Source: a virus
IMG/VR virus record: IMGVR_UViG_3300044691_000591
Coordinates: 20,850-84,849 of that record
Direction: 5' to 3' (one strand)
DNA length: 64,000 nt
Below the pieces are notes generated by a model. That model had not been told where the DNA came from. It saw only the letters and a list, made by a program, of their open reading frames with translations, and made no database searches. How positions within the stretch are numbered: position 1 is the stretch's first letter; each line of letters starts with the position of its first letter. Positions 1 through 64,000 of the stretch are shown here, one piece after another. A program made the translations under genes and the position numbers.

Positions 1-52
1 GGCCAGTACCGCGCTGAAGGTGCTGCTGGCGGAACGGGCAGGCGGCGAGTAG
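1..52 (+). CDS. 3' end of a gene truncated by the window edge, possibly a tyrosine integrase
   Basis: Open frame ASTALKVLLAERAGGE* ends at TAG 50-52 and is immediately followed by CTCCCA repeats of the kind seen after actinomycete tyrosine integrases; only 16 codons are visible. Confidence 0.3.
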   Translation, partial: ASTALKVLLAERAGGE

Positions 53-54
53 GG

Positions 55-98
55 CCAACTCCCAATCTGCTCCCACTTGCTCCCAGAATGGGAGTTGG
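55..98. repeat. CTCCCA direct repeats plus 10-bp inverted repeat (integrase arm-site-like)
   Basis: CTCCCA at 59, 70 and 80 (TGCTCCCA at 68 and 78, 10-bp period); CCAACTCCCA 55-64 is inverted at TGGGAGTTGG 89-98. Confidence 0.5.
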
Positions 99-119
99 GG
101 CGGCGCGGCATGACGAAAG

Positions 120-149
120 GCCCCGCCCAGCCCGAAGGCTGAGCGGGGC
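120..149. terminator. GC hairpin terminator between convergent genes
   Basis: GCCCCGCCCAGCC-cgaa-GGCTGAGCGGGGC stem-loop with one mismatch. Confidence 0.7.
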
Positions 150-163
150 ACAGAAGCAGAGGA

Positions 164-700
164 TCAGCCGGACTTCGGCGGCGCTGTGACGATCGCCAGG
201 CACTCCAGGGCGTCGTAGCCCTGCTTGATGACCGCGAACACGTGGTCATAGGCCGCAGGACCCTGCGGGAAGATCACGCGCGCCTTCGGGTTCTGCGCCC
301 CCAACAGCACGCTGTACAGCGGGCACAAGGTCTTCTGCCGGGTCGTGGTCTGCGCCACATCCAGGCGGTGCGCCAGCGCGGCCGTAGCCGCCTGGTTCGC
401 GGCATTGGCGTTCTCGTTGTGCCGCACCTGCACGACGACCAGGATCATCGTCACGGACAGCAGAATGTCCAGCAGCACACTCGCCGCCAAAGCCCACGTC
501 AGCCGCTTCGTGCGCCGTATCTGCCTCCCGTTCCGCTCCGACTGAGTGGCCAGGGACACGAACTGATTGCCGGACGCCTCCGACAGCGCATCCAGCTCGG
601 CAACGATCTGCGGCGCCGTCTCCGCCAACTGCGCCAGCAGCGCCGCCACGCCCGGCTCGGGGCCCACGGGGTCCGGGGGAACCACCGCTTCAGTGCTCAT
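164..700 (-). CDS. membrane protein of the lysis cassette
   Basis: Single TM helix (LTWALAASVLLDILLSVTMILVVVQV); last gene of the lysis operon. Confidence 0.7.
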   Translation of the reverse strand: MSTEAVVPPDPVGPEPGVAALLAQLAETAPQIVAELDALSEASGNQFVSLATQSERNGRQIRRTKRLTWALAASVLLDILLSVTMILVVVQVRHNENANAANQAATAALAHRLDVAQTTTRQKTLCPLYSVLLGAQNPKARVIFPQGPAAYDHVFAVIKQGYDALECLAIVTAPPKSG

Positions 701-875
701 CGGGGGCCTCCGGCTCCTGTATCAACAGAGGTGCCGCCTCATGGCGGAGACGTTCAACCTGCACCAGCAACTGCTCGGAGAACCGCTCCAAGTTCGCCGC
801 CGCCGCCAGCATCTGCTCCCGCAGCCGCTTCGATTCCGCAATAGGCCCGCTGCCCCCCGGGCGGGGATCGGCCAT
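690..875 (-). CDS. small coiled-coil hypothetical protein
   Basis: ATG at 875 (MADPRPGG...); tightly packed in the operon. Confidence 0.55.
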   Translation of the reverse strand: MADPRPGGSGPIAESKRLREQMLAAAANLERFSEQLLVQVERLRHEAAPLLIQEPEAPDEH

Positions 876-879
876 GACA

Positions 880-1203
880 TCAACTCCTGCGAATCGCGGC
901 CAAGGCGTCAGCCACAGTGCGGCCGGCCTCTCCGATGGCCTGCGTCGACTTTGAGATCTGATCGAGGTAGACATTGCGAACCGTTTCGTTGAGGGCGTCC
1001 AGGGCGGCGGCGTTGGCGTCCGCTCGGGCGTTGGCCCGCTGGAGTGTCTCTTCCAGTCGGGTCACCTCGCGGTCTCGGACCTGGAGCTCCTGGGCCCGGC
1101 TGGTCTCCCACTTCTGGGACAGCCACCGGATGCCGATGAGGCCGACCAGGGCTAGCAGGCCGACGGCCCCGTACTGCGTCAGTACCTGGGTGACCGGATC
1201 CAT
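880..1203 (-). CDS. holin-like or lysis accessory membrane protein
   Basis: N-terminal TM (QYGAVGLLALVGLIGIRW) followed by coiled coil; adjacent to holin. Confidence 0.65.
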   Translation of the reverse strand: MDPVTQVLTQYGAVGLLALVGLIGIRWLSQKWETSRAQELQVRDREVTRLEETLQRANARADANAAALDALNETVRNVYLDQISKSTQAIGEAGRTVADALAAIRRS

Positions 1204-1267
1204 CCAGTGGCCTTCCAAGTGCTACGAGAGCAGGGCCGGGCCGCAGGGCGGCCGACCCTGAAGTTGA

Positions 1268-1597
1268 TCAGTTGCGTGGTGCGGGCTCGACGGCGCGGCG
1301 GGTGCCGAAGGCCTGGGCCTGCGCGCTCATGCCGGTCGGCTTGTACAGGCCGAAGTGCATGGCGACAGAGATGGCGAAGTAGACGAGCCACAGGATGACC
1401 GCGCGGCCCAGGCTGTAGCCGTGGGGATGGTTGGACAGCTCGACCAGGAACCCGTTCAGGGCGGTGAGGAACAGCAGAACGACTGCCTTCACGGCGGCCG
1501 ATGTGACCCGGGTGGTGGCCAGGCCGACGAGCATCGGCACGACCACGGCGATGAGCAGGCCGAGCCAGTACGCGAGGTTGAGACTGACCTGTGGCAT
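1268..1597 (-). CDS. holin
   Basis: 109 aa with three TM segments, directly downstream of the endolysin. Confidence 0.8.
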   Translation of the reverse strand: MPQVSLNLAYWLGLLIAVVVPMLVGLATTRVTSAAVKAVVLLFLTALNGFLVELSNHPHGYSLGRAVILWLVYFAISVAMHFGLYKPTGMSAQAQAFGTRRAVEPAPRN

Positions 1598-1633
1598 GAG
1601 GAGATCCGTTTCTGCGAGACGGGAGGACGCGGG

Positions 1634-2494
1634 CTACTTGCCGGCGAGCAGTTCCTGGTACCGGGCGTAGGTCACGGTGATCGGGCCGGGCACGCCCTTC
1701 GAGGTCAGCTTCGCCTCGTCGGTCGGCGTTGCGACATGCAGCACGATGGCCGGACTGGACTCCAGGACCACGAAGTCCCCGGGCCAGGTGGTGCCCTTCG
1801 GAACGGTGGTCCGGTCGATGGTGATCATGAGCATCTTGGGCTCCTTCGGGAGGGCGGGAACAGGGGTCGGCACCGGCTTCGGGGCAGGCGGCTTCGGTGC
1901 GGGGGGCTGGGGCTGGAACGACAGGGCCCACGCCTTGAGCTCGGCAGTGCTGCCCAGGTGGCAGTAGTCGTGATCGACCGTCGCCGCCGAGTACTGGTGG
2001 AACAGCCACGGGGTGCTGATGCCGGGCTGTCCCGCGGGGAGACCTGCGGTGGCGATCCACAGGAAGTCGCCGTAGTAGCCGGTCTTGTCGACGTTGCGCC
2101 AGTAGTCGACGTTGCAGTACATGCCGACCGGGTTGTGCGGCAGCTTGCTCTTGACGTAGCGGAGCCACGCGTCCTTGTAGGCGGCCTGCTGGGACCTCGG
2201 CACGCCCGCGTTGGCCGCGTCGTAGCCCTCCCAGTCCAGGCAGGGCATGTCTCCCGGCTTCCACGCCACCTTCGACAGGAAGAAGTCCGCCTCGGCCTGC
2301 ACCGAGTTGCCCATGTGCGGATATGCGTATCCGCCCCACGCCAGGTCGTTGGCCTTGGCGTGGTCCCGCTGGGACTGCCACTCCGGGTTCGTGTAGCCGG
2401 TGCCCTCGGTGATCTTCGTGAAGGCGAACGACAGGCCGCTCGTGTCCGGCGCTGCGGACTGGTACGACGCCCAGTCCTGGCCGTAGATGCCCAT
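1634..2494 (-). CDS. endolysin, GH25 muramidase
   Basis: GQDWASYQ, FAFTKITEGTGYTNP, CLDWE and WLFHQYS are GH25 motifs; Pro-rich linker and C-terminal domain. Confidence 0.9.
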   Translation of the reverse strand: MGIYGQDWASYQSAAPDTSGLSFAFTKITEGTGYTNPEWQSQRDHAKANDLAWGGYAYPHMGNSVQAEADFFLSKVAWKPGDMPCLDWEGYDAANAGVPRSQQAAYKDAWLRYVKSKLPHNPVGMYCNVDYWRNVDKTGYYGDFLWIATAGLPAGQPGISTPWLFHQYSAATVDHDYCHLGSTAELKAWALSFQPQPPAPKPPAPKPVPTPVPALPKEPKMLMITIDRTTVPKGTTWPGDFVVLESSPAIVLHVATPTDEAKLTSKGVPGPITVTYARYQELLAGK

Positions 2495-3372
2495 CAGGCT
2501 CCGATCTGGGTCAGCGCTCCCCGCACGGCGGCGGCGACCTGCGCACCGGTGGGGCCGGTCGGGGTTGGCGTCGGCACCGGGGTGGGTGCGGGCTGCGGCG
2601 GCACGATGGCCGGGAAGGGCTTGCCGGTGATCGCGGTGTAGTCCGCGGCCAGCGCGGTGAGGTCGACGCCGGCGAGGAACTCGGCGCTCTGCAGGTGCTC
2701 GGGCCAGATGACGACCCAGGCCTCCTCGACCTCGTGGCGCCAGAAGGCGTCAGTGAAGGAGGTCTCGGCCGCCCAGGTGATGAACCGCTCGTCGCCACCC
2801 AGCGCCCCGGTGCCGGCCGGGCCGTAGCCGCCGGTGATGACGGAGTGGCCGCCGTCGACCGGCGAGGACCGGACGTAGTCCCAGGGCTGGCCGTTGCCGA
2901 ACTCGTCCTGGTTGACGTCCAGCACGGTGATGCCGGTCCACACTGACCCGAAGATCGCGATGGCGGCCTGGACTTCGGCCGCGTTGGTGTGGTTGACCTG
3001 CGCGAACCCGACCGCCTTCACGCCGTCGGGGCCGCCGTGGGTGACGAGGTACTCCAGGGCGGTCTGGATGTCCATGCCGTCGTCCTGCTGGGGGAAGCCA
3101 GGGTTCTGGGTTTTGTAGAACGCCAGGACCTGGTCCTGCGTCGGGTAGTTCTCCTTGCCCGCGACCGCGGTGACCAGGCGGCGCACGTTCGCCCAGGTCA
3201 CGGCTACACAGTCGCCGTATTGGTCGTTGCCGAGCATCTGCCAGCCGGACAGCCGCGCGAGGTAGTCCGCGGCGGTCGGGTGGGTGGGGACCACGCCGGT
3301 CAGGGCGCGGGACAGCTGGATCGCCTTGGCGCGCTTCGGGGCCTTGCGGCCGTAGCGGCGAGTGTGGGTCAT
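2494..3372 (-). CDS. papain-like (C1-fold) cysteine peptidase
   Basis: MLGNDQYGDCV (catalytic Cys), GGHSVITGGY (His), ITW; PTP-rich linker; 1-bp overlap with the endolysin start. Confidence 0.7.
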   Translation of the reverse strand: MTHTRRYGRKAPKRAKAIQLSRALTGVVPTHPTAADYLARLSGWQMLGNDQYGDCVAVTWANVRRLVTAVAGKENYPTQDQVLAFYKTQNPGFPQQDDGMDIQTALEYLVTHGGPDGVKAVGFAQVNHTNAAEVQAAIAIFGSVWTGITVLDVNQDEFGNGQPWDYVRSSPVDGGHSVITGGYGPAGTGALGGDERFITWAAETSFTDAFWRHEVEEAWVVIWPEHLQSAEFLAGVDLTALAADYTAITGKPFPAIVPPQPAPTPVPTPTPTGPTGAQVAAAVRGALTQIGA

Positions 3373-3609
3373 GTACGGCTCCGGGAGAGAAGACAGCAGG
3401 GGCTCCCGGGGCGGCGGGTGATCACAGCGTAGCGCTGGCACTGTACAAAGTGGAGTGCTAGGAGTTCATAGCTGTACGTGATGGACAAGAGCGGGATACC
3501 GTGACAGGACGGCCACCGCTTCCCCCGAGGCAGGCCCGCGGCGGGCGGCATTGGACGGCTCCGGTGCCCCCGCCGCCCCAGGAGCCGAACCGCAGCCGGA
3601 GACCAACCC

Positions 3610-4662
3610 ATGCTTGAGCAGCCCAACCGTCTTGATGTGTACGGCTGGTGCGCCGACCGCACCGCCTGCGGACTCCTCCGCGTCGAACTCCCACTCCTGG
3701 CCCTGCGCACGCGCGGCCTGCGCACCGCATTCTCCGGCGAGGCCCTGCCCGACCTCGCGCCCCGCGTCCTGATCGGCCAGCGCGTCTGCATGCCCAACCC
3801 CGCAGAGACCTGGCAGCGCCTCGCCGCCAGCCGCGGCCGGGACGTCCGGCTCATAGCCGAGGCCGACGACGACCTCCTGGAGGTCGACCCCAGCTCGCCG
3901 GCGTACCCGTTCTACGGATCGCCCGAGGTCCGCGCCCGGCTGCAGGACTGGCTGCGGGTGGCCGACGCGGTGACGGTGACCACGGAGCCGCTGGCTGAGG
4001 CGATGCGCCGGTACACCGCGGCTGAGGTGCACGTGGTCCCCAACTACCTGCCGGAGTGGCTGCTCCAGCACGAGCGCCCGCGCCGGGTCGACGGCGGCCT
4101 CACGATCGGCTGGGGCGGCTCGAACACGCACCGCATGGACTGGGCGGAGTGCGCGGACCAGGTGCGGCGCTTCTTCGCCCGCGCGCGGCCGGACGTCGAG
4201 CTGCACCTGATGGGCGCGGCCCACGAGGACTGTGCGCGGCACGGGCATGCTGCGGTGTGCGACTGCCCGTGCCACCAGCTGCGGCTGCCTGAGGGCCGGA
4301 CCCGGTACTCGCCGTGGACCAGTTCGGTGCCGGACTACTGGCGGGCGATCGACTACGACGTGATGCTGTGCCCGCTGCGCCCGCACCAGTTCAACAGGTC
4401 CAAGTCGAACTTGCGCGTCCTGGAGGCGGCCATGCTGGGCATACCGGTCGTGGCCAGCGAGTACGGCCCCTACGCCCAGTTCGTTCAGCACGGCGTGACC
4501 GGCCTGCTGGTGCGCCGCGATCACGAGTGGGCGCAGCACCTGCGGGCCCTGGTCGAGGACGAGGCGATGCGCGAGGAGATGGGTGGTGCGGCCCGGCGGC
4601 AGGCTGCGGCGTGGACCCTCGAAGGGCACGTCGACGAATGGGCGAAGGTGCTGGCGCCATGA
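3610..4662 (+). CDS. glycosyltransferase, GT-B fold (GT4-like)
   Basis: ADAVTVTTEPLA, IGWGGS, FNRSKSNLRVLEAAMLGIPVVASEYGPY...GVTGLLV. Confidence 0.9.
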   Translation: MLEQPNRLDVYGWCADRTACGLLRVELPLLALRTRGLRTAFSGEALPDLAPRVLIGQRVCMPNPAETWQRLAASRGRDVRLIAEADDDLLEVDPSSPAYPFYGSPEVRARLQDWLRVADAVTVTTEPLAEAMRRYTAAEVHVVPNYLPEWLLQHERPRRVDGGLTIGWGGSNTHRMDWAECADQVRRFFARARPDVELHLMGAAHEDCARHGHAAVCDCPCHQLRLPEGRTRYSPWTSSVPDYWRAIDYDVMLCPLRPHQFNRSKSNLRVLEAAMLGIPVVASEYGPYAQFVQHGVTGLLVRRDHEWAQHLRALVEDEAMREEMGGAARRQAAAWTLEGHVDEWAKVLAP

Positions 4663-5198
4663 GCGGCGGATCTTACGACTACCTCTACTGCCATACCGAG
4701 GACCTGTCTGGGCGTCGCGGGACGGTCGAGGAGATGGCGGAGCGGCTCGAAGGGCTGCCCTATGCCGCTGTGGCTGCCGCCGCTACCCGGCGTGTCCTCA
4801 CGCTGCTCGCCGACGCGCAGGTCCTCGCGGACCAACTAGCGGCCGTGTGGCACGACGTCGAGTGGTGGGACTCGTCCGACAGCACCGAGACCGAGGTGGT
4901 GACGTCCACTCAGATATTCGCCATCAGCGCCCCAGTGCCCGAGCTCGTCGGTAGGCGTCTGGCCATCCATGCAGATCTTCCCGCGCCCTCTGAGCGACGG
5001 CGACTACGGAAGTCCGCAGGACTCTCGCAGGCCGAGTTGGCACACATTGTTGGCGTCACCACTGCCGCCGTTGGCCACTGGGAAACCGGCACCCGCAGCA
5101 CTCCTCGCGGGCAACTCCTTGACCGGTACGTCGAAGCGCTGCGCAAGTTCCGGACGCTGGATGCTGCAGCAACCACGGGAGCCGTGACTGATGCCTGA
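4659..5198 (+). CDS. hypothetical N-terminal domain fused to an XRE HTH
   Basis: ATGA overlap with the GT; MSGGSYDYLYC N-terminus; RRRLRKSAGLSQAELAHIVGVTTAAVGHWETG is an HTH_3. Confidence 0.75.
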   Translation: MSGGSYDYLYCHTEDLSGRRGTVEEMAERLEGLPYAAVAAAATRRVLTLLADAQVLADQLAAVWHDVEWWDSSDSTETEVVTSTQIFAISAPVPELVGRRLAIHADLPAPSERRRLRKSAGLSQAELAHIVGVTTAAVGHWETGTRSTPRGQLLDRYVEALRKFRTLDAAATTGAVTDA

Positions 5199-5889
5199 CC
5201 TGACGATGATCGTGCCCACCCGGGGCAGGCCCGACAACCTGCGCCAGCTCTGGGCCGCATGGCGCGCCACCTCCAGCAGCTACAGCCTGCTCGTCGCTGT
5301 CATCGACACCGACGACCCCGAGCACGACAACTACTGGCGGGTCCGCGACGAGATCGGCGACGACCCGCACTTCAAGATGGTCGCCGGTCCCCGGCTGCGC
5401 CTCGGACCCACCCTCGACCTCGCCGCACGCGAGGCCGCCGACCGCTCCTTCGCCGTCGGGTTCCTGGGCGACGACCACCGCCCGCGCACCGACGGCTGGG
5501 ACACCGCCTACCTCGCCGAGCTGCGCCGCCTCGACACGGGCATCGTCTACGGCGACGACCTCATCCAGCACGAGGCGCTGCCCACCCAGGTCGCCATGAC
5601 CTCCGACATCATCCGCGCGACCGGCCACATGGTGCCCCCGGGTGCCATTCACATGTACCTCGACAATGCGTGGAAGTCCCTCGGCGAGGCCCTGGGTGCC
5701 CTGTCGTACCTGCCGCAGGTGGTGGTCGAGCACTGCCATCCCATCGCCGGAACCGCCGAATGGGACGCCGGGTACCGCGAGGTCAACGACGGCGCGGTGT
5801 ACGACTTCGACAAGGCCGTGTTCGAGCAGTGGCAGAGCATCGACCTGCCCCGCTGGGTCCAGCAGATCAAGGAGTTCCCGCGTGGCTGA
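5191..5889 (+). CDS. glycosyltransferase family 2
   Basis: LTMIVPTRGRP N-terminus and GFLGDDH DxD-like motif. Confidence 0.85.
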   Translation: MPDLTMIVPTRGRPDNLRQLWAAWRATSSSYSLLVAVIDTDDPEHDNYWRVRDEIGDDPHFKMVAGPRLRLGPTLDLAAREAADRSFAVGFLGDDHRPRTDGWDTAYLAELRRLDTGIVYGDDLIQHEALPTQVAMTSDIIRATGHMVPPGAIHMYLDNAWKSLGEALGALSYLPQVVVEHCHPIAGTAEWDAGYREVNDGAVYDFDKAVFEQWQSIDLPRWVQQIKEFPRG

Positions 5890-6496
5890 GCACCGCCTCT
5901 ACCCGGAGGGCACTGTGCCGCCGGTGTCGACGTTCGAGTTCCACGAGCACCGCGAGCGGGCACCGCACCTGGAGCAGCCCGTCCACCGGCCGCGCCTCGA
6001 CAAGGCCCTGGAGTTCATCCTCGACGCCGACGAGCGCAGCGGCCGCCAGCAGCGCGGATGCGCCACGTCCGTCACCGACCTCGGCTGCGGCGACGGCGGC
6101 CTTCTGTCGCTGCTGAAGGATCATGACTTCTGGCCGCGAGGCTACGACTTCCAGCCCTCGAACGCCGCCGGATGGGCTGAGCGCGGTGTCAGCGCTCAGG
6201 CTTTCGACGTCTTCGGCGCAGATCAGCACCGGATCATCTTCGGCGAGATCGCCGTTACCACCGAGGTCCTGGAGCATCTCGCCGACCCGCACGAGGCCGT
6301 CCGGTTCATCGGGCAGATGTCCCGTTACCTGGTCGCATCCTCGCCCTGGAACGAGACCCCCGAGTCCCACGATGCCTGTCACGCCTGGGCCTGGGATCAG
6401 GACGGCTACCGGGCGCTGATCGAGCAGGGCGGCTTCGCGGTCCTGCGGCACGAGACCGTCGGGCAGTTCCAGGTCATCCTGGGAGGCCGCTCGTGA
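5882..6496 (+). CDS. class I SAM-dependent methyltransferase
   Basis: VTDLGCGDGGLL motif I and TEVLEHLADP; GTG start overlapping the upstream GT2. Confidence 0.85.
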   Translation: MAEHRLYPEGTVPPVSTFEFHEHRERAPHLEQPVHRPRLDKALEFILDADERSGRQQRGCATSVTDLGCGDGGLLSLLKDHDFWPRGYDFQPSNAAGWAERGVSAQAFDVFGADQHRIIFGEIAVTTEVLEHLADPHEAVRFIGQMSRYLVASSPWNETPESHDACHAWAWDQDGYRALIEQGGFAVLRHETVGQFQVILGGRS

Positions 6497-7359
6497 GGGC
6501 ACTCGTAACTGGCCACAGGGGCTTCGTTGGCCGCCACCTCACCACCGCGCTGATCGAGCGGGGGTGGATCGTCCGGGGCATCGACCTGCTGGACGGCGAG
6601 GACGCCCTCGACTTCTTCCGCACCGACAGCACGTACTTCGATCTGGCCGTGCACTGCGCCGCCACCATCGGCGGCCGTGCAGCCATCGACGGCAGCCCCC
6701 TGGCGCTCGGCACCAACCTGGCCCTCGACAGCTGGTACATGCACTGGCTGGCCAAGACCGGCACACCGCGCGCCGTCTACTTCTCCAGCTCGGCCGCCTA
6801 CCCGGTCGACCTCCAGCAGCCCGGCGAGATCACCAAGCTGCACGAGTCCGACATCGACCCCACCGCGCCGGAGCAGCCCGACGCCACCTACGGGCTGGCC
6901 AAGGTGGTCGGCGAGAAGCTGGCCGGGTACGCCGCCGAGCTCGGGTGTCAGATCGCCATTCCCAGGCCGTTCAGCGGCTACGGAGAGGACCAGGCACTCG
7001 ACTACCCGTTCCCCAGCTTCATCGCGCGCGCCCGCCGCCGCGACGACCCGTTCGAGATCTGGGGCGACGGCAGCTCCACCCGCGACTGGGTACACGTGAG
7101 CGACATCGTCGGCGCCACCCTGGCGGCCGTCGACCAGGGCATCACGGGACCGTTCAACATCGGCTGGGGCCGGGCCACATCGTTCGACGACCTCGCGCGA
7201 ATCGTCACCAAGCGCGCCGGGTACAGCCCGCTGCTCAAGCACCTCGGTGGCCAGCCGACCGGCGTGCACCACCGGGTGTCGGACCCGGGCCGGATGCTCG
7301 GCTTCTACCAGCCCGCTGTGACATTGGAAGAGGGCGTTCGACGCGCCCTCGCCGCCTAA
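6493..7359 (+). CDS. NAD-dependent epimerase/dehydratase (extended SDR)
   Basis: ALVTGHRGFVG, FSSSAAY, YGLAK (YxxxK), IWGDGSSTRDWVHVSD. Confidence 0.92.
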   Translation: MRALVTGHRGFVGRHLTTALIERGWIVRGIDLLDGEDALDFFRTDSTYFDLAVHCAATIGGRAAIDGSPLALGTNLALDSWYMHWLAKTGTPRAVYFSSSAAYPVDLQQPGEITKLHESDIDPTAPEQPDATYGLAKVVGEKLAGYAAELGCQIAIPRPFSGYGEDQALDYPFPSFIARARRRDDPFEIWGDGSSTRDWVHVSDIVGATLAAVDQGITGPFNIGWGRATSFDDLARIVTKRAGYSPLLKHLGGQPTGVHHRVSDPGRMLGFYQPAVTLEEGVRRALAA

Positions 7360-7375
7360 CCCGAAAGGACACCCC

Positions 7376-7660
7376 ATGCCCGAGCAGCAGCCCAGCGTCG
7401 GCCGCATCGTCCACTACGTCAGCTACGGTTCGCCCGTGCGCCCGGATGGGACGCAGGCATTCACCTCGCAATGCCGCGCGGCAACGGTCACGGAGGTCGG
7501 CGACGGGGGCACCGTGGGCCTGATGGTGGCCAACCCGACCGGCCTGTTCTTCCACTCGCTCGCCGACGGCGGATCGCCCTACGACGAGTGGGACAGCACC
7601 ACCGCGCTGGCGGGCGCACAGCCGCAGGGCGGCTCCTGGCACTGGCCCGAGCGAGTCTGA
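7376..7660 (+). CDS. phage hypothetical protein
   Basis: RBS GAAAGGA; PSVGRIVHYV...SWHWPER motif recurrent in actinophages. Confidence 0.75.
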   Translation: MPEQQPSVGRIVHYVSYGSPVRPDGTQAFTSQCRAATVTEVGDGGTVGLMVANPTGLFFHSLADGGSPYDEWDSTTALAGAQPQGGSWHWPERV

Positions 7661-7662
7661 CC

Positions 7663-7929
7663 ATGACCGAACTGCCCAAGTGGGCCTGGGACCTCGTTAT
7701 CGCCGTCCAGAAGCACGAGGACGAACACCCGAAGGGCGGCGCTTGCTTCGAAGCCGTGCTCGCACCCATCCCCGCAGAGATCCGCGACCAGGCCGCAGCC
7801 ATCCACTCCTACACGACCGGCACGAGCACGGCCGCCTGGGGGCGCGTGCACGCGCAGACGGCTGAGTTCCTGGCGTCAGTCGAAGGCCTTGAGTTCGGTC
7901 CGACCATCCCCGGCCGGTCCGGTGGCTGA
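7663..7929 (+). CDS. hypothetical protein
   Basis: ATG 2 nt after the upstream stop; typical codon usage. Confidence 0.6.
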   Translation: MTELPKWAWDLVIAVQKHEDEHPKGGACFEAVLAPIPAEIRDQAAAIHSYTTGTSTAAWGRVHAQTAEFLASVEGLEFGPTIPGRSGG

Positions 7930-8521
7930 CAGCGTGGCGGCGATCATCGCCGCACACCCGCCCCGCATCCGCAGCGGCCAACTGGCCCGCGCCGTTGCCT
8001 CCGTATGGGCGCAGACCCAGCCCGTGACCGAGCTGCACGTCGCCATCGACCACGAGCGCGAAGGCGCGCCCGCGACTCGCCAGCGCGCACTCATGGCCGC
8101 CACCACCGACTGGGTGGCGTTCCTCGACAGCGACGACTGGTGGTACCCCCAGCACGTCATGACGCTGCTCGCCGCCGCTCAGAAGACCGGCGCGGACTAC
8201 CTCTACTCCTACTTCCAGGTCCACGACGACCACGGCACCGAGCAGCCCAGCTGGGACCCCCTCGGCCACTTCGGCAAGCCGTTCAACCCCGCCGACCCGC
8301 ACCAGACCACCATCACCACCCTGGTGCGCCGCGATCTCGCCCAAGCAGTCGGCTTCGCCCAGCCCGGCGAAGGCGGCACCATCGGCGGCCAGCGCGCAGG
8401 TGAGGACTGGGAATTCACCCTCGGCTGCCTCGACAAAGGCGCCCACATCGCCCACGTGCCGCAGCGCACCTGGGCCTGGTGCCACCACGACACCAACACC
8501 TCCGGGCTCCCGAGCTGGTGA
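7922..8521 (+). CDS. glycosyltransferase family 2
   Basis: WVAFLDSDDWW (DxDD) and GEDWEFTL motifs. Confidence 0.85.
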   Translation: MADSVAAIIAAHPPRIRSGQLARAVASVWAQTQPVTELHVAIDHEREGAPATRQRALMAATTDWVAFLDSDDWWYPQHVMTLLAAAQKTGADYLYSYFQVHDDHGTEQPSWDPLGHFGKPFNPADPHQTTITTLVRRDLAQAVGFAQPGEGGTIGGQRAGEDWEFTLGCLDKGAHIAHVPQRTWAWCHHDTNTSGLPSW

Positions 8522-8522
8522 C

Positions 8523-8810
8523 TCAGCCAGGCTTCACCGTCACCTCGATGCCCTCGCCGAACTCGCCCCGGTACTGATCCGGGGTCCACGCCCGGCCGCC
8601 GGCGAGGAACACCGGGTCCACCCGTGCCCCACCGGCCGCCGCAGCGTCACCGACCAGCACCCAGCCCACCACCGCCGTGGGCGCGGGCGCCCCCGTGGCC
8701 GCCTCGGCGGTAGGCGCCGAGGCCACAGCCAGCAGGCCAACTGTCGCCGGCGTCAGCGACAGGACGGCCCCGGCCGGCTGCTCCTTCTCTTCACCTGTGA
8801 TGATCGGCAT
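8523..8810 (-). CDS. hypothetical protein at the end of the tail operon
   Basis: Follows the tailspike by 6 nt. Confidence 0.6.
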   Translation of the reverse strand: MPIITGEEKEQPAGAVLSLTPATVGLLAVASAPTAEAATGAPAPTAVVGWVLVGDAAAAGGARVDPVFLAGGRAWTPDQYRGEFGEGIEVTVKPG

Positions 8811-8816
8811 CCCGGG

Positions 8817-10838
8817 CTACGTGAGTCCGGCCCAGAAGGGCGCGTTCAGGGCGGTGTTGCTGCCCGGCGTGATCGACCCGGCCAGGGCGGTGGTCGCCGT
8901 GCCGTTGGTGGCGAAGCGGTTGCGGGCCGCCGTCGTGGTCCCGTTGTAGAGGGTGGCGTCGAGCGCGTTGTTGTTCTTCCCGAAGGCGGGCGGCGTGGTG
9001 CCGACGGAGAAGAACGCCACCCAGTAGTAGCCGGGCGTCAGCGTGAACGGGCCACCGCTCAAGGCCATTGACTTGCGGCCGGTGGAGTTCCAGCTGCTGG
9101 ACTGGCTGGCTGTGGTGGCTACCAGGGTGCCAGCCGAGTTGTAGATCCCGGCAAAACTCTGCCCCGCAGTGAGGGTGGCCCCCGCCGTCACGACGTACAG
9201 GACCACGTTGCTCACCGAGATGGGCTGCGGCACCAAGACCTTCGCCAGGTTGACGACCCCCGACGTCGGGGCGACGCCGGTGCCCGAGACCGATATCGGG
9301 TCGAAGGTCCACGCAAGGTATCCGCTGTCGTTGGGCAGTGCGGTGAAGTTCGTCGACCAGGTCGGGCCCCCGGTCGCGGTGCCGTCGGTGGTGAAGTTCC
9401 AGACCCCAGCGCCGGTGTTGTTGCTGAGCGTTTGGGCGCGGTTGTTGGCCAGGATGACGCCGCCGGCGCCGTTCAGGTTGATGAACGGGTGGCCGGTGAA
9501 GGTGCCCGGGATGTCACGCACGTCGTACTGCGAGATCTCGGTCTGCAGGCAGGTGGCCTCCAGGTACACGTCGTAGGTGGCGGAGCCGTCCGGGCCCTGC
9601 AGGTCGCGGCCACAGGAGCGGAGGGCCGTGTTGGTGGAGGGCCAGGTGGAGTTGGTGGCCTGGCCGATGTAGAACAGCGAGTTGCCGACCGTGGCCCCGG
9701 TGAAGATGTCGTAGGCGCGGCAGTTCTCCAGGGTGGTGCCGTGGCCGGACAGGGACTTCACGCAGCCGCCGAACGGGCGCTCGAAGTAGCAGTCCCGCAG
9801 CGCGTTCTGCTCGTGATAGGTGCGGGCGGAGGACCCGGAGTCGGCCTGGATCAGCACCTGGTACTGGGTATTGTCTCCGTCGATGTTCTGGAACAGGCAG
9901 TGGTCCCAGGTCAGGTTGGCCACGTCCGCGGTGGAGACTCCCGTGATGGACCAGGCGGGCACGGAGCGCGTGGCCCCGTACACGCTGGAGATGATGTTCT
10001 CGAACTTGACCCACAGCAGGGTGCTCGACGAGTTCCAGACGCTCTTGTTCGAGGAGCGGGCGTAGCACACCAGGTCGTGGAAGGAGCCCTGGTTGATGTT
10101 GGCGCCGGTGAAGCAGTGGCCGCCGGTGGCGTCCAGGATCAGGTGGTCGACCTCGATGAACCCGGGCTGGCTGTTGTAGCCAGGGTGCATGTAGTTGTTG
10201 TTGAAGTTGAAGATGTTGGTCGTGGCGGTCTTCAGGGTGGCGCCGTAGCCGCCGGTGAAGCGCAGGCCCACCGTCGGCCTCAGGGATGTGCCCAGCAGGT
10301 AGGTGCCGGACGGGAAGTAGATGACGCCGCGGCCGCCGGTGGCTGCGGCGGTGGCTGCGTCGATCGCGGCCTGGATCGCGGCGCTGTCGTCGGCCAGGCC
10401 GTCGCCGACCGCCCCGAAGGTCGGGTTCTTGACGTTGAAGACGTCCGTCACCCCCGCGGCCCACAGGTGGCCCTGGACCACGAGGTCGCCGGTGACGGTG
10501 CCCCCGGTCAGCGGCAGCAGCCCGGCGACCGAGCCGGACAGGGCGTCCACCTGCGTGCCCAGGTCGGTGGCCTGCATCAGGTAGCGGGACGTGTAGCCGA
10601 AGTCGACGTACACGGTGGAGGATCCCGCCGCGGGGCCGTAGAACCCGACACCGCCGTTGGTGTCCGCAGTCACCGTGGTGACGGGGTTGCCGGACAGGTC
10701 GGTCAGGTCGGTGAGCTGCGTGCCGCCGGTCAGCGAGTCGAAGACCTGGCCGACCGCGCCGCCGCGGATGACCAGGGCGTCGCCGACGCGCTCCAGGGCG
10801 ATGTCGGCCGGGCTGAGCCCGAAGAGGTGCCGTGCCAT
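8817..10838 (-). CDS. tailspike/depolymerase with pectate-lyase-like beta-helix
   Basis: Start MARHLFG; VFNVKNPTFGAVGDGLADDSAAIQAAIDAA...GVIYFPSGTYLL is a Pectate_lyase_3-type N-terminal motif; N/T/S-rich body. Confidence 0.85.
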   Translation of the reverse strand: MARHLFGLSPADIALERVGDALVIRGGAVGQVFDSLTGGTQLTDLTDLSGNPVTTVTADTNGGVGFYGPAAGSSTVYVDFGYTSRYLMQATDLGTQVDALSGSVAGLLPLTGGTVTGDLVVQGHLWAAGVTDVFNVKNPTFGAVGDGLADDSAAIQAAIDAATAAATGGRGVIYFPSGTYLLGTSLRPTVGLRFTGGYGATLKTATTNIFNFNNNYMHPGYNSQPGFIEVDHLILDATGGHCFTGANINQGSFHDLVCYARSSNKSVWNSSSTLLWVKFENIISSVYGATRSVPAWSITGVSTADVANLTWDHCLFQNIDGDNTQYQVLIQADSGSSARTYHEQNALRDCYFERPFGGCVKSLSGHGTTLENCRAYDIFTGATVGNSLFYIGQATNSTWPSTNTALRSCGRDLQGPDGSATYDVYLEATCLQTEISQYDVRDIPGTFTGHPFINLNGAGGVILANNRAQTLSNNTGAGVWNFTTDGTATGGPTWSTNFTALPNDSGYLAWTFDPISVSGTGVAPTSGVVNLAKVLVPQPISVSNVVLYVVTAGATLTAGQSFAGIYNSAGTLVATTASQSSSWNSTGRKSMALSGGPFTLTPGYYWVAFFSVGTTPPAFGKNNNALDATLYNGTTTAARNRFATNGTATTALAGSITPGSNTALNAPFWAGLT

Positions 10839-10849
10839 GTTGTGCCTCT

Positions 10850-11842
10850 CTAGGCTGTTTCGTAGATCCCGTGGACGGCGATGACGTCGCCGGACGCGGC
10901 CTTGAGGGGTGAACCCGACACGGTCCAGCCCATGCTCGCCGCCCCGCCGGTCTGGAACCACACCCCTGCTCGCGTCGCGATCCCCGCCGACGGCTGGGAC
11001 ACGCCCGCGTACACCGTGCCGCCGCGCGTCATGGAGACGCCGAACACGTCCAGGTGGGACGTCTGCGCGGCGAAGGGCAGCGTCACGCCCATGGCGAAGG
11101 TGGGCCACGTCGAAATGTTCCCGACCTTGATCTGGGCGGTGAACTCGCAGGACTTGCCGCGCAGCTTGTAGCGGCCCACATTGACCGCCCCCGAGCCCCA
11201 GTTGACGGTGGTGCCCGTCGCGTCCCACACCGGGGTGTAGGCCGACCACGCCGGGTCGCCCGCGGTGCCGACATAGTTCCAGGTGGTGCCGTCGCCCATG
11301 TAGATGTCATTGCCCTCGACCAGCAGCAGGCCCTTGCGCGAGGGGCGGCGCTGACCGGCGATGCCGGACACGACAGGCTTGCCCGTGAGCCAGCGCTGGT
11401 CGGTGACATTGGGGCCGGTCACCACCGAGGACCCGGCGGCCACCGTGCACTGGGCCAGGGGGATCTCCCAGATCCCGGCCGGGTCCTGGGTGAGCGCTGG
11501 CGCGCCGGTCCCGCCCGTCTTGTAGACGGGATGGATGGAGTCCGCGGTCGGATCCAGGCGCAGCACCACGCGGTCCACGCGGGCACTGCTGCCGGTGGCG
11601 TTCGGGGTGACGTTGACCGCCAGGTTCCCGCCGGCCAGGGAGTAGTAGAAGCCGTTGACGAAGCCTTCGCCCGGGGCGACGTTGACGGTGCTGGCGCCCG
11701 AGCCGGTGACCTTCAGGTCGGTGCCGGCCACGTCGTCGGCGAGGATGCCGTCCAGGCCCCAGGCGCGGGCCAGCCGCGACCACTGGTACTCGGTGGCCAC
11801 GGCGCTGCTGGTGAACGGTGCGGAGAACTCGGTGACCGCCAT
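10850..11842 (-). CDS. minor tail protein
   Basis: RVDRVVLRLDP...PALTQ...WEIPLAQ baseplate motif; position in the tail operon. Confidence 0.8.
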   Translation of the reverse strand: MAVTEFSAPFTSSAVATEYQWSRLARAWGLDGILADDVAGTDLKVTGSGASTVNVAPGEGFVNGFYYSLAGGNLAVNVTPNATGSSARVDRVVLRLDPTADSIHPVYKTGGTGAPALTQDPAGIWEIPLAQCTVAAGSSVVTGPNVTDQRWLTGKPVVSGIAGQRRPSRKGLLLVEGNDIYMGDGTTWNYVGTAGDPAWSAYTPVWDATGTTVNWGSGAVNVGRYKLRGKSCEFTAQIKVGNISTWPTFAMGVTLPFAAQTSHLDVFGVSMTRGGTVYAGVSQPSAGIATRAGVWFQTGGAASMGWTVSGSPLKAASGDVIAVHGIYETA

Positions 11843-11846
11843 GTTG

Positions 11847-13025
11847 TCAGGCCGCCTTTCGGGTCTTGAGGCGGGTGAGGTCCGCCTTGATCTGGCCGAT
11901 GTACCGATACACCCGGGCGATGACGTCGGCCGGCGGGTTGGAGGTGTTGCCGATGGTCGCCTTCAGCTGGGTGCCCTCGGTGGCGGAGGCGGTGAGGGTG
12001 AGTTCACGCACGACGTCGGTGATCCAGGTGTCGCGGACCTTCACGGCCACGGTGTCGCCCAGGCCGTAATCGCGGCCGTAGGCCAGCTGCGGAATGTCGA
12101 CAGGCGTGATGGCCAGTGAGCCCTGGCCGGCGCCGGCGGCCAGGGCCTCGGTGCCGGCCTGCAGCATCTGCGCGGCCAGGTCCACCGCGGTGGTGTCCAC
12201 GGAGGTGGCGTCGACCATCTGCTCGATGACCAGGCTGGGGAACAGCGGGTCGATCTGGGCGTAGGAGGCGCAGACCCGGGCCGTGGACTGGCCACCGGCC
12301 ACGACCAGGGCGCGGGTGACGGTGGGCGGGGTGGTGGTGTAGGAGGCTGCGGTGAGGTTGCCGAGGTCGAAGCTGAAGCGGGCGGTGGTGGACTTGTCGG
12401 TGGGTGAGTAGACCTGGAACTGGAGGCCGGTGCCGATCTGGACGACGCGGAAGCCCAGTCCGGCGGCGGTGGCGATGGCCTGGAGGTTCGTCAGGAGGTT
12501 GTCGAACTGGTTGACCTGGCGGGTCACGCTCGCGCCCAGGCCCGTGTCGGCGGCCATGGTGAGGCCTGTGATGCGGCGCACCGACTGCCCGGAGGGGCCG
12601 ATGTTGAGGTTGACGAGCCGGATCATGGCGGTGCCCGCGGCCACTCCGGCGATCTTGTAGACGGGGTCGGTCTGGGCGGTGATGACGGCGGTGGGGTCGG
12701 GCCAGCAGGTGGCCTCCGCCAGGATCGTGTCGTCGGAGGGTCCGGCGACGGTGAGCTTCCCGGCGCCGCCGTCGGTGGCGGTCCGGGACCAGTCGACGGT
12801 GCGGATCGGCCCGGACACCACGGTGGTGGCGCCGCGGGACACGATCAGGCCGTTGCCCTCGACCATGAGGGCGGCCTGCGGCGAGGCGGCGTTAATCTCC
12901 AGGGTGAACGCGCCCACCGCGTTGAAGCGGGGCACGGCGCTGATGGTGACGTAGTCGTCCACCGCGCCGATGGTGTGCAGTGCGGCGTTGCGGACCCGCA
13001 CCTGGAGCGGGGGCCGGGTGCCCAT
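11847..13025 (-). CDS. minor tail protein (siphovirus Gp37-like hub/Tal)
   Basis: PRFNAVGAFTL...YGRDYGLGDTV; directly after Dit. Confidence 0.8.
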   Translation of the reverse strand: MGTRPPLQVRVRNAALHTIGAVDDYVTISAVPRFNAVGAFTLEINAASPQAALMVEGNGLIVSRGATTVVSGPIRTVDWSRTATDGGAGKLTVAGPSDDTILAEATCWPDPTAVITAQTDPVYKIAGVAAGTAMIRLVNLNIGPSGQSVRRITGLTMAADTGLGASVTRQVNQFDNLLTNLQAIATAAGLGFRVVQIGTGLQFQVYSPTDKSTTARFSFDLGNLTAASYTTTPPTVTRALVVAGGQSTARVCASYAQIDPLFPSLVIEQMVDATSVDTTAVDLAAQMLQAGTEALAAGAGQGSLAITPVDIPQLAYGRDYGLGDTVAVKVRDTWITDVVRELTLTASATEGTQLKATIGNTSNPPADVIARVYRYIGQIKADLTRLKTRKAA

Positions 13026-13951
13026 CAGGCCGCCAGGTAGCGCGGCTGGTAGTCCAGTCGCAGCATCGTGGCGGACGTGGATCCGGCGACAGTGAGCATG
13101 AGTTGGTTGTCGCCGGCGGCCAGGCCCCACATGACGCTGGCGGCCGACAGGTTGGGCCACAGGTTCGTGGCGCCGTTGAGCAGTGCGGTCTGCTGGCGCT
13201 CGCGGGTGTCGATGACGACGGTGTCGCCGGGGCTCATGGTCTGCGTCAGGACCAGGGTCTCGCCGGTCGTGGCGTTGGTCAGGGTCATCGAGGTGGCCGG
13301 GCCGCTGATCGTCCACACTGGGTAGGCGATGTCGTCGCCGTCGTTGGTGACCGTCGTCGAGCCGAGTACCTGGGACTCGGACACGGCCAGGGGCAGGATC
13401 GGCAGCCACATGCCGGAGCCCGGCGCGGCCCAGGTCGTGGAGACCGGGGCGCCGAGCCAGAACGGGGAGGGCGCGTGCAGGGTGACGGTGGCGATGGTCC
13501 AGGCCCGCCCGGAGGCGTCCAGGCCCTCGTCGCCCTCCATGCCCGCCGTGTAGTAGCAGCCGATGGTGCGGGCCTCACCGTCGGGCTGGACGACGGTCAA
13601 GGTGCCCGGCCCGAGCTTGGGGTTCAGGGAGCGGATGAAGGCGCGGCGGCGGGCGAGGTAGTCGGCGCGGCCGTCGTCGGACCAGAACGCCAGCGGGAGG
13701 ACCAGGTCCTTGCCCTGGCCGCGGACCGAGCGCACGTACTCGCCGTCGATGTCGGGGGACTGGTCGGTGACGATCTGATAGGTGGGCATGTCCCAGCCGC
13801 GCGGGCCCGGCTGCAGCGCCCAGCCGTTCTGCCAGTCCGTGAACGTCGTCACCCGCCCGAGCGGGTCGGTGAACGACACCTGCGGCATCTCGACGGGCTC
13901 GGGCTGGCTGCCGGGCGGCGGAACGACGGCGGGTGCTACGAGGATCGGCAT
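13025..13951 (-). CDS. distal tail protein (Dit)
   Basis: Follows the tape measure; TNDGDDIAYPVWTISGP motif. Confidence 0.8.
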   Translation of the reverse strand: MPILVAPAVVPPPGSQPEPVEMPQVSFTDPLGRVTTFTDWQNGWALQPGPRGWDMPTYQIVTDQSPDIDGEYVRSVRGQGKDLVLPLAFWSDDGRADYLARRRAFIRSLNPKLGPGTLTVVQPDGEARTIGCYYTAGMEGDEGLDASGRAWTIATVTLHAPSPFWLGAPVSTTWAAPGSGMWLPILPLAVSESQVLGSTTVTNDGDDIAYPVWTISGPATSMTLTNATTGETLVLTQTMSPGDTVVIDTRERQQTALLNGATNLWPNLSAASVMWGLAAGDNQLMLTVAGSTSATMLRLDYQPRYLAA

Positions 13952-13954
13952 GGG

Positions 13955-16900
13955 TCAGCCCCCCACTACAGAGCGGTGCAGGAGTTCCTCGTGCGCGAGC
14001 GCATCCAGGACCGACTGCCGGGATGCGACCTCGCGGGTCGTCGCGTGGTACTCCAGGGTTCGCGGACCCCCGTTGGTGACCGTGGTGGCCGAGTGGGCGG
14101 CGCCGGGTGCGGCGGCCGTGCCGGAGACCAGCCCGGCCATCTGCCGGGCCATGCGCGCGGACACATCCGACGGGTACACCTGGGAGGGGCCGCCGGTGCG
14201 GATCAGTTCGGGGCCGCGTTCGCCGACCACTGAGAGGCCGCCGATCTGCGGGAAGCCGCCGTCGGCGTACCAGCCCAGCTGGAGTTCGTGGGCCCAGGCG
14301 TTGGCGGGGCTGCCGTAGCGCGACAGGATGTAGCCCAGTCCCCACTTCTCCTGCGTGGACGGGTTGGTGAGCCAGTCCAGTCCGGCCGTCGCCATCTTGG
14401 AGGGGGGCAGGGCCTGCGGGATGCCGTAGGCGCCCGAGGTGGGGTTGGTGGCCCGGTAGTTCCACCCGGACTCGCGGGTCCACAGCTGCTGCAGGGCGGG
14501 CCACTGGTCCATGCCCCAGCCGAACTGGGGCAGCATGGCCTGCGCCGCGGCCTGGGCGACCACGGGGGCTGCGCCGGTGGCCAGCCCCGGGCCGGACAGC
14601 TGGGCGATGCCGGGGACGCGGCCGATGCTCGTGTAGGCGCCCAGGCCCTCCTCGCGGACCACGGTGCCGGTGTGCGGGGCGTCGAGCATGGTGCCCGGCT
14701 TCACGTACATGCCCACGTGGTGCGCGGGCTGGCCGAAGAACACCAGGTCGCCCGGCTGCGCGGCGGCGGCCGACACGGGATTGGTGAACGACTGCTGCAC
14801 CTGGGAGGTGCGCGGGATCGCGATGTGCGGGCCGTTCTGGTAGGCGTACTGCATCAGCCCGGAGCAGTCGAAGCCGGTCGGGGACTCGCCGCCCCACAGG
14901 TACTGGACGCCCTTGAAGCCCTCGGCGACGTGCAGCGCGGACAGGCCGGCGCCGCCGGCGCTGGTGGCCTCCTTGCCGCGGATGAACGCGATGGCCTTGG
15001 TGATGGTGGTCTCGGGCAGCAGGCGGGCGCTGTCGCCCCAGGAGCCGGGTGCGTTGCCGCCCAGGGCGGCGTCGATGATGGAGCGGACCGGCTTGAAGGC
15101 GGCTTCGGCGAGGTCGGCGATGCCTTGGCGGGCCCAGTCGACGCCCTTGCTGACGACGTGTCCGACGTCCCCGGCCAGGCTGGAGGCGGCGCCCGCGATG
15201 CCGCTGAAGATGCCGCCGCCGTCGAAGCCCTGGAGGCCGAGTGCGTCGCGGATGGCCTGGACGCCTCCGGTGCGGGCGGCGGCGTTCATGGTGTGGACGT
15301 AGTCGGGGCCAACGGCTCGGGTCCATTCGGGGCGCATGATGGCCTCGCCGCCGCTCAGGGCGACGGGGCCGCTGACGGAGGGGACGAGGTGGACGTCGCG
15401 GCCCGGGGTGTAGCCGGGCATGATGCCGCCGCTGGCGAAGCCCTTGGGCAGGGCGACGTTGGGCAGGTTGCCGAGCCCGATCTTTCCGGCGGTGGCGTTC
15501 CAGACGGTGCGGATGCCCTGGTCGTAGACGGTCTGGACCAGGAACTTGATGGGCGCGGAGAAGAGCGCTTTGACGCCGCCCCAGATCAGGCCGATGCCGT
15601 CGCGCAGGAGTTTGAACGCGCCCTGGAAGACGGTCGCGAAGGTGTTGAAGCCGGTCTTGACGGCGCCCCAGGCGGCGGCGGCAACGGTTTTGATGCCGGA
15701 CCAGAGTCCGCCCCAGAGCGTTTCGACGACGCCCACGATGGTCGAGAAGATCGACTCGACGTGGTGCCAGAGGGTGGTGAACCAGCTGACGATGCCGTTG
15801 ACGATGTCGGGGATGATCGAGTGCCCGAGCAGGATGTCGAACAGGTGGGTGAACCAGGTGATGATGCTGGTCACCGCGTTGACGATCATGGTGACGAACC
15901 GGGTGATCCACGTGATCACCTTGACGATGATCGGGATCAGGAAGTTGATCGCCGCCGCCAGCACCTTCACGAGCACCCCGGCGACCGCCGCGACCACGGT
16001 GATCAGCGGGGTGAGCACGACCATCAGCAGGTTCAGCAGCGGGGTGAGCAGCCCGAGCACTGCGGTCATCAGCAGGCCGATCACCGGGACCAGGGGCATG
16101 AGCGCGGGGAGCAGGCGCACGAACGTGCCGACGATCAACGTCAGCACCGGTGCGATGATCTTCAGGGCGGTGCCGATGAGCAGGCCAAAAATGTTGCCGA
16201 TCATCGTCAGCACCGGAGCCAGCGGCGTCAGCACCGCGATCAGCAACTGAGCCAGCAGCGTCACGATGCCGGTGACCAGAGGGATCAACGACATCAGGAT
16301 CGGCAGCAGCGCACGCACAGCCGCAGCGAAGATCGTCGCGAACACCCCGGCAATCGCGGAGACCACCGCCAGCAGCGGCTTCAGCACAGGCATCAGCGCC
16401 GCCAGCATCCCCGCGATCAGCGAACCGACCAGGTTGACCACCGGGATCAGCGTGTTGATCACACTGGTCAGGGGTCCGACCAGGGCCGCGACCAGCTGAA
16501 CGATCACGCTGACCACCGCGGTGACCACCGGCGCCAGGGCCTTCACGATTGCGGTCAGCAGCGCACTGATGGGCGCGAGCAGCGGGGTGAGGGCCGAAAC
16601 CACCTGCACCGCACCCAGCAGCACCGTCTGCAGCACCGGCGCCAATCCCTTGATCAGCGGCAGCAGCGCCCCACCCAGCGCGACAGCCAGCTGCTTCAGC
16701 ACCGGCCCCAGCGCCACAGCGACCGCCGTGACCGCCGGTGCCAGCGCGGCCAGGAGCGGCAGCGCGGCCTGGATGAGCGACCCGAACACCCCGGCGATGC
16801 CCTTGCCCAGCGCCGCGAGCGCGCCGAAGATCTGCTTCAGGGCCGCCTGCACAGCAGGCATCGCCGAGATCTTCGCGATCTCCGCGACCGTCTGGCCCAG

Positions 16901-19045
16901 CACCCCCAGCACCCCGGTGCCGGCCGTCGACGCCGCAGACAGGACGTTCTTGACGACCGTGAGCACACTGCCCACCAGTGTCATCAGCTGCTTGAACAGG
17001 TCGACCGCGACCTTGATGTCCGACCCCAGGGCGCCTCTGGAGAACAGGCCCGTCAGCTTTCCCGCAACCTTGTCCACCAGCGAGCCGACAGCACTGGTCA
17101 GCTTGTTGAACTCGGGCTGCGCGGCCACCGTGATCTGCCCGAACGCGGTGACGACCTGGCCCGGGATCGCCATCAGCGGACGCAGCCCCGTCGCCGCACC
17201 GGCCAGGATCTGCTTCAGCTGCCCCGACTTCTCCAGATTCCCGAACGCGCTCAGGGCGTTTTTGCCCATCAGGTTCAGGTCCCCGGCCACGCCCATCAGG
17301 CCGGTGCGCAGCGTCGGCAGCACCGACCGGGCCAGCGATCCCACCCGGGTGCCGATCCCGGCCAGCAGCGTGTCCTGCACGCCAAGCTGCAGCCCGTGCC
17401 AGGCCGGCGCGAGCGCCACGATCTCGTTGACGAACGCGCGCGCGTTCGGCGACAGCTGCGACATGGCCTTGGACAGCGCCGAGGTCTGCGCGGCGGCCGA
17501 CTGCTGCGCCTGGGCCAGGGCCTCGGTGGCGTCCGCCACGTTCTGCTGGGCGTCGGCGATGCCCTGCTGCGCGTCCGCGACCTTCTGCTGCGCGTTGGCC
17601 AGGTTCTGGCCTGCGTCCGCGACCTTCTGCTGCGCGGCGGCCAGCGCCCCCTGCTTGTCGATGACAGTCTGGTTCGCGGAGGCGACGTTCTGCTGCGCGG
17701 TGGTCATCGCCGTCGTTCCGGCGATGCCCTTCTTGTTCGCCGCCGCCGTGTCGTTGGACAGTTCGGTGACCTGCTGGCGCTGCTCCAGCAACTGCTGCTG
17801 GGCCTGCGCGAACGTCAGCTGGGCCTGCTGGCGCTGGTCGATGGTGGACTTGGGGTTGGCCAGCACCGCGTTCAGGTTGGTCTGCGCGGCGGCGACGTTG
17901 AGGATGTCCTGCTGCTGGGAGAGCTTCGCGTCGGCGAGGCTGTTGTTCATCGACTCCAGCTCGCGCCGGCCCTGCTCGCGCGCGGAGGTCAGGGCCTGCT
18001 GGGCGGCCACTGCGGCCCGCTGCGCGTTCGCGAGGTCCTGCTCGGCGGTCTTCACACCGGTGACGGCCTGCGCCTGCTGGCGCTGCGCGGACGACACGCC
18101 CTGCGTGGCCTGCTGCAGCTGCTGCTGGGCCGTGGTGACCCCGCGGATCGCGGTGGCCACCGCCTTCTGCGCGGACTCGACGGCCTTGGCGGAGCTGGCG
18201 GCCTTGGTGGCGTCCGTGGTCGAGGTCGAGAAGGCGGCCTTGAACGCAGCACCCAGACCGGTCGTGCCGATCTTGATGGCGGCCAGGGCCGAGCCGACCC
18301 CGGCGATGGCCGGGACTGCGAGGGCCGCGGCTGGTGCCATGGCGATCAGGGCCTGCCCCACCGAGGCCAGGGTCGGCACAGAGGTGATCGCAGTGACCTT
18401 GAGGGCGCTGAGGGCCCGGTCCATCAGACTGAGCGCCCGGTCGCTGTTGCCCGAGTCCACGCCGACGCTGATCGAGGTGCGCCGGTCGCGGGCCGCCCGG
18501 TCGATGGCCGCATCCGCGGTCGCTGTGCCGTGCTCGGACACGTCGATGACCACGCTGCGGTTCTGCGCAAGGTTGTTCAGCGCGGTCCGGACCGACACCG
18601 TCGCTGCGTAGTCGAGCTCCGGGACGACCTTGATCGTGACCTTGTTCTTGAGCGCCACCCCCAACTGGTTCTTCAGCCGGGTGACGGACGCCTGGTCGAG
18701 CTCCAGGCCGACCTTCAGCGTCGTGCCCGCGATGGCCCCGACCTGGCTGCGGACCGAGGCAACGGACCCGGTGTCCAGCTGCACCTTGAGCTTGACGGTG
18801 CGGTCCGCGCCCAGCGCGTCCAGGCGCGTCTTCACCGCGGTGTCGCCGGTCAGCGACGTGGAGAACTTGACCTGCCGGTCGCCCGCCAGCAGGTCCAGCT
18901 TGGTCTTGATCGGAGCGGTCGGCGCCAGGTCCAGGCCGACCTTGACGACCGGCGTCAGCCTGCCCAGCTCCAGCTGCAACTGCGGCCCGAAGCTGCCGGT
19001 GTCCGGCATGACCTTGACCGACGTGGAACCAACCGTCGTAGGCAC
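13955..19045 (-). CDS. tape measure protein with NlpC/P60 and lytic transglycosylase domains
   Basis: 1696 aa; coiled coil plus hydrophobic repeats; YLWGGESPTGFDCSGL...HHVGMY; LWTRESGWNYRATNPTSGAYGIPQALP. Confidence 0.95.
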   Translation of the reverse strand: MPTTVGSTSVKVMPDTGSFGPQLQLELGRLTPVVKVGLDLAPTAPIKTKLDLLAGDRQVKFSTSLTGDTAVKTRLDALGADRTVKLKVQLDTGSVASVRSQVGAIAGTTLKVGLELDQASVTRLKNQLGVALKNKVTIKVVPELDYAATVSVRTALNNLAQNRSVVIDVSEHGTATADAAIDRAARDRRTSISVGVDSGNSDRALSLMDRALSALKVTAITSVPTLASVGQALIAMAPAAALAVPAIAGVGSALAAIKIGTTGLGAAFKAAFSTSTTDATKAASSAKAVESAQKAVATAIRGVTTAQQQLQQATQGVSSAQRQQAQAVTGVKTAEQDLANAQRAAVAAQQALTSAREQGRRELESMNNSLADAKLSQQQDILNVAAAQTNLNAVLANPKSTIDQRQQAQLTFAQAQQQLLEQRQQVTELSNDTAAANKKGIAGTTAMTTAQQNVASANQTVIDKQGALAAAQQKVADAGQNLANAQQKVADAQQGIADAQQNVADATEALAQAQQSAAAQTSALSKAMSQLSPNARAFVNEIVALAPAWHGLQLGVQDTLLAGIGTRVGSLARSVLPTLRTGLMGVAGDLNLMGKNALSAFGNLEKSGQLKQILAGAATGLRPLMAIPGQVVTAFGQITVAAQPEFNKLTSAVGSLVDKVAGKLTGLFSRGALGSDIKVAVDLFKQLMTLVGSVLTVVKNVLSAASTAGTGVLGVLGQTVAEIAKISAMPAVQAALKQIFGALAALGKGIAGVFGSLIQAALPLLAALAPAVTAVAVALGPVLKQLAVALGGALLPLIKGLAPVLQTVLLGAVQVVSALTPLLAPISALLTAIVKALAPVVTAVVSVIVQLVAALVGPLTSVINTLIPVVNLVGSLIAGMLAALMPVLKPLLAVVSAIAGVFATIFAAAVRALLPILMSLIPLVTGIVTLLAQLLIAVLTPLAPVLTMIGNIFGLLIGTALKIIAPVLTLIVGTFVRLLPALMPLVPVIGLLMTAVLGLLTPLLNLLMVVLTPLITVVAAVAGVLVKVLAAAINFLIPIIVKVITWITRFVTMIVNAVTSIITWFTHLFDILLGHSIIPDIVNGIVSWFTTLWHHVESIFSTIVGVVETLWGGLWSGIKTVAAAAWGAVKTGFNTFATVFQGAFKLLRDGIGLIWGGVKALFSAPIKFLVQTVYDQGIRTVWNATAGKIGLGNLPNVALPKGFASGGIMPGYTPGRDVHLVPSVSGPVALSGGEAIMRPEWTRAVGPDYVHTMNAAARTGGVQAIRDALGLQGFDGGGIFSGIAGAASSLAGDVGHVVSKGVDWARQGIADLAEAAFKPVRSIIDAALGGNAPGSWGDSARLLPETTITKAIAFIRGKEATSAGGAGLSALHVAEGFKGVQYLWGGESPTGFDCSGLMQYAYQNGPHIAIPRTSQVQQSFTNPVSAAAAQPGDLVFFGQPAHHVGMYVKPGTMLDAPHTGTVVREEGLGAYTSIGRVPGIAQLSGPGLATGAAPVVAQAAAQAMLPQFGWGMDQWPALQQLWTRESGWNYRATNPTSGAYGIPQALPPSKMATAGLDWLTNPSTQEKWGLGYILSRYGSPANAWAHELQLGWYADGGFPQIGGLSVVGERGPELIRTGGPSQVYPSDVSARMARQMAGLVSGTAAAPGAAHSATTVTNGGPRTLEYHATTREVASRQSVLDALAHEELLHRSVVGG

Positions 19046-19063
19046 TGCGACCTCCCTTCCCGA

Positions 19064-19570
19064 TCAGACGGACTGCTGCTCCAGGGCCGCGATCCGGGCC
19101 CGCCACTCCTCCACGCCCACCGGCTCCGCAACCGGGGCACTCGCCGGGCTGAGACTGTCCAGCACCGCCCGCACCCTGGCCGCCTTCGCCGACCTCGCCG
19201 CCGCCACCTCCTCGTCCTCGACCAGATGAGGAGGATCAGCCGCCTTCAGATCCGGCGGCGCGCCCTTGAACTGCCAGCCCGTCCACGCCAGACGGACCAG
19301 CAGAATCAGGGCGTTGTACTGCGCCGCCTGCAGGTAGGTGGCCTGTGACCAGCGACGACCCTCGACGTCGCCGGCCACAGCCGCCTTGGTGGCCGAGTCC
19401 TCAGGGAGGGCGTCGACCAGGTCCCGCAGCTCCGCCCACGACATGGAGCCCTCGCCCCACGACAGCGCCCAGAACTCGTCCAGGCGCCGCCCCGGGTAGT
19501 AGCGCTGAATATCGGCGCGCACATGGCCGGCGTGCTCCTGAAGGAGGCTCAGGAGCCGGAGCCTTCCCCC
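19064..19570 (-). CDS. tail assembly chaperone, -1 frameshifted C-terminal extension
   Basis: Frame ...LLQEHAGHVRADIQRYY...SWAELRDLVDALP is entered by a -1 shift at GGGGGAA. Confidence 0.75.
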   Translation of the reverse strand, partial: GGRLRLLSLLQEHAGHVRADIQRYYPGRRLDEFWALSWGEGSMSWAELRDLVDALPEDSATKAAVAGDVEGRRWSQATYLQAAQYNALILLVRLAWTGWQFKGAPPDLKAADPPHLVEDEEVAAARSAKAARVRAVLDSLSPASAPVAEPVGVEEWRARIAALEQQSV

Positions 19571-19893
19571 GCCGTGGTGCCCGCCTCCCCGTCCAACTCG
19601 CCGATGATCTCCTTGAGCTCGCCGACGGTGAGCTTCATCTCCCGCACCAGCACGTCGAACTCCTCGGGCGGGCTGGCGATCTCGCGCAGGATGGCGATGT
19701 TCGCGTCGCCGCCCTTGGCCTGCACCTCCTCGATGAGTTCGATCGGCCACAGGTCCTGTGCCAGAAACGAGCACGTGTGCTCCTTGCCGTCGGCGGTCTC
19801 GAAGTCCAGGTCGAGGTGCGTGACCTTGGCGGCTGCGGTCTGCTGGGCGCGCATCTCGGACAGGCGCATGCGCTTGCGGTTGGGCTTGGACAT
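19549..19893 (-). CDS. tail assembly chaperone
   Basis: Between the major tail and tape measure genes; ends ...GCG GGG GAA GGC. Confidence 0.8.
   Translation of the reverse strand: MSKPNRKRMRLSEMRAQQTAAAKVTHLDLDFETADGKEHTCSFLAQDLWPIELIEEVQAKGGDANIAILREIASPPEEFDVLVREMKLTVGELKEIIGELDGEAGTTAGEGSGS
19564..19570 (-). other. programmed -1 ribosomal frameshift slippery site G GGG GAA
   Basis: Plus strand TTCCCCC; the downstream ORF is in the -1 frame. Confidence 0.75.
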
Positions 19894-19992
19894 GACTGCG
19901 GTTCCTCATCCGGCGGGGACTGGGCGGGGTGTGGTGGCCGGTGCGCCCGCCCCCGCCCGGAAGGGGCACACCGGCCACGATCAGGGGGCGGG

Positions 19993-20562
19993 TCAGGACA
20001 GGGTGATGCCGTTGCTGTACCGGTTCACGCTCTTGCCGCCGGACGGGTTGGTCAGGGCCGTGAACGTCATCTCCATGGACGCGGCGTCGTTGGCGTTGAA
20101 CTTGCGGTCGCCGCGGTTGGTGACGTCCGCACGCGCGATCATGATCCGCTCGATCTTGTTGTCCATGACGACGTCCAGGCCCAGGGCCGTGGTGTAGGCC
20201 GTGGTCGTCGAGGCGGAGCCGAAGGCCACGAAGGCGCCCGTACCGGCCCCGGAGGCGTTCATGTCGGAGGCCTTGACCGCGTAGTAGAGCTGCAGGGTTG
20301 CGGCCGTGGTCTCCAGGAACGTCATCTTGAACGTCTGCTGGCGGTTCTTCACCCGGGTGATGACCGGCGAGTTCTCGCCCCAGGCGTCGATCTCGGTGCG
20401 GTTCTCGCCCAGGCTCTCGTCCAGGCCGTCGGTGGAGATGTAGCCCAGGTCCACCCACGGGGTCGCCCACGCCGTGAAGGGGTCGGCGGGGAAGGCGGTG
20501 CCGACGACGGCCATGTAGGCCTTGCCGGTGACACCGATGATCACATTGTCCGCTGTGCCCAC
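19993..20562 (-). CDS. major tail (tube) protein
   Basis: WVDLGYISTDGL...EIDAWG...TFKMTFLET. Confidence 0.9.
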   Translation of the reverse strand: MGTADNVIIGVTGKAYMAVVGTAFPADPFTAWATPWVDLGYISTDGLDESLGENRTEIDAWGENSPVITRVKNRQQTFKMTFLETTAATLQLYYAVKASDMNASGAGTGAFVAFGSASTTTAYTTALGLDVVMDNKIERIMIARADVTNRGDRKFNANDAASMEMTFTALTNPSGGKSVNRYSNGITLS

Positions 20563-20572
20563 GAGGGCCTCC

Positions 20573-21004
20573 TCAAGATCCGGCTCGGGGCGGGCGCACG
20601 CTCATGCCTGCGATCCAGCCAAAGCGGGTGATATTGGTGTTCGGCTCCTCCGGTCGGGCCGTGGGCCCGACTTCCTCCCACGCCCTGCTGACCGATCCCT
20701 GCGGTGTCGAGGCCCCCGCCATCGACATCCACGCGGCCCGCACGCGCGCCACCAACTCCTTGCACTGCGCCCGGCTCGCGGCGTAGCAGTCCACCGACAG
20801 GCGCGGGTTGTCCCGCAGCACGTCGCCGCCCCACGCCGCGATGTCCGGCAGGCCGCCGGCCCGCAGCACCCGCACCACCGGCAGCGCCGCAGTGAACGCG
20901 GATCCGTCCGGCAGGTCGGTGCACACCGTCACGCCGTCCAGCGCCGCCGTCAGGAGGGCGACGGCCATCAACTCCTCGTCGGGCAGCAGCACACCCCCTG
21001 CCAT
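20573..21004 (-). CDS. tail terminator/completion protein
   Basis: Synteny; PVVRVLRAGG...PRLSVDCYA. Confidence 0.7.
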   Translation of the reverse strand: MAGGVLLPDEELMAVALLTAALDGVTVCTDLPDGSAFTAALPVVRVLRAGGLPDIAAWGGDVLRDNPRLSVDCYAASRAQCKELVARVRAAWMSMAGASTPQGSVSRAWEEVGPTARPEEPNTNITRFGWIAGMSVRPPRAGS

Positions 21005-21321
21005 CAGGAATCGCCCCCGGCCGCATCCAGGGCCCGCGTCAGGGTGAAACGGGCCGGATGGATCGAGCGGCCGTGCCGGTCGGTCTGCCGCGTGCCGTGC
21101 TCCACATAGATCGCGTAGTGCACGTCCGCGGTGACCGTGCGGGCCCCGTCGGCGTCGTACTGCGGCTCCTGGTGGATCGACGCCCGGTACGCGCCGGTCA
21201 GTACCGGGGCGGTGGATTTCGCCGCCTGCACCACCATGTCCGTGCGCCGCTGCAGATCCCGCTGCACATCCGGATCCACCACGAGGCGGTTGATCGCGGC
21301 CTGGTCCAGGGTCACGTCCAT
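21004..21321 (-). CDS. HK97 gp10-like neck/tail component
   Basis: AKSTAPVLTGAYRASI...YAIYVEHGT. Confidence 0.8.
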   Translation of the reverse strand: MDVTLDQAAINRLVVDPDVQRDLQRRTDMVVQAAKSTAPVLTGAYRASIHQEPQYDADGARTVTADVHYAIYVEHGTRQTDRHGRSIHPARFTLTRALDAAGGDS

Positions 21322-21650
21322 CAGCCCTGCACCTCCTTCAGGACCACCGAGAGATGCGCCAGCGGACCGCCCCGGTAGATGTCGGGGCGCCCGTCGACCT
21401 CCCACGTGCGGTCCAGCCACTGGATGCGCGAGAACTCGCCGACCGGCGAATTGGCGGGCATGATCGCCCGCATGGTCGTCGTGGTCTGGTCGTTGGCCGT
21501 CGTGTTCTCCTGGCCGGACAGCGGATCGACCGTTACCCGGCCGATGACCGTGGCGACCGCCGCATCCCAGTCCCGGACCTGATTGCCGTACCCGTCCTTG
21601 GACAGGGGCGCGTTCAGGACCGTGACCCGCTCGTTTCCGATGACCGGCAC
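21321..21650 (-). CDS. head-tail stopper/closure protein
   Basis: DGYGNQ...RIQWLDRTWEVDG; synteny. Confidence 0.75.
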   Translation of the reverse strand: MPVIGNERVTVLNAPLSKDGYGNQVRDWDAAVATVIGRVTVDPLSGQENTTANDQTTTTMRAIMPANSPVGEFSRIQWLDRTWEVDGRPDIYRGGPLAHLSVVLKEVQG

Positions 21651-21656
21651 GCGCCA

Positions 21657-22049
21657 TCACCCGAACGTCACAGGGAAGGGATGCAGCAGGCCGGAGGTGC
21701 GCAGGGCCTGCGCCGCCCTCGGCCCCAACTGCGGGGTCGTGGCAGCCGCATTGGCCCCGGTGCGGCGCGTGACGGACCGCGACCCGGTCGTCATCGACTG
21801 CACGTCCGAGGTCGCCCCCGTCTCGTCGTCGCGGTCCATCAGCCAGTGCACCTGCCGCTCGCACGCCTTGCGCAGCGCCGTCTGGACCGCCGCATCCGTC
21901 GGCATCCCGCTGTCGTCGGTGGCGTAGCGCGCACCGACGAGCACGCCGTCCAGGTCGTCCGACGCCTCCTCCAGGAGGCGCGACACGTCCAGGGGCAGCG
22001 GCAGGGAGCCGAGGAATGCGGTGAGGTCGTCGACGGACGCGTATGGCAC
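21657..22049 (-). CDS. head-tail adaptor
   Basis: GTG start VPYASVDDL...LLEEASDDLD...ALRTSGLL. Confidence 0.75.
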   Translation of the reverse strand: MPYASVDDLTAFLGSLPLPLDVSRLLEEASDDLDGVLVGARYATDDSGMPTDAAVQTALRKACERQVHWLMDRDDETGATSDVQSMTTGSRSVTRRTGANAAATTPQLGPRAAQALRTSGLLHPFPVTFG

Positions 22050-22051
22050 GG

Positions 22052-22393
22052 CTACACGACCCCCGCGCTGTCCAGGTCCTCGGTGCCGTCCTGGTCGGCC
22101 CACAGCAGCAGGGCCTTCTTGGACATGCCCTCGGCCTCGTACTTCGCCAGGCCCTGGGTGATGGCCCAGTCGCGCCACTGGCCGACGGAGGCGCTGGCTG
22201 CCGGACGCCCGTGGACGACCTCGCCCTTGGCGTCGGCCTCCAGTTCGGTGTCGTCGGCCCGGCGCAGCGCGCCCTTGGCGAGCTGCTTGGCCATCAGCGG
22301 ATCCGCGGGAGTCCCGGGCCGGGACTCGTCGAGGTGCAGCACAATGCCGCCCTCGCCGACGTAGGTGCCCACCTGGGCGGAGGTGTCGGTCAT
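22052..22393 (-). CDS. hypothetical virion-associated protein
   Basis: Packed between the capsid region and the adaptor. Confidence 0.65.
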   Translation of the reverse strand: MTDTSAQVGTYVGEGGIVLHLDESRPGTPADPLMAKQLAKGALRRADDTELEADAKGEVVHGRPAASASVGQWRDWAITQGLAKYEAEGMSKKALLLWADQDGTEDLDSAGVV

Positions 22394-22394
22394 G

Positions 22395-22784
22395 TCAGGT
22401 GTACCTCGGGTACTTGAGGGCCTTGATCGACCCGGTGAACCCGGTCGCGAAGTCGATGCTGACCGAGCCGTCGGCCTGCAGGATCCGCGCCGAGGCGAAC
22501 GGCCCCAGCCAGGAGGTGCCCGGTGCGGCAGCGACCGGCAGGACCAGGTCGCCGGCGCCGCCCTGGAAGCGGTTGCCCGCCCGCAGGGTCACGGTCAGGG
22601 CGCCGGCGGTGGTGTTGGACACGAGCAGGATCAGGTGCTCGGGGGAGACGCCGGGGGCGATGGTGGCGCCGTTGGTCACCAGAGTGGAGTCGATGGTGGT
22701 GCCGAGCGCGGAGCCGCCCGATGTGGCGTCGGACAGGTTGCTGTTCGGGGCGAGGGCGCTGGGCACGATTGCGGTACGAGACAT
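22395..22784 (-). CDS. hypothetical protein, possible capsid decoration
   Basis: Beta-rich 129 aa directly after the MCP. Confidence 0.65.
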   Translation of the reverse strand: MSRTAIVPSALAPNSNLSDATSGGSALGTTIDSTLVTNGATIAPGVSPEHLILLVSNTTAGALTVTLRAGNRFQGGAGDLVLPVAAAPGTSWLGPFASARILQADGSVSIDFATGFTGSIKALKYPRYT

Positions 22785-22802
22785 GGCAGTGGTCCCTTCG
22801 GC

Positions 22803-23663
22803 TCAGGCGGCCGGGTCGATGACGGCGACGGCGAGGCCGGTGGGGCGCACGAGCTTGCCGCCGTAGACGTGCAGTCCGCGCACGGCGTCGGCGAACGTGG
22901 TCTGGAGGCGCAGGGCCTCGGTCTCCACGATCTGCTCGGCGTAGGACAGCGCCCCCGGGTACCCGGCGATGACCGCCTGGTAGTCGCTGGACGGGTTCGG
23001 GGTGTTGTTGGATTCGAGGATGTCGAACCCGGCGGCCCTGCCGACCATGCCGTTGCGCAGACCGGTGTCGGTCCCGGCCTCGTTGGCGCGGATGAAGCGC
23101 GGGTCCAGCAGCAGGGAGCCCATGAACTCGGGGGACACGACGCAGTACCGGCCCTGGGAGGGCACGTTGCTCTTGGTCAGGCGGGTGCGCAGCGGCACCA
23201 GGACCTTGTCGTAGGCGTCGGTGACCGTGGTGTACGTGTTGATCGGCGAACCGGTCGACCCGATCTGGTTCGCGGCGGCCACGCCGGTCCACATCGAGGC
23301 CACGAACTGGTCGGCCTTGTCCGCCAGGACGTAGGCCGAGTTCTGCATGACCTGCACCATCGGGTCCCCGAGGGCCTGGGCGCGGTCGATGTCGTCCAAC
23401 TTCTGCGCCCACGACTTGCCCTGGTCGATGTGCAGGGTCGTCCCGGCGTCGGACACGTCCTCGTAGGTCAGGACGGAGCCGTTGGTGTAGTCGGTGACCG
23501 TCGGGTTGCCGATCCCGGAGATGTGGACGGTGTCGCCGCGCTGGGCGATCTCACCCTCGTAGTCGCGGTTCACGATGGTGGGCTGCGCATAGATCAGGGT
23601 CTTGCGGAGCTCCACCAGGAGCATCGCGGACCACACTTCCGGCTTGAACGCCAGAATGGACAT
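22803..23663 (-). CDS. major capsid protein
   Basis: FKPEVWSA...VNRDYEGEIAQRGDTVHI...FADAVRGLHVYGGKLVRP. Confidence 0.92.
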   Translation of the reverse strand: MSILAFKPEVWSAMLLVELRKTLIYAQPTIVNRDYEGEIAQRGDTVHISGIGNPTVTDYTNGSVLTYEDVSDAGTTLHIDQGKSWAQKLDDIDRAQALGDPMVQVMQNSAYVLADKADQFVASMWTGVAAANQIGSTGSPINTYTTVTDAYDKVLVPLRTRLTKSNVPSQGRYCVVSPEFMGSLLLDPRFIRANEAGTDTGLRNGMVGRAAGFDILESNNTPNPSSDYQAVIAGYPGALSYAEQIVETEALRLQTTFADAVRGLHVYGGKLVRPTGLAVAVIDPAA

Positions 23664-23671
23664 TCAGGTTC

Positions 23672-24463
23672 CTATCCGGCACCGGAGAGGTAGTCGCGGA
23701 GCTGACCACTCTTGCGGGCCTGATCGATCTGGTCGGGGGTCATTCGCTTCACCTCCGCCCCTGTGAGCTGCCTCTTTCCGCCTGGCGTCCCGTTGAGGTC
23801 AGCCCCTCCGCGCGCCGGTGGCTGTGGGGCCTCGGGCTGCTTGAGGGCGAGCTTCGGATTGCCTTCGACCGCCTTGGCGACTGCCGCCGCGACGTCGTCC
23901 GCAAAGGTGCTCGCGGCCGGGTCGAGGTCCCGGATGGAGCGCAGGAAGCTGCGCGAGTCCAGGAGTGCGTCCGCGTCCCCGCCGGCACTGCCGGCAGATC
24001 GGTACACGGCGAGCTCGACGTCGCGCTGGCGGGCCAGGGCCTGCGTCTTCTCGGTCTCCGTGCGCGCGTCGGCGAGCTGCTTGGTCAGTTCCTCCACTGA
24101 CGGCGGCTTCGCCTCCTCGCCCTGGAGCCCGAATGCGGCGGCGAGCTTCTTGACCAGGTCGGCCTGCTGCTGAGCGGCCTGCTCAGTCGCGGACTTCTCT
24201 GCGGCGGTGCGCTTCTCGCGCTCGGTGGCGACCTCGCCTCGGAGGTTCTCGACCAGGCGCTCGAACTTGGCGGGGTCGAACTCGCCCTCGAACTTGGGGG
24301 CCTTGCCCTGCGGTTCGGCGGCGGGTGCGTCGGCGGCGGGTGCCGCAGGCGCTGGCGATGCAGGTGCGGGAGGTGCTGCCGGTGCCGGGTTGGCGTCGGC
24401 GGCGGGGGTGACCGGCGGGGCGTCGCCAGAAGGCGCAGCGGTGCCGGGGGCGGGAGTGGTCAT
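23672..24463 (-). CDS. capsid scaffolding protein
   Basis: P/A-rich N-terminus, coiled coil, DALLDSRSF; upstream of the MCP. Confidence 0.8.
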   Translation of the reverse strand: MTTPAPGTAAPSGDAPPVTPAADANPAPAAPPAPASPAPAAPAADAPAAEPQGKAPKFEGEFDPAKFERLVENLRGEVATEREKRTAAEKSATEQAAQQQADLVKKLAAAFGLQGEEAKPPSVEELTKQLADARTETEKTQALARQRDVELAVYRSAGSAGGDADALLDSRSFLRSIRDLDPAASTFADDVAAAVAKAVEGNPKLALKQPEAPQPPARGGADLNGTPGGKRQLTGAEVKRMTPDQIDQARKSGQLRDYLSGAG

Positions 24464-24614
24464 GTGGGATTCCTCCAAAGAGACCGGCATCGCCTTGGGT
24501 GCCGTGTACGCGCAGAGACCGCCCTTGACGGCCGCGTACTGAGAAGGATCATATATCCCAAGTGGCCAAGAAGCGCCACACTACTTGTACAGTTCCTACA
24601 AAAAGGCTGGAGGT

Positions 24615-25505
24615 GTGATCGTGGCGCTCCCCACAGCGACCCTCGGCGACATCGCCCAGCGGCAGACCACCGCCCTGGCCGAACACACCCACGCCGCCAA
24701 CTACACCGCCACTGCCCCGCTCACCTACGCCCTCCAGGCGGCGCAGACCGCAGCCACCCACGACTGGATCCGCACCACCGGCGGCCTGCACACGCCACCA
24801 ACACCCGCCCAAGCCAAGGCCCTCGCCGCCTGCACCCGCGCCCGCGTCACCGCCGCCATGACCGGACAGGCCGCCCACGCCCAGCGCATCGCCACCGCAG
24901 CCGCCCACACCGCAGGCCAACTCGGCACCCAGCAAGCCACCGCCTTCGCCCGCCACGCCGGATTCACCGCACCGGCTGCCGAAGCCCCACCCCTCGCCGA
25001 CGACGTCACCGTCGGAATCGACCAACTCCCGCACGGCATCAAGCAGGACCACGACGCCGCCATCGCCATGCTCACCGCCGCAACCCTGACCGCCCTCGGC
25101 CTCGCCGCGATCACCGCGGCCGTCAACCGGGCCAAACGCGCAGCCGGCCGCATCCGGGCCACCATCGGATGGTCCGTCACCCAGCAGGTCGCAGCCGGCG
25201 TCACCGCCGTGGCGCGAGCCATCGGGCGCGTGCTCGCGGGCGACGGCGTGATGGTCATGTGGGTGGCCGAACCCGGCGCCTGCCCCGCCTGCCAGGGCTA
25301 CGCCGGACACTCCGTCAAACCCGGACGCCTCTTCCCCGGCGGCCTGTCCACGGACCCGGCGAAGGTCTCCTACCCCGGCGCGATCAACGGCCCCCCGCGG
25401 CACATCAACTGCCGCTGCACCACCATCCCCTGGCACCCGGACTGGCAGGACCCCACACAGCCACCCATGGCCAGCGTCCTGCAGGACCGCGCCACCCGCC
25501 CCTGA
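24615..25505 (+). CDS. MuF-like (SPP1 gp7) minor head protein
   Basis: WVAEPGACPAC...GPPRHINCRC motif; RBS GGAGG. Confidence 0.8.
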   Translation: MIVALPTATLGDIAQRQTTALAEHTHAANYTATAPLTYALQAAQTAATHDWIRTTGGLHTPPTPAQAKALAACTRARVTAAMTGQAAHAQRIATAAAHTAGQLGTQQATAFARHAGFTAPAAEAPPLADDVTVGIDQLPHGIKQDHDAAIAMLTAATLTALGLAAITAAVNRAKRAAGRIRATIGWSVTQQVAAGVTAVARAIGRVLAGDGVMVMWVAEPGACPACQGYAGHSVKPGRLFPGGLSTDPAKVSYPGAINGPPRHINCRCTTIPWHPDWQDPTQPPMASVLQDRATRP

Positions 25506-25549
25506 TCATGACCAGTCGAGACGCCCCGCGCGGGCGCGAAGGAGAACCG

Positions 25550-26065
25550 ATGGCCCGCCCGCTCGGCGACGACGAGAAGGCCGAGATTCGCCGCCTGTAC
25601 GCGGATGGCCTGGGCCGCAATGCCATCGCCCGCACGATTGACCGGGCCGTGGGTACGGTCACGGCCTACTGCGCCGCGCAGGGCCTGCTCTTCGACCGGT
25701 CCGAGACCGAGGTCGCCGTCCACGCCCGCAAGGTCGACCTCGCCGCGATGCGCGCCCAGTCCGCCATCGAGCTGCAGGAGGATGCGGACCGGCTTCGGCG
25801 GCAGATGTGGGAGCCGGCCGTGGTCTTCGCGTTCGGCGGCAAGGAGAACGTGTACACCGAGGAGCCGGTGTCCGAGCCGCCGCCGGCGGACAAGCGCACG
25901 TTGATGGCCGCCGCTGTGATGGCCTACGACCGGTCGTTGAAGCTGTCGCCGCCGAAGGCCGGGGGCGGCTCGCAGGAGAACCGGAGCATGCTCGGGACGC
26001 TGGCCGAGGACCTGCGCGCATGGGTGTCCGAGAACGAGTCGGACCGCCCGGAGCAGGTCGACTGA
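25550..26065 (+). CDS. terS: terminase small subunit
   Basis: N-terminal HTH (IRRLYADGLGRNAIAR); directly upstream of TerL; RBS AAGGAG. Confidence 0.75.
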   Translation: MARPLGDDEKAEIRRLYADGLGRNAIARTIDRAVGTVTAYCAAQGLLFDRSETEVAVHARKVDLAAMRAQSAIELQEDADRLRRQMWEPAVVFAFGGKENVYTEEPVSEPPPADKRTLMAAAVMAYDRSLKLSPPKAGGGSQENRSMLGTLAEDLRAWVSENESDRPEQVD

Positions 26066-26092
26066 CGATGCGCCAGGCGATGCGGGGTGTCC

Positions 26093-27346
26093 ATGCGCGG
26101 ACTTAGCCTCGCCCTGTCCCCGAAGCAGATGGGGTTCATCGCGAACTCGACGGCGCGCATCAACATCGCCCACGGGTCGGTGCGGTCGGGCAAGTCGATC
26201 GCGGCGACGGTGGCGTTCTTCATCGCCGTCAACGAGGCCCCGGACTCGGGGCTGGTGCTCATCATCGGCCGCTCCCTGCAGACCATCGAGCGCAACGTCC
26301 TGGACCCGATGATGGACCCGGAGCTGTTCGGGTCCCTGTCAGCGGATGTGCAGCACACGCGTGGAGCGACGACGGCAACGATCTTGGGCCGCACCGTGCA
26401 CCTGATCGGCGCCTCGGATGCGCGCGCGGAGGGCCGGCTGCGCGGCCTGACGGCCTGCCTGGCCTTGGTGGATGAGGCGACGCTGCTGCCTGAGGGCTTC
26501 TGGAACCAGCTTCTGGGCCGCCTGTCCGTGCCTGGGGCGAGGCTGCTGGCGAGTACTAACCCGGACTCGCCGCAGCATTGGCTGCGGCGTGACTTCCTGC
26601 GCCGCGAGGACACCCTGAACCTGCGCTCGTGGCACTTCACCCTGAAGGACAATCCTTCGCTTACCCGCGAGTACGTCGACGGTCTGTCGGCGGAGTACAC
26701 GGGCCTGTGGCGCAAGCGGTTCCTGGAGGGCCTGTGGGTCGCCGCGGAGGGCGCGATCTTCGACATGTGGGACGAGGACGTCCACGTCGTCGACCGGGTG
26801 CCCATCGGCCGGATCCGGCGCTGGATCGCGCTGGGCGTGGACTACGGCACGACGAACCCGTTCCACGCAGTGCTGATCGGCATCAGTGAGGAGCGGCGCC
26901 TGTACGCGGCGGCGGAGTGGCGCTACGACTCGCGGCACATGCGCCGTCAGCTCACCGACGTGGAGTACTCGGAGCGGCTGCGCGCCTGGATGTCCGACGT
27001 GCCGCACATCGGCCCGGTGCGCCCGCAGTACGTGGCCGTGGACCCGTCGGCGGCCTCGTTCAAGACACAGCTGTTCCGCGACAAGCTGCGCCCCCACGCG
27101 GCCGACAATGCGGTCCTGGACGGCATTCGCACCATGTCGTCGCTCCTGGCGGGCCGCCAGCTCTTCGTTGACGCCTCGTGCACGGAGTTGATCTCTGAGA
27201 TCCCCGGCTACTCGTGGGACGACCGCGCCCAACTGTTGGGAGACGACAAGCCCATCAAGGTCGCCGACCACGGAATCGACGGGCTCCGCTACGGCCTGAT
27301 GACCACCCGGTCCCAGTGGCAGCACCAGCTCGCCCCCGCCGCCTAA
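26093..27346 (+). CDS. terL: terminase large subunit (PBSX-type)
   Basis: HGSVRSGKS Walker A, ALVDEA Walker B, STNPDSPQHWL, GVDYGTTNP, VDPSAASF, DHGIDGLRYG. Confidence 0.95.
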   Translation: MRGLSLALSPKQMGFIANSTARINIAHGSVRSGKSIAATVAFFIAVNEAPDSGLVLIIGRSLQTIERNVLDPMMDPELFGSLSADVQHTRGATTATILGRTVHLIGASDARAEGRLRGLTACLALVDEATLLPEGFWNQLLGRLSVPGARLLASTNPDSPQHWLRRDFLRREDTLNLRSWHFTLKDNPSLTREYVDGLSAEYTGLWRKRFLEGLWVAAEGAIFDMWDEDVHVVDRVPIGRIRRWIALGVDYGTTNPFHAVLIGISEERRLYAAAEWRYDSRHMRRQLTDVEYSERLRAWMSDVPHIGPVRPQYVAVDPSAASFKTQLFRDKLRPHAADNAVLDGIRTMSSLLAGRQLFVDASCTELISEIPGYSWDDRAQLLGDDKPIKVADHGIDGLRYGLMTTRSQWQHQLAPAA

Positions 27347-27365
27347 CCCCTCTTGGAGACCCGAC

Positions 27366-29054
27366 ATGCCGCTGCCCCTGGACGACGCCCCCTGGCCGCC
27401 GCCGGACCTCAACCCGGTGTGGAACTCGCTGCAGGTGTGGCACGCCTGGTATGCGGGGCTGCCCAAGGACCTGCAGTCCGTGTACGGGGGTGTGGCCACC
27501 GCGGGATCGTCGCCGCTGGCCCGGCAGTTCTTCGACATGGACAAGCCCGGCTCCAACCAGGTGTCCGTGGTCGCGCGCACGTTCTGGGGCGAGCCGATCC
27601 CGCCTGGTGAGCGGCGCGTCAAGTTGCACATTCCGCTGCCGGGCGACATCTCGGAGCTGTCGGCGTCGTTGCTGTACTCCGAGCTGCCGCAGATCCGGGC
27701 CGCGGACACCAGCGGCCTGGGCACGGCGACGACGGACCGCATTGCCCGTTACCTGGACGACCGTGGCCACGCCACCCTGCTGCAGGGCGCCGACACTGGC
27801 TCGGGGCTGGGCGGCGTCTATCTGCGGGTGGTGTGGGACGCGACGCTGCGCGATCACCCGTGGCTGACCGTGGTGCACCCGGACATGGCCGTCCCGGAGT
27901 GGCGCTGGGGCTGCCTCACCGCGGTGACGTTTTGGCAGACTGTGCAGCAGGACCCGTCGGGCACCGAGGAGTGGCGGCTCCTCGAATACCACACCCCGGG
28001 CCTGATCGAGTACGGCCTGTACAAGGGATCGCTGACGGAGATCGGCGAACGCCTGCCCCTCGCCGCACACCCCAAGGGCGTGGAGCTGATGGGGCAGCTC
28101 ACCGACAAGACGCCGGGCCGCGAGCAGCAGGTCACCGGCGTCGACAAGCTCCTGGCCGTGTACATCCCCAACATGCTCCCGAACCGGGTGTGGCGTACCG
28201 TGCCCGGCTCCGAGCCGCTGGGGCGCTCGGACTACACGGGCATCGAGCAGCTCTTCGACTCCCTGGACGAGACGTGGACGTCGTGGATGCGGGACCTGCG
28301 CCTCGCCCGCTCCCGGATCATGATCCCGCAGTCGATGCTGGAGACCGACGGCCCGGGGCAGGGGGCGATCTTCCGCGACAAGGAAGTGTTCGTGCAGATC
28401 AACAGCCTCGCCGACGGCACCAGCGGCGAGGCCATCACCATGAACCAGTTCCAGATCCGCGTGAAGGAGCACGAGGACACGTGCACCGCGATCGTCAACC
28501 AGGTCCTGCGGTCCGCCGGCTACTCATCGCAGTCCATGGGCGCGGACAAGGGCATGGTCGCGGTGACGGCCACGGAGATCGCCGCCCGCAAGGAGCAGTC
28601 CCTCGCCACCCGGGACACGAAGATCCTGTACCAGCGTCCGGCGCTGGATCAGGTGTTGAAGGTGCTGCTGGCCGTGGACGCGAAGTGGTTCAAGGCTGCC
28701 GTGGACCCGACGGCGGACCTGACCATCGCGTGGCCGGACGCGGTGCAGGCCGACCCTCAGTCCCAGGCCACCACGCTGTCGTTCCTGAAGGCCGCCTCCG
28801 CAGCATCCACGGACACCATGGTGCGGATGCTGCACCCGGAGTGGGAGGACATTGAGGTCGCCGAGGAGGTGGCCCGCATCCGCGAGGAGTCCGCACCGCC
28901 GGTCACCCTCACCGCCCCTGCTGCACAGCCGACAGGGCAGGTTCAGCAGCAGGGCCAGGAACCGGGGCAGGCGGAGGAGGGCACGGCGGCCTCGGCGTGG
29001 GCGGACCAGGCCGATTCGGAGGGAGCAGCCCAGCCGGGGGCTGCGGCGGCGTAG
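27366..29054 (+). CDS. portal protein (SPP1 gp6/A118-like)
   Basis: Follows TerL; LGRSDY...LDETWTSWMRDLRL, TATEI motifs. Confidence 0.9.
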   Translation: MPLPLDDAPWPPPDLNPVWNSLQVWHAWYAGLPKDLQSVYGGVATAGSSPLARQFFDMDKPGSNQVSVVARTFWGEPIPPGERRVKLHIPLPGDISELSASLLYSELPQIRAADTSGLGTATTDRIARYLDDRGHATLLQGADTGSGLGGVYLRVVWDATLRDHPWLTVVHPDMAVPEWRWGCLTAVTFWQTVQQDPSGTEEWRLLEYHTPGLIEYGLYKGSLTEIGERLPLAAHPKGVELMGQLTDKTPGREQQVTGVDKLLAVYIPNMLPNRVWRTVPGSEPLGRSDYTGIEQLFDSLDETWTSWMRDLRLARSRIMIPQSMLETDGPGQGAIFRDKEVFVQINSLADGTSGEAITMNQFQIRVKEHEDTCTAIVNQVLRSAGYSSQSMGADKGMVAVTATEIAARKEQSLATRDTKILYQRPALDQVLKVLLAVDAKWFKAAVDPTADLTIAWPDAVQADPQSQATTLSFLKAASAASTDTMVRMLHPEWEDIEVAEEVARIREESAPPVTLTAPAAQPTGQVQQQGQEPGQAEEGTAASAWADQADSEGAAQPGAAAA

Positions 29055-29102
29055 GCTGCCCGCCTGTGCACGCCAAGTGGCGTGCAGGTGGGGGGATGCG
29101 GG

Positions 29103-29315
29103 ATGTCGGTACGTCTGCGCGGCGGGGTGGGCCCGGTTCGGGTGTCGGTGCCGCTCATGCCCCGAGGGATGCTGCGCGCCTTCGTGATGCTCTTCGTCTA
29201 CACCGGCGTCGGGGTGTGGCTGCTGTGCAAGTTCATCTACTGGACCGCCCCGGTGTGGATCTGGCGGACCTCGCATCGGGCGTGGCTGCGCTCGCGGGCA
29301 GGCCAGCAGCCATAG
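29103..29315 (+). CDS. small membrane protein
   Basis: Hydrophobic and aromatic stretch. Confidence 0.45.
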   Translation: MSVRLRGGVGPVRVSVPLMPRGMLRAFVMLFVYTGVGVWLLCKFIYWTAPVWIWRTSHRAWLRSRAGQQP

Positions 29316-29333
29316 CGATCCGGTGCGGGCGGC

Positions 29334-29675
29334 TCAGCCGGTGACGGTCAGCGGATAGGCGGGGATGGCGACGATCTCCGGATTGTCGGTGACCCGCACC
29401 GACACCTGGTACTGACCCGGCGCCAGCTGCGTCGTACCACCCGGCCCGACCATGCACAGGGCCGTGTACCAGCCGCCCGCAGCAGTCGGGGTCACGCCGT
29501 CCCAGGAGCCCGCATACCAGTGCGCACCAACAAGAGCAGCCCCAGGCCCGGTGAACGCGAACTCGACCGTGTCGCCGGTCGGGTCGTGCGGGGCACCGCC
29601 TGAGGTCGCCCTCACCCAGGCCGGAACGAACTCCAGGGATGCCGCAGAAATGGACCTGGTCACGGGCACAGTCAC
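29334..29675 (-). CDS. hypothetical beta-sandwich virion protein
   Basis: Ig/BppU-like pattern (LAPGQYQVSVRVTDNPE); last gene of the fibre module. Confidence 0.65.
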   Translation of the reverse strand: MTVPVTRSISAASLEFVPAWVRATSGGAPHDPTGDTVEFAFTGPGAALVGAHWYAGSWDGVTPTAAGGWYTALCMVGPGGTTQLAPGQYQVSVRVTDNPEIVAIPAYPLTVTG

Positions 29676-29684
29676 GGGCTCACC

Positions 29685-30929
29685 TTACGCATCGGGTTCA
29701 CGGGCGGTCCAGCGCTGGACACCGGCCCTGGCCGTCCAGCGGGACTGTTCGGGGGCGCAGGCCGTCCAGCGCTCGGGGGCGGCCCTGACGGTGAAGACAA
29801 TGTCCCGACTGGCGGCGCCTGCGACGATCGGCCTCGCGGTGCCGGTCTCCACGGCCGGCCCGAGGGCGGCGGCCTTGGCGCCCGTCAGCGGCTGGGCCGC
29901 CTCGACGGATACGGCCACGCCGAGGGTTTGACTCGCCATGTGCGCCAGGGGCTGTGCGGACTCGGTCTGCGCGGCGACAGGAAGCGGCGCGGCCTTGGCC
30001 CCGGCGACGGCCTGCCCGGCGGCGACCTCAACCGCAGCACCGGGCGTGGCCGTCTTGCCGCCGGCCGGGGCCTGCGCGGAGTCGGCCGTGGCGGCAGGGC
30101 CGAGGAGGCTTGCCTTCGTGCCGGCCAGTGCCTGTGCCGACTCGGCCGCGGCGGCGAAGGCCAGGGCAGCGGCCTTGGCGCCCGTGGCGGGCTGCGCCGT
30201 CTCGGTGGCGGCTCCGATACTGAGCGGTGTCGTCTTCGTCCCGGTCACCGACTGGGCGGACTCGACGGCGCCCGCAAAAGTGATGGTGGCCGTCTTGGCG
30301 CCGGCGAGCGACTGCGCGGCGTCGGGCCCCGCGGCGATGCCGAGGGTGGCCGACTTCGCCCCCGTGAGCGTCTGGGTGGTCTCAATGCCGCTGGCGATGC
30401 CGAGGGTTGCGCCTTCGGTCACGTCCGCGGCGGCGAAGTTGTCGTAGCGGAGCGCGCTGGCTGAGTCGCCGCGGATGCCGACGCTGGTGCCGGTCGTGAC
30501 GGCCGTGTTGGTGACGGAGATGCGCAGGGTGCCGTTGACGTATCCGGTGATTGCCGAGCCGACTGCCTGGATCTTGACGACGTCGCCCGCTACGGCTGCC
30601 GCAGCGTAGGTGCCGATGCTGGTGAAGCTGCTGCCGACAACCTGGAACAGGTCCCAGCTCGTGCCGTTGTTGCGCAGCAGGTAGCCCTGGGTGAAGCCCA
30701 CATTTCCGCGGCACCACACGCCCTGGCTCGCCACCGTGGTTGCGGGGATGGCGACCTGCGCGTAGTGGTCGTTGCTGGCCATGGCGGTCGCGGCGCGCAG
30801 GACGATCGTGCCGCCTGCTGCGCCGGGTGAGAGCTGGTTGGAGACGACCGTCCAAGTGCCGGATACCTGGACCCAGCTGGCGCCGACAGCTCCGTCGGCG
30901 CGGTTGAAGTCGTCGGTGAACGTCGTCAC
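29685..30929 (-). CDS. fibre-like protein with lectin/ConA-like head and ten 20-aa repeats
   Basis: GTG start VTTFTDDFNRADG...YDNF; periodic A/T-rich repeats. Confidence 0.75.
   Translation of the reverse strand: MTTFTDDFNRADGAVGASWVQVSGTWTVVSNQLSPGAAGGTIVLRAATAMASNDHYAQVAIPATTVASQGVWCRGNVGFTQGYLLRNNGTSWDLFQVVGSSFTSIGTYAAAAVAGDVVKIQAVGSAITGYVNGTLRISVTNTAVTTGTSVGIRGDSASALRYDNFAAADVTEGATLGIASGIETTQTLTGAKSATLGIAAGPDAAQSLAGAKTATITFAGAVESAQSVTGTKTTPLSIGAATETAQPATGAKAAALAFAAAAESAQALAGTKASLLGPAATADSAQAPAGGKTATPGAAVEVAAGQAVAGAKAAPLPVAAQTESAQPLAHMASQTLGVAVSVEAAQPLTGAKAAALGPAVETGTARPIVAGAASRDIVFTVRAAPERWTACAPEQSRWTARAGVQRWTAREPDA
29811..30410 (-). repeat. ten degenerate 60-bp (20-aa) coding tandem repeats
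   Basis: ATLGIASGIETTQTLTGAKS / ATLGIAAGPDAAQSLAGAKT / ... / AALGPAVETGTARPIVAGAA. Confidence 0.85.
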
Positions 30930-30961
30930 GTCGGCGCCTCCCGCTGTCGGCCCGGTGGGAG

Positions 30962-31408
30962 TTACGCGGCGGAGGTGGCCCGGTAGAGGTCCGCGATGGC
31001 CAGGACGAAGGTGTTGCCGTCCGGCGTCCACGGCAGGTCGTGCTTGGTGAGCGGGATGAGGTCCGCGTCGGTGCCGGTGGTGGTATCGGGGTCGTAGCAG
31101 ACCACGACGGCGCTGATCGCGTTGCCGGTCGGTGCGGTGAAGGTGACGTCGGCGGCGTCGACGGCCACGCGGTCGCTGGTGTTGTCGACGGTGACGGTGA
31201 CGCTGGCGAGCGCCTTCCTGGTGACGGTGGTCTGCTCGTTGGTGGTGCCGGCGACCACGGAGCCGAAGTCGGCCTTGTCGCGCAGGACGGTGTCGGTCTC
31301 CAGGCCGCTGGTCTCCAGGGCGATGAGGACGAGGCCGTCGTTTGCGGCGGGCAGGCTGGCGTAGTAGGCCACCTTGCCGAGGGCGATGTTGAAGACGATG
31401 TTGGCCAC
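30962..31408 (-). CDS. virion structural protein (fibre/collar-type)
   Basis: RBS GGAGGAG, GTG start VANIVFNIALG; T/V-rich beta protein. Confidence 0.7.
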   Translation of the reverse strand: MANIVFNIALGKVAYYASLPAANDGLVLIALETSGLETDTVLRDKADFGSVVAGTTNEQTTVTRKALASVTVTVDNTSDRVAVDAADVTFTAPTGNAISAVVVCYDPDTTTGTDADLIPLTKHDLPWTPDGNTFVLAIADLYRATSAA

Positions 31409-31546
31409 GCTGATCTCCTCCACTCGGTCGAGTCGGGGGTGAACTGCGCGTTCGGCTTCGCGCGGGTCGCTGCCCTTGCTGTCGTGCTGCCAGCGTAGGG
31501 CATCAGGGGCGGCCATGGTCATCGTCGCCGGGCTGGCCGTGACATG

Positions 31547-31613
31547 CCGCAGCCCCCACTCGGCGGGGGGATGCGAGTGGGGGCTGCGGTGCACGGGTGT
31601 ACCAACCGTGCAC
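31547..31613. terminator. tandem hairpins (terminator or structured RNA)
   Basis: CCGCAGCCCCCACTCG...CGAGTGGGGGCTGCGG followed by GTGCACGG...CCGTGCAC. Confidence 0.55.
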
Positions 31614-31699
31614 CCAGCATGCCCGGTTGCGGGGCACACCGTGGGCGAATCACGCTGTTTCTGCTGCGCCGTCGGTGACTTGGCGTCACGATGGGGCGC

Positions 31700-31861
31700 A
31701 TGGAGACCGTCGTGACGGTGCAGGCGCGCAGCGAGGCCGAGGCTGAGCGGTGGCTGGAGAAGCTGCGCACGATCGGACTGGAGCCCGTGTCGGCGCCGAA
31801 GCAGCCGGTGGGGCGCGACAGGTGGATGGTCCGCGCCCGGCCCGCGACTCAGCCAGGTTGA
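31700..31861 (+). CDS. small hypothetical protein (53 aa)
   Basis: METVVTVQARSEAEAERWLEKL...; not in the ORF track. Confidence 0.5.
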   Translation: METVVTVQARSEAEAERWLEKLRTIGLEPVSAPKQPVGRDRWMVRARPATQPG

Positions 31862-32049
31862 TCGACGCGACTGCCGCTGTCCACGTCCACGCCGATCTTC
31901 TGCAGCTTCCCCCCGAACGACACCGTCGCGTTGACCACCGTCCCGCCGTCGGCCCCGGTCCGCATCGCGTCCTGCACGAACGCGGCCACCTCGTCCAGCG
32001 TCAGGAACTGGCCTCTGTCGGCCGCGTGCTCGACCTTCTTCTTCGCCAT
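31849..32049 (-). CDS. small hypothetical protein
   Basis: RBS GAGGATGAGG; MAKKKVEH... Confidence 0.55.
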   Translation of the reverse strand: MAKKKVEHAADRGQFLTLDEVAAFVQDAMRTGADGGTVVNATVSFGGKLQKIGVDVDSGSRVDQPG

Positions 32050-32098
32050 GCCCTCATCCTCTCGCGTCCACCGCGCCACCGTCCGGCGGTCGCGGGCG

Positions 32099-32731
32099 TC
32101 AGTGCCACGGTGCGGGGCCGGTCCGGGACGCCCAGGCGGCCAGGGCCTGCTCGTCGAACAGGCGCAGCCCGACGCGCCGGCCGAACGCGGCGGCCTGCTC
32201 GGTGAACGTGGACGTCGTCACCACTGCGGCGAGGTCTGCGCCGTGGATCTGCCGGTACGTGCCGTTGACCGCCTGCACCATCGGGGAGCGAACCGGGTTG
32301 CCGACGGCGTAGCGCTTGGCCTGGATCAGGATCCGGCGGCCGTCCGGGGTGGTGGCCAGTACGTCGGCGGCGAGGTCTCCTGCTCCGCCGACGACGGTGA
32401 CGTTGCGGCAGCCGTCGCGGCGGCACAGGTCGGCGAGGGCGTGCTCGAACTGGGTCGGGCTGAGCCGCCGGAAGTCCATGACGGGGCGCCGGCAGTAGGG
32501 CGCGATGGTGCGGCGCTGAGCGCGGTGCATCTTGATGTACACGAAGCCAATGGCGGTGGTGGCTGCGATTGCCGCAACGCAGATCATGATCTGCGGGTGC
32601 CGGGAGAGCCACAGTGCGGCGTCGAACAGGATCAGGGCGGCAATGATCAACATGGGGCCGGTGATCCGCTGGCGCTGTACGCGCCTGCGCAGTTGGGCTT
32701 TCGCCTGGCGCACGCGGAGAGGTGTGGTCAC
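32099..32731 (-). CDS. membrane-anchored Mrr-type restriction endonuclease (Mrr_cat)
   Basis: Two TMs, then LSPTQFEHALADL...GGAGDLAADV...ILIQAKRY...VVTTSTFT. Confidence 0.85.
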   Translation of the reverse strand: MTTPLRVRQAKAQLRRRVQRQRITGPMLIIAALILFDAALWLSRHPQIMICVAAIAATTAIGFVYIKMHRAQRRTIAPYCRRPVMDFRRLSPTQFEHALADLCRRDGCRNVTVVGGAGDLAADVLATTPDGRRILIQAKRYAVGNPVRSPMVQAVNGTYRQIHGADLAAVVTTSTFTEQAAAFGRRVGLRLFDEQALAAWASRTGPAPWH

Positions 32732-34995
32732 GACTGGCTCATCTCGGGGACAGGCAGCCCGTACTCGCCGCTGGCGGCCGGGTTGCGGAGGATGGTGCCG
32801 TCCTTGACCAGGCGGCTGACCGTGTTCTCGACCGTCTTGCGGGCGACACCGGACTGGTCCGTGATGGCGTCCAGGTGCAGGTAACCGACGTCCAGACCGA
32901 TCGGGTCGCGGTACTCGCCCAGGACCGTGAGGATCTTCTCCTGCGCCGTCGGCTCCTTCGCCGCGGCCGGCTTCGCCTGACCGGGCGTCCACTTCGCGGC
33001 GCCGTCCTCATCCTCGTCTTCGGCGGCTGGCCCGACGGGGACCAGCGCGATCTCGCCGCGGTCCTCCCACTCGGGCCAGTCGGCGGGAATGACGATCTGC
33101 TCCGGATCGAACAGGCCGGCGGCGGACTCCAGGATCCACAGGCGCATCATCTCGGCGCGGTCGTCGGGCCCGACGGTGTAGCCGACGCCGAACGTGCGGC
33201 TGGGGTCGTCGTCGGGGACCGTCGGGTCGTAGATCAGAGTGTCGTCCTCGTCGCTCTTCCAGAACGCCGGGATCTTGGCGGGGTCGACGCCCGCGAACGC
33301 GTCGGGCAGGTCGACCCGGTTCCTCTGGTCGCTGTCGGAGCGCAGCAGGATCAGGGCGCCGCCGTAGAACACGTTGTCGCGGATGGAGGTGTCCGAGCCC
33401 ATCTTGTCGAGGTTCAGGATCTGCCCGCACAGGATCAGGATCAGGCCCAGTGAGCGGCCCTGCTCGGCCAGGGCGGCGATGATGAATGCCGCCTCGGCCT
33501 TGTTGGTTGCCTTCTCGCCGAGGAGCTGGGCGAACTCGTCCAGGACCACGGCGGTGTAGGGCATGTCGGCGGTCGGGACGAAGTTCTTCATCCGCAGCCG
33601 CTGCGACTGCTCGACGCGGTGCAGGAGGAGGGCGTAGGCCACGCGCAGGGCGCCCATCGCACCGTCGATACCGCAGCCGGGGTAGGTGGCCATGTCCTCG
33701 ACGTCGGGGTTGCTGGAGCCCTTGGGGTCGGCGTAGATGATCGCGACCCGGTTGACGTGGTAGCTGAGGCACAGGAGCTGCAGCGCCCCGCCCTTCCCGG
33801 AGCCGGTCACCCCGGCGATCAGGACGTGCCGGGCGCCCATCCTGGTGTCGTACAGCTGCACGCGGGCAGGGCGGCCGGAGATGCCGGTACCCAGGTTCAC
33901 GAACCCGTTGGCGTTGGCGAGCAGCGTCTCGGGGCCAGGCAGGGGCTGGCCGGCTTCCAGGGGTGAGCGGTCCATGAGCCGGAGCTTGGCCCGGCGGGGG
34001 TTGTTCGTGGGTTCGACGGACGTCAGCAGGGTGGTGGTGCGAAGTGCTCCGGCGATGCGGTATGAGTCGGGGGCGGTGACGGCGTCGGTGTCCTCGTCGG
34101 CGACGACCCATGCGGCGATGCCACCGGTTGCAGGGTCGGGGACGATGCCCTCCAGGTGGGTGCCGGGCATGCAGCCGCCCTTGTGGCCCACACGCCGCAG
34201 CCACAGTGCCTCCAGGGCGCTGTACTCGGCCACGTCGACGGTCGGCGCGACCACGTCGACGTGGATGTGGCGAGAGCTGGTGTGCGGACCGTCAATGAGG
34301 TGGACCCGCGCCTCGGGGACGCCGTAGACCCCGGACACGGTCTCGGCGGTGACCGAGACGGGGCGGCCGGGCATCGAGTGGATCGTGCCCTCCCACGCCT
34401 CCGGGCTGTAGCCGGTCAGGGTGAGGTGCTGGCCGGGGTGCGCGCCGTCCTCGCTGGAGATCCAGTCGTGCCAGTACTGCAGGACGTCGCGCTCCGGCGT
34501 CGGCTCTGGGACTGGGGCGGCGGGCGCGCGGTAGGCGGCGACCGCGCGGGGCTTGCGCAGGACGCGGCGCAGCGCGAAGTGGATGTAGCCGGTCGCGGAC
34601 CACCAGGCCACCGACACAAAGCCGGCCACGGAGGGCAGCGTCATCCAGCCGGCGGCCAGGGAGTCGATTCCGGGCCAGCCGTACTGCGTCGCGGTGGCCG
34701 CCGCGGTGGCGGTCGCGATCGCGGAGACCAGGAACGGCTCGCGGTGGGCGCGCACGATGTCACCGCCCGGCAGGGCGTCCAAGTGCTCATCGGACAGCAG
34801 GTGCATGTAGTTCGCGCCGGCGGCCAGGGCGGGTACGGCCAGCAGGCAGCTGACGGTACTCGCGGCCTGACCGTCCAGCAGCGGCAGGGTCAGGGCGGTC
34901 GCCAGCGGGGCGGCGACCTGAGCCACGGCAAACCGCTTCTCGGCGGCAGGGTTCGGCAGCGCCTTGGCCGCGGGCGTGGTGTCGTTGGTGGTCAC
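32728..34995 (-). CDS. FtsK/SpoIIIE-family conjugal DNA translocase (Streptomyces TraB-like)
   Basis: N-terminal TMs; HVLIAGVTGSGKG Walker A; YADPKG; VVLDEFAQ Walker B; QGRSLG arginine finger; C-terminal winged helix. Confidence 0.88.
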   Translation of the reverse strand: MTTNDTTPAAKALPNPAAEKRFAVAQVAAPLATALTLPLLDGQAASTVSCLLAVPALAAGANYMHLLSDEHLDALPGGDIVRAHREPFLVSAIATATAAATATQYGWPGIDSLAAGWMTLPSVAGFVSVAWWSATGYIHFALRRVLRKPRAVAAYRAPAAPVPEPTPERDVLQYWHDWISSEDGAHPGQHLTLTGYSPEAWEGTIHSMPGRPVSVTAETVSGVYGVPEARVHLIDGPHTSSRHIHVDVVAPTVDVAEYSALEALWLRRVGHKGGCMPGTHLEGIVPDPATGGIAAWVVADEDTDAVTAPDSYRIAGALRTTTLLTSVEPTNNPRRAKLRLMDRSPLEAGQPLPGPETLLANANGFVNLGTGISGRPARVQLYDTRMGARHVLIAGVTGSGKGGALQLLCLSYHVNRVAIIYADPKGSSNPDVEDMATYPGCGIDGAMGALRVAYALLLHRVEQSQRLRMKNFVPTADMPYTAVVLDEFAQLLGEKATNKAEAAFIIAALAEQGRSLGLILILCGQILNLDKMGSDTSIRDNVFYGGALILLRSDSDQRNRVDLPDAFAGVDPAKIPAFWKSDEDDTLIYDPTVPDDDPSRTFGVGYTVGPDDRAEMMRLWILESAAGLFDPEQIVIPADWPEWEDRGEIALVPVGPAAEDEDEDGAAKWTPGQAKPAAAKEPTAQEKILTVLGEYRDPIGLDVGYLHLDAITDQSGVARKTVENTVSRLVKDGTILRNPAASGEYGLPVPEMSQS

Positions 34996-34999
34996 AGTC

Positions 35000-35368
35000 C
35001 TACTCCTGCCGGTACCAGGTGCGGTTGGCCATCTCGACGGGGGAGCGGTCGCGGGCTTCCTTGATGCCGCCGTGGGTGGTGACGGTCGCCTGCTCGGCGG
35101 CGACCGCCGCGCGGGATGCCTCGTCGGCGGCGTTGGCGTAGGCGAGCGCGGCCGTGGACACGCCCTGCATGATTCGCGAGACCTCGCGGGTCTCGGCAAC
35201 GGTCGCCGGATCGACCTTGAGGGCGGCGGTCTGCTCGGCGATGCGCCCGGTGTCCTTGGCCTGGGCGTCCATCGCGGAGGCCATCTTCTTGTGCCTCTGG
35301 GTGGCGCGCCGCACGTCCCGGGCCAGGGCCCGCGTCTCGCGCAGCAGTTCGCCATAGGTCAGTGCCAC
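35000..35368 (-). CDS. conjugation-associated helical protein
   Basis: All-alpha 122 aa just upstream of traB; HGGIKEARDRSP...RTWY tail. Confidence 0.7.
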   Translation of the reverse strand: MALTYGELLRETRALARDVRRATQRHKKMASAMDAQAKDTGRIAEQTAALKVDPATVAETREVSRIMQGVSTAALAYANAADEASRAAVAAEQATVTTHGGIKEARDRSPVEMANRTWYRQE

Positions 35369-35369
35369 G

Positions 35370-37037
35370 TCAGCCCCCCTGCTTGTCCATGTAGAACTCC
35401 CGCTCGGCGGGCGTGGTCAGAGGCGAGTCGACGACTGCCCGATAGATGCCGCCGTGCCGGGTCTCGGCGTTGGCGGCCAGGACGCGCACCGCTTCACTGC
35501 CGCGCTGGGCGCTCTTCTCGATCTCCTCGGCCCTCAGGCGCAGCACCTGGGATCGTTCCGCGAGGCGCGACAGAAGCGCGACGATCCGGGCACCCCCATG
35601 GACGCTCTTCGCGTTCTCGGCCAGGCGCTGCGCCCGGGTCGCCATCTCCACGGCCTGCAGGCGGGTGGCCTTGCTGCCCTCGGCGACGCGGCCCATCGCG
35701 GCCTTCTTGTCACCCAGGCGGCGTTCGAAGGCCTTGAGGGTGCGGACCTCGCCGCGGCTCATCGTGTGGCTCGCCCCGTCGGCGACGAACTCGACGGCCT
35801 TGTCTCCGACGGAGGTCACCCGTGCGGGCTCTGCAGCAGTCGGGGCCGGCTTCTTGGCGAGGTCGACGGTCGACCCGCTGGCCGGCGGCAGCTTCGGAGC
35901 GGCTGACTTCTTGGGCTTGACGGCGTTGCGGGCCCGGGTGTCGCTCATCTTCTTGCCCTCCGCCTTGTCGGCGGCGGTGCGGTCGTCCCAGCCGTCGACA
36001 GCGCCGTCCTTGTAGGCCCTGGCCTGTCCGACGGTCGCGGCGACGCGGGTGCCGTCGCGGTACCCGGCCTCCCGCGCGGGGCGGGTGCGCAGCTTCGGAG
36101 CGGCGGCCGGCTCGGTTGTCGCGGCCGGGCTCGGCTTGGCCGCGGCGCTGGTGTCCTTCACCAGATCGACGGGCGCAGTGTCGTCGGGCTTGATCGCAGC
36201 GGCGGTCTTGGTGTTCAGGCTCTTCGGGTCGGCCTTCTTCGTCAGGTCCGGTCCGTCGGGGCGCGCGGCAGCGGGCGTCGAGGGTTCCGGCGTCTTGGCT
36301 GCGGTGCCGCCTTTCGCGCTCGCGGGCCCCGCGGTCTTGGCGTCCGCCCCCTTGGGGCTCGGGCCCTTGGCGGTCTTGGTGTCGCGGTAGTCCCGGTCGT
36401 CGTTCTTGGAGACCGTGTCCGCTGTCGCGGCCTTCGCGTTCGACGTCTTCGCGGCGCTACTGTCCGCCTTCTTCAGATCCTTGTTGTCCCGGGCTGCAGT
36501 GTCGGCCTTCGACGTCCTGGCGTCGGAGGTCTTGGCGTCCGTCGCGGCCTTGCGGTCGCGGTTGGTCCTGCCCTGCTGCGTCTTGTTCCGGAGGTCGGCC
36601 AGCTTGCTGTCGCGGGTGGCGTGGGCCTTGCCGTCGTGCCGGTGCGTGCGCTCGGCCTTGTTCGTGCCGGTGCTGGTAGCGCCGGAGACCCGGGCCTCAG
36701 TGATGGTGTGGGTCCGCTTGACCGCTGTACCGCCGCGGGCCAGCCGGGCGGCCAGGGCGTGCACCAGGGCGGCCACGGCGCTGCCGCGGTTGTTGTCGCC
36801 TGGACTGGCCTTGCCGTTCTTGCCGTTGCCGCCCTTGGCGCTGGCCTCCTCGGAGACCTCGCCCATGGTCGCCGTGGTCCCCAGCGGCTTCACCGGCCGG
36901 GCGGGCTCGACCGGCGTCAGGATCCGCGCAAGCGGGCCCGGCGCCGTGGCCGGGGCGGCTGCAGCAGCGGGTCCTGCGGGCGCGGCCGACTGCTCGGTCA
37001 CACCGGCCGGGACGGGCGGCGCGGTCGCTGTCGCCAT
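35370..37037 (-). CDS. A/K/P-rich transfer-region protein with conserved C-terminal helical domain
   Basis: RBS GAGGAG; low-complexity N-terminus; C-terminus paralogous to 35000-35368. Confidence 0.7.
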   Translation of the reverse strand: MATATAPPVPAGVTEQSAAPAGPAAAAAPATAPGPLARILTPVEPARPVKPLGTTATMGEVSEEASAKGGNGKNGKASPGDNNRGSAVAALVHALAARLARGGTAVKRTHTITEARVSGATSTGTNKAERTHRHDGKAHATRDSKLADLRNKTQQGRTNRDRKAATDAKTSDARTSKADTAARDNKDLKKADSSAAKTSNAKAATADTVSKNDDRDYRDTKTAKGPSPKGADAKTAGPASAKGGTAAKTPEPSTPAAARPDGPDLTKKADPKSLNTKTAAAIKPDDTAPVDLVKDTSAAAKPSPAATTEPAAAPKLRTRPAREAGYRDGTRVAATVGQARAYKDGAVDGWDDRTAADKAEGKKMSDTRARNAVKPKKSAAPKLPPASGSTVDLAKKPAPTAAEPARVTSVGDKAVEFVADGASHTMSRGEVRTLKAFERRLGDKKAAMGRVAEGSKATRLQAVEMATRAQRLAENAKSVHGGARIVALLSRLAERSQVLRLRAEEIEKSAQRGSEAVRVLAANAETRHGGIYRAVVDSPLTTPAEREFYMDKQGG

Positions 37038-37059
37038 CACGGACTCCTCTCTCGATTGA

Positions 37060-37165
37060 CCCCCCACCCACCCCCCACCCGACCTGAGAGAACAGGGTCG
37101 GGGCTCTGACCTGCACGGGAGAGCCGTATGCGCGCTCTCTTGGCGGGTGGGGGGTGGGTGGGGGG
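37060..37165. repeat. perfect 22-bp G/C-run inverted repeat
   Basis: CCCCCCACCCACCCCCCACCCG (37060-37081) pairs with CGGGTGGGGGGTGGGTGGGGGG (37144-37165). Confidence 0.9.
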
Positions 37166-37171
37166 AGATGA

Positions 37172-37741
37172 CTAACGGCTGCGTGCGGTCAGCAACTTCT
37201 TCGCCTTGCCGCCGACCAGCACGACACCGATCGACCCCAGGACGATCAGCCCGACGTTCGAGCCGGTCCCCGCCCCACCGCCGGTGCTGCTGGTGCTCGA
37301 CGCGTCGGCCAGGGCGGGCGAACCGGTCGCCGGGTAGATCGAGCCGCAGTCCGACACCCCGCCGAAGTTGTTGCCGGCCTTCGCGATGCACGCCTCCACC
37401 GCGAGACGACGAGCCCGCTGAGCAGGGGTTTCCTGCGCAGCGGCCTTCGCCTGGGCGGCGGCCTGCTGCTCCTGGGCCAGCTGCACCCTCGCCGCATCCA
37501 CGGCGACCTGGCCGGCGCGGATATGCGCGTTGGCCTGGTTGGCCTCGTACTGCGACCACGTGAACATGCCAGTGGCCGCCACGGCCGCGAAGCCAAGACC
37601 GAGACCGGCCTTGGCGCGAGGGCTGAGCTTGGCCGGCGGCGGGGGCTCCGTCGGCTTCGGCGTCTGGTAGGGCTGATAGGGCATCGAGCTGATGTTGTAG
37701 CCGGGATCGTTGTAGGGGGACTGGTAGCGGTACTCGGTCAT
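37172..37741 (-). CDS. membrane protein (Spd-like)
   Basis: TM at each end with a coiled coil between; coupled to the spdA-like gene. Confidence 0.7.
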   Translation of the reverse strand: MTEYRYQSPYNDPGYNISSMPYQPYQTPKPTEPPPPAKLSPRAKAGLGLGFAAVAATGMFTWSQYEANQANAHIRAGQVAVDAARVQLAQEQQAAAQAKAAAQETPAQRARRLAVEACIAKAGNNFGGVSDCGSIYPATGSPALADASSTSSTGGGAGTGSNVGLIVLGSIGVVLVGGKAKKLLTARSR

Positions 37742-38637
37742 TGCTCTTCTCCATTCAGGGCTGGGACATCTGCGCGGTCGAGGATCTCCGCGCGGATCGT
37801 CTTCGCGACGGTGTCCGAAGGCAGCCCGTGGCCGGCTCGGTCGATCGCTTGGGCGAACTCGTTGGCGGTCGGCTGGCGCCGGAGGCGTTGGAACTCGGCG
37901 TGGAAAATCGGCTTGGCGATCTCCACCCACTCGTCGAGTGGGCGACGGGGCGGTCGCTTCCCGGCGGCGGAACGGGGCGCCTTCGGTCGACGAGTCGTCG
38001 GCGGCTTGGCCGGCTTCTCGTCGACGGAAGGTGCGTCGGAACGGTCGACGGAAGCCGTCGGGTCGTCGACGGTTCGGGCCGGTTCCGACGCGACGGGAAG
38101 CGTCGGTTCGACGCCGCTCCCGTCGACGGGAGCCCGTGTTCCGTCGGTCGTTCCGTCGTCGGCAGCGGACTGATCCGTCGCAGCATCCGTCAATGACTCG
38201 GTCGGCTCCCGTCGCGGGGTGAGGAACTTCTTGATCTGTCCCATGAGGACTGCGAATGACAAAAGCGCGCCGCAAGGTGGGACCGCTGCGACGACGTAGG
38301 TCATGGGCGCGGCGCCTGCTCCGACGCCGGCAACGTTGAGGGCAACGGAGCCGACGGAGCCGATCAGAGTCAGGCAGATGGCCCACCCGTCAGTCCGGCG
38401 GAGCAGGTTGGCGACGAGGACCATCACCTCGCCGAGGACGATGAAGGTGTCGACGGTGCCGGGCCACGCCCAGGCGCGAGCTGCTCTGAGGCCGTGGCCG
38501 CTGGCAACGTCGTGGAGGTGCTCGTAGGAGAGCCAGAACGCTGCGGCGGTCAGGGCGATGGAGAGGATGACCGCGAGCAGCATGAGGCGCCGGATAGTCT
38601 CCGGCGAAGCGACGGGACTGTCGTCGGTCTCGGTCAT
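37738..38637 (-). CDS. SpdA-like DUF2637 membrane protein
   Basis: AAFWLSYEHLHDVA...RAWAWPGTVDTFIV...SVALNVAG...VAAVPP. Confidence 0.8.
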   Translation of the reverse strand: MTETDDSPVASPETIRRLMLLAVILSIALTAAAFWLSYEHLHDVASGHGLRAARAWAWPGTVDTFIVLGEVMVLVANLLRRTDGWAICLTLIGSVGSVALNVAGVGAGAAPMTYVVAAVPPCGALLSFAVLMGQIKKFLTPRREPTESLTDAATDQSAADDGTTDGTRAPVDGSGVEPTLPVASEPARTVDDPTASVDRSDAPSVDEKPAKPPTTRRPKAPRSAAGKRPPRRPLDEWVEIAKPIFHAEFQRLRRQPTANEFAQAIDRAGHGLPSDTVAKTIRAEILDRADVPALNGEEQ

Positions 38638-38639
38638 GG

Positions 38640-39530
38640 TCAGCTCCCCTGCTTGGCGGCGGTGAGCGCCTGCTCGTTGTGCCCCCGGATGAAGTCGGCC
38701 AGGGGTCCGGTGTTCTCGAACCACTCGGTGCTGCCGACGCGCTGGTCGGCGAAGCGCTTGTGCATGGCCTGCTCCATGCGGCGGTCACCGGCAATGAGCA
38801 GGACGATGTCGCTGGTGCGCAGCGAGAGGGCGCTCACCCGGGCGCGGAGGCTGCTGGTCGTGCCGATCTTGACGCGGCTGCCGTTGCCGATGAAGTAAAC
38901 GTGGGCCTTGTGCTTGCCCTCCGGGACCGGCCAGTTGAAGCGCGGCTCTGCCGGCTTGGCAGCCATGGGCGCGGTCGCCGGCGCGTCGAGGTTGAGGTGG
39001 GCGAGCGCAGCCAGCCGCCTTTCCAGCCGAGCCTTCTGCCTCTTCGCTTCGAGCGCTACGCCGCGCTGCTTGTTCCGCTCGATCAGGAGGTGGTCGATCT
39101 CGGACTGATCGTCCGGGTGCAGGGACTGGGTCTTCATCCAGGCGCGCCACAGCCACGTCACGGGGATGGCGAGCATCGAGATCACCGCGCCGTCCCAGGG
39201 TCCAGTGCGAGGCCAGCCCGTCCAGGTGATCAGCGAGAGGATGATCACCTGGAGCAGCAGACCGCCGCGGCGGCCGAGAAAGGCGCCCTCGGAGTCGTAG
39301 CGGTTGTCCCACTCGACCCAGGCGCACCAGAGCCAGAGCAGGCCAAAGATGCCGCCGGCGAGATACATCTGGACTTGGTCCTGCCACGTCTTGGCCCATG
39401 GAGCGAGCAGGGACCCAAGGAGCCCCGCCTCGCAGGTGGCAGTCACGAACATCAGGACGGCGGTGATCCATCCGGTGACTGCTGCCTCGTGGTCGCGGGA
39501 CTCCTTGGTGGGCTGCTCGATCGTGCTCAC
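38640..39530 (-). CDS. membrane protein with C-terminal GIY-YIG (T5orf172/Mug113-like) domain
   Basis: Four TMs; VYFIGNGSRVKIGTT...EQAMHKRFADQRV..EWF. Confidence 0.8.
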   Translation of the reverse strand: MSTIEQPTKESRDHEAAVTGWITAVLMFVTATCEAGLLGSLLAPWAKTWQDQVQMYLAGGIFGLLWLWCAWVEWDNRYDSEGAFLGRRGGLLLQVIILSLITWTGWPRTGPWDGAVISMLAIPVTWLWRAWMKTQSLHPDDQSEIDHLLIERNKQRGVALEAKRQKARLERRLAALAHLNLDAPATAPMAAKPAEPRFNWPVPEGKHKAHVYFIGNGSRVKIGTTSSLRARVSALSLRTSDIVLLIAGDRRMEQAMHKRFADQRVGSTEWFENTGPLADFIRGHNEQALTAAKQGS

Positions 39531-39669
39531 GTGTTGCTGCTCCTATTCGGGCGACGTGGATGCGTGCTCTGCGGGGTGGCGCCCGTCCCGCCGGGGGTGC
39601 GGGCCGGGCGCCGGGCGTCCAGTCCGGCCGCGGGGGACGGAATCGGGCTGGACGCGTCTTGGGGCTGCC

Positions 39670-39894
39670 TCAGTGGCTGAGGCAGCGGTCGTGGTTGGAC
39701 ATGGTGCAGGCGGCGCGGCGGGCGCGGCGCTGGGGCATGATCTCGGCGTAGTAGGCGTCGGAAGCCTTCTGGCGGGCGGCCGCGTCGGCGGCTTGGCGCC
39801 GGTTGTCGGCGGCGGCTTCCTGGCGGCGCTTCTCGGAGTCGTGGTAGCTGGTGTCGGTGGCGGGTGCCTTGGGTGCGAACGGGTTCCAGGCCAT
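39670..39894 (-). CDS. hypothetical protein
   Basis: RBS GGAGGA; packed in the operon. Confidence 0.6.
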   Translation of the reverse strand: MAWNPFAPKAPATDTSYHDSEKRRQEAAADNRRQAADAAARQKASDAYYAEIMPQRRARRAACTMSNHDRCLSH

Positions 39895-39897
39895 GCG

Positions 39898-40218
39898 TCA
39901 GTCCTCCATTGCGGTGAGCTGGGGCAGGTGTCCGCCGTTGAGTTCCCGCAGCTGGTTGAGGGCGGTGCGGAAGGCGTCGGCGGCGTCGGGGCGTTGGGCG
40001 TAGCTGGCGTCGACGAGGTTCTGGGCGAGCTGGTTGACGCGGGCGACGGCGGCGGTGACCTGGTCGCGCTTCTCTTCGGCCTGACTCGCGAGCCAGAGGG
40101 CGTGGAAGTCGACGGCACCGTCGGCTGCGGTGTACTGGTCGAGGACGGCTTTGATCTCCGCGTCGGTGGCGGGGCGTCCGCCGGGCTGGTCTGCGCTGTA
40201 GATCGTGGGCTGGGTCAT
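39898..40218 (-). CDS. hypothetical protein
   Basis: ATGA-coupled to the upstream ORF. Confidence 0.6.
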   Translation of the reverse strand: MTQPTIYSADQPGGRPATDAEIKAVLDQYTAADGAVDFHALWLASQAEEKRDQVTAAVARVNQLAQNLVDASYAQRPDAADAFRTALNQLRELNGGHLPQLTAMED

Positions 40219-40358
40219 CGGTGGGCCTTCTTCGTGGCGTGCACGGTCGGGTGGCTGGGCGCGTAGGTGTGGGCGCTGGCGGTTCCGGCGTGGCTGTAGC
40301 ACCAGATCGCGGCGCCGATGATCGCGGCGACGGCGCACTTGGCGAGGAAGGCCCTCAT
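40215..40358 (-). CDS. small signal-peptide-like protein (47 aa)
   Basis: MRAFLAKCAVAAIIGAAIWCYSHAGTASA...; ATGA overlaps on both sides. Confidence 0.55.
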   Translation of the reverse strand: MRAFLAKCAVAAIIGAAIWCYSHAGTASAHTYAPSHPTVHATKKAHR

Positions 40359-40768
40359 CGCGCACCGCCTGCCTGGTTGTAGAGCACGGCACCGTCGGGG
40401 TAGCTGAGGCCGTAGGCGGCGGCGAGTTTGCGGGCCATGTCTTCGACGCCGTCCTCGAAGCCGTCCGCGTCTTCGCTGCCGGTGAGGTAGTGGTCGACGT
40501 AGGTGAGGAGCACGTCCTGGGCGGTGTCGTTGTCGGCGTCGAGGGCGTCTCCGAGGTAGGTGAGTGCGGCGTTGAGGGTGTCGGCGTGGTCTTGGTCGCT
40601 GGCTTCGAGGTGGTCGCGGGCGGCGGTGAGGAGTTCGGCGAGGGTGACGCCGTCGATGTCGGTGTGGCCGCCGGGTGGGCAGCCGGGGGCGAGGAATGCG
40701 ATGTCGTTGGCGTGGCGGGCGATGATCGCTTTGAGGCGGGGGCTGGCGTCCGGGTCGGTGGCGGTCAT
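40355..40768 (-). CDS. acidic hypothetical protein
   Basis: Coupled operon gene. Confidence 0.6.
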   Translation of the reverse strand: MTATDPDASPRLKAIIARHANDIAFLAPGCPPGGHTDIDGVTLAELLTAARDHLEASDQDHADTLNAALTYLGDALDADNDTAQDVLLTYVDHYLTGSEDADGFEDGVEDMARKLAAAYGLSYPDGAVLYNQAGGAR

Positions 40769-41016
40769 GCCGGGCTCCCGAGCTGGTTGGGCTCCAGGGA
40801 GAAGAACAGGACCGTCGGGGGCTGGCCGCCAGTGGCGTCCTTCATCACGAAGGCGCGGACGACCTCGTACACCTCGGCGCGGGTCTGGCCCGGCTCCGGG
40901 GTGAAGGTGGAGCGCCAGGTGCCGGAGATTTCGCCGTCCCGGGTGGGCCACTGTGCGGACATGACCCAGTGGTGGCTGCCCTGCGGGTTCGGGCCGGGAG
41001 GCGTCGGGGTGCTCAT
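40765..41016 (-). CDS. hypothetical protein (paralog of 41013-41249)
   Basis: HWVM...VLFFSLEP. Confidence 0.6.
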   Translation of the reverse strand: MSTPTPPGPNPQGSHHWVMSAQWPTRDGEISGTWRSTFTPEPGQTRAEVYEVVRAFVMKDATGGQPPTVLFFSLEPNQLGSPA

Positions 41017-41249
41017 GCCGCACCGCCGATGGCGTCCGGTGTGAGCGAGAAGAACAGGACGACGAACTCGGCACTGCCGATCTTGTCGGCCACGATGTCG
41101 CGGATGACGTTGTAGCTGCTGGTGTGGGTGTGCATGCCGGGGACGGCGTTGATCGATCCGTCGAAGGTTCCCTGGAGTCCACGGGGCGATAGGGCCGTCA
41201 TGATCCAGTGGAGTTCGATCTCGGGGAGCCCTGCCTCGGCGGCGTTCAC
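41013..41249 (-). CDS. hypothetical protein (paralog of 40765-41016)
   Basis: HWIM...VLFFSLTP. Confidence 0.6.
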   Translation of the reverse strand: MNAAEAGLPEIELHWIMTALSPRGLQGTFDGSINAVPGMHTHTSSYNVIRDIVADKIGSAEFVVLFFSLTPDAIGGAA

Positions 41250-41485
41250 GCCGCACCGCCGGGCAGGTCCTCGCCGAACGCCCGGTCGGCCGCGAACTGG
41301 AACCGGTCGTAGCTGCCGTAAGCCCCGAGGGCGTGGTCGACGTCAGCGTCGGTGGGCCAGGTGGCGGGGACCTCGGTGAGCGGACGCGACGGCGGGGCCG
41401 GAAGGGCGGTGACCCGAGCGCCGGAGCTGGGCTCTGACGGCGAGGGGGTGACGTGGTCAATGAGGTTGGCGCTACGATCTGCCAT
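41246..41485 (-). CDS. hypothetical protein, first gene of the transfer operon
   Basis: RBS AGGAAG. Confidence 0.55.
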   Translation of the reverse strand: MADRSANLIDHVTPSPSEPSSGARVTALPAPPSRPLTEVPATWPTDADVDHALGAYGSYDRFQFAADRAFGEDLPGGAA

Positions 41486-41528
41486 GTTCGCTTCCTGTTC
41501 AGAGCAGGTGGCGGATGTACTCAGCCCG

Positions 41529-41620
41529 GTGTGCAACCACCGGATTGAGGTTGGGCCGCCGGGTGTGCAACCACCCGGCGGCCGTTCTGCGGCCCCGATC
41601 CGACTGCAACACCGGATTGG
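41529..41620. promoter_or_regulatory. repeated operator-like motifs and hairpin in the divergent tra/regulator intergenic region
   Basis: GGTGTGCAACCACC occurs twice, TGCAAC(C)ACCGGATTG twice, plus a GGCCGCCGGGTG...CACCCGGCGGCC hairpin. Confidence 0.6.
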
Positions 41621-41695
41621 GGCTTTGTGTTGTGCGGGTTCCAACATACGCAGACCCGATTGACCGCGTCAACAAGGTACGGGAGACTTCACCAT

Positions 41696-41965
41696 ATGCC
41701 GACGACCTCCACCGGAGAGGAGCACCCCGACCTGATGACCATTCCGGAGATCGCCGCGTACAAGGGCCTCACCCGGCAGCGGATCCACAAGCTGGCCACG
41801 ACCGATCCGAACTGGCCAGCCCCCGCGATTCAGGCAGCCAGGACTCGTGTCTACCGGCGCACGGACGTCGACTTGTACTTCGAGACGCGCCAGGTCAATC
41901 CGGGACGCCGCACGGATCTGGAGTCGAAGCCCGACGCCACCCCACCGTCCGAGCAAGGAGCCTGA
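41696..41965 (+). CDS. AlpA/excisionase-like HTH regulator
   Basis: LMTIPEIAAYKGLTRQRIHKLA..DPNWPAP. Confidence 0.8.
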   Translation: MPTTSTGEEHPDLMTIPEIAAYKGLTRQRIHKLATTDPNWPAPAIQAARTRVYRRTDVDLYFETRQVNPGRRTDLESKPDATPPSEQGA

Positions 41966-41967
41966 TC

Positions 41968-42219
41968 ATGTCCGCCCGCTGCGACTTCACCGACCTGCCC
42001 GTAGACCAGTGCAGCCACTGCCTGAAGCAGCCCGACCCGGAGCGGGAGGAGCGCCGCGAGCTGGCCGCGCTGCTCGGCCGGCCGGGTTGGGTCGCGTCGT
42101 CGTTCCGTGGCCAGTGCGGGCATTGCGGGGAGTGGTACGGGGCTGGGATGCCGATCCATATTGCCCGGGATGAGCGGGCCTGGGTGGGCGGCTGCTGCGC
42201 GGACGTGTTCCAGCAGTAG
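41968..42219 (+). CDS. Cys-rich zinc-binding hypothetical protein
   Basis: CDFTDLPVDQCSHC...CGHCGE...GGCC; RBS AAGGAG. Confidence 0.7.
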   Translation: MSARCDFTDLPVDQCSHCLKQPDPEREERRELAALLGRPGWVASSFRGQCGHCGEWYGAGMPIHIARDERAWVGGCCADVFQQ

Positions 42220-42232
42220 CCCGGGCATGCAG

Positions 42233-42265
42233 GAGCGCCCCCGACCGCGATGGTCGGGGGCGCTC
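42233..42265. terminator. bidirectional terminator
   Basis: 14-bp perfect stem GAGCGCCCCCGACC/GGTCGGGGGCGCTC between convergent genes. Confidence 0.8.
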
Positions 42266-42277
42266 TGTCGTGCCGTC

Positions 42278-42547
42278 CTACCCGAGCTTGCTCCGCCCGG
42301 TCTTCCCGCGCTGCGCGGGCGCCTTGCCGGCGCGCCTGGGTCCGCGGGTGCGGGGCTTGATCATGCCGTCGGCGAGGTTGATCCCGGGCAGTGCTGCAAC
42401 GGCGGCGGGATGGTTGGGCTGGCAGGTGGCGCAGAAGATCTCCGACGCCGGTCCCTCGGGGTAGGTCATGGTCGAGGGCGGCAGGTAGTGGTTGCCGCAG
42501 CGCTCGTCCTGGCAGACGAAGATCCCGCGGGTGATGTCGTCGGTCAT
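42278..42547 (-). CDS. small Zn-ribbon protein
   Basis: CQDERC...CATC. Confidence 0.55.
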   Translation of the reverse strand: MTDDITRGIFVCQDERCGNHYLPPSTMTYPEGPASEIFCATCQPNHPAAVAALPGINLADGMIKPRTRGPRRAGKAPAQRGKTGRSKLG

Positions 42548-42699
42548 CCGATCCTCCCGGATCCGCCGCAGCTGGAGCAGGTGCCGTAGGTGTGGTGGGC
42601 GACGGGCACGGTCTCGCCCTTCTCGTTGATCTCGTAGGTGTATTCGACCTTGGGTGTCTGGCCGCTTCCGCCGCACGCCGAGCAGGGCTGGTCGGGCAT
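42544..42699 (-). CDS. DnaJ-type CxxCxGxG mini zinc finger
   Basis: CSACGGSG...CSSCGGSG; RBS GGAGG. Confidence 0.65.
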   Translation of the reverse strand: MPDQPCSACGGSGQTPKVEYTYEINEKGETVPVAHHTYGTCSSCGGSGRIG

Positions 42700-42826
42700 C
42701 GTCGCCTCCGAGGGTTGAGGTCTATCCACGGTAGCGGCGCCGGGGCTGGCAGAGGAGATGGTCACCCGAACGTGAGCGGCGCGCCCCGTGCCCCTTCGTT
42801 GTGCTCGACGCGCGCCGCAGGACAGG

Positions 42827-43378
42827 CTAGCGGGGCGGGTCGTCGTCGGTGGCGGGCCCGATGTGCGTGGGTGGGGTCACGCCGGCCTGGCGGTAGGCCT
42901 CGCTGAGCGCGGGGGAGAGGCGGATCTCGCCCGATAGCGTACTGCGGAAGTGTCGGCGGCCGGGCGGCTTGGCGCGGGACTCGAAGGCGTTCCAGTACTC
43001 GCCGTCGTCGTCGGGCGGCACGTGCAGTGGCCGGTTGCCCTCGGCCCAGTCCCAGACGCGCTCGGCCTCGTTCATGTAGTCCGAGATCAGCACGATGCGC
43101 CCCTCGGCCGTCGGCGGTAGGAGCAGGGCGGACGGCGGGACGTCGAAGACCACGGCGAGGGCCATGAGGTCGTCCGTGTCGACGCGGCGGGTGCCGCCCT
43201 CGATCTTGCTGATTGCTGAGGCGGCGATCGGGCGGCCCAGTTCGGCCAGCTCCTCGGAGAGCTTGTAGGTCGACATGCCCAGGGCGTTGCGGATGCGGGC
43301 GACGTTCACGGCCACGACCTGCCCGGTTGGGCCCAGCTCGTTGGCTCGCCGCCTTGTCACGCTCTCATCTGCCGCCAT
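42827..43378 (-). CDS. XRE-family repressor
   Basis: NVARIRNALGMSTYKLS...AISKIEGGTRRVDTDDLMALA. Confidence 0.85.
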   Translation of the reverse strand: MAADESVTRRRANELGPTGQVVAVNVARIRNALGMSTYKLSEELAELGRPIAASAISKIEGGTRRVDTDDLMALAVVFDVPPSALLLPPTAEGRIVLISDYMNEAERVWDWAEGNRPLHVPPDDDGEYWNAFESRAKPPGRRHFRSTLSGEIRLSPALSEAYRQAGVTPPTHIGPATDDDPPR

Positions 43379-43481
43379 GCGGGCAGCCTCTCACGCGATC
43401 TACCCCTGCAACCAACGACACGGGGCGAGTTCGCCGTATATACTTCTAACATCGCAGCACGCGAGTGACTGAAGGAAGCAA

Positions 43482-43709
43482 ATGCCTACGGAAGCAACGC
43501 GCCTGGTCGGAGACCCGGAAGACCTGCTCACCGCGCAGGAGGTCTCCGCGATCACCCGACTCAGGCCCCAGACCCTCGCCGACCACCGCTACAAGAAGGT
43601 CGGCATCCCCTACATCAAGCTCGGCACCAACCCGCGCGCGCCGGTCCGCTACCGCCGCCGGGACGTCGACGCCTACATGACCGACCCGCTCGCCGAGGCC
43701 AACGGCTAG
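43482..43709 (+). CDS. Cro/AlpA-like HTH_17 protein
   Basis: LLTAQEVSAITRLRPQTLADHR...GIPYIKLG...VRYRRRDV; divergent from the repressor. Confidence 0.85.
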   Translation: MPTEATRLVGDPEDLLTAQEVSAITRLRPQTLADHRYKKVGIPYIKLGTNPRAPVRYRRRDVDAYMTDPLAEANG

Positions 43710-43756
43710 GGCGACCGCGCAGACCTGTCCTGACGCGACGTCCGAGAGAGAAGCAA

Positions 43757-44647
43757 GTGAGCCTTGAAGCGATGGACTGGGTGTGGAATCACTCCCGCTC
43801 CAAAGGTGTCGGCCGCATGGTGATGCTGGCCCTCGCCGACAAGGCGCTGCCCGCGACGGCGGACTGCCGGGCCTACGGCTCCTACCGCTTCCTGGCACAG
43901 CGGGCGAACTGCACCCAAGGGGCGATCACTGAGGCGCTCGACGGACTGTATTCGCTGGGCGAGTTGGAATTGCTGCCGGAGAAGGGGCCGATGGGCGCGG
44001 CGACGTACCGGCTGCCGAAAGCGGTTGGCCATACCCGTCCCGTGCGCGGCAATCGCTCGGCTCACCCGAGCGATTCAGACGCGAAGGCTCGAAAGGAATC
44101 GCTCGGCTCAGCCGAGCAGCAGGTGCACGGCTCAGCCGTGCGATCTGAAGCCGAATCGCTCGGCTCAGCCGACCACAACACCACCACCCCACCAAAGACC
44201 ACCACCTCCGCGCCTACCGACCCGCCTGCCTCTGGTGACACCAAGGGAGGAGGTGGAGGAGACCAGCAACAGGAAGCCGAGGCCTTCCTCCAGTCGCTGC
44301 CTTCACCTTGGACGGCAGGACGGAAGACCGCCCGCGAGCTCGCCCCGCTGCTCCTGGAACGGACAGGCGAACAGGGCTGGCAACTGGACGCCGACCTCGC
44401 CGCGCAGCTGAGCAAGAACGCCACCGGCGTCAACCACCCCGCCTCCGTCCTGCGGGCCCGCATCGACGACCTCCCGAAGAAGCCCACCGCCAAAACCCGG
44501 GCCTCGCCATCACTCCCGCCTTGGTGCGGCCAGTGCGGCGACAAGGACCCGGCCGCCGAGACCGACGCCGCCCGGCGCTTCCACCACCTCAACGACGGCA
44601 GCAGCCAACGCTGCCACTGCCACCCCGCACACCAGAAAGCAGCCTGA
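43757..44647 (+). CDS. phage replication initiator (N-terminal wHTH)
   Basis: MSLEAMDWVWNHS...RMVMLALAD; internal iterons; coupled to dnaB. Confidence 0.8.
   Translation: MSLEAMDWVWNHSRSKGVGRMVMLALADKALPATADCRAYGSYRFLAQRANCTQGAITEALDGLYSLGELELLPEKGPMGAATYRLPKAVGHTRPVRGNRSAHPSDSDAKARKESLGSAEQQVHGSAVRSEAESLGSADHNTTTPPKTTTSAPTDPPASGDTKGGGGGDQQQEAEAFLQSLPSPWTAGRKTARELAPLLLERTGEQGWQLDADLAAQLSKNATGVNHPASVLRARIDDLPKKPTAKTRASPSLPPWCGQCGDKDPAAETDAARRFHHLNDGSSQRCHCHPAHQKAA
44051..44172. repeat. four iteron-like palindromes (putative ori)
   Basis: AATCGCTCGGCTCA(C/G)CCGA at 44051, 44097 and 44154; variant GCACGGCTCAGCCGTGC near 44125. Confidence 0.75.
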
Positions 44648-46014
44648 TGAACCGCGACGAAGCACCGCCCTACCCGGACGAACAGGAGCAGCAGCGCGGC
44701 GACCGAGTCCCCCCGTGCAACCTCCACGCCGAGCAGTGCGTGATCGGCGGCATGCTCCTCTCGAAGGAAGCCATCACCGAAGCCACCGAGATCATCGGCC
44801 CCGGCGACTACTACCGGCCCGCCCACGAGTTCATCCACCGCGCCGTCCTCGACGTGTACGGGCGCGGCGAACCGGCCGACAAGGTCACCGTCGCCGCCGA
44901 GCTGGAGAAGACCGGCCGCACCCGGGAAGCCGGCGGCCCGGACTACCTGAACCTGTGCCTGTCCGTCACCCCGTCAGCGGCGAATGCGGGCTGGTACGCG
45001 GAGGAGGTGCTGCGCACCGCGATCCTGCGCCGCATCATCGGCGCGGGCACGGAACTGATCGGGATCGGGTTCCAGCCCGGCGCGGGGACGGCGAACGAGG
45101 CCCTGGACCGTGCCGCCGCAACACTGCAGTCGCTCACGGCCACAGTGGGCATGTCGATGACCAGCCGCGAGAAGCCGCTCCGCGACGTCCTCGCCGCGAC
45201 GATGGACAACTACGACTCCGACGACGGCAACTACCTCCCGCTGCCCTACAAGGACCTGCGCATCAGGGTCCCGATGGAGCCCGGCGACTTCGCGGTCGTA
45301 GCCGCCACCCCCGGGACGGGCAAGACGACGATCCTCACCGACATGGCCCGCTGCCTGTCGATCAAGCACAACCGCAGGTCGTTCTTCGGCAGCATGGAGA
45401 TGCCTCACACCCAGATTGGCCAGCGCATCCTGTGCGCCGAAGCGCGCGTCGACCTGAACCGCTTTCGCACCCGGGCCCTCACCGAGGAAGACCGGCAGCG
45501 GGTCGACCAGACGCAGAAGCGGATCGAGAACTATCCGCTGGTGATCGACGACTCCACCGCCGTGCCGGTGTCGCGCATGCGTACCCGCCTGCGCCAGCTC
45601 CAGGCTGCAGGCGAACTGCCGGAGCTGTACATCGTGGACTACCTGCAGATCGCCAAGGCGGAGGCTGAGTCGAACGCGAACCGCACCATCCAGGTCGACC
45701 ACATCGCCCGCAGCCTGCGGAACCTGGCCATGGACTTCGGGATCGTCGTGGTGGCCGCAGCGCAGCTGAACCGGCAGACGACGTCGCGGGCCGACCGGGT
45801 GCCGCAACTGTCGGACCTCCGCGAATCCGGCGGCATCGAGCAGGCGTGCACGATCGCCCTGCTGCTGGACCGGCCGGAGGTCTACGAGAAGGAGACTCCG
45901 CGCGCGGGGGAGATGGACATTCACGTCGCCAAGAACCGCATGGGCAGCACGGGCCGGCTGACCGTGGCCTACCAGGGCCACTACTGCCGCGCCGTCGACA
46001 TGGCTGCGGACTGA
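44647..46014 (+). CDS. dnaB: replicative DNA helicase DnaB-like
   Basis: PPCNLHAEQCVIGGML, AATPGTGKT, SMEM, IVDYLQI, AQLNR, LSDLRESGGIEQ, VAKNRMG. Confidence 0.95.
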   Translation: MNRDEAPPYPDEQEQQRGDRVPPCNLHAEQCVIGGMLLSKEAITEATEIIGPGDYYRPAHEFIHRAVLDVYGRGEPADKVTVAAELEKTGRTREAGGPDYLNLCLSVTPSAANAGWYAEEVLRTAILRRIIGAGTELIGIGFQPGAGTANEALDRAAATLQSLTATVGMSMTSREKPLRDVLAATMDNYDSDDGNYLPLPYKDLRIRVPMEPGDFAVVAATPGTGKTTILTDMARCLSIKHNRRSFFGSMEMPHTQIGQRILCAEARVDLNRFRTRALTEEDRQRVDQTQKRIENYPLVIDDSTAVPVSRMRTRLRQLQAAGELPELYIVDYLQIAKAEAESNANRTIQVDHIARSLRNLAMDFGIVVVAAAQLNRQTTSRADRVPQLSDLRESGGIEQACTIALLLDRPEVYEKETPRAGEMDIHVAKNRMGSTGRLTVAYQGHYCRAVDMAAD

Positions 46015-46070
46015 ACCTGCAGCTCAGAGCCAATCTCGTCAATCTCGTCACTACCCCAAGGAGAACCACC

Positions 46071-46472
46071 ATGAGCCTCGCCATCCAGGCCGACGACATC
46101 ACCGCAGTCCTGCTCGCCGACGGCTGGCACAGCGTCAGCAGCGGATTCGACGTCGACGCCTACGAGTTCAAGCTCGGGAGCCTGCTGATCCACGGCGGCG
46201 GAACGAATGACGTCTGCGGTTCCGGCTTCGTCTTCACCGAGCCGGACGGTGTTCGCACCGCTGGCCCGCTCACGTCGATCCTCGCGGTGCGCCGCGGTGT
46301 CGCTTCGCCCAAGGCTGCCGACGGCACGGTCATCCCGGAGTGGTGCGGCGAGTGCGACGGCCCCGAGTTGGAGAAGCGGTGGGTGGACGTGCCGACAGGC
46401 ACCACTCGCCGCGCCGCGAAGCGCTGCCCGCGCTGCAACCCGCACGCCGCGAAGGATGCGACGCAGGGCTAG
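46071..46472 (+). CDS. hypothetical protein with C-terminal Zn ribbon
   Basis: RBS AAGGAG; WCGECD...RCPRCNP resembles the C-terminal tail of the initiator. Confidence 0.65.
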   Translation: MSLAIQADDITAVLLADGWHSVSSGFDVDAYEFKLGSLLIHGGGTNDVCGSGFVFTEPDGVRTAGPLTSILAVRRGVASPKAADGTVIPEWCGECDGPELEKRWVDVPTGTTRRAAKRCPRCNPHAAKDATQG

Positions 46473-46909
46473 GCAGCCGTCGGCAACTGGGCGGGGCGAT
46501 TCACCACCCAGTGCTCGTGGACTGTGATGAGACCCCGGCAGCCATGGATGTACAGCCAGTCGTCGCTCCACTGCACGGGATAGATCTGGTCGGGCACGAG
46601 GCCCAGGACGCCTTCCCGTGCCGGGTCGAAAGGCAGTTCCACGGTGTGCGAGACGAAGCCGGCCGGGTCCAGTTCGAGATCCAATAGCAGCGGCTCCGGG
46701 ACGTCGTCCAGTGGGAACCAGCTCACGGCTACGACGTGCTGGGCCGCGATCTGCGTCAGCACGTTGCCGCCCTGCTCCTCGACCATGAGGTTGTCGGGCT
46801 CGGTTCGCGCGTTGAAGTCGGTCGCCCAGGGGTGGCTCGCAGCGAGCAGATGTTTCCCGTACTCCGTCATGTGCAGTCGTGCGGGCTGCGGGATCTGGTT
46901 GGCGACCAT
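46469..46909 (-). CDS. hypothetical protein
   Basis: RBS GGAGG; 146 aa. Confidence 0.6.
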   Translation of the reverse strand: MVANQIPQPARLHMTEYGKHLLAASHPWATDFNARTEPDNLMVEEQGGNVLTQIAAQHVVAVSWFPLDDVPEPLLLDLELDPAGFVSHTVELPFDPAREGVLGLVPDQIYPVQWSDDWLYIHGCRGLITVHEHWVVNRPAQLPTAA

Positions 46910-46966
46910 GGGAACCTCCCACCTTCCAGCCTGCGCGCATGTCCCGCCCGCCGCCTGTCGGGCTGG

Positions 46967-47146
46967 TCAGCCGTCGGGGCCGGTCGGTGGCTTGGCCGGC
47001 GTGGAGACGTAGCGGTGGAGCGCGGTGAGGATCACGTCGGTGAGCGTGGTGTCCTCGGCTGCGGCCTTCTCCTTCGCGGCAGCCCAGAGGCCGTCGGGGA
47101 CGCGGATGTTGCGCAGCTTGGTCTTGCCGGTGGCGGGCCGGGCCAT
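46967..47146 (-). CDS. ribbon-helix-helix regulator
   Basis: MARPATGKTKLRNIRVPDGLWAAAKEKA...TLTDVI. Confidence 0.8.
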   Translation of the reverse strand: MARPATGKTKLRNIRVPDGLWAAAKEKAAAEDTTLTDVILTALHRYVSTPAKPPTGPDG

Positions 47147-47166
47147 GGTGAAGGCTCCTCGAATCT

Positions 47167-47247
47167 GTAGGTGCATAAACCTAGCATCACCTGCCGGAAG
47201 CGGCTTGACAAGGGTGCATAGTGAGTGCGATCGTAGGTACATAAACC
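47167..47247. promoter_or_regulatory. divergent promoter with 15-bp direct-repeat operators
   Basis: GTAGGTGCATAAACC 47167-47181 and GTAGGTACATAAACC 47233-47247 flank TTGACA at 47205. Confidence 0.75.
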
Positions 47248-47270
47248 CATAGCCAGCAGGGGAGACGGTC

Positions 47271-47525
47271 ATGAACAGCATCGAACTCCGCGAGTCGTCC
47301 GACCCGGACCGCGTTGCAGCCCTCGCCCTGACCGTCGAAGACATCGCCTTCCAGCTCGCGCAGATCGCAGCCCAGGCCAACGACGACGAGGTAGCCCACG
47401 GCATGGAGGACAACCTCCGCGACACCGTTCTCCGCGCCATCGCCGCCGGACACCCGGATGCGATGCTGCTCGCTGCCGCCGCGCTCCGCAGCGAGGACAT
47501 CGACTTCGCCCGCTACTACGCCTGA
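47271..47525 (+). CDS. phage hypothetical protein
   Basis: DDEVAHGMED...LRAIA...DFARYYA phage motif. Confidence 0.7.
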   Translation: MNSIELRESSDPDRVAALALTVEDIAFQLAQIAAQANDDEVAHGMEDNLRDTVLRAIAAGHPDAMLLAAAALRSEDIDFARYYA

Positions 47526-47562
47526 CGTCCCGTCTCATCCCACCCACCCGAAGGAGAACCGC

Positions 47563-47820
47563 ATGGGCACAGGCCCGGATCACTACCGCGAGGCTGAGCG
47601 TCTGCTCGCCGGGCGCACCCTGCCCGCCACCGAGGACGGCACCGAGACGTTCTGGGTGCCCGCGACCGCCGACGACATTGCCGCCGCGCAGGCCCACGCG
47701 ACGCTCGCACTCGCGGCGGCGACCGCCCTGCCCCTCCAGCGCATGATCCTGGTCGACCCGATCAAGGCGTGGTCCGCCGCCATTGACGGGGCCGAGTCCA
47801 CCTCTGAGGACAGCGAATGA
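47563..47820 (+). CDS. phage hypothetical protein
   Basis: GPDHYREAERLL...AQAHATLALAAATA. Confidence 0.7.
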   Translation: MGTGPDHYREAERLLAGRTLPATEDGTETFWVPATADDIAAAQAHATLALAAATALPLQRMILVDPIKAWSAAIDGAESTSEDSE

Positions 47821-48038
47821 CCGAGCGCAAGGTGCCGCCGCCCGCCGACCCGTACACCCAGCACAACGCCCGGTTCCGCGGCGGCCGGCTCAACCACCGC
47901 GTCAAGGACGCCGAGGACTACGCCCTCATGGAAGCCGCCTGCGGCAAGACCGGCTACCAGGCCACCGGCTATCCGGGCCTGGCGCCCAGGCCCTGCACCG
48001 GCTGCTACCCGGGCGCGAAGAAGACGCCCACCACCTGA
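47817..48038 (+). CDS. hypothetical protein
   Basis: ATGA-coupled; H/C motifs. Confidence 0.55.
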   Translation: MTERKVPPPADPYTQHNARFRGGRLNHRVKDAEDYALMEAACGKTGYQATGYPGLAPRPCTGCYPGAKKTPTT

Positions 48039-48103
48039 CCCCGTCCCGCCGTGGCCCGATGGGGATCATCCGCCAGGATTGGGCCAGCAACGCAAGGAGC
48101 ACC

Positions 48104-48877
48104 GTGGACACCCTCACTGCCCCCGACGCCATCGCCGCACACCTCCAAGCCGCCTGGCAGCAGCCCGGCGCCGGACACCGCAGCTACAGCACCAGCGTGC
48201 AGCGCCCCATCGCCGGATCCGCTGAGGACCAGATCACCCCGGATGGCGTCGAGAATCCGTACTGGGACATCGTGCGCTGGCTGCCCGCCGCACCGTCCTG
48301 GTATGCCGGCTCCCTGCTGCAGCCCGAAGGATTTGCCACGAGTCTGGGCGACCTGAAGGCCATCGAGACCCTGGGCGTGTTCCGCAACGCCCTCGCGACC
48401 CGCTACGCCTGGTCGATCATCACGCCCGGGGACGTCACCTGGATCACCGGTGTCCTCGACGGGCGCGGCGTCGTCGAGGTCGGAGCCGGGACCGGCTACT
48501 GGGCCTGGCAACTGGAGCAGGCCGGTGTCTCCATGGCGGCCTACGACCCGTACCCGCCCGCCGCCGACAACACGTACTGCAAGCACGGCCCCTACACCAC
48601 CCTGCTGCCCGCCGGCGCGGAGGCTGCGGCCGAGCACCCCGACCGGGCGCTGCTCATAGTCTGGCCGCCCTACGGCGGAGAGCACGCCGAACACGCCCTC
48701 GCGGTCTACAAGGGCGACCTCCTCATCTACGCCGGGGAGGGCACGGGCGGCTGCACCGCCGACGACGGCTTCTACGAGGCCCTCGAAGCCGAGTGGACCG
48801 AGATCAGCGAAGCACCCCAGCACGTCACCTGGTCGGGCATCCACTGCCGGCTCGCCGCCTACCGGCGCACCACCTGA
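48104..48877 (+). CDS. class I SAM methyltransferase-like protein
   Basis: VVEVGAGTGYWA motif I; LLIVWPPY; RBS AAGGAG. Confidence 0.75.
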   Translation: MDTLTAPDAIAAHLQAAWQQPGAGHRSYSTSVQRPIAGSAEDQITPDGVENPYWDIVRWLPAAPSWYAGSLLQPEGFATSLGDLKAIETLGVFRNALATRYAWSIITPGDVTWITGVLDGRGVVEVGAGTGYWAWQLEQAGVSMAAYDPYPPAADNTYCKHGPYTTLLPAGAEAAAEHPDRALLIVWPPYGGEHAEHALAVYKGDLLIYAGEGTGGCTADDGFYEALEAEWTEISEAPQHVTWSGIHCRLAAYRRTT

Positions 48878-48889
48878 TCGGAGACCGCC

Positions 48890-49309
48890 ATGTCCAGTCC
48901 GGCCATCATCGTCGACCTCGACGGGACGCTCGCCCTGATCGTCGACCGGTCGCCGTACGACGCGGACGAGTGCGGCCTGGACACGGTCAACGAGGCTGTG
49001 CGCACGGTCATGGGTTGGGCGCAGGCCGCCGGGTACGCCATCGTCCTGGTGTCCGGTCGCGGCCTGAAGCCGAGTCACCGGACCTACACGGAGCAGTGGC
49101 TGACGTGGAACGGCATCGACTGGGACGAGCTCCACATGCGCCGGCCGGGCGACCAGCGTCCGGACGACGTGGTGAAGGCCGAGATCTACCGCGACCGGAT
49201 CGAGGACAACCACACCGTGCTGTTCGTGATGGACGACCGTCGCGCGGTGGTCCGGATGTGGCGCGAGGAGTTCGGGCTGACCGTATTCCAGGTCGCCGAC
49301 CGTATCTGA
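48890..49309 (+). CDS. HAD phosphatase (T4 PseT 3'-phosphatase-like)
   Basis: IVDLDGTLA, VSGR, LHMR..GDQRPDDVVK, MDDR. Confidence 0.88.
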   Translation: MSSPAIIVDLDGTLALIVDRSPYDADECGLDTVNEAVRTVMGWAQAAGYAIVLVSGRGLKPSHRTYTEQWLTWNGIDWDELHMRRPGDQRPDDVVKAEIYRDRIEDNHTVLFVMDDRRAVVRMWREEFGLTVFQVADRI

Positions 49310-49355
49310 CCCTGCTGCCTGGCGTGCTGCCGGGCGGCCCACGAAGGAGACCCGC

Positions 49356-49799
49356 ATGTCTGACCCGACCCCTGAGCAGATCCTGACCGTCCTCAACGAC
49401 GGCGAGCCCGTCGACTACGCCGCGCTGGAGTGGTGTGTGATCACCGGCGGCTACGCGCAGGACATCGACCGGTACGGCAACCTCGTCGAGCGCGACACGG
49501 TGAAGTACTGGCCGTTCGAGCAGGGCGAACTACTGCTCCTCAATGAGAACGGCCGTGAACCGTTCGGCGAGGGCCGCAAGCCCGGCAAGTGGTCCGTGAC
49601 CGCGTTCGACACCCGCGACTACGAGCAGGCCCTCGCCCTGTCCCAGCTAATCAAGGCCAACCCGGACGAGCGCGGCATGTGGGAGTGGGCCGACGGGGCG
49701 TGGACGCGCTGTGTGGGCCCGATGCCGCGCAGGCACGACGGGTTGGCGTGGCTCGGCAAGCAGCTCGACAACGAGGAGCGGGCCGGGTGGACGCAGTAG
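49356..49799 (+). CDS. hypothetical protein
   Basis: RBS AAGGAG. Confidence 0.65.
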   Translation: MSDPTPEQILTVLNDGEPVDYAALEWCVITGGYAQDIDRYGNLVERDTVKYWPFEQGELLLLNENGREPFGEGRKPGKWSVTAFDTRDYEQALALSQLIKANPDERGMWEWADGAWTRCVGPMPRRHDGLAWLGKQLDNEERAGWTQ

Positions 49800-49947
49800 C
49801 CCTCCGCCTGCCTAGCCCCCGTCCGGGCGGCGGCATCACCCGCGCTGACGTGCACGATTCCCGCTGATCGACATCCGCGATCGGCTGCGAACGATCACCA
49901 CAAAGCAGCACAATTAGGCGTATACAGCAACGAATTGAGACACCCTC

Positions 49948-50175
49948 ATGGGCTGGTCCGACACCCCCAACGACATCTTCGACCCCGTCGCTCGCGCACT
50001 CATCGAAGCCCGCGCCACCGACGGGCTGAAGCGCAACGTCCTCGGAGTCCTCATCCAACGGCTCCGGTACGAGGACTGGGACACCGCAGACGACTCGCTG
50101 AAGGTCTTCGCCCACGACCCTGGGGTCGTTGCCGCGTTCGCCGACAACGGCATCCGGCGGGGCACCGATGAGTAG
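49948..50175 (+). CDS. hypothetical protein
   Basis: First gene after an AT-rich promoter-like stretch. Confidence 0.65.
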   Translation: MGWSDTPNDIFDPVARALIEARATDGLKRNVLGVLIQRLRYEDWDTADDSLKVFAHDPGVVAAFADNGIRRGTDE

Positions 50176-50608
50176 CGCCGCGAAAGTCCTCTCCGACCGC
50201 ATCGGGCGCGCACTCGCCCTCGGGCTCGCCGACCGCCACCAGGATGCCTGGGCAGAGATCAAGGCCGCAGTCGCTCCGGATTCGGTCGCGATGTACGCGA
50301 CCGTCTGCGGGCTCGCTGAGGTTGCCGTCGCCGACCGGGTAGCGGCCAATCCTGGCGGCGTCTTCGGCCTTGCCGTAAAGCACGAGGGGCGGCCGGCCGG
50401 AGCCCAGGACGCGCCAGCTCCGCAGCGGCTCGCGATGCAGATCATGGCCGCACAGGCTAATCGCGACTTCGACACGACCAAGGCCCTGTTCAAGGCCGCC
50501 ATGAACATGGACCCGGCTTCGGTGGCCGATGCGACGCTGATCCTTTACCAGGCGGCGCTGAAGACCAGCCGGGAACGCATCGCCCGTGGCGACCGGAGGA
50601 CCCCGTGA
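50168..50608 (+). CDS. hypothetical protein
   Basis: Overlaps both neighbours. Confidence 0.6.
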   Translation: MSSAAKVLSDRIGRALALGLADRHQDAWAEIKAAVAPDSVAMYATVCGLAEVAVADRVAANPGGVFGLAVKHEGRPAGAQDAPAPQRLAMQIMAAQANRDFDTTKALFKAAMNMDPASVADATLILYQAALKTSRERIARGDRRTP

Positions 50609-51042
50609 CCCGCCCCTCCCGTTGCGGCAACGACCCGCGCACCGTGCTCCTGCCCGGCGACCGGGAGGCCGTCGAGGAGTTCGAGGCGTACCTGAAGGAG
50701 AAGCGCGACGTGCAGCCGACCGTGGTGTGCATCTGCGGCAGCATGCGGTTCGGGGACGCCATGGCCGAGGCCGCACGCAACGAGTCGATCGCGGGCCGCA
50801 TCGTCGTGATGCCGCACGTGAACATGAAGACCTGGGGCGGGGCCGCCGAGGTCGGCGAGGAGATCAAGGAGCGGCTCGACAGTCTCCACCGGGCCAAGAT
50901 CCGCATGGCCCACGAGGTGCTGGTCGTCGGCGACTACATCGGCCAGTCCACCACGGCGGAGATCAAGTACGCGCGGTACATGGGCATGCCCGTGCGGTTC
51001 ACCCACCCCGACGTCGACCCCAACAGAAAGGCCGACCGGTGA
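50605..51042 (+). CDS. nucleoside 2-deoxyribosyltransferase-like small Rossmannoid protein
   Basis: VVCICGSMRF...LHRAKIRMAHEVLVV..YIGQSTTAEIKYA. Confidence 0.65.
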   Translation: MTRPSRCGNDPRTVLLPGDREAVEEFEAYLKEKRDVQPTVVCICGSMRFGDAMAEAARNESIAGRIVVMPHVNMKTWGGAAEVGEEIKERLDSLHRAKIRMAHEVLVVGDYIGQSTTAEIKYARYMGMPVRFTHPDVDPNRKADR

Positions 51043-51275
51043 CCTTCGCCGACTTCGTCCAGCCCGGCAATTACAACCGCTCCGACGGCAACACGGTCTG
51101 CGGCCACAACATCGTGGTCGGGCCCGGTGCGTGCGTGGAGTGCCACGCGCTGACTGGCGAGCACCAGGAGAGCGGCTGCACCTGCGACCTCGACGCCTAC
51201 GACGCCCAGCAGGCGGAGAGCTGGGCTGAGGCGTCCATGGAGCGCGCCAGGGCTGCACGGGGGACTGCCCGGTGA
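51039..51275 (+). CDS. Cys/His-containing hypothetical protein
   Basis: GTGA-coupled. Confidence 0.55.
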   Translation: MTFADFVQPGNYNRSDGNTVCGHNIVVGPGACVECHALTGEHQESGCTCDLDAYDAQQAESWAEASMERARAARGTAR

Positions 51276-51454
51276 GCGCCATCGACGACTTCGACGCGCC
51301 CGGCTTCCAGGCGTTGTGCGCCCGATTCGGGATCGAGGCCACGCCCGTCACCGACGCGTTCGGGCGGATCGACTTCCGGCTGGACCGGAAGAACATGGAG
51401 AAGATCGCGGCGCTGAAGCGGCTCGCCGACGGACAACGCACCAAGGAGAACTGA
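51272..51454 (+). CDS. hypothetical protein
   Basis: GTGA-coupled, 60 aa. Confidence 0.55.
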   Translation: MSAIDDFDAPGFQALCARFGIEATPVTDAFGRIDFRLDRKNMEKIAALKRLADGQRTKEN

Positions 51455-51615
51455 TGGACACCGCCGACCTTGAGTCGTGGATTCCGGCACTGGCCGGCTT
51501 GAGCCTGGGCGAGGTGGGCGAACTGGACGAGGCCGCGCTCGGTCCGGCCGTCGCCAGCATGCTCGCCCGGGTCGACCGGCCACTGGCGACCGTCGCCGGA
51601 TCGAGCGGGAGCTGA
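51454..51615 (+). CDS. FxsA-leader-like peptide (53 aa) lacking the FxS core
   Basis: RBS AAGGAG, TGATG overlap; MDTADLESWIPALAGLSLGEVGELDEAALGPAVASMLARVDRPLATVAGSSGS. Confidence 0.55.
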   Translation: MDTADLESWIPALAGLSLGEVGELDEAALGPAVASMLARVDRPLATVAGSSGS

Positions 51616-51617
51616 CG

Positions 51618-52226
51618 ATGACCCCGACGACCCGCTACCTGTGCCCGCTGAACTGCGGCTGGCACCACGACGAAGACCCCGCCGACGTGCCACCGCAGGT
51701 CACCGTCGACGCCGACACGCTCGCGTCCGGCGACCTCGGAGCCGTCATCAGCGCGGTCGCCTTCGCGCACGCCAAGGCCGCGCTGGAGCATGTGGAGAGC
51801 ACCGTGAAGGCGCACCTGGAGACGCACCCGCTGATCGAGTGGGCGCAGAAGGTCGCATCGCTGCAGCGGGATCTCGCCGGGGCCGAGGCCGACGTGCAGC
51901 TCGCGATGGACGAGTGGGGCAAGTCCGATAAGCACCACGCCGAGAAGAGCGTCGCCGCAGCGGCCGAGCGGGGTGCCTGGGGTACGACCCGGATGCGGGT
52001 CTGGAACGCTGCCTTCATCGCCGACGCGGAAGACGTCACGGACTGGCAGCGCGGCTACCGGGCCTGCTCCGAGCGGGTCGTGGCGGCGCTGGACGAGCCG
52101 GTCGACATGGTGATCTACGACTTCAACACGCGGCCGTTGCCTACCCCCGCAACGCCGTCCCGGACAACGCCGGACAATCCCGTGACCAGCAGCGATGCGG
52201 CGGACAAAGGCGGTGAGCAGCCGTGA
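51618..52226 (+). CDS. hypothetical protein
   Basis: YLCPLNCGWHHD N-terminus. Confidence 0.65.
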   Translation: MTPTTRYLCPLNCGWHHDEDPADVPPQVTVDADTLASGDLGAVISAVAFAHAKAALEHVESTVKAHLETHPLIEWAQKVASLQRDLAGAEADVQLAMDEWGKSDKHHAEKSVAAAAERGAWGTTRMRVWNAAFIADAEDVTDWQRGYRACSERVVAALDEPVDMVIYDFNTRPLPTPATPSRTTPDNPVTSSDAADKGGEQP

Positions 52227-52624
52227 GCGTGTGGGGCACGATCTGGTCGGCGGATGACGACGAGCACACCAACCAGTGCAGCCGGTGGCCGCCGCCGATC
52301 AAGACCGGCCCGCACACCTGGAGCTCCACCCTCGACGACTCCCGGCCGTGCGACTGCGGCCAGCCCGGTGCGCCGATCATCTACCAGCCCTCGCATATCC
52401 TGCCCGCGCCGACCGACCAGCGCGGCGGCCACGTATCCCTCGCTGAGGTGCCCGGCCACGTCACCCGCGACGGGCGCGACGACGGCCCCGACGACGCGTG
52501 GGGTGTGTGGCCATGGCTACGCCTGTCCGTGGGCCAGGAGGACGCCGTGCTCGACGAGGCCCTCGTGCGCAGCCTGCGGGACGCCCTCGACGGCTGGCTG
52601 ACGGCGCGCGGCGGCCAGCCGTGA
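52223..52624 (+). CDS. hypothetical protein
   Basis: GTGA-coupled. Confidence 0.6.
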   Translation: MSVWGTIWSADDDEHTNQCSRWPPPIKTGPHTWSSTLDDSRPCDCGQPGAPIIYQPSHILPAPTDQRGGHVSLAEVPGHVTRDGRDDGPDDAWGVWPWLRLSVGQEDAVLDEALVRSLRDALDGWLTARGGQP

Positions 52625-52956
52625 CTGGGGCCGTGCGCGCCCTGCTGACGCCGTTCTACTGGCTGGCCGTCGCCCTGCTGTGGCTGATAGCCATGCCGTG
52701 GCCGCTGGCGCTGCTGGCAGCCCACCTGCCGTGGTGGGGAATGTACCCGGCCTGTGCCGCACTGGGCGTGGGCTACGGCGCCGCCGCCGTGTATGCCAGG
52801 GGCCCGCTGCTGAACCCGCCCGCCCGCTACCTGGCCGGGCTGATCGAGGACCTGGCTGCGGAGTGGCACAAGGCCACCGCGGCCCCAACACTTCCGCCAC
52901 CCGGCGGGGAGATCGACGGGCAGACCCGCCCGGCAACTGAGAGGCTTCACCCATGA
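52621..52956 (+). CDS. membrane protein
   Basis: Two to three hydrophobic segments; coupled on both sides. Confidence 0.6.
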   Translation: MTGAVRALLTPFYWLAVALLWLIAMPWPLALLAAHLPWWGMYPACAALGVGYGAAAVYARGPLLNPPARYLAGLIEDLAAEWHKATAAPTLPPPGGEIDGQTRPATERLHP

Positions 52957-53126
52957 ACGAGACCCAGACCGCGAGCGGCACGAACTTCCCGACCGGCCGG
53001 CGCAAGCGCATGTCGCTGGACCAGGCGTGCAAGGCGGTGGAGGCCAGCTCTTCGCCGGTCGTGAGCCGGATCCTGCCGAGTGGGACCGACCAGGTGGAGG
53101 TCGCTGCCTTCAACTCGTCGATCTAG
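52953..53126 (+). CDS. fxsA: FxSxx-COOH RiPP precursor-like peptide (57 aa)
   Basis: Own translation: MNETQTASGTNFPTGRRKRMSLDQACKAVEASSSPVVSRILPSGTDQVEVAAFNSSI*; ATGA overlap with the upstream gene; GAGAGG RBS. Confidence 0.8.
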   Translation: MNETQTASGTNFPTGRRKRMSLDQACKAVEASSSPVVSRILPSGTDQVEVAAFNSSI

Positions 53127-53158
53127 ACATGTACACGCCAACGCTCCCCGGTGCACCC

Positions 53159-53314
53159 ATGCCTGGGGAGCGTCTCGCTGTGCCGTGCAGCCGCTGCGAG
53201 CGACTGTTGACGGACCCGCTCTCTCGCTCCCTGCGGCTCGGACCGGAGTGCAGATCTGCCGAGTTCGCGACGCGTGGCTTCGAGGTGGAGCAGGACGTGC
53301 TGCCGGGCCTGTGA
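53159..53314 (+). CDS. DUF6011-like zinc finger peptide
   Basis: CSRCERLLTDPLSRSLRLGPEC. Confidence 0.7.
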   Translation: MPGERLAVPCSRCERLLTDPLSRSLRLGPECRSAEFATRGFEVEQDVLPGL

Positions 53315-53352
53315 CCTGCACCCCACCGCTGGCACGCTTCACCCCTCCGACG

Positions 53353-53373
53353 CATAATCGAACGCATGTCCGA
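53353..53373 (+). promoter_or_regulatory. -10 box plus LexA (SOS) box overlapping a leaderless start
   Basis: CATAAT 53353-53358; TCGAAC-GCAT-GTCCGA, one mismatch from the actinobacterial TCGAAC-N4-GTTCGA. Confidence 0.7.
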
Positions 53374-53734
53374 ACGCCGCCCTGGGATCCCGCCTCACAA
53401 CTGGCCCCGCCAGCTCCCACCCCCGCACGACCCCGAACTGCCCCTGCGCGTCATCGGCTGGATCCGCGAGATCCTGCCCTCCGAGGAATGGCGCGTCGAA
53501 GAACTCCGCAGCCACCCATGGGAACTCGTCACCATGGGCATGACCGCCATCGACCGCATGATCCAGAGCCTGCGCGACTCCCACCGCGAAACCGTGGACC
53601 TCTACGCCGGCATCCTCGGCGACGACGACACCCGCCGACTCCTCGACGCCCACGCCCGCGAAGCCGCCCGCCTCACCGAGCTGCGGGTGCAGCTGTCCGA
53701 GGTCTCCAGCGCACTGTTCACGCGCCCGCAGTAG
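53366..53734 (+). CDS. conserved actinobacterial hypothetical protein, probably SOS-induced
   Basis: WPRQLPPP...W..E.L...L..HP pattern; LexA box at the start. Confidence 0.65.
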   Translation: MSERRPGIPPHNWPRQLPPPHDPELPLRVIGWIREILPSEEWRVEELRSHPWELVTMGMTAIDRMIQSLRDSHRETVDLYAGILGDDDTRRLLDAHAREAARLTELRVQLSEVSSALFTRPQ

Positions 53735-53858
53735 GCCGCCTGTCAGTGGCGGCCCGTAGCTTCGTCGTCAGCGCACCAGGCCGCCGGGGCGGGCGACCGG
53801 AAAGACCGCGCGACGAAGGCGGCCCACCCGAGGTACGGGGCGGGCCGCCTTCGACGGG

Positions 53859-54032
53859 TCAGCGGGAGCGTCGGAACGGCCAGCGCCAGCGCCAGGGTGG
53901 CCGCTCGCAGTGGCGATGGTCCGGGTCGTGAGCCCCGCAGTGGTGCCGACAGCCGTAGCAGCAGCACCTGCACGGCGACGGCTTCACCTCGCGACCCGGG
54001 CAGCTCGCGTGCAGTCGGGCCGCGCAACTCAC
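53859..54032 (-). CDS. Cys/His-rich peptide (57 aa)
   Basis: Own translation: VSCAARLHASCPGREVKPSPCRCCCYGCRHHCGAHDPDHRHCERPPWRWRWPFRRSR; GTGA-coupled to the upstream gene. Confidence 0.5.
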   Translation of the reverse strand: MSCAARLHASCPGREVKPSPCRCCCYGCRHHCGAHDPDHRHCERPPWRWRWPFRRSR

Positions 54033-54427
54033 GCGCGCTCCCCGTCGTCGTCCCCGGTGAGGTTGGCGTCGCAGGCCGCGAGCAGCCGGGCATGCGTCTC
54101 CAGGCCCGTGCGCTCGGACTCGGCCAGGGCATCGTCGGCAGGGTCGTAGGTCCGCGCGAGGGCCTCCGGCGAGATGGGGTAGAACTCACCGAGCGGCCCG
54201 GCGACCAGATGGTGTCCGACCGGCACGTTGATCCAGTCGCGCTCCTCGCTGTTCCAGACGCGGGCCGAGGCGTAGATGCCGTCGGCCGGGTCGGGCCCGG
54301 TGAACAGGGGCGCGGATCCGTCGGGGAACGGTCCGCAGAACATCAGCAGCTCGTCCAGGTTGTCGCCGGTCCACTCCAGGGTGCGGACCTCGACGGGGCG
54401 CTTCCGGCGCATGGTCACGGCGGGCAT
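54029..54427 (-). CDS. phage hypothetical protein
   Basis: RKRPVEVRTLEWTGDN...GEFYPI...TYD phage family motif. Confidence 0.75.
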   Translation of the reverse strand: MPAVTMRRKRPVEVRTLEWTGDNLDELLMFCGPFPDGSAPLFTGPDPADGIYASARVWNSEERDWINVPVGHHLVAGPLGEFYPISPEALARTYDPADDALAESERTGLETHARLLAACDANLTGDDDGERA

Positions 54428-54801
54428 CAGGTGGTCTCCTTCGGGGTGGTGATGTCGTCGATGGCGCGGGCTGCGGCGAGCAGTGCGGCGCGGGTGGAGG
54501 GCCGGTCAGCGGTGGCGCGCAGGAGCACGGCGGCCGACCGGGCAGCGGCGCGCAGGCCGGCGAGTTCGGCCTGCGCCTTGGCGAGGTCGGTGCGGAAGAT
54601 GTCCCGCTCGGCGGTGATCAGGTCGACGTGGGCCAGCAGCCACGCCATGTCGCGGCGAGATACCTCGATCCATGTCTCGGCGAAGCGGGAGCGGATCTGC
54701 GCGAGTTGCTCGGCGATCTGCTCGCGGAGGTCGGGTTGGGGCTGGCCTGCCTCGCGGCGACGAGCCTCGGCAGTATTGGCTATGGGACTGCGATCGGTCA
54801 C
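54427..54801 (-). CDS. hypothetical (Ead/Ea22-like) protein
   Basis: LAQIRSR...DMAWLLAHVD coiled coil. Confidence 0.55.
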   Translation of the reverse strand: MTDRSPIANTAEARRREAGQPQPDLREQIAEQLAQIRSRFAETWIEVSRRDMAWLLAHVDLITAERDIFRTDLAKAQAELAGLRAAARSAAVLLRATADRPSTRAALLAAARAIDDITTPKETT

Positions 54802-55154
54802 GGTGCTTCGGCCCCTTCCAGGTTGGCGATGACAAGGTCGAGCTGGGCGCGCGTGGAGATCAAGCGGCGGCGCAGCTTGTCCACCCCGGCAGCCTTGGAT
54901 GCGATCACCGGCAGGTCCGGGCCGAGGAGGTCCGTCAGTTCGACGCCGAGAGCCTGCGCGATCGCGATGAGGACATGGACCGATGTGCGCTGGCGTCCGG
55001 CCTCGATGTTCGTGATCGAGGAGCGGGTCAATCCGACGGCGGCGGCAAGGTCGGCCTGGATGGTTCCGTGCTGCTCCCGGGCGGCGACGACGTTCCGGCC
55101 GATGAGGGTGTACAGGTCGAGGATGGCCCGGTTGGCGGCGGCGAGATCGGTCAT
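54798..55154 (-). CDS. XRE-family HTH regulator
   Basis: IQADLAAAVGLTRSSITNIEAGRQ...LIAIAQALGV. Confidence 0.85.
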   Translation of the reverse strand: MTDLAAANRAILDLYTLIGRNVVAAREQHGTIQADLAAAVGLTRSSITNIEAGRQRTSVHVLIAIAQALGVELTDLLGPDLPVIASKAAGVDKLRRRLISTRAQLDLVIANLEGAEAP

Positions 55155-55360
55155 CAGTGCTGCTCCTTGCTGCGGGCGACGGCGTCGGCGAGTTGACTCT
55201 CGGCCTGATCGAGCAGACACACGAACTGATTCGTGGCCGGGCTCACGGGCCCATGCAGCCTCGCCAGGTCGGCCAGCAGGTCCGGGATCTCGGCAGCGAG
55301 GATCTCGACGTGGATGCGCTCCTCGCCGGGGATGCGGTTCATGTGCACGCGTTCAGGCAT
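55154..55360 (-). CDS. hypothetical protein
   Basis: Coupled operon gene. Confidence 0.55.
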   Translation of the reverse strand: MPERVHMNRIPGEERIHVEILAAEIPDLLADLARLHGPVSPATNQFVCLLDQAESQLADAVARSKEQH

Positions 55361-55694
55361 GGTCGGCCTCCGGGATCTCGCGTGGTGCGGCGGCCATGGA
55401 CGCTGCGACGATCCGCGCCCCGTACTCCGCCGCCAACTCCTCGCGCTCGGCCAGTACGGCACGGAGCCGGTCGACCTCGGCGAGCAGGACAGCCTCGTTG
55501 GTGTCGACCACACGGCGCGCCACCGAGCAGGAGCCGCAGTGGTCACGGCCGGACAGGCTGCCCGTCACCCAGAGGTGGCTCTTGTCGGCCTCGTCGGGAT
55601 GAGCAGCGGGACAGATCACCTCGGCGGCCACACGGGCGCGGATCGCGGCGAGCTGCTCATCGGACAGCGGAGCGGTGGGCTCACTCGTCGTCAT
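55353..55694 (-). CDS. hypothetical (Ead/Ea22-like) protein
   Basis: PLSDEQLAAIRAR...LLAEVDRLRA. Confidence 0.6.
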   Translation of the reverse strand: MTTSEPTAPLSDEQLAAIRARVAAEVICPAAHPDEADKSHLWVTGSLSGRDHCGSCSVARRVVDTNEAVLLAEVDRLRAVLAEREELAAEYGARIVAASMAAAPREIPEADHA

Positions 55695-55884
55695 CGTCGT
55701 CCTCCTCGATGGTGGCGTCGTAGAACATGACCAGGTCCGGGCCGTCCTGCCGCATCGTGGCCTCGGACGCCGGAACGCCGTGGACCTTGAGCGCGGCAGT
55801 GACGAGGGCCTCCATGGGCGCGAGTGAGTCGACCGGTACGGGCAGCGGGGTGCGGAACTCGATACGCACCGAGCGGGCGGTCAT
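55681..55884 (-). CDS. hypothetical protein
   Basis: MTARSVRIEF...; ATGA-coupled. Confidence 0.55.
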   Translation of the reverse strand: MTARSVRIEFRTPLPVPVDSLAPMEALVTAALKVHGVPASEATMRQDGPDLVMFYDATIEEDDDDDE

Positions 55885-56258
55885 CGGCCAACCTCCGTCA
55901 TCGTGTGCTTCTCCCAGGCCCGGGCGACGTCTTCCAGCGTGGCCTCGGTCGTCGCGCCCGCCGCCGGGCTCAGCAGCGCCTTGCCGCACTGGCAGTGCGG
56001 CCGGATTTCTGGGGGCGACGTCGGCGGGCAGTGCGCCAGCCACTGCGCGATAACGCGCAGCCAGGGCCGGTCCGGGCGCAGGGCGGTAGCCAGGCGCTGC
56101 CCGCACTGGCAGGTGAAGTAGAACTCGCAGTCCCCGTACTCGATCAGCAGGGCGTGTCCGGGGGCGTGCTCCAGAATCAGGGCGTGGCCCCCCACCTCGG
56201 TCTCGCGCATGTCGGGGTCCGGCGGGTCAGCGGGCAGAGGCAGATACAGGACGGTCAT
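55881..56258 (-). CDS. hypothetical protein with two CxCG motifs
   Basis: CQCG...W..H occurs twice; RBS AAGGAG. Confidence 0.6.
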   Translation of the reverse strand: MTVLYLPLPADPPDPDMRETEVGGHALILEHAPGHALLIEYGDCEFYFTCQCGQRLATALRPDRPWLRVIAQWLAHCPPTSPPEIRPHCQCGKALLSPAAGATTEATLEDVARAWEKHTMTEVGR

Positions 56259-56314
56259 GCTTCTCCTTCGTGGGCCCGGGGCGGCGACCCCGGGCGGGCT
56301 AGACGGTGGGCAGG

Positions 56315-56578
56315 TCAGGACAGGGCGGCTTGCTTCCGAAGGTCGTCGGCGACCTCGCAGTGACAGGTGATCCAGCCGGTAGCCGCGTCCGGGTTGTGGG
56401 TGAAGCAGGCGGCGACGATGCTGTCGGCGGCCTCGGCGAGTGCCATGGCGCTGATCTCGGCGATGGTCTCGTCGGCGTACCGCTGGGCATCGGCGTCACG
56501 GCAGCCGGTCTCGACGAACGTCTCAATCAGGCTGGCGCGGATCTTCACGCGGGCGGTCGGGGTTTCGGGCTGGGGCAT
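56315..56578 (-). CDS. hypothetical protein
   Basis: RBS GGAG. Confidence 0.55.
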   Translation of the reverse strand: MPQPETPTARVKIRASLIETFVETGCRDADAQRYADETIAEISAMALAEAADSIVAACFTHNPDAATGWITCHCEVADDLRKQAALS

Positions 56579-56592
56579 CAGGACTCCAGGGG

Positions 56593-56880
56593 TCAGGCGG
56601 GGGACAGGGCGCGGACGTGGCCGGCGCAGGTGCCGCAGAGGAACTGTCGGCTCTCCATGTCCAGCGGATTGGTCATCACGCTGGTGCCGATCGGTGCGGG
56701 CTCACCGCAGTTGTCGCACCGGTCTCCGAGCAGGGTCTGCAGGCGCCCGATCTGCTCGTAGAAGGTGGCGCGTTCCCCGGGGAGCATGTCGCCGATGATG
56801 CGGATTGCTTCGCTGGTCTGATCGTTCATGACGGCGTACAGGGCCGCGGTCTCAGGGAAGGCGGTGACGGACGGGGTCAT
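56593..56880 (-). CDS. Zn-ribbon hypothetical protein
   Basis: CDNC...CGTC. Confidence 0.6.
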   Translation of the reverse strand: MTPSVTAFPETAALYAVMNDQTSEAIRIIGDMLPGERATFYEQIGRLQTLLGDRCDNCGEPAPIGTSVMTNPLDMESRQFLCGTCAGHVRALSPA

Positions 56881-56883
56881 GGG

Positions 56884-57216
56884 TCAGCTCTCCTCGGTGG
56901 CGGTTACGCGCGGCAGGCATTCGTGCCGGGCAGCCACGGCCATGAGTTGGTCGAGCGTCGGCTCAACCACGCCGGCCTGGCAGGCGACGGCCCCGCAGTC
57001 GAGGCAGCGAATCTCGTCTGCGACAGCCGGGGGCCGGTACATGGAGACCGGCGCTCCATAGACCGCGGCGAAGCGGTCGAGCGCCTTGGCCGGCGCATTC
57101 ACGTCGGCGGCGTACTCGTTGAGGACGCGTTCGGCGTTGCCCCAGTCGCCGCCGCGCAGGTTGGTCCAGATGGCGTTGAGGGCCTGCTCGGCGAGGGTGA
57201 AGCTCTGGGCGGTCAC
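56884..57216 (-). CDS. hypothetical protein
   Basis: RBS AAAGGA. Confidence 0.6.
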   Translation of the reverse strand: MTAQSFTLAEQALNAIWTNLRGGDWGNAERVLNEYAADVNAPAKALDRFAAVYGAPVSMYRPPAVADEIRCLDCGAVACQAGVVEPTLDQLMAVAARHECLPRVTATEES

Positions 57217-57278
57217 AACGCGTTCCTTTCATTCGCCCCGCCCCGGCCGCGAGCAGCCGTGACGGGGAAGGGCGGGAG

Positions 57279-57527
57279 TCAGGCGGGGTCGGGTGTCGGG
57301 AACCAGACCGACGACGGCAGTTCGCTGCAGTGGACGATTTCGTAGAGCTGCCAGCGGCCGTCGGACCACTGCATGACCGTGGCCTTGGGCGTCCGGCTGT
57401 CCGGGCGGACGATCTCGGCGCGGAGGTAGGCGTAGGCGTTGGCTTCGCTGGTGTGCTCGGTTTCGCTGCCGTGGCCGGGCATGCCGGAGGTGATGACGCG
57501 CCACGGGCAGCGGGGTCGGCCGGTCAT
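57279..57527 (-). CDS. hypothetical protein
   Basis: ATGA-coupled. Confidence 0.55.
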   Translation of the reverse strand: MTGRPRCPWRVITSGMPGHGSETEHTSEANAYAYLRAEIVRPDSRTPKATVMQWSDGRWQLYEIVHCSELPSSVWFPTPDPA

Positions 57528-58102
57528 CGGATCCACCCGACGATGCGCAGGCGCACGCCCTGGTCGGCGAGGTCGGCGCGGGAGGTGGTGGTCTCGTTGG
57601 CGGTCACCAGCGGCAGCACGTCGTCGCCGGACGGCACGGTGGGGTAGTCGACCCAGACAGTGCCGTTGTGCTGGTCGATGTACACGGCCATGTGGGCGGG
57701 GGACGGGCGCGGCGGTTCGGCGGTGCTGGCCCGGGCGACCTCCGTTGCGGCGTGGGCCTCACGGAGTTCGGCGCCGCGCTTGAGGACGACGAGGAGCATG
57801 TCCGTGTCGAAGTCGGCTCCGTGCAGGGTCAGCAGCTCGGCGGCGTCGTCGAAGGCGTTGCGGTATCCGGCGGCACGGGCGGTCAGCACCTCGGCGCGGG
57901 CCTGCTTCAGCTCGGCGCTCAGCCGTTCGTGGTCGCGGTCGTACTGGGCGCTCTCGGACTGGTAGGACGCGAGGTCGGCTCGAAGACGGTCGACCTCCCC
58001 GATGAGGTCAGTGAACGCTTGCCCGACCTCGGCGGGAGTGAGGGTCGCGGGCTCGACGCCGCGCAGGTGGAACAGGCGTTCGGCATCCAGGGGCTTCGGC
58101 AT
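57524..58102 (-). CDS. coiled-coil hypothetical protein
   Basis: LIGEVDRLRA; RBS AAAGG. Confidence 0.65.
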   Translation of the reverse strand: MPKPLDAERLFHLRGVEPATLTPAEVGQAFTDLIGEVDRLRADLASYQSESAQYDRDHERLSAELKQARAEVLTARAAGYRNAFDDAAELLTLHGADFDTDMLLVVLKRGAELREAHAATEVARASTAEPPRPSPAHMAVYIDQHNGTVWVDYPTVPSGDDVLPLVTANETTTSRADLADQGVRLRIVGWIR

Positions 58103-58166
58103 AGCGGTCGTGCCTTTCGGTCGGCGGGTCGGTGGTCGCGGGCCGCGCGGGCGGGGCGGGCGGTGG

Positions 58167-58457
58167 TCAGGTCAGCGGCGGGTGGTAGGCGTGCCGCGGG
58201 GCAGGGATGTCGTCGTCTGCGGCCTCGATCTGCTGGCGGTCGATGACGGCGTGCGGTTCCAGGGACACCCAGTCGCAGCCGCCCTCCAGGTGCAGCGCCC
58301 CGTCGTCGTCCTGCTGCGCGTCGCTGATCCCGAACATTCCGTCGAGGATGCGGGCCTCGGTGAGGAACGCGCCCCGGGCGAGGTCGCGGTCGGCATAGAC
58401 GCCGAGGATGCTGCCGCCCTCGTGGCGTTCGCCCTTGGAGAGGATCCAGATCTGCAT
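58167..58457 (-). CDS. hypothetical protein
   Basis: IWILSKGERHEGGSILGVYA phage motif. Confidence 0.65.
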   Translation of the reverse strand: MQIWILSKGERHEGGSILGVYADRDLARGAFLTEARILDGMFGISDAQQDDDGALHLEGGCDWVSLEPHAVIDRQQIEAADDDIPAPRHAYHPPLT

Positions 58458-58471
58458 GGCGGGGCTCGCTT

Positions 58472-58660
58472 TCAGATGGTGTCGGCGGCTGGCGTGAGCC
58501 AGAACGTGACGTTGTGCGGGCAGCGGTACGGGTCGGTGGAGTAGCAGTTCGGGACGAGCGGCCTGCGTTCGGATGCGGTGACGCGGGTGCCGTTGGCGGC
58601 CATGTGGGCGACGAGACTGCGCCGGCAGTCGGCGTGATCGGCGGGCCAGGTGGAGGGCAT
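58472..58660 (-). CDS. small hypothetical protein
   Basis: MPSTWPADH... Confidence 0.5.
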   Translation of the reverse strand: MPSTWPADHADCRRSLVAHMAANGTRVTASERRPLVPNCYSTDPYRCPHNVTFWLTPAADTI

Positions 58661-58701
58661 GGCGAGCTCTCTCGGGTCAGCGGGGCGGGAAGGCAGGGCG
58701 G

Positions 58702-58992
58702 TCAGGTCAGGTAGGGCAGCGGGTTCACGTAGCCGCCGGACTCGGCCTCCAGCCAGCCGTCGAACCGGCCGCCATCGAAGTCCCGGGCCAGGAGCAGATC
58801 GGCCCATGTGTCCATGCGGCCCATGCGGGTCTCCAGCTCGTCCATCAGCCAGCCGCGCACGATCGGCAGCTCCACGGTCATGGGCTGCTCGTTGGTGGCC
58901 ATCCAGGCCTCGGCGAGCTTCGCGTCCGACAGGCGGGCGATGGAGTGGCGGGCGATGGCCTCGGACTGAACAGCGCGGGTGTTGGCGGTCAT
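58702..58992 (-). CDS. hypothetical protein
   Basis: RBS GGAG. Confidence 0.6.
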   Translation of the reverse strand: MTANTRAVQSEAIARHSIARLSDAKLAEAWMATNEQPMTVELPIVRGWLMDELETRMGRMDTWADLLLARDFDGGRFDGWLEAESGGYVNPLPYLT

Positions 58993-59005
58993 GGCGGGCT
59001 CCGTT

Positions 59006-59200
59006 TCAGGCGGCGGGGGCGTGGCGGAAGAGGTTGACGGCGGTCTGGTCGGTGAACACCTGCGCGTGCCCGTTGGTGAGTGCGGCCCACCACGTCACGG
59101 CGGCGAACGGCACCCCGGCCTTGGCGAGGAGCAGGCGCGCCCAAATCGGCATGTCGGCGGGGACGCGGGGCTCGAAGTCGAACGCGGTGATCGTCTGCAT
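59006..59200 (-). CDS. hypothetical protein
   Basis: RBS AAGGAG. Confidence 0.6.
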   Translation of the reverse strand: MQTITAFDFEPRVPADMPIWARLLLAKAGVPFAAVTWWAALTNGHAQVFTDQTAVNLFRHAPAA

Positions 59201-59216
59201 GGCGGTGACTCCTTGA

Positions 59217-59360
59217 TCAGGCGTTGGTGATCCGGTCGGCGAGTGCGCACGCGGCGCGCCCGATCCGGTAGTGGGCGGTGGCGTACTGGCGGCGGATCGT
59301 GCGCTGGACGGTGCGGCGCACGGTGCGGAACGTGCGGCGGGTGCGGTAGGCGAGGGACAC
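59217..59360 (-). CDS. small Arg-rich peptide
   Basis: RBS AAGGAG then GTG; VSLAYRTRRTFRTVRR... Confidence 0.45.
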   Translation of the reverse strand: MSLAYRTRRTFRTVRRTVQRTIRRQYATAHYRIGRAACALADRITNA

Positions 59361-59371
59361 GGCAGGCTCCT

Positions 59372-59719
59372 TCAGGCGGCGAGCATGATTGCGGCGGCGA
59401 TGTAGCTCGCCTTCCTCGGGTGGTACTCGCTGACGAGCAGCTGGATCTGCGCGGCGGTGTAGTGGTGGACGGTCCAGGTGTGCTGCTGGCGTCCGCCGCT
59501 TACGGTTCGGCGGGTACGGGCTGCGACGGGCTGAACGGCGAGGCGCTTGGCGACGCTGCGAAGTCCGGAGGCCATGCCCTGCGCGGTGGTGGAGTCGATG
59601 CCTGCGGCGATCAGGTGTGTGGTGATGGCGCGGGGGCGGCGCTTGCAGCTGGCCTTCAGACGGGTCGCGGCGGAGCGGGTGCGGATGGTGCGGCGGGCGG
59701 TGCGAGCGGCTGCGTTCAC
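59372..59719 (-). CDS. basic hypothetical protein
   Basis: First gene of a leftward operon. Confidence 0.6.
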   Translation of the reverse strand: MNAAARTARRTIRTRSAATRLKASCKRRPRAITTHLIAAGIDSTTAQGMASGLRSVAKRLAVQPVAARTRRTVSGGRQQHTWTVHHYTAAQIQLLVSEYHPRKASYIAAAIMLAA

Positions 59720-59755
59720 GGTTCCCCCGGATGTTCAGTGGCTGCTGTTCGCTGC

Positions 59756-59850
59756 CGTCTGAGTACAACAGTAGCCCTATACGTAGTACTACGCAAGCAC
59801 TACCGTAGGACTCATGTTGCGCTACCAGAGCACTGACTGTGAGATCATTC
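59756..59850. promoter_or_regulatory. divergent promoter with palindromic operator
   Basis: AT-richer gap containing the CGTAGTACTACG palindrome at 59782-59793. Confidence 0.55.
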
Positions 59851-59855
59851 CGACC

Positions 59856-60392
59856 ATGGCAACCGACCGCAGATGGACACCCGACGAAGACACCGCCGCC
59901 CTCTTCGCCACCTACAAGCAAGCCGTCGAAACCGAACGCGCCAACAAGGCCGCCGTCCGCGACATCGCCCGCGAAGCCCTCCAGAACCACGCCACCGTCA
60001 ACCAGCTCGCACGCCTCACCGGCATGACACCCGAGGTGTTCCGGCGCATGGCCCGCGACCTCGAAGTACCCATCGATCCCCGCTACCTGGAACGGGCCGA
60101 AGCTGCACGTCAACGCGCCATCGACAAGGGCGAGAAGCCGCCCGTGACGACCGAGGCCAGCGACGAACCGGAGCCCGCTACGGTCGTCGAGCAGCCCGGC
60201 TGGCTCACCGACTGGCCGGACATCGCCGCGCTGACCCTCGCCGAGGCCGCCGAGCGCGCCCAGGTGCTCGAACAGGAGCGCCCGGAATGGTTCGCTGCGA
60301 CTCGCGAGGACTGCCTCGCCGAGCCGCCTTGGGTCAATCACGCCATGCTCGCGGCCGACGCCGTTGACCCGGAGCCCCCCGCCGCCCCGTAG
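59856..60392 (+). CDS. HTH DNA-binding protein
   Basis: ATVNQLARLTGMTPEVFRRMAR; divergent from the early operon. Confidence 0.65.
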   Translation: MATDRRWTPDEDTAALFATYKQAVETERANKAAVRDIAREALQNHATVNQLARLTGMTPEVFRRMARDLEVPIDPRYLERAEAARQRAIDKGEKPPVTTEASDEPEPATVVEQPGWLTDWPDIAALTLAEAAERAQVLEQERPEWFAATREDCLAEPPWVNHAMLAADAVDPEPPAAP

Positions 60393-60472
60393 CCCCGCCT
60401 GCCTGTCCCGCCGTCGGCCGAGCCGAGCGGCGGCGGCGTGCTGCGGGCGCGCGGGGCGGCGGATGGGACCGT

Positions 60473-60931
60473 TCATCGAGCAGCCTCCACGTACAGCACG
60501 GGAATCCCGGCCCGCTCAGCCCGCCTGGCGCAGTCCCGGGTGCCCTTGCACGCCATCCCGGCGACCAGGAACGCCACGCACCAGCCCGGCTTGCGGTCGA
60601 TGAGCAGCTGGTTGCGGCGGAACCCGGCCGTTGGGCACCAGGTGCGCCGGCCCCGCGTGATCAGATGCCCAGGTGGGCACTCCGGTCCGCACTCGGGCCA
60701 GCGCGCCGGGACGCCCTCGACCAGCACGCCGACGGCCTTCGCCCACGCGTCCATCTCCGCATCCGCGCCCTCGGCCGCGCCGTGGAGCAGCTCGATGCCG
60801 TCGTAGCCGTCCTGGACCGCGTCGTGCCAGCAGCCCATCAGCGTCGCGTCGAGCAGCGCACGATCGGCGGCGGCCCACTGGTGCAGGGCGAGATGGCGGG
60901 AGCCGGTGCCGACGATCAGGAGGGCGGTCAT
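60473..60931 (-). CDS. DUF2493 / YspA-SLOG family protein
   Basis: IVGTGSR...LLHGAAEGAD...GFRRNQLLID...GTRDCARRA. Confidence 0.8.
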   Translation of the reverse strand: MTALLIVGTGSRHLALHQWAAADRALLDATLMGCWHDAVQDGYDGIELLHGAAEGADAEMDAWAKAVGVLVEGVPARWPECGPECPPGHLITRGRRTWCPTAGFRRNQLLIDRKPGWCVAFLVAGMACKGTRDCARRAERAGIPVLYVEAAR

Positions 60932-61164
60932 CGCTGCTCGCCGTCCTGCCGGTGGGCGTAGTGGTGCCGCAGGTGAACCGACGGCTCAATGTCGAAGCCG
61001 CGCTTGCGGCACTGCGCGAGCCAGCCCGACGCGGTCACCCTCGTGACGCCGTATGCGACCGCGATGGCCCGGGCCGCCGGCCAGCCAGCCTTGACGTGCG
61101 CCGCGTGCTGGCGGGCGATCTCGGCAAGGAATGCGTCGTTGAGGCGGCGCTTCGGCGTGCTCAC
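60928..61164 (-). CDS. small HTH protein
   Basis: ARAIAVAYGVTRVTASGWLAQCRKRG. Confidence 0.6.
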   Translation of the reverse strand: MSTPKRRLNDAFLAEIARQHAAHVKAGWPAARAIAVAYGVTRVTASGWLAQCRKRGFDIEPSVHLRHHYAHRQDGEQR

Positions 61165-61355
61165 CGCCTGCCGCCCTTCCGCTGCGCCCGGATGGCGCGC
61201 CTGCGGTCGGCCCGGTTCACCAGCGGCGGCCACGGCTCGTTCATGCCCTCGACTGCCGTCGACAGCTCGTCGGGGTCGTTGCCGACCACGGTCTCGACGC
61301 GGGTGGGCTGCTGCTGCCAGGTCACGCCGGGGCGCGGGGTGTGCTCGCGGGTCAC
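61161..61355 (-). CDS. hypothetical protein
   Basis: NRADRRR tail; coupled to both neighbours. Confidence 0.55.
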   Translation of the reverse strand: MTREHTPRPGVTWQQQPTRVETVVGNDPDELSTAVEGMNEPWPPLVNRADRRRAIRAQRKGGRR

Positions 61356-61918
61356 TGGGCACCCCCGGCGACGCCGACGCCCTCAGGGGCCCCTGTGGCG
61401 GCCTGGGAGGCGGACTGCGGGCTCGGGGTCGCTTTCGCGTCCGCAGCGCCCACAGGGGCCGTCCTGGCCGCCTCGCGGGCACTCCTGGCGTCCGGTCCGA
61501 GCAACCCGGCCTCGTAGCCCGTCACGATCGACTCGAACCGGCCCGAGCACCCCAACGCCCCGTACAGCTCCCGCAGCCGGCGCTTCACCGCCCGCTCCGG
61601 CAGCGACAGGCGCACGGCTACCTGCCGGTCGGTCAGCCGCTCCGAGATCAATTCCAGCAGCTCCAGCAGCACCGGCGTCATCCCGAACGGCAGTGGCGGC
61701 GGCCCCGGCCGCGTCGACGACACGGCTGCCGGCTCGGGCTTCGCCGGCGCGCCGTTGCGGGCCCGCTCGTCCAAGGCGACTTCGGCCGCCCACAGGGCCA
61801 TCAGGTTGAGCTCTTCGACGTCGTAGCGGATCCGCTGCTCGCCGCAGCCGCGCACCAGCCGGGTTTTGATCTTCTGCTTCAGGTTGCCGAGACGGGACGG
61901 CGTGATGGGCTTGGACAT
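61352..61918 (-). CDS. LuxR-type HTH transcription factor
   Basis: LTDRQVAVRLSLPERAVKRRLRELYGALGCSGR...GYEAGLL. Confidence 0.8.
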   Translation of the reverse strand: MSKPITPSRLGNLKQKIKTRLVRGCGEQRIRYDVEELNLMALWAAEVALDERARNGAPAKPEPAAVSSTRPGPPPLPFGMTPVLLELLELISERLTDRQVAVRLSLPERAVKRRLRELYGALGCSGRFESIVTGYEAGLLGPDARSAREAARTAPVGAADAKATPSPQSASQAATGAPEGVGVAGGAQ

Positions 61919-61972
61919 GGCTACTCCTCGGTTTACGGCGATCGTCGTGTTGCGGCATTCGGTGACGGCCCG

Positions 61973-62410
61973 TCAGTCCGACGGCCGACCGGACGGCAGG
62001 TCCTCCGGGTCGTTGGCGATCTCCAGCAACACAGCGGCGTGGCACGGCTCGCCGAGCGGGCAGAAGCAGGCGAGGTCCCGGCCGCCGAGATCCCGTCGGA
62101 TCTGCTCCGGGTTCCAGTCCTCGTCCTCGTAGGCGACGTGGGCCCGGAACAGCTCGACGGCGTGGGCGCGGTCGCGAACGTCGGCGACGACCTGCGTCCA
62201 GGCGGGCCAGGGCGACCAGGCGGCGTGCTCGAACGTGCCGAGTTCGCGGCTGCTGGCGACGGGGTACGGGGCGTCGTGGAACGCGGTGCGGCTGATGTAG
62301 CGGCTGCCGACCTTGAACGGGTTGCCCCACCGGCTGGTGCGGTCGACAACCACGGCCCCCTCGGGCAGGCGCCAGCCTTTGGTGCGTCGTCGTTGGATGC
62401 GTTCGGGCAT
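61973..62410 (-). CDS. DUF4326 domain protein
   Basis: RIQRRRTKGWRLPEGAVVVDRTSRWGNPF...LGGRDLACFCP...CHAAVLLEIAN. Confidence 0.9.
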   Translation of the reverse strand: MPERIQRRRTKGWRLPEGAVVVDRTSRWGNPFKVGSRYISRTAFHDAPYPVASSRELGTFEHAAWSPWPAWTQVVADVRDRAHAVELFRAHVAYEDEDWNPEQIRRDLGGRDLACFCPLGEPCHAAVLLEIANDPEDLPSGRPSD

Positions 62411-62411
62411 G

Positions 62412-62642
62412 TCAGGTCTCCTTCGGGAAGAGCGGGATGACGTTGCTCGGGGCGGCGGCCGGGGCCAGTTGGCCGACTGGTGCGGCGTCGACGCGGGAGG
62501 GGTGCGGGTCCGGGAGGGTGTGCTTTCCGGACGGGGTGGAGCAGCGGGTGCCGGGCTGTGCGGAGCAGTGGGGGCACTTGACGGTCATGGCGTTCTCGGC
62601 CTGCATCCCGGTGACGGGGCGGCGCGTCGGGCGGCCGGTCAT
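62412..62642 (-). CDS. zinc finger peptide
   Basis: VKCPHCSAQPGTRC...HPSR. Confidence 0.65.
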   Translation of the reverse strand: MTGRPTRRPVTGMQAENAMTVKCPHCSAQPGTRCSTPSGKHTLPDPHPSRVDAAPVGQLAPAAAPSNVIPLFPKET

Positions 62643-63403
62643 GGCTTCTCGCCGCGGCCGGGTGGGACGAAGGTGCTGGGTTCGGCTTCGGCCTGGGCCC
62701 GCGAGTAGGCGAGGCGGCGTTCCAACTCGTGGTCGGCGGCGGCTTGCTGCTCCGGGGTGGGGGGCGGCTTTCCGGCGGACAGCGTCAGGCGTTCGGGGTG
62801 GGACATGCGGCGGGGCTTGCCGAGCTGGCCGCGTCGGCAGGGCCGGCCGATGGCCGCATGGCAGATCGGGCACTCGACGCCGAGCGGGCCTGCCCGGCGC
62901 ACGGTGGCGATGAGATCGCCGTCCGGGTCGGGCTTCGGGATGTGCTGACCAACCCCGCCGGTGATGGCGGCGAGGGCCTTGTGCGGCTCGCCGGCGAGCA
63001 GTTCGGCTATTGCGGGCGGGGGCACCATGCCGCTGGCTACGGCACCGAGCTGGCCTCGGTAGCGAGGGATGTACTCGGGGTCGTCGTCATCGGTCGGGGG
63101 TGGCTGGTAGCCGAAGTTCTTGAGCCGCTGGGCGCGGATCTTTTTGGCGGTAGCGATGACGTCGGCGGCGGTGACGCGGTACCGGTGCTCCCGTGGCATG
63201 GCGGGCTGGTCGACGCCGTAGAACTGGGTGAGGGCCTGATCGGCGTCGGCGTAGGTGAGCCGCGCCTCGTTGAGGTCGGCGTGCCAGGCGTAGATGTCGA
63301 CGTCGCCGATGGTGCGCTGGTCGCGGGCTGCGGCGAGGCCGAGGATCATGCCGACCTCGTGGGCGCTGATGGTGTCGGGCAGGGGCTCTTCGGACTGGGT
63401 CAT
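62639..63403 (-). CDS. replication-associated protein (helicase loader/inhibitor-like N-terminus plus zinc finger)
   Basis: ILGLAAARDQRTIG..DIYAWHADL; CPICHA..GRPC...HPER; coupled to the initiator. Confidence 0.55.
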   Translation of the reverse strand: MTQSEEPLPDTISAHEVGMILGLAAARDQRTIGDVDIYAWHADLNEARLTYADADQALTQFYGVDQPAMPREHRYRVTAADVIATAKKIRAQRLKNFGYQPPPTDDDDPEYIPRYRGQLGAVASGMVPPPAIAELLAGEPHKALAAITGGVGQHIPKPDPDGDLIATVRRAGPLGVECPICHAAIGRPCRRGQLGKPRRMSHPERLTLSAGKPPPTPEQQAAADHELERRLAYSRAQAEAEPSTFVPPGRGEKP

Positions 63404-63999
63404 CGGTTCTCCTGGGCACGGCGGGCGTCCATCTGGGCCTGGACACGACGTCCGGCTTCGACGGCCTGTTGGGCGCGAAGGTCGGTGGTGGAGGGGCGCT
63501 GCTGGCCGGGCTGGAAGCGGACGACGTTGTCGCCGACAACGGCTGGCAGGAAAGTGCCGCCTGGGGCGGGCGTCTGCGCAACGGGGTCCGGCTCGTCGTC
63601 GTAGCAGCCCTTGAGCAGCCAGTTGGTGGGCAGCAGGGTGAAGCGGTATTCCTCGCCGACGCGCTCGCGGGCGTAGGCGGCGGCTGCCTTGGTGATGTGG
63701 TCCGGGTCGACCCCGGAGTCGACAGCGGCTTTCCAGGCGTCGAGGGCTTCTTGGCGCCGCTTGCGCTTGGGGTAGACGAGCCAGAACGCGCCGAACTTGC
63801 CGAGGTCGTAGGTCCCGGTTTTCGCCGCGGTGGTGTCGCGCTCGCGGCGGCCGGCCCGGGAGAGAGTGTTTTCTTCTCTACCGTTTTCGTCGTTCGTTTT
63901 CTTATTAGACGTACCAGCGTGTGGTACGTCGGAGTGATCAGCGAAAAGGGATGTTTGCCCAGGTGGGACCGAGGTGCCACCTGCTGGTACGTCGGTGCG
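63400..63999 (-). CDS. second replication initiator (lambda O/DnaD-like C-terminal domain), 5' truncated
   Basis: Own translation is open to the window edge: FWLVYPKRKRRQEALDAWKAAV...AAAYARER...LLPTNWLLKGCYDDEP; TGGTACGTCGG repeats in the linker. Confidence 0.7.
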   Translation of the reverse strand, partial: RTDVPAGGTSVPPGQTSLFADHSDVPHAGTSNKKTNDENGREENTLSRAGRRERDTTAAKTGTYDLGKFGAFWLVYPKRKRRQEALDAWKAAVDSGVDPDHITKAAAAYARERVGEEYRFTLLPTNWLLKGCYDDEPDPVAQTPAPGGTFLPAVVGDNVVRFQPGQQRPSTTDLRAQQAVEAGRRVQAQMDARRAQENR

Positions 64000-64000
64000 A

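Follow-up and report, generated by a model that had tools for sequence, protein, structure and literature searches.

Organisation of the locus

The record represents an ~85-kb tailed soil phage with a Streptomyces-like host, and both of its ends join in register, so that the genome looks complete. Within the window (the whole stretch of 64,000 nucleotides that was analysed), the frame plot resolves positions 31849-41672 as one co-directional leftward (-) operon, which starts at a sigma70-like promoter, ends with a 66-aa reading frame (Table 1) and has all of its ORFs intact. The initial annotation had described a leftward operon of ~10 kb containing a membrane FtsK-family ATPase, a DUF2637 protein and further membrane proteins, set between the virion genes and the immunity and replication genes. 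Frame plot, Pfam and TM scan agree with this account of its contents, and its position is as described, with TerL/portal and the capsid-to-tail genes on one side and the XRE, HTH_17 and DnaB genes on the other. A second phage lineage, G008, likewise has the XRE and HTH_17 pair linked to its tra operon (70-73% identity).

Also as annotated, no integrase or transposase was found at the borders of the block: the sole recombinase in the record is a large serine recombinase (serine integrase), ~37 kb distant and outside the window. A search for att repeats flanking the block, whose presence had been named as a refutation, yielded no direct repeats above chance level; no Rep was found at the block, and GntR domains and ParAB are absent from the entire record. 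G+C content is even across the block and its flanks, and a single 36.6-kb Logan contig, the product of a second assembler, spans both borders: it starts in the portal gene, crosses the block and continues beyond position 46000 (the end of DnaB) without a single difference. Another sample tiled the identical path, depth was even, and no contigs joining the two flanks without the block were found.

Table 1. Features of the operon and its flanks, in window coordinates
Feature	Position	Strand	Evidence or remark
Capsid-to-tail genes	8817-23636	-	
TerL/portal	26087-29054	+	
66-aa ORF, final gene of the operon	31849..32049	-	kept in L011
Mrr_cat (type IV restriction-like) nuclease	32099..32542	-	profile match
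TraB-like FtsK-family predicted dsDNA translocase, 755 aa	32728..34995	-	Pfam, Foldseek, tree and motif evidence
104-aa helical protein (122 aa from alternative start 35368)	35000..35314	-	directly upstream of the ATPase; 34/36 genome loci
507-aa protein, Lys/Thr/Ala-rich N-terminus, conserved helical C-terminal half	35370..36893	-	
Long hairpin, pyrimidine arm/purine arm, inner GGTCAGAG motif	37053..37172	-	between 189-aa and 507-aa genes; inverted repeat I2
189-aa Pro-rich protein, predicted C-terminal TM helix	37172..37741	-	core partner; 20/36 genome loci
DUF2637 protein: four TM helices, acidic/Thr-rich linker, C-terminal helical domain	37738..38724	-	Pfam 56.6 bits; phrog_733; TM scan
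Cluster of CGACGGAA / TTCCGTCG 8-mers, orientation flips midway	38020..38200		weak clt candidate
Predicted membrane protein with C-terminal T5orf172/MUG113 (GIY-YIG-like) nuclease domain	38640..39530	-	
Five small soluble ORFs (about 80, 83, 137, 106 and 74 aa)	39670..41488	-	
Leader, three hairpins each with a GGUUGCAC-type loop	41480..41640	-	
Sigma70-like promoter TTGACG-18-TATGTT, directed into the operon	41643..41672	-	
83-aa Cys-rich ORF, divergent	41968..42219	+	coding part of ORF 41515-42219
XRE-type repressor	42827-43315	-	co-directional with the operon
HTH_17 Cro/Xis-like gene	43482-43709		divergent from the XRE gene
DnaB	44308-46014		

The ATPase, its partners and the regulatory signals

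The ATPase matches Pfam FtsK_SpoIIIE at 34.8 bits (cut-off 24), and its best Foldseek matches are FtsK motor domains, TcpA and EccC. Roughly 146 N-terminal residues form hydrophobic helices, followed by an alpha/beta motor (Walker A GVTGSGKGG, Walker B VVLDEF) whose catalytic motifs are invariant among 15 relatives, down to 45% identity. The C-terminal ~70 residues are predicted to fold as the winged helix that had been annotated, the top PDB matches all being wHTH domains (Z-alpha, MarR, CAP). This layout of membrane N-terminus, motor and C-terminal wHTH is that of the Streptomyces conjugative dsDNA translocases TraB (pSVH1) and Tra or KilA (pIJ101), and pIJ101 Tra gives the same Pfam signature (FtsK_SpoIIIE at 38.8 bits plus a MarR-like C-terminus); however, the ATPase is only 24% identical to pIJ101 Tra over 197 residues, is encoded towards the end of its operon and not as the gene that follows the regulator, and has neither a GntR partner nor recognisable Spd homologues.

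Its annotation as TraB is not supported as worded, with evidence on both sides. Besides the layout, the Walker A motif closes with GKG, a feature shared with the TraB equivalogs of NCBIfam, whereas FtsK and EccC have GKS, and a quick ML tree placed the family with plasmid Tra, apart from chromosomal FtsK (SH-aLRT 96), and as sister to the TraB equivalogs (SH-aLRT 88). Against this, the NCBIfam plasmid_TraB model scores the ATPase at 46.8 bits relative to a cut-off of 800, below chromosomal FtsK itself (64-67 bits), and once the T4CPs TrwB and TcpA were added to the tree its deep nodes collapsed and the TraB sisterhood was not recovered; of the phylogenetic placement that had been called for, what stands is that the ATPase falls outside both chromosomal FtsK and EccC. 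It does not qualify as a TraB equivalog in NCBIfam.

Together with the 189-aa, 507-aa and 104-aa proteins, the ATPase makes up a four-gene core, the 507-aa protein accompanying it at every one of the 36 related genome loci and having a weak ESM-Atlas lead as 'TraA-like' (score 0.80). The remaining genes are more variable: the T5orf172 membrane protein is an accessory found at 2 of these 36 loci, the Mrr_cat gene occurs in four related IMG/VR contigs and at none of the 36, and only the 83-aa member of the five small soluble ORFs is conserved in relatives by tblastn. The DUF2637 protein, whose start codon is uncertain because its ORF overlaps the upstream gene, is SpdB2-like in architecture. Its earlier label of 'SpdA-like' is not sustained, as pIJ101 SpdA and SpdB contain no DUF2637 domain and have no BLASTP similarity to it; nor do the accessory proteins resemble characterised Spd proteins. 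Similarly, the supposed divergent HTH regulator (ORF 41515-42219) matched neither Pfam nor NCBIfam models and has no detectable HTH, and only its last 83 codons look coding.

The operon also holds several signals at the nucleic-acid level. Promoter-like sites number two in 13 kb, with 0.3 expected, and the leader folds with an MFE of -77.2 kcal/mol (z -4.5; none of 200 shuffles as good), although its hairpins could equally be read as three palindromic DNA operators. The long hairpin upstream of the 507-aa gene (dG -82 kcal/mol in the window) has an equivalent at the same position in at least 20 loci, with covariation at 14 of 17 pairs and 92% of cells paired, a level reached by none of 500 shuffles and compared with 60-75% in slid controls; from its G-U bias, it is more likely to act as RNA than as a site in the DNA. 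A search for clt by 8-mer clustering over the whole record turned up no convincing site: the CGACGGAA/TTCCGTCG cluster shares the top rank in the record with another inside the tape-measure gene, and the clusters of relatives at the equivalent position are Ala-Glu coding repeats.

The module in plasmids, integrative elements and phages

By homology and gene order, the four-gene core corresponds to the transfer regions of plasmids from Streptomycetaceae, of AICE-like elements and of pZL12-like phage-plasmids, and an ATPase of the window type is encoded by about 150 Streptomyces/Kitasatospora plasmids. Kitasatospora chromosomal contigs carry AICE-type elements of pSAM2-like layout that share the tra core (ATPase at 62-67% identity), with small ORFs and a gene of ~185 aa ahead of it as in the window. 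Unlike the 85-kb phage, these elements appear small and have no virion genes within 10 kb on either side; their ATPase gene is followed by Prim-Pol, at two loci also by DUF3631 (L100 and L103), and at the latter by a tyrosine integrase. The gene order of the window is also that of a K. indigofera plasmid and of pSAM1, which both have a divergent GntR gene. The KorA/TraR-type GntR repressor of the plasmid relatives is missing from the phage, which counts against reading the block as a transfer module.

Proximity to packaging genes recurs among the plasmids. Genes for pZL12-type TerL and/or portal are present in 16 of the best 25 plasmid matches and 12 of the 36 genome loci, in most cases at 1.5-4 kb from the ATPase gene. 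A set of pZL12-like phage-plasmids, made up of pSAM1 (S. ambofaciens), pSLE1 (S. leeuwenhoekii) and some 16 other Streptomyces plasmids of 85-94 kb, codes for a window-type ATPase (42-46% identity) and, ordered as in the window, for its 104-aa, 507-aa and 189-aa partners; the terminase gene is 1.5-4 kb away. Unlike the phage, they have virion genes of the pZL12 type (in pSAM1 including a tape measure) and a divergent GntR regulator, and were deposited as plasmids; in the literature pSAM1 is described only as containing a predicted prophage-like sequence, with particles not detected (PMC11302927).

The initial annotation was right to cite plasmid-phages as a precedent. The transfer locus of pZL12 (phage ZL12; GQ919031) was defined experimentally and, as summarised in later papers, comprises a main tra gene plus two genes next to it (Zhong et al., 2010, J Bacteriol 192:3747, cited in PMC3583192; see also PMC4487206). 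Like the phage described here, pZL12 has a siphophage-type genome (~90 kb) in which an FtsK-like tra gene and its neighbours are bordered on one side by the packaging genes and on the other by a divergent regulator with the replication region. However, neither its tra proteins (71c-73c) nor its TerL, portal, capsid and tape measure have detectable sequence similarity to those of the window, and it carries the ParAB and GntR regulator that our record lacks.

Among phages, the co-occurrence that was to be checked in relatives is found in G008, which combines the XRE-tra-Mrr arrangement with TerL and portal genes of the window type at a distance of ~10 kb; with other terminases, the arrangement of the block is also found in G009 and about 16 plasmids, and relatives at 66-89% identity retain the entire core. 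By tblastn, the ATPase has no match in 50,697 deposited phage genomes, and the block is absent from 80 portal relatives, which together point to a recent mosaic acquisition of putative benefit to the phage. G001, the closest long virion relative, has no FtsK-like gene. FtsK-like proteins of cultured actinophages (phrog_1358, phrog_3551) share the P-loop motor, and the portal relative G004 encodes one, but the G004 protein branches separately on a long branch.

A probable transfer module within a temperate phage

Homology and synteny of the core mark the block as a real phage-borne conjugation-type module, akin in kind to that of pZL12. We judge it moderately probable that this is a TraB-type module for dsDNA transfer and spread, integral to a complete temperate siphophage genome. 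The earlier proposal that the element may spread both as a virion and by hyphal conjugation draws support from the plasmid, AICE and phage-plasmid transfer regions, but its TraB, SpdA and HTH labels are not supported as worded.

The module might instead act within one mycelium, moving phage or prophage DNA across cross-walls so that a single infection or induction reaches many compartments of the multicellular host and no other individuals. TraB and the Spd proteins of pSVH1 do form an intramycelial spreading apparatus, and several membrane proteins accompany the ATPase here; yet AICE-like elements and plasmids, which must pass between mycelia, have no transfer module other than this core, and such restriction is therefore unlikely, and because TraB performs both steps in known systems it would be a narrower version of the transfer reading and not its opposite. 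A reading as inert cargo, in which a piece of plasmid was captured recently, confers nothing and lacks its cis site and regulator, would fit the missing GntR repressor and clt, but is quite improbable given intact ORFs, invariant catalytic residues, the preserved promoter, leader and covarying hairpin, and the complete cores of relatives.

An exclusion or defence cassette, in which a membrane FtsK/HerA-like ATPase and two nucleases (Mrr_cat, T5orf172) block or degrade incoming phage or plasmid DNA, would suit a block downstream of and co-directional with the XRE gene, the usual place of lysogeny-expressed morons, and type IV restriction models pick up the Mrr_cat protein, while the ATPase weakly matches PADLOC mad8 (36.9 bits). 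We consider this very unlikely: the PADLOC matches reflect generic P-loop and nuclease similarity with no system matched, the nucleases are accessory, and the conserved core is nuclease-free and sits at the tra position of plasmids and AICEs. Least credible of all is a block foreign to the phage, either a nested mobile element or a phage/plasmid assembly chimera. The module is indeed mosaic, its tra core recurring at 90-99% identity without the virion flank in two other soil studies (X3, X4), and G001 has no FtsK-like gene; but integrase, transposase, Rep and flanking repeats are all absent, composition and depth are even, one contig crosses both borders and a second sample agrees with it, and the layout is seen again in G008 and, beside other terminases, in G009 and the plasmids.

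If the block is a transfer module, the operon would be transcribed leftward from its promoter in the lysogen or carrier state, with expression held down both by the leader with its three hairpins (or operators) and by the strong, conserved hairpin that precedes the tra core. The ATPase may then assemble as a membrane-anchored hexamer, its C-terminal winged helix recognising a cis site on phage DNA, and drive the phage genome, in circular, excised or replicating form, into an adjacent hypha as dsDNA, while the DUF2637 four-TM protein and other membrane proteins would aid passage through cross-walls. A genome of 85 kb is large for TraB-type transfer, yet AICE transfer mobilises chromosomal DNA. 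To our knowledge, spread of a phage by mating as well as by particles has so far been shown only for the plasmid-phage pZL12. Were the transfer reading correct, this element would gain a second, virion-independent route of spread, by mating beside virus particles.

The tra block in its phage genome

The record that contains the window derives from soil metagenomes, is 84,849 bp long (of which the window covers bases 20850-84849) and is 94% complete according to CheckV. Genes were called on the basis of third-position G+C, and phage genes were named by PHROG and Pfam searches (see table). The ORFs searched revealed no sheath gene, and the phage is thus a siphovirus. A 27-bp repeat containing a palindrome with 9-bp arms lies at both record ends (window positions 63908-63934 and record bases 36-62), at distances of 35 bp and 67 bp from the two termini. 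When joined end to start, the record ends are colinear with an uninterrupted array of the same ~90-bp units in viral contig L215, indicating that the genome is probably circular or permuted and that its assembly was interrupted within such an array; the record itself is probably essentially complete and free of host flanks. No exact match to its right-end junction was present in the metagenome contigs scanned, nor did these contigs contain the hypothetical junction in which the sequence upstream of the right end passes through one copy of the 27-bp repeat into the sequence following the left-end copy. The ~90-bp-unit array may be an origin or operator array adjoining initiator-like genes.

Features of the phage genome and its tra operon (window coordinates)
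Feature	Position	Strand	Remarks
Tail fibre, minor tail proteins, 1684-aa tape measure, major tail protein, major capsid protein	8817-23636	-	PHROG/Pfam
MuF-like head protein; small HTH protein		+	PHROG/Pfam
TerL	26087-27346	+	PHROG/Pfam
Portal	27366-29054	+	PHROG/Pfam
GH25 endolysin	in window		PHROG/Pfam
66-aa ORF	31849-32049	-	last gene of the operon
Mrr_cat nuclease	32099-32542	-	
755-aa ATPase	32728-34995	-	
104-aa protein	35000-35314	-	
507-aa protein	35370-36893	-	
189-aa Pro-rich protein with TM helix	37172-37741	-	
DUF2637 protein, 4 TM	37738-38724	-	
Membrane protein with T5orf172/MUG113 nuclease domain	38640-39530	-	
Five small soluble ORFs		-	first genes after leader
160-nt leader	41480-41640		three consecutive hairpins with common GGUUGCAC-type loop; z -4.5
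Sigma70-like promoter	41672-41643	-	start of block
XRE repressor	42827-43315	co-directional with operon	with HTH_17, nearest HTH genes
HTH_17 gene		divergent	followed by DnaB
Large serine recombinase, RecT/YqaJ, Bro-N protein, XRE-type protein	in record, outside window		

Gene maps place the tra locus, with its FtsK-like gene, between the packaging genes and the regulator and replication genes. As originally annotated, no integrase or transposase bounds the block, and an attachment-repeat check returned no significant flanking repeats. G+C content varies between 68% and 73% across the window, with no step at the block. A 36.6-kb contig from a second assembler spans the interval between the portal gene and position 46000 (the end of DnaB), block included, with zero differences and extends beyond it, and a second sample tiles the same path with even depth across the borders; none of the contigs in the metagenome assemblies examined bridges the flanks by skipping the block. 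The lack of bounding elements, the unbroken contig, the even depth and the lack of skipping contigs together make it unlikely that the block is an assembly chimera or an independent element nested within the phage. The tra block is genuine and intact, and it belongs to a complete temperate siphophage.

Elsewhere in the genome, glycosyltransferase, methyltransferase and NAD-dependent epimerase genes form a cluster between the lysis and tail-fibre genes (3637-8521, +), and the interval separating the portal gene from the tra block contains an ORF with at least six tandem 60-nt (20-aa) units, which PHROG matches weakly to a virion structural protein (29685-30782, -). Three 23-nt iteron-like repeats, which contain a hairpin, occur immediately upstream of the DnaB gene (44050-44175).

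The putative transfer ATPase and candidate control elements

The 755-aa protein is an FtsK/SpoIIIE-type motor: it matches the Pfam family FtsK_SpoIIIE at 34.8 bits (cut-off 24), with weak HerA matches besides, and has intact Walker A and B motifs that are invariant in its family. In an AF2 model (pLDDT 70), helices extending to residue 146, among them four long, hydrophobic and Ala-rich ones that form a candidate membrane anchor (residues 16-146; only one of the four passes a crude hydropathy scan), are followed by an alpha/beta region, a RecA-like core and a C-terminal helix-helix-helix-wing unit. The leading Foldseek matches were to motor domains of FtsK, to TcpA, which is an FtsK-like coupling protein, and to EccC (top matches 6T8G and 2IUS, E ~1e-8), and the C-terminal 85 residues, when modelled separately, matched winged-helix domains only. 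pIJ101 Tra has the same Pfam signature. In some relatives of ~850 aa (P0085, P0093 and P0096), the winged helix is followed by an additional FtsK-gamma domain (PF09397), so that these proteins possess two DNA-reading domains.

The initial annotation called this ATPase TraB, and two trees differed on whether it clusters with TraB. Its Walker A motif, GVTGSGKGG, includes an unusual GKG that is also found in the NCBIfam TraB equivalogs of Streptomyces genomes (GGTGSGKG), whereas FtsK and EccC have GKS. The best NCBIfam match is indeed plasmid_TraB (NF041214), yet at 46.8 bits against a cut-off of 800, with true equivalogs scoring 816-1005 bits. A quick tree of the motor region, rooted on EccC, grouped all plasmid Tra proteins to the exclusion of chromosomal FtsK (support 96) and recovered the window family as sister to the TraB equivalogs (88). 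Once TrwB and TcpA were added, in a more careful tree that left out five TraB equivalogs, two FtsK proteins and two family members, this sisterhood was not recovered: the family emerged as a separate clade (100/99) that did not fall within the group uniting FtsK, EccC, TcpA and pIJ101 Tra (88/94), with deep nodes open and long branches abundant. (Loci L185, L186 and L206, in which no ORF with a Walker A motif was found, were excluded from the tree.) Membership of the curated TraB family is therefore not demonstrable.

Many relatives have been named VirD4/TrwB-type coupling proteins (T4CPs) by PGAP; however, no T4CP family is among the Pfam and NCBIfam matches, TrwB sits on a very long separate branch of the careful tree, and PDB profile matches favour EccC and FtsK over DotL. 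Neither relaxase nor type IV secretion genes were seen among the ORFs examined. A reading of the block as a defence system was likewise rejected, as its PADLOC matches were generic only. The ATPase is an FtsK-superfamily translocase that is built like TraB, falls outside FtsK and EccC, and is far from the VirD4-type T4CP TrwB.

Two labels of the initial annotation were abandoned: the SpdA assignment, as pIJ101 SpdA and SpdB have no DUF2637 match and no BLASTP similarity to any block protein, and a divergent HTH regulator at 41515-42219, where no family match was obtained and only the last 83 codons look coding, for a Cys-rich protein. A literature search on DUF2637 returned nothing useful, and an ESM Atlas lead of 0.80, the sole basis for calling the 507-aa protein 'TraA-like', was not counted as evidence. 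The block has membrane and DUF2637 genes, and the GntR (KorA/TraR) repressor of plasmid relatives is absent from the record.

The gap that separates the 189-aa gene from the 507-aa gene contains a 31-bp inverted repeat, which has one pyrimidine and one purine arm (hairpin at 37053-37172). An equivalent hairpin (-60 to -100 kcal/mol) occupies the homologous intergenic position in at least 20 relatives, spanning plasmids, AICE-like loci and viral contigs (including L001, L008, L011, L097-L109, L112, L122 and L124); its arm sequences vary, and its inner loop is frequently GGTCAGAG. In an alignment that took the best-folding 120-nt segment of each locus, a caveat on covariation, compensatory changes occurred in 14 of 17 pairs and 92% of cells were paired, a level reached by none of 500 shuffles, with slid controls at 60-75%. 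On the sense strand, G-U pairs are more frequent than C-A mismatches. This may point to an RNA element, for example a terminator or attenuator ahead of potentially lethal tra genes, and away from a site of DNA transfer. The three hairpins of the operon leader could also be three palindromic operators. We searched for a clt site, in which the TraB winged helix reads 8-bp repeats, by tallying clusters of 8-mers in the record and at 42 related loci. The joint-top cluster of the record, formed by CGACGGAA and TTCCGTCG within the DUF2637 gene (38020-38200), is only suggestive of a clt target for the winged helix of the ATPase. In relatives, the clusters found at this position consist of coding repeats (GCC-GAA, Ala-Glu), such that no conservation at the DNA level is demonstrated.

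Distribution of the tra core

The ATPase is encoded in 150 Streptomyces and Kitasatospora plasmids, most of them 85-93 kb in size. The core order (189-aa, 507-aa, 104-aa, ATPase) is syntenic in a 92-kb linear Kitasatospora plasmid that also has ParAB, cargo genes and a divergent GntR gene, as well as in pSAM1. Because a pZL12-type terminase lies 1.5-4 kb from the ATPase gene in 16 of the 25 best plasmid matches, and pSAM1 also has a pZL12-like tape measure, the plasmids concerned are pZL12-like phage-plasmids. In a survey of one genome per species of Kitasatospora and Streptomyces, full-length ATPase relatives occurred at 36 loci, all with the 507-aa partner and 34 with the 104-aa partner; a pZL12-type TerL and/or portal gene was nearby in 12. 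At three Kitasatospora loci (L100, L103 and L105), the tra core continues into Prim-Pol, accompanied by DUF3631 in L100 and L103 and by a tyrosine integrase in L103, before L103 and L105 run into apparent host genes; from their gene content, these loci have the layout of AICEs. By sequence comparison, the tra block and the transfer module found in conjugative elements of the same bacterial family are homologues.

Among deposited phages, pZL12 included, tblastn of the ATPase produced no match, but four further IMG/VR contigs carry the tra core at 66-76% identity. Of these, G008 also has the XRE and HTH_17 genes in common with the window, and its window-type TerL and portal (53% and 42% identity) lie ~10 kb away. 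However, none of 80 viral loci found via the portal has the block within 10 kb of it, and the closest long portal relative has no FtsK-like gene. In G009, a pZL12-type TerL is ~9 kb from the tra core. Occurrence in several phage contigs, but within 10 kb of the portal in none of the 80 viral loci, indicates that the tra core is mobile and has entered several phage backbones as a module.

Two other soil metagenome studies (X3 and X4) contain the tra core alone, at 90-99% identity over window positions 32726-39663 and with different flanks; replaced segments, such as 39663-41926 and 32141-32725, point to recent module exchange. G008 (175,260 bp; L010, L094, L095, L210 and L211) has two non-identical TerL and portal pairs 94 kb apart, with the one tra block copy placed by searches beside one of them, and may represent either a tandem of two related phages or one large composite.

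Two possible routes of spread

The Streptomyces plasmid-phage pZL12 has the same layout as the window, with an FtsK-like tra gene between packaging and regulator/replication genes, but that gene is unrelated to the window ATPase. Nor did the window TerL, portal, capsid and tape measure match pZL12 by tblastn at E 0.01; with no match to either half, pZL12 is an analogue rather than a homologue. The present phage backbone differs in its virion module, in having a serine integrase and in lacking both the ParAB maintenance of pZL12 and GntR, with no ParA, ParB (ParB_N) or GntR domain matched anywhere in the record. AICEs, in turn, are compact, comprising integrase, Rep (Prim-Pol/RepSA), Tra and Spd without virion genes, whereas this 85-kb phage carries a full virion module, and no homologue of the Prim-Pol of the AICE loci was found for it. 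In their 2010 pZL12 paper, Zhong et al. reportedly observed plaques and particles and saw the plasmid become re-established.

Phages are treated as one route of gene flow and conjugative elements as another, and according to a recent review of plasmid mobility, conjugation is not known for any phage-plasmid or prophage. pZL12, described in 2010, is an overlooked counter-example, such that the idea of a phage that also conjugates is already known. pSLE1 was annotated by homology to pZL12 (PMC4487206), and SpdB2 homologues have been noted on actinophages (PMC4447253). No description of the breadth of tra-core distribution was found in the literature searched. What the comparative data add is a defined tra core common to AICEs, plasmids and dozens of pZL12-like phage-plasmids, and also to phages with a different virion module; in phage-type elements, it usually adjoins the packaging genes.

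The block most likely serves virion-independent transfer or spread of dsDNA. We tentatively propose, as a reading that could well prove wrong, that the element is a self-transmissible temperate phage: a complete siphovirus with a serine integrase and no partition system that might also move as naked dsDNA between hyphae via a TraB-like pump, its tra core circulating among AICEs, plasmids, phage-plasmids and at least two phage lineages. For the whole uncharacterised Tra family, the conserved hairpin before the tra core offers a testable control element or cis site. If the tra core is functional, phage-type elements that carry it could escape the limits that receptors set on host range, could spread while sparing the donor, and could mobilise host DNA in the manner of AICEs, and they offer a tractable system in which the costs and benefits of two routes can be compared in one genome. 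If the proposal is true, conjugative phages would represent a lifestyle that recurs in mycelial actinomycetes.

Follow-up and report, generated by a model that had tools for sequence, protein, structure and literature searches.

A gene for a small peptide in an early operon of a soil actinomycete phage raises a question about what counts as a complete peptide. The product, 53 amino acids long, begins like FxsA and ends in Gly-Ser-Ser-Gly-Ser, and one may ask whether this is a leader whose functional core has been lost, or an intact member of a peptide class for which such an ending is the rule. FxSxx-type peptides are substrates of radical-SAM enzymes, and most work on Fxs-type peptides has treated them as precursors of natural products. 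The original prediction favoured an FxsA-type leader with a replaced core, hence a decoy that cannot be modified, and named as a second option a precursor of a related class without the aromatic residue. It is this second option that the data support, and the best reading of the comparisons described here is that the phage peptide is an orphan member of a radical-SAM-independent sister class of FxsA.

The window, by which is meant the whole stretch of 64,000 nucleotides that was analysed, comprises bases 20850-84849 of an 84.8-kb virus record in IMG/VR, which is 94% complete according to CheckV, has 70% G+C and comes from soil metagenomes.

The peptide gene and its operon

In coordinates and sequence the gene reads as originally claimed, with its AAGGAG ribosome-binding site and TGATG coupling, and the peptide ending in FNSSI, said to lie 1.3 kb away in the same operon, is encoded 1338 nt downstream (Table 1). 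The peptide ATG shares its A with the stop codon of the upstream ORF (TGA 51452-51454), and the ATG at 51618 that starts the next gene follows directly after the peptide stop. In the peptide frame the GC content per codon position is 0.74/0.57/0.85, which is the coding pattern for this phage genome, and before 51618 the pattern is not seen in the other two frames, including the long one from GTG 51477.

Table 1. Features of the peptide region, with positions counted in the window.
Feature	Position	Strand	Remark
Upstream 60-codon ORF	51272..51454	+	Coupled (TGATG); no family match; not conserved beside the peptide gene in L038
RBS AAGGAG	51443..51448	+	5 nt 5' of the peptide ATG, read directly
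53-aa peptide ORF	51454-51615	+	Translation identical to the product quoted in the original prediction
Leader, residues 1-45	51454..51588	+	Conserved S-W-[IL]-P-x-L, G-L-S-L-x-E-[VL] and R-V-D-R-P
C-terminal core T-V-A-G-S-S-G-S, then TGA	51589..51615	+	From the 37-member alignment
202-aa ORFan	51618..52226	+	2 nt past the peptide stop; absent from L038
133-aa ORFan	52223..52624	+	Directly follows the peptide gene in L038
Second orphan peptide, VAAFNSSI-COOH (FxSxx type)	52953..53126	+	NF040585 SjiA family, E 5e-5; TIGR04268, E 0.026

That there is no gene here at all, only a chance ORF in DNA of such high G+C content, would be in line with the many spurious ORFs that such DNA contains and with the longer frame from GTG 51477 that overlaps the peptide ORF. 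Against this, coding-type GC3 is limited to the peptide frame, the ribosome-binding site and the coupling are in place, and homologues with identity down to 34% carry an invariant tail; the chance ORF retains next to no probability and is for practical purposes already refuted by the homologues. Codon-position GC likewise led to the rejection of an artefact caused by overlap with the GTG-51477 frame. The ORF is a real, conserved gene, as shown by its ribosome-binding site, its TGATG coupling, its coding-type GC3 and its conserved homologues taken together.

To the left of the peptide region lie a DnaB-like helicase, a polynucleotide kinase and phrog_19090, and to the right phrog_1810 and phrog_289. 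Since a scan from 46.5 to 54.5 kb found no terminator-like site anywhere, and since its stretch from 46.5 to 53.3 kb is free of promoter-like sites, the peptide gene is assigned to a long coupled early operon on the replication side of the genome. The neighbouring ORFans have no match in Pfam, PHROGs, NCBIfam or the ESM Atlas; the product of 202 aa is helical with a Cys/His-rich N-terminus. An ORF of 75 aa in the same operon (49948-50175) has G-V-V-A-A-F-A-D-N-G in its interior, some 15 residues short of the end; the sequence recalls the FxsA core, and the ORF has no match to NCBIfam or to the family profile described below.

No homologue of FxsB, HExxH, FxsT or VMAP proteins is found in the whole 84.8-kb record, which has one single match to the family profile, and a motif scan of the whole phage in all frames finds two Fxs-like tails, GSSGS and FNSSI. 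Profile and motif searches of the complete record thus agree in showing the phage peptide as an orphan, without partner genes.

A peptide family with a G-S-x-G-S carboxy terminus

In a word-indexed search, homologues were found with 96%, 86% and 58% identity to the phage peptide, each ending in A-G-S-N-G-S, and a profile search extended the family to 15 members, among which W9 and P11 are invariant. When the family profile was run exhaustively with HMMER against 1.84 billion protein cluster representatives, 52 matches were obtained at E<=1e-3, and 31 of these 52 end in [VI]-A-G-S-x-G-S-COOH. An alignment of 37 members from metagenomes and genomes (A4) has a mean column identity of 30%. Throughout it (37/37) P11, G49, S50, G52 and S53 are invariant, A48 is conserved to at least 90%, and G-S-x-G-S is the extreme C-terminus of every aligned member. 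The position x is occupied by Ser in 14 cases, by Asn and Gln in 7 each, by Asp in 4, by Gly and Glu in 2 each and by Ala in 1, and the GSSGS of the phage is the commonest variant of the native motif. Members are 48-70 aa long, and several carry a precomputed match to PF27839.

The phage peptide itself has P11, the terminal A-G-S-x-G-S and the S-W-[LI]-P leader start of the family, and its score of 89.6 bits against the A2 profile is to be read with the fact that the same sequence is a row of that alignment. As far as the aligned members can tell, the GSSGS tail is the native C-terminus of a whole family and no one-off replacement of a core. A metagenomic protein of 155 aa (P0056) has three tandem segments similar to M-K-P-W-I-P-A-F-A-G-M-T-V-G-E-V, which match the start of the family leader, and it lacks the G-S-x-G-S tail; it is probably an unrelated repeat.

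The kinship of the leader with that of FxsA is seen faintly from the single phage sequence and clearly from the family. On its own, the phage sequence matches the FxsA profile TIGR04268 weakly (E 0.027; 14.7 bits, below the cut-off of 28 bits), and the match spans peptide residues 12-44, corresponding to profile positions 2-33 of 44, that is, the leader only. Among the 37 family members, 8 match TIGR04268 at E<=0.1, the best at 3e-5, and 4 match the YxD-tail cyclophane family. In the opposite direction, the family profile retrieves from the 1.84 billion proteins peptides ending in FxSxx-, WxSxx- and GGYNS-COOH, at E values from 4e-6 to 1e-3. Consider, finally, a comparison of two alignments by hhalign, where the family alignment A4 is set against an alignment (A8) of 10 FxsA peptides, gathered independently by TIGR04268 from Streptomycetaceae genomes. 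The two align with a probability of 95.7% and E 1.1e-8 over 41 columns, which correspond to phage residues 5-45, and the family core and the FxsA core do not align in this comparison. The leader of the GSxGS family is, by profile comparison, homologous to the leaders of FxsA/FxSxx-COOH peptides, and the leader pattern given in the original prediction is borne out, as is its remark that the aromatic residue for crosslinking is absent, the tail being A-G-S-S-G-S-COOH.

FxsA itself, as defined by TIGR04268, is present in 64 of 151 sampled Streptomycetaceae genomes. Genomes of this family also contain many more classes of tail on the same leader (L007, L008, G341:C40:72501-72650; L012-L019, L027, L030, L032), and examples are A-G-Y-N-Q-S-R-S-D, V-S-F-N-P-S-R-F-D, G-G-Y-N-S-COOH, S-G-Y-N-G-A-G-G... 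and V-A-G-S-N-S. Three genomes (G001, G002 and G341) have a second peptide locus, and in each of them a further HExxH gene is found at a distance of about 1 kb and a further FxsT gene at 2 kb.

The cellular module in Streptomycetaceae

Peptide-processing systems tied to VMAP ternary conflict systems were described by Kaur, Burroughs, Iyer and Aravind (2020, eLife; PMC7159879). Beside a 'zincin-like' HExxH protein and an AP-ATPase-TPR protein they list a small peptide, which is of the FxSxx, RxD, acidic or FtsH-associated type, and they predict that it acts as a toxin or signal to which the AP-ATPase-TPR protein is coupled; for the RxD and acidic types the AP-ATPase is described as fused to a vWA-like N-terminal region (PMC7159879). 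The 'zincin-like peptidase' is now known as an aKG-dependent hydroxylase (PMC12636437), and aKG-HExxH enzymes are reported to act on peptides with a leader, in which they hydroxylate Asp, His, Gln and Pro (PMC12636437, PMC13060819). In the literature searched there is no characterised enzyme for a G-S-x-G-S-COOH tail.

A GSxGS member was found in five Streptomycetaceae genomes, among them two Streptomyces strains, which means 4 of 400 drawn genomes of this family, or 5 of 401 when the centre G002 is counted; a sample of 400 other Actinomycetes has no family member at E<=1e-6. The counts of genomic context given here cover these five loci; some 30 further members are metagenomic. At all five, a stand-alone aKG-HExxH gene (TIGR04267, 128-162 bits with a cut-off of 40) lies within 1.5 kb of the peptide gene, so that the association of relatives with HExxH genes, anticipated in the original prediction, is confirmed, and in each of the five enzymes, encoded for instance at L003:8057-9931 and L040:8402-10318, the motif HEFRH is intact. 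All five loci also have an FxsT-type NB-ARC/TPR gene (NF040586, 885-907 bits), never more than 5 kb away from the peptide gene, and in at least four of them (L003, L040, L041, L042) the FxsT-type gene is flanked by a VMAP-C/VMAP-M0/EAD2 protein. The radical-SAM enzyme FxsB (TIGR04269) is absent at all five loci, and it is absent genome-wide in two genomes (G001 and G002).

Since FxsB is missing at every locus and from two of the genomes altogether, the module of VMAP/EAD2 protein, FxsT-like protein, HExxH enzyme and peptide is shown, at the level of gene content, to be a radical-SAM-independent branch. Judged by the same content, it is that arm of the predicted VMAP conflict systems which processes the peptide, and the R-V-D-R-P of the family may be what Kaur et al. 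called the RxD type.

Some further features of these loci are recorded here. The FxsT-like proteins (L040:10333-14232, L003:4019-7996 and orthologues, A6) have a SAV_2336-type N-terminal region of about 470 aa with a conserved LLxTDG. Such a motif is typical of vWA domains. Pfam reports no vWA domain in this region; the LLxTDG region would agree with an AP-ATPase fused to vWA, as in the RxD and acidic peptide types of Kaur et al. In one genome (G341) a protein of 374 aa is encoded directly beside the peptide gene (L042:10920-12044, minus strand), with a C-terminal EAD2 domain and an unassigned N-terminal part of 290 aa, and it is a candidate for the effector of the module. In the two Streptomyces strains an EmrB-type MFS exporter and a WYL/HTH regulator also flank the peptide gene (L002:8088-9800 and 7023-8087; L003:10219-11742 and 11805-12785), and these two are not conserved at the other three cellular loci.

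With the family and its cellular neighbours at hand, the replaced core can be judged. A leader decoy, that is, an FxsA-type leader that has lost its crosslinkable core and acts only by competitively inhibiting FxsB or HExxH maturases, draws on the homology between this leader and FxsA leaders, on the lack of an aromatic residue in the tail and on the absence of a maturase from the phage. The tail, however, is not degenerate: it is invariant in a family whose cellular members have an intact HExxH enzyme and no radical-SAM enzyme. A pure decoy would not need a conserved G-S-x-G-S-COOH, yet the copies in the phage lineage keep it, and this conservation argues against a leader without function in its tail. 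The claim of a non-modifiable decoy is the part of the original prediction that has to be given up, at least in its reasoning from a replaced core, and the decoy as such is now quite improbable.

The phage copy and its possible role

How the phage carries the gene can be studied by comparing the window with a 2.5-kb soil contig (L038), in which the identity to the window runs from the ribosome-binding site and ATG of the peptide gene to the stop codon. Over these 171 nt the two sequences are 97% identical; they differ by a codon indel, a synonymous change and a change from Ser to Asn at the variable position x, and where the window has AAGGAG the contig has AGGAGA. Outside this segment, the upstream gene is a different one, the contig lacks the 202-aa gene (window 51618-52226 compared with L038:405-515) and has other sequence in place of the FNSSI region, and a homologue of the 133-aa gene comes directly after the peptide gene. 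Such sharp borders at a single gene show, on sequence comparison, that the peptide gene is a gene-sized cassette of phage-style mosaicism.

The recurrence in phages amounts to one lineage, represented by the window, L038 and P0002. Profile scans of viral contigs (A1, P0011, A5; IMG/VR) found no other phage with the family, blastn of the region and tblastn of both peptides had no match among INPHARED phages, and tblastn of the GSSGS peptide had none among PLSDB plasmids. Two matches were discarded as due to chance: one from the viral scan (L001, HMM E 0.19) and one in a Burkholderiaceae MAG (L004).

The rarity of carriage by phages is a feature that one would expect of a passenger, or of cargo for lysogenic conversion, captured from a host module and either neutral or serving the lysogen as an extra precursor of a signal or toxin, with no role in conflict. 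Capture from a host would also fit the closest cellular member (G110/L009, 83.5 bits), which agrees with the phage peptide over most of the leader's second half and the tail. Typical morons differ from this gene, which sits within a coupled early operon and has no promoter or terminator of its own. Furthermore, a second phage-type contig, whose flanks have diverged, has the cassette intact and nearly identical, with changes at tolerated positions only, and the same operon has a second orphan peptide of another type; with all this, a mere passenger is unlikely.

The comparison with L038 bears also on a self-contained function within the phage, where the peptide would be a small regulator with phage partners, for instance the 133-aa or the 202-aa ORFan, and its likeness to host peptides would be merely ancestral. 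The 133-aa gene does stay beside the peptide gene in L038, and the neighbours are ORFans without an assigned function. But L038 does without the 202-aa neighbour, nothing among the phage proteins is similar to HExxH, FxsT or VMAP proteins, and the leader and tail residues are conserved as in the cellular family, which points to the same cellular partners. We regard a function confined to the phage as very unlikely.

What is left as the preferred reading, and what we hold to be somewhat better than an even chance, is that the orphan GSxGS peptide relies on, or interferes with, a putative HExxH/FxsT machinery of the host. The peptide would be made early in infection. A putative host HExxH enzyme would recognise it through the conserved leader (the phage copy keeps every invariant residue of leader and tail), and, by analogy with other aKG-HExxH substrates, the enzyme would probably hydroxylate it at or beside position x. 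Such a look-alike of the host peptide could then occupy or mis-signal the HExxH enzyme, the TPR sensor of the FxsT-type STAND protein, or both, with the outcome that the host system is steered or blunted. Since leader and core are both kept in the phage copies, we infer that the peptide is a faithful copy of a host peptide and not a decoy without a core.

Carboxylate-clamp TPRs read C-terminal peptides. That the motif stands strictly at the C-terminus in all classes of tail suggests, by analogy, that a free carboxylate is read here too. With both peptide types in its operon, the phage may address two types of host system, one dependent on FxsB and one with HExxH only. That the phage pursues a deliberate strategy against a host peptide system, as the original prediction had it, is plausible from the two orphan peptide types, the lack of any enzyme for them and their position in an early operon. 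A more far-reaching generalisation would be that actinophages counter the VMAP/FxsT systems of their hosts with ligands that are faithful copies of these systems' own C-terminal-motif peptides, the FxsT TPR reading the free motif, G-S-x-G-S-COOH or F-x-S-x-x-COOH, after modification by HExxH or FxsB. The present phage would have one peptide for each of two types of system, and early in infection the sensor would be held in a 'self/quiet' state or the maturase swamped. This generalisation we regard as possible but doubtful.

The wider interest of the locus lies in where such peptides are found. In comparative genomics, Fxs-type peptides belong to modules of filamentous actinomycetes that are predicted to serve immunity or suicide, and two types of the Fxs superfamily, without enzymes, in one early operon of a phage are circumstantial evidence that such peptides act as signals or ligands in the conflict between phage and host. 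Peptide, host module and phage together offer a simple experimental handle. The sister class defined here is independent of radical SAM: its peptides terminate in G-S-x-G-S-COOH, with the small residues Gly and Ser on either side of a variable x, and its enzyme is a stand-alone aKG-HExxH protein. The new points are the GSxGS type, its HExxH-only cellular module, and its occurrence together with an FxSxx orphan in one phage operon.

Among known systems, the FxsA/FxSxx-COOH peptides (TIGR04268, with FxsB TIGR04269 and SjiA NF040585) come nearest. Both groups consist of small actinobacterial peptides with homologous leaders, both terminate, after [VI]-A-[AG], in a short conserved motif, and the cellular members of both adjoin HExxH and FxsT-type proteins. 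They differ in the tail, which in the GSxGS family is one residue shorter and has no aromatic residue, so that the crosslink site of F-x-S-x-x-COOH is absent, in the score of the phage peptide, which stays under the TIGR04268 cut-off (14.7 against 28 bits), in FxsB, which neither the five cellular loci nor the phage possess, and in frequency, as the GSxGS family occurs in about 1% of the sampled Streptomycetaceae genomes and FxsA in 64 of 151. With the systems of the aKG-HExxH hydroxylases (ChlBH; PflC/PosC; BpmH; the nitrilobacillin enzyme) the phage differs by having no such enzyme itself, whereas the cellular GSxGS peptides have beside them a TIGR04267 protein with an intact H-E-x-x-H. The VMAP systems that Kaur et al. 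describe, finally, are cellular ones and the phage copy is an orphan, but the cellular GSxGS loci match these systems in their VMAP/EAD2 and NB-ARC-TPR proteins, in the HExxH protein, and in a small peptide with a conserved C-terminal part.

Follow-up and report, generated by a model that had tools for sequence, protein, structure and literature searches.

Orphan precursor homologs of two Fxs-related types in one operon of a temperate soil phage: candidate mimics of host RiPP substrates

The FxSxx-COOH peptides (FxsA; TIGR04268 and NF040585) are RiPP precursors of about 57-62 aa. Their leader contains a conserved Leu/acidic helix region and an RxLP motif, and the peptide ends in F-x-S-x-x-COOH after V-A-A/G. 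The corresponding maturases are found in TIGR04269 (FxsB) and TIGR04267, and the FxsB gene normally adjoins that of its precursor. Fxs-type peptide-processing modules have been predicted to be conflict systems, with the peptide acting as toxin or signal (VMAP-ternary/peptide-processing conflict systems; Kaur, Burroughs, Iyer, Aravind; eLife 2020, PMC7159879). In the passages of that study covered here, the architecture comprises a small FxSxx peptide, an rSAM-SPASM protein, an HExxH protein, the TIR-like FxsC and an NTPase with TPRs; the same passages deal with cellular loci only and do not mention phage-borne orphan peptides. The enzymology of fused rSAM/HExxH proteins (cyclophane formation and beta-hydroxylation) and of stand-alone HExxH enzymes has also been published (PMC10114670, PMC12636437), and the chemistry of the aKG-HExxH enzymes is reviewed in PMC12636437, which cites Morishita et al., Nat Chem 2024. 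While the chemistry of the Fxs triceptides is solved, their biological role has so far been restricted to a predicted membership in conflict systems of multicellular actinobacteria. Two further groups of systems are relevant for comparison. Phage antitoxin or ligand mimics, e.g. T4 Dmd and phage pseudo-ToxI, hold abortive-infection systems off, and in the RRNPP family receptor and peptide are normally encoded next to each other.

The element described here is an IMG/VR record of 84,849 bp from soil metagenomes with an estimated completeness of about 94%. The window, i.e. the whole stretch of DNA that was presented for analysis (64,000 nucleotides), corresponds to bases 20850-84849 of this record. 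It is a siphovirus by its gene content: a tape measure protein with an NlpC/P60 domain, a Gp37-like tail protein, a large terminase (60% identical to those of Streptomyces phages), an SPP1-type portal protein and DnaB. A large serine recombinase, RecT/YqaJ and XRE regulators are encoded in the 20.8 kb outside the window, from which it follows that the phage is temperate. The late genes include one for a GT-B glycosyltransferase (window 3610-4659, + strand), and an FtsK/SpoIIIE-family protein of 875 aa (Pfam match) is encoded on the opposite strand (window 32731-35355). tRNA genes, sought for host inference, were not found in the phage. What appears to be new, as far as sequence comparison goes, is a phage-borne orphan variant of the known FxsA family, with two precursor types in one operon (Table 1).

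Table 1. Features of the phage element, with the tandem genes of another viral record. Positions refer to the window unless they are prefixed by a record or locus (G000 is the complete record).
Feature	Position	Strand	Basis or remark
Rightward replication/early-type operon holding both peptide genes	43482..53734	+	gene calls
DnaB	44308-46014	+	Pfam match; within replication-type operon
ORF53, second orphan precursor-like peptide, aKG-HExxH-associated type	51454..51615	+	frame analysis, homologs
Small hydrophobic protein, about 111 aa, coupled upstream of 57-aa ORF	52621..52956	+	frame analysis
57-aa orphan FxsA-type precursor homolog	52953..53126	+	GC3, HMMs, leader alignment, homologs
DUF6011 gene, directly downstream of 57-aa ORF	53129..53314	+	PF19474 E 2e-9
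RecT/YqaJ	G000 9426-11512		outside window
Large serine recombinase	G000 14862-16442		Resolvase, Recombinase, Zn-ribbon domains; outside window
XRE/HTH regulator, 410-466 aa, beside serine integrase	G000:18405-19805		model, homologs; outside window
Tandem FxsA-like genes	L140:1259-1632 (G004; same in G002)		no FxsB in 91-kb record

Both peptide genes are located in a rightward operon whose early timing is inferred from its gene content. The 57-aa ORF is the sixth member of a tight chain of short overlapping or abutting genes (51272-53314, sliding frame analysis). It had been described in the initial annotation as an ORF with an RBS and coupled through ATGA to its upstream gene, ending in an exact F-x-S-x-x C-terminus after VAA, and its coordinates bear this out: its start codon shares bases with the TGA that ends the upstream ORF (ATGA at 52953-52956), and an RBS-like GAGAGG lies 8 nt 5' of it. 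The GC3 of the ORF is 0.95 in a genome of 70% GC. The encoded peptide consists of a leader with a basic patch, SLDQ and RILP, followed by the core VAAFNSSI-COOH. The whole record contains 1040 stop-to-stop frames with a length of 40 aa or more, and of these it is the only one with an F-x-S-x-x-COOH end. In other assemblies two full-length homologs were found (P0002 and P0005, with identities of 81% and 52%), and in both the N-terminus, one Cys, RxLP and the F-[NQ]-S-S-I end are kept; across this three-member family the F-x-S core and RxLP are invariant. The 57-aa ORF is confirmed as a real gene. Two long repetitive proteins from the representative search (P0003 and P0004) were rejected as repeat-inflated false matches. 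Neither the peptide nor the surrounding 6-kb region has a match among the cultured phages of INPHARED, and a profile of the three-member family returned no related loci among the viral contigs or genome contigs searched.

The upstream gene, whose putative GTG start was placed at 52621 on the basis of a GTGA overlap, has a frame-1 GC3 of about 0.9 over 52630-52810. Its product contains one or more hydrophobic segments at residues about 4-37 and has no match in Pfam, PHROG or NCBIfam. At the head of the operon, next to the XRE repressor gene, a promoter-like site is found at 43415-43444; apart from this site, a scan for sigma-70 promoters and terminators found no more than expected by chance.

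Only two NCBIfam models match the 57-aa peptide, both specifically and both below cutoff: NF040585 (23.7 bits, E 5e-5, residues 24-57; cutoff 75) and TIGR04268 (14.8 bits, E 0.026; cutoff 28). Scoring against TIGR04268 had been suggested as a check, and by its cutoff the peptide does not pass. However, the same holds for most genuine members. When ten FxsA with an adjacent FxsB were scored for calibration, six failed both curated cutoffs and only four passed any; their TIGR04268 scores range from 19.3 to 35.4 bits, the phage peptide scoring lowest. The curated cutoff is a poor test of FxsA membership because most genuine FxsA tested miss it.

The leader was also compared by itself. Without its last 8 residues, the phage peptide still scores 71 against the FxsA of genome G500, compared to 22±4.4 for shuffled sequences, none of which (0 of 1000) reached this value; 22 of 46 residues are identical between the two peptides (~48%). 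An HMM of Streptacidiphilus FxsA, made from seven precursors that end in FQSSI, FNSSI, FSSSI or FGSSI and were not picked by the phage core, matches the phage peptide over 47 residues (56.5 bits, E 9e-16). An earlier leader-only comparison, with an HMM of AAFNSSI-type leaders taken mostly from Kitasatospora and Micromonospora, had given 5-6.5 bits, no better than shuffles. This null result stemmed from the reference leaders chosen and did not hold up with the Streptacidiphilus precursors: the similarity of the phage leader is significant against leaders of that genus and not against those of the Kitasatospora/Micromonospora type. A similarity limited to the last five residues, which would have counted against the proposal, is not what was found. 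Judged by its sequence, the 57-aa peptide is a genuine full-length FxsA homolog and not a five-residue coincidence.

The phage peptide resembles FxsA in its length, in the Leu/acidic helix region and RxLP of its leader, and in its end V-x-V-A-A-F-N-S-S-I-COOH, which is identical to that of more than 100 actinomycete precursors. It differs in that it is encoded by a tailed temperate phage, falls under both curated cutoffs and displays a phage-specific N-terminus with a Cys that is invariant in the phage family. It also differs in the lack of a maturase, FxsC or FxSxx-type TPR gene, near or far. Instead of FxsB, the DUF6011 gene follows the 57-aa ORF and occupies the position that FxsB has in bacterial loci. 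When the entire record (84,849 bp) was searched with HMMs for FxsB (TIGR04269), aKG-HExxH (TIGR04267), FxsC (TIGR04276) and FxSxx-TPR (NF040586), no match was obtained, and the 20.8 kb beyond the window, where a cognate fxsB might have been located, contain none by the TIGR04269 search. The claim of the initial annotation that no radical SAM, HEXXH or TPR gene is present can be extended to the entire record as far as the Fxs partners are concerned; for TPRs in a wider sense it holds for the window but not for the phage, as an HTH protein with a predicted TPR-like fold is encoded outside the window. The peptides are orphans in a near-complete record, of which the missing ~6% could hold more genes.

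The second precursor-like gene, ORF53, which the initial annotation had missed, encodes 53 aa and is located 1.3 kb upstream of the 57-aa ORF in the same coupled operon. It has a GC3 of 0.87, an AAGGAG RBS and a TGATG overlap, and its product ends in ATVAGSSGS-COOH. In its homologs (P0006-P0008) the C-terminus ARVDRPLAT[VI]AGS[NS]GS is the best-conserved part; P0006 carries the precomputed annotation PF27839. The only NCBIfam match of ORF53 is to the leader part of TIGR04268 (E 0.027, below cutoff). The possibility that it is an FxsA with a replaced core was considered and rejected (2.9 bits on the AAFNSSI-type HMM, hhalign probability 9.8%). Instead, a search of Streptomycetaceae genomes with an ORF53 profile retrieved related bacterial peptides from G503 (E 7e-22) and G520 (E 3.5e-12), in which both the leader and the C-terminus are as in ORF53; the G520 peptide ends with the identical nine residues. 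These peptides adjoin aKG-HExxH peptide beta-hydroxylases of ~490 aa (TIGR04267, 134-167 bits vs a cutoff of 40), as well as FxSxx-system TPR proteins (NF040586, about 886 bits). A remoter relative in G338 has a GFNSS core and is followed by a genuine FxsB.

By homology to these peptides, ORF53 belongs to a sister precursor type that in bacteria is served by a stand-alone hydroxylase. It shares with the stand-alone aKG-HExxH precursors the leader (ESW[IL]P ... MLARVDRP) and the AGS[NS]GS end, and it is not a cyclophane substrate since it lacks an aromatic residue. In contrast to its bacterial relatives, ORF53 is not adjacent to an HExxH enzyme, and with no TIGR04267 enzyme in the whole phage record it is an orphan too. 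Precursors of this type are found in only 3-4 of the 23 Streptacidiphilus genomes, and no ORF53-type gene was detected in other IMG/VR phage records. Two candidates in the search were discarded: the match in L204 is spurious, lying inside a longer frame, and that in L206 is too near a contig end to be called orphan. The orientation of the bacterial genes varies. In G520 (C13:22140-25295) the ORF53-type gene (-, 1411-1656) and the TIGR04267 gene (+, 19-1482) appear convergent with an overlap of ~70 nt, and in G503 and other loci the hydroxylase is located downstream of the peptide on the same strand.

The bacterial counterparts of the 57-aa peptide are widespread. The DNA pattern for AAFNSSI-stop occurs in more than 120 actinomycete genomes, mainly of Kitasatospora, Micromonospora and Streptosporangiaceae, and in 87 of 95 such loci an ORF of ~780 aa with CxxxCxxC begins 3-80 nt after the FxsA stop. 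This ORF is FxsB, with scores of 535-586 bits for five genomes; the Kitasatospora protein additionally carries a fused aKG-HExxH hydroxylase domain. The closest relationships point to Streptacidiphilus, the single genus to which G520, G503, G411 and G010 (Streptacidiphilus sp. MAP5-3) belong. FxsB scores above cutoff in all 23 Streptacidiphilus genomes, with 1-3 copies each, and the phage-family profile matches 15 of the 23, the best matches lying directly upstream of FxsB. The closest named homolog of the phage HTH regulator, which is part of the basis for the host assignment, is likewise from this genus (Streptacidiphilus sp. N1-12, 73% identity). The likely host is Streptacidiphilus or a close relative; a close prophage was not found in the genus, where the best portal identity is 43%.

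Whether such hosts carry fxs loci had been put forward as a check, and complete loci do occur in the likely host genus. In G500, G456 and G520, the three genomes in which gene order was inspected, the genes for FxsA, FxsB-HExxH, FxsC (TIGR04276) and NTPase-TPR (NF040586, more than 1000 bits) are found in this order on one strand within ~9 kb, and G520 possesses both target systems, the FxsA type and the ORF53 type. A match to PDC-M28B, a candidate family of PADLOC, was obtained with the NTPase region at the N-terminus of the TPR protein from G500 (E 1e-22). This arrangement corresponds to the conflict-system architecture described in the passages covered of PMC7159879.

The peptides might also act alone or on non-Fxs targets, their family resemblance reflecting origin only. 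This would fit with the modest identity (~48%) of the phage leader to the nearest host precursor, with the phage-specific invariant Cys and N-terminus, and with the coupling of the 57-aa ORF to a small membrane protein. However, the parts that are invariant in the phage (RxLP and V-x-V/I-A-A/S-F-x-S-S-I) are precisely those conserved in the bacterial substrates, and the presence of two precursor types of related host systems in a single operon would be difficult to account for if those systems played no part. We consider an Fxs-independent function to be unlikely.

Orphan FxsA-like genes were also found in further, unrelated phage records. Four IMG/VR records (61, 66, 91 and 97 kb, one of them 96% complete) contain FxsA-like ORFs and no FxsB, and one of the peptides passes TIGR04268 with 29.5 bits. 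Two near-identical records (G004 and G002) encode FxsA-like genes in tandem, ending in VASFQSSV and VAAFNSSI. Apart from this pair, the orphan-bearing records are unrelated at the nucleotide level, both to each other and to the phage studied here. The combination of two precursor types was seen in none of these four phages. A full-text literature search, whose coverage extends to few subscription papers, yielded no description of phage-encoded orphan FxsA-type precursors. Seven IMG/VR contigs (L006, L008-L011, L015 and L016) with an identical 57-aa frame ending in GAAFNSSI were treated as a pattern coincidence, because this frame is unlike FxsA elsewhere and the one that was tested (G005) has no TIGR04268 match. 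The GAAFNSSI frame may represent a gene conserved in an unrelated group of viruses.

The reading that we favor, and to which we give slightly less than an even chance, is that captured host precursors are matured by host enzymes and then act on the Fxs NTPase-TPR/TIR system, keeping it from firing. Two precursor genes would have been acquired by the phage from its actinomycete hosts, with Streptacidiphilus as the most likely source, and kept without their enzymes. In the host, FxsA is modified by the fused FxsB, a radical-SAM/SPASM cyclophane synthase with an aKG-HExxH beta-hydroxylase. Upon infection or induction both peptides would be produced from the replication-type operon and would enter the host maturation enzymes, as suggested by the conservation of leader and core. 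The matured peptides would subsequently act on the Fxs NTPase-TPR/FxsC (TIR-like) system that is served by those enzymes. The most likely effect is that this system is kept from firing, either because the phage supplies the ligand once host synthesis stops or because the enzymes or the sensor are occupied. As the phage core is identical to host cores, a matured product would probably equal the host's own peptide. By this sequence identity a supply of ligand would fit better than a dead-end decoy; the peptide could also trigger the system. The proposed logic is that of T4 Dmd and pseudo-ToxI: defence is triggered when a labile host component is lost, and the phage makes an early product that replaces or imitates this component. 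By analogy, the mimic would differ from those in being a RiPP precursor that needs host enzymes to mature.

The idea of a substrate mimic, already raised in the initial annotation, has gained from the follow-up a genuine FxsA homolog, its orphan state, likely hosts with Fxs loci and recurrence in other phages; binding to the maturase was less clearly indicated. When the host FxsB rSAM domain and the phage peptide were predicted as a complex, the support was weak (score 0.40, best control 0.00). The mark of 0.40 is reached by 58 of 80 solved complexes and by 2 of 110 mismatches; at 0.60 or less, however, both mismatches reach it and only 7 of the 80 solved complexes do. At least 59% of contacts are shared between the runs, and the partner pLDDT is 46-48. 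A like complex (ChlB with peptide) has been solved, so that the pass may reflect likeness only.

The temperate lifestyle allows for two other roles. In the first, the extra precursors would be cargo of lysogenic conversion that primes or retunes the host Fxs system for the lysogen, e.g. to exclude other phages. A core identical to host cores would suit such a function, and one of the records with tandem FxsA-like copies is classed by IMG/VR as a provirus. The peptide genes are, however, embedded in a long replication-type operon with its promoter by the XRE repressor gene rather than in a separate moron cassette, and operons of this type would normally be silent in lysogens. This role seems improbable.

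In the second, the peptides would be matured by the host and sensed by a phage receptor, to give an arbitrium-like signal for the lysis-lysogeny decision or induction. Such a role was suggested by the XRE/HTH regulator beside the serine integrase, which the initial annotation had missed. A confident model of its 410-aa form (pLDDT 89.8) displays an HTH together with TPR-like repeats, and its best PDB matches are RRNPP receptors (PlcR/PapR, PrgX, ComR, Rgg2 and the Rap protein of phage phi3T), albeit weak ones (E 6e-4 to 1e-2, TM 0.2-0.5). Judged from this model, a signalling function would be possible: the phage is temperate, with a serine integrase, and its small peptide genes and putative HTH-TPR-like regulator recall arbitrium and RRNPP systems. 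In RRNPP systems, however, an adjacent propeptide with an export signal is found, and the phage presents neither feature. In the record, ~54 kb separate the regulator from the two peptide genes, no candidate propeptide gene lies next to the regulator, and neither peptide has a hydrophobic N-terminal signal segment. Moreover, the regulator family is common in Streptomyces chromosomes (55-60% identity), and the peptide family stems from a host RiPP system. The likelihood of a phage signal is rated as low.

If mimicry by host-matured precursors is correct, it would represent a counter-defence class that depends on the post-translational enzymes of the host, i.e. a new anti-defence principle, and it would provide the first biological role for Fxs triceptides. 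Phages of filamentous actinomycetes might then more generally use orphan RiPP precursors, matured by host radical-SAM/HExxH enzymes, to silence or hijack STAND-NTPase/TIR conflict systems; this generalization is rated as less likely than not. The precursor-only phage genes could serve as natural perturbation reagents and point to a host peptide pathway that phages need to touch. Small orphan 'RiPP precursor' ORFs in viromes should in that case not be dismissed as annotation noise.

Variants of both genes are present in other soil runs. In run X4, ORF53 carries an in-frame insertion of 3 nt. Both genes are covered by short contigs from run X3, with 3 differences for ORF53 and, over 165 nt, 6 for the 57-aa gene; these contigs are separate pieces and do not imply one phage carrying both. 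It could be argued that the ORFs are non-functional hitch-hikers or chance ORFs, as both are short and score below the curated HMM cutoffs. Their GC3 values, the intact homologs of the two genes at 52-96% identity, the in-frame indel in ORF53, the recurrence in unrelated phages and the occurrence of the motif in a single frame of the record all speak against this, and such an explanation is very improbable.

A further X3 contig, derived from a related phage in another soil sample, joins position 50182 straight to 50611. It lacks the intervening 428 bp (50183-50610), which make up most of a 159-aa ORF at 50129-50608.
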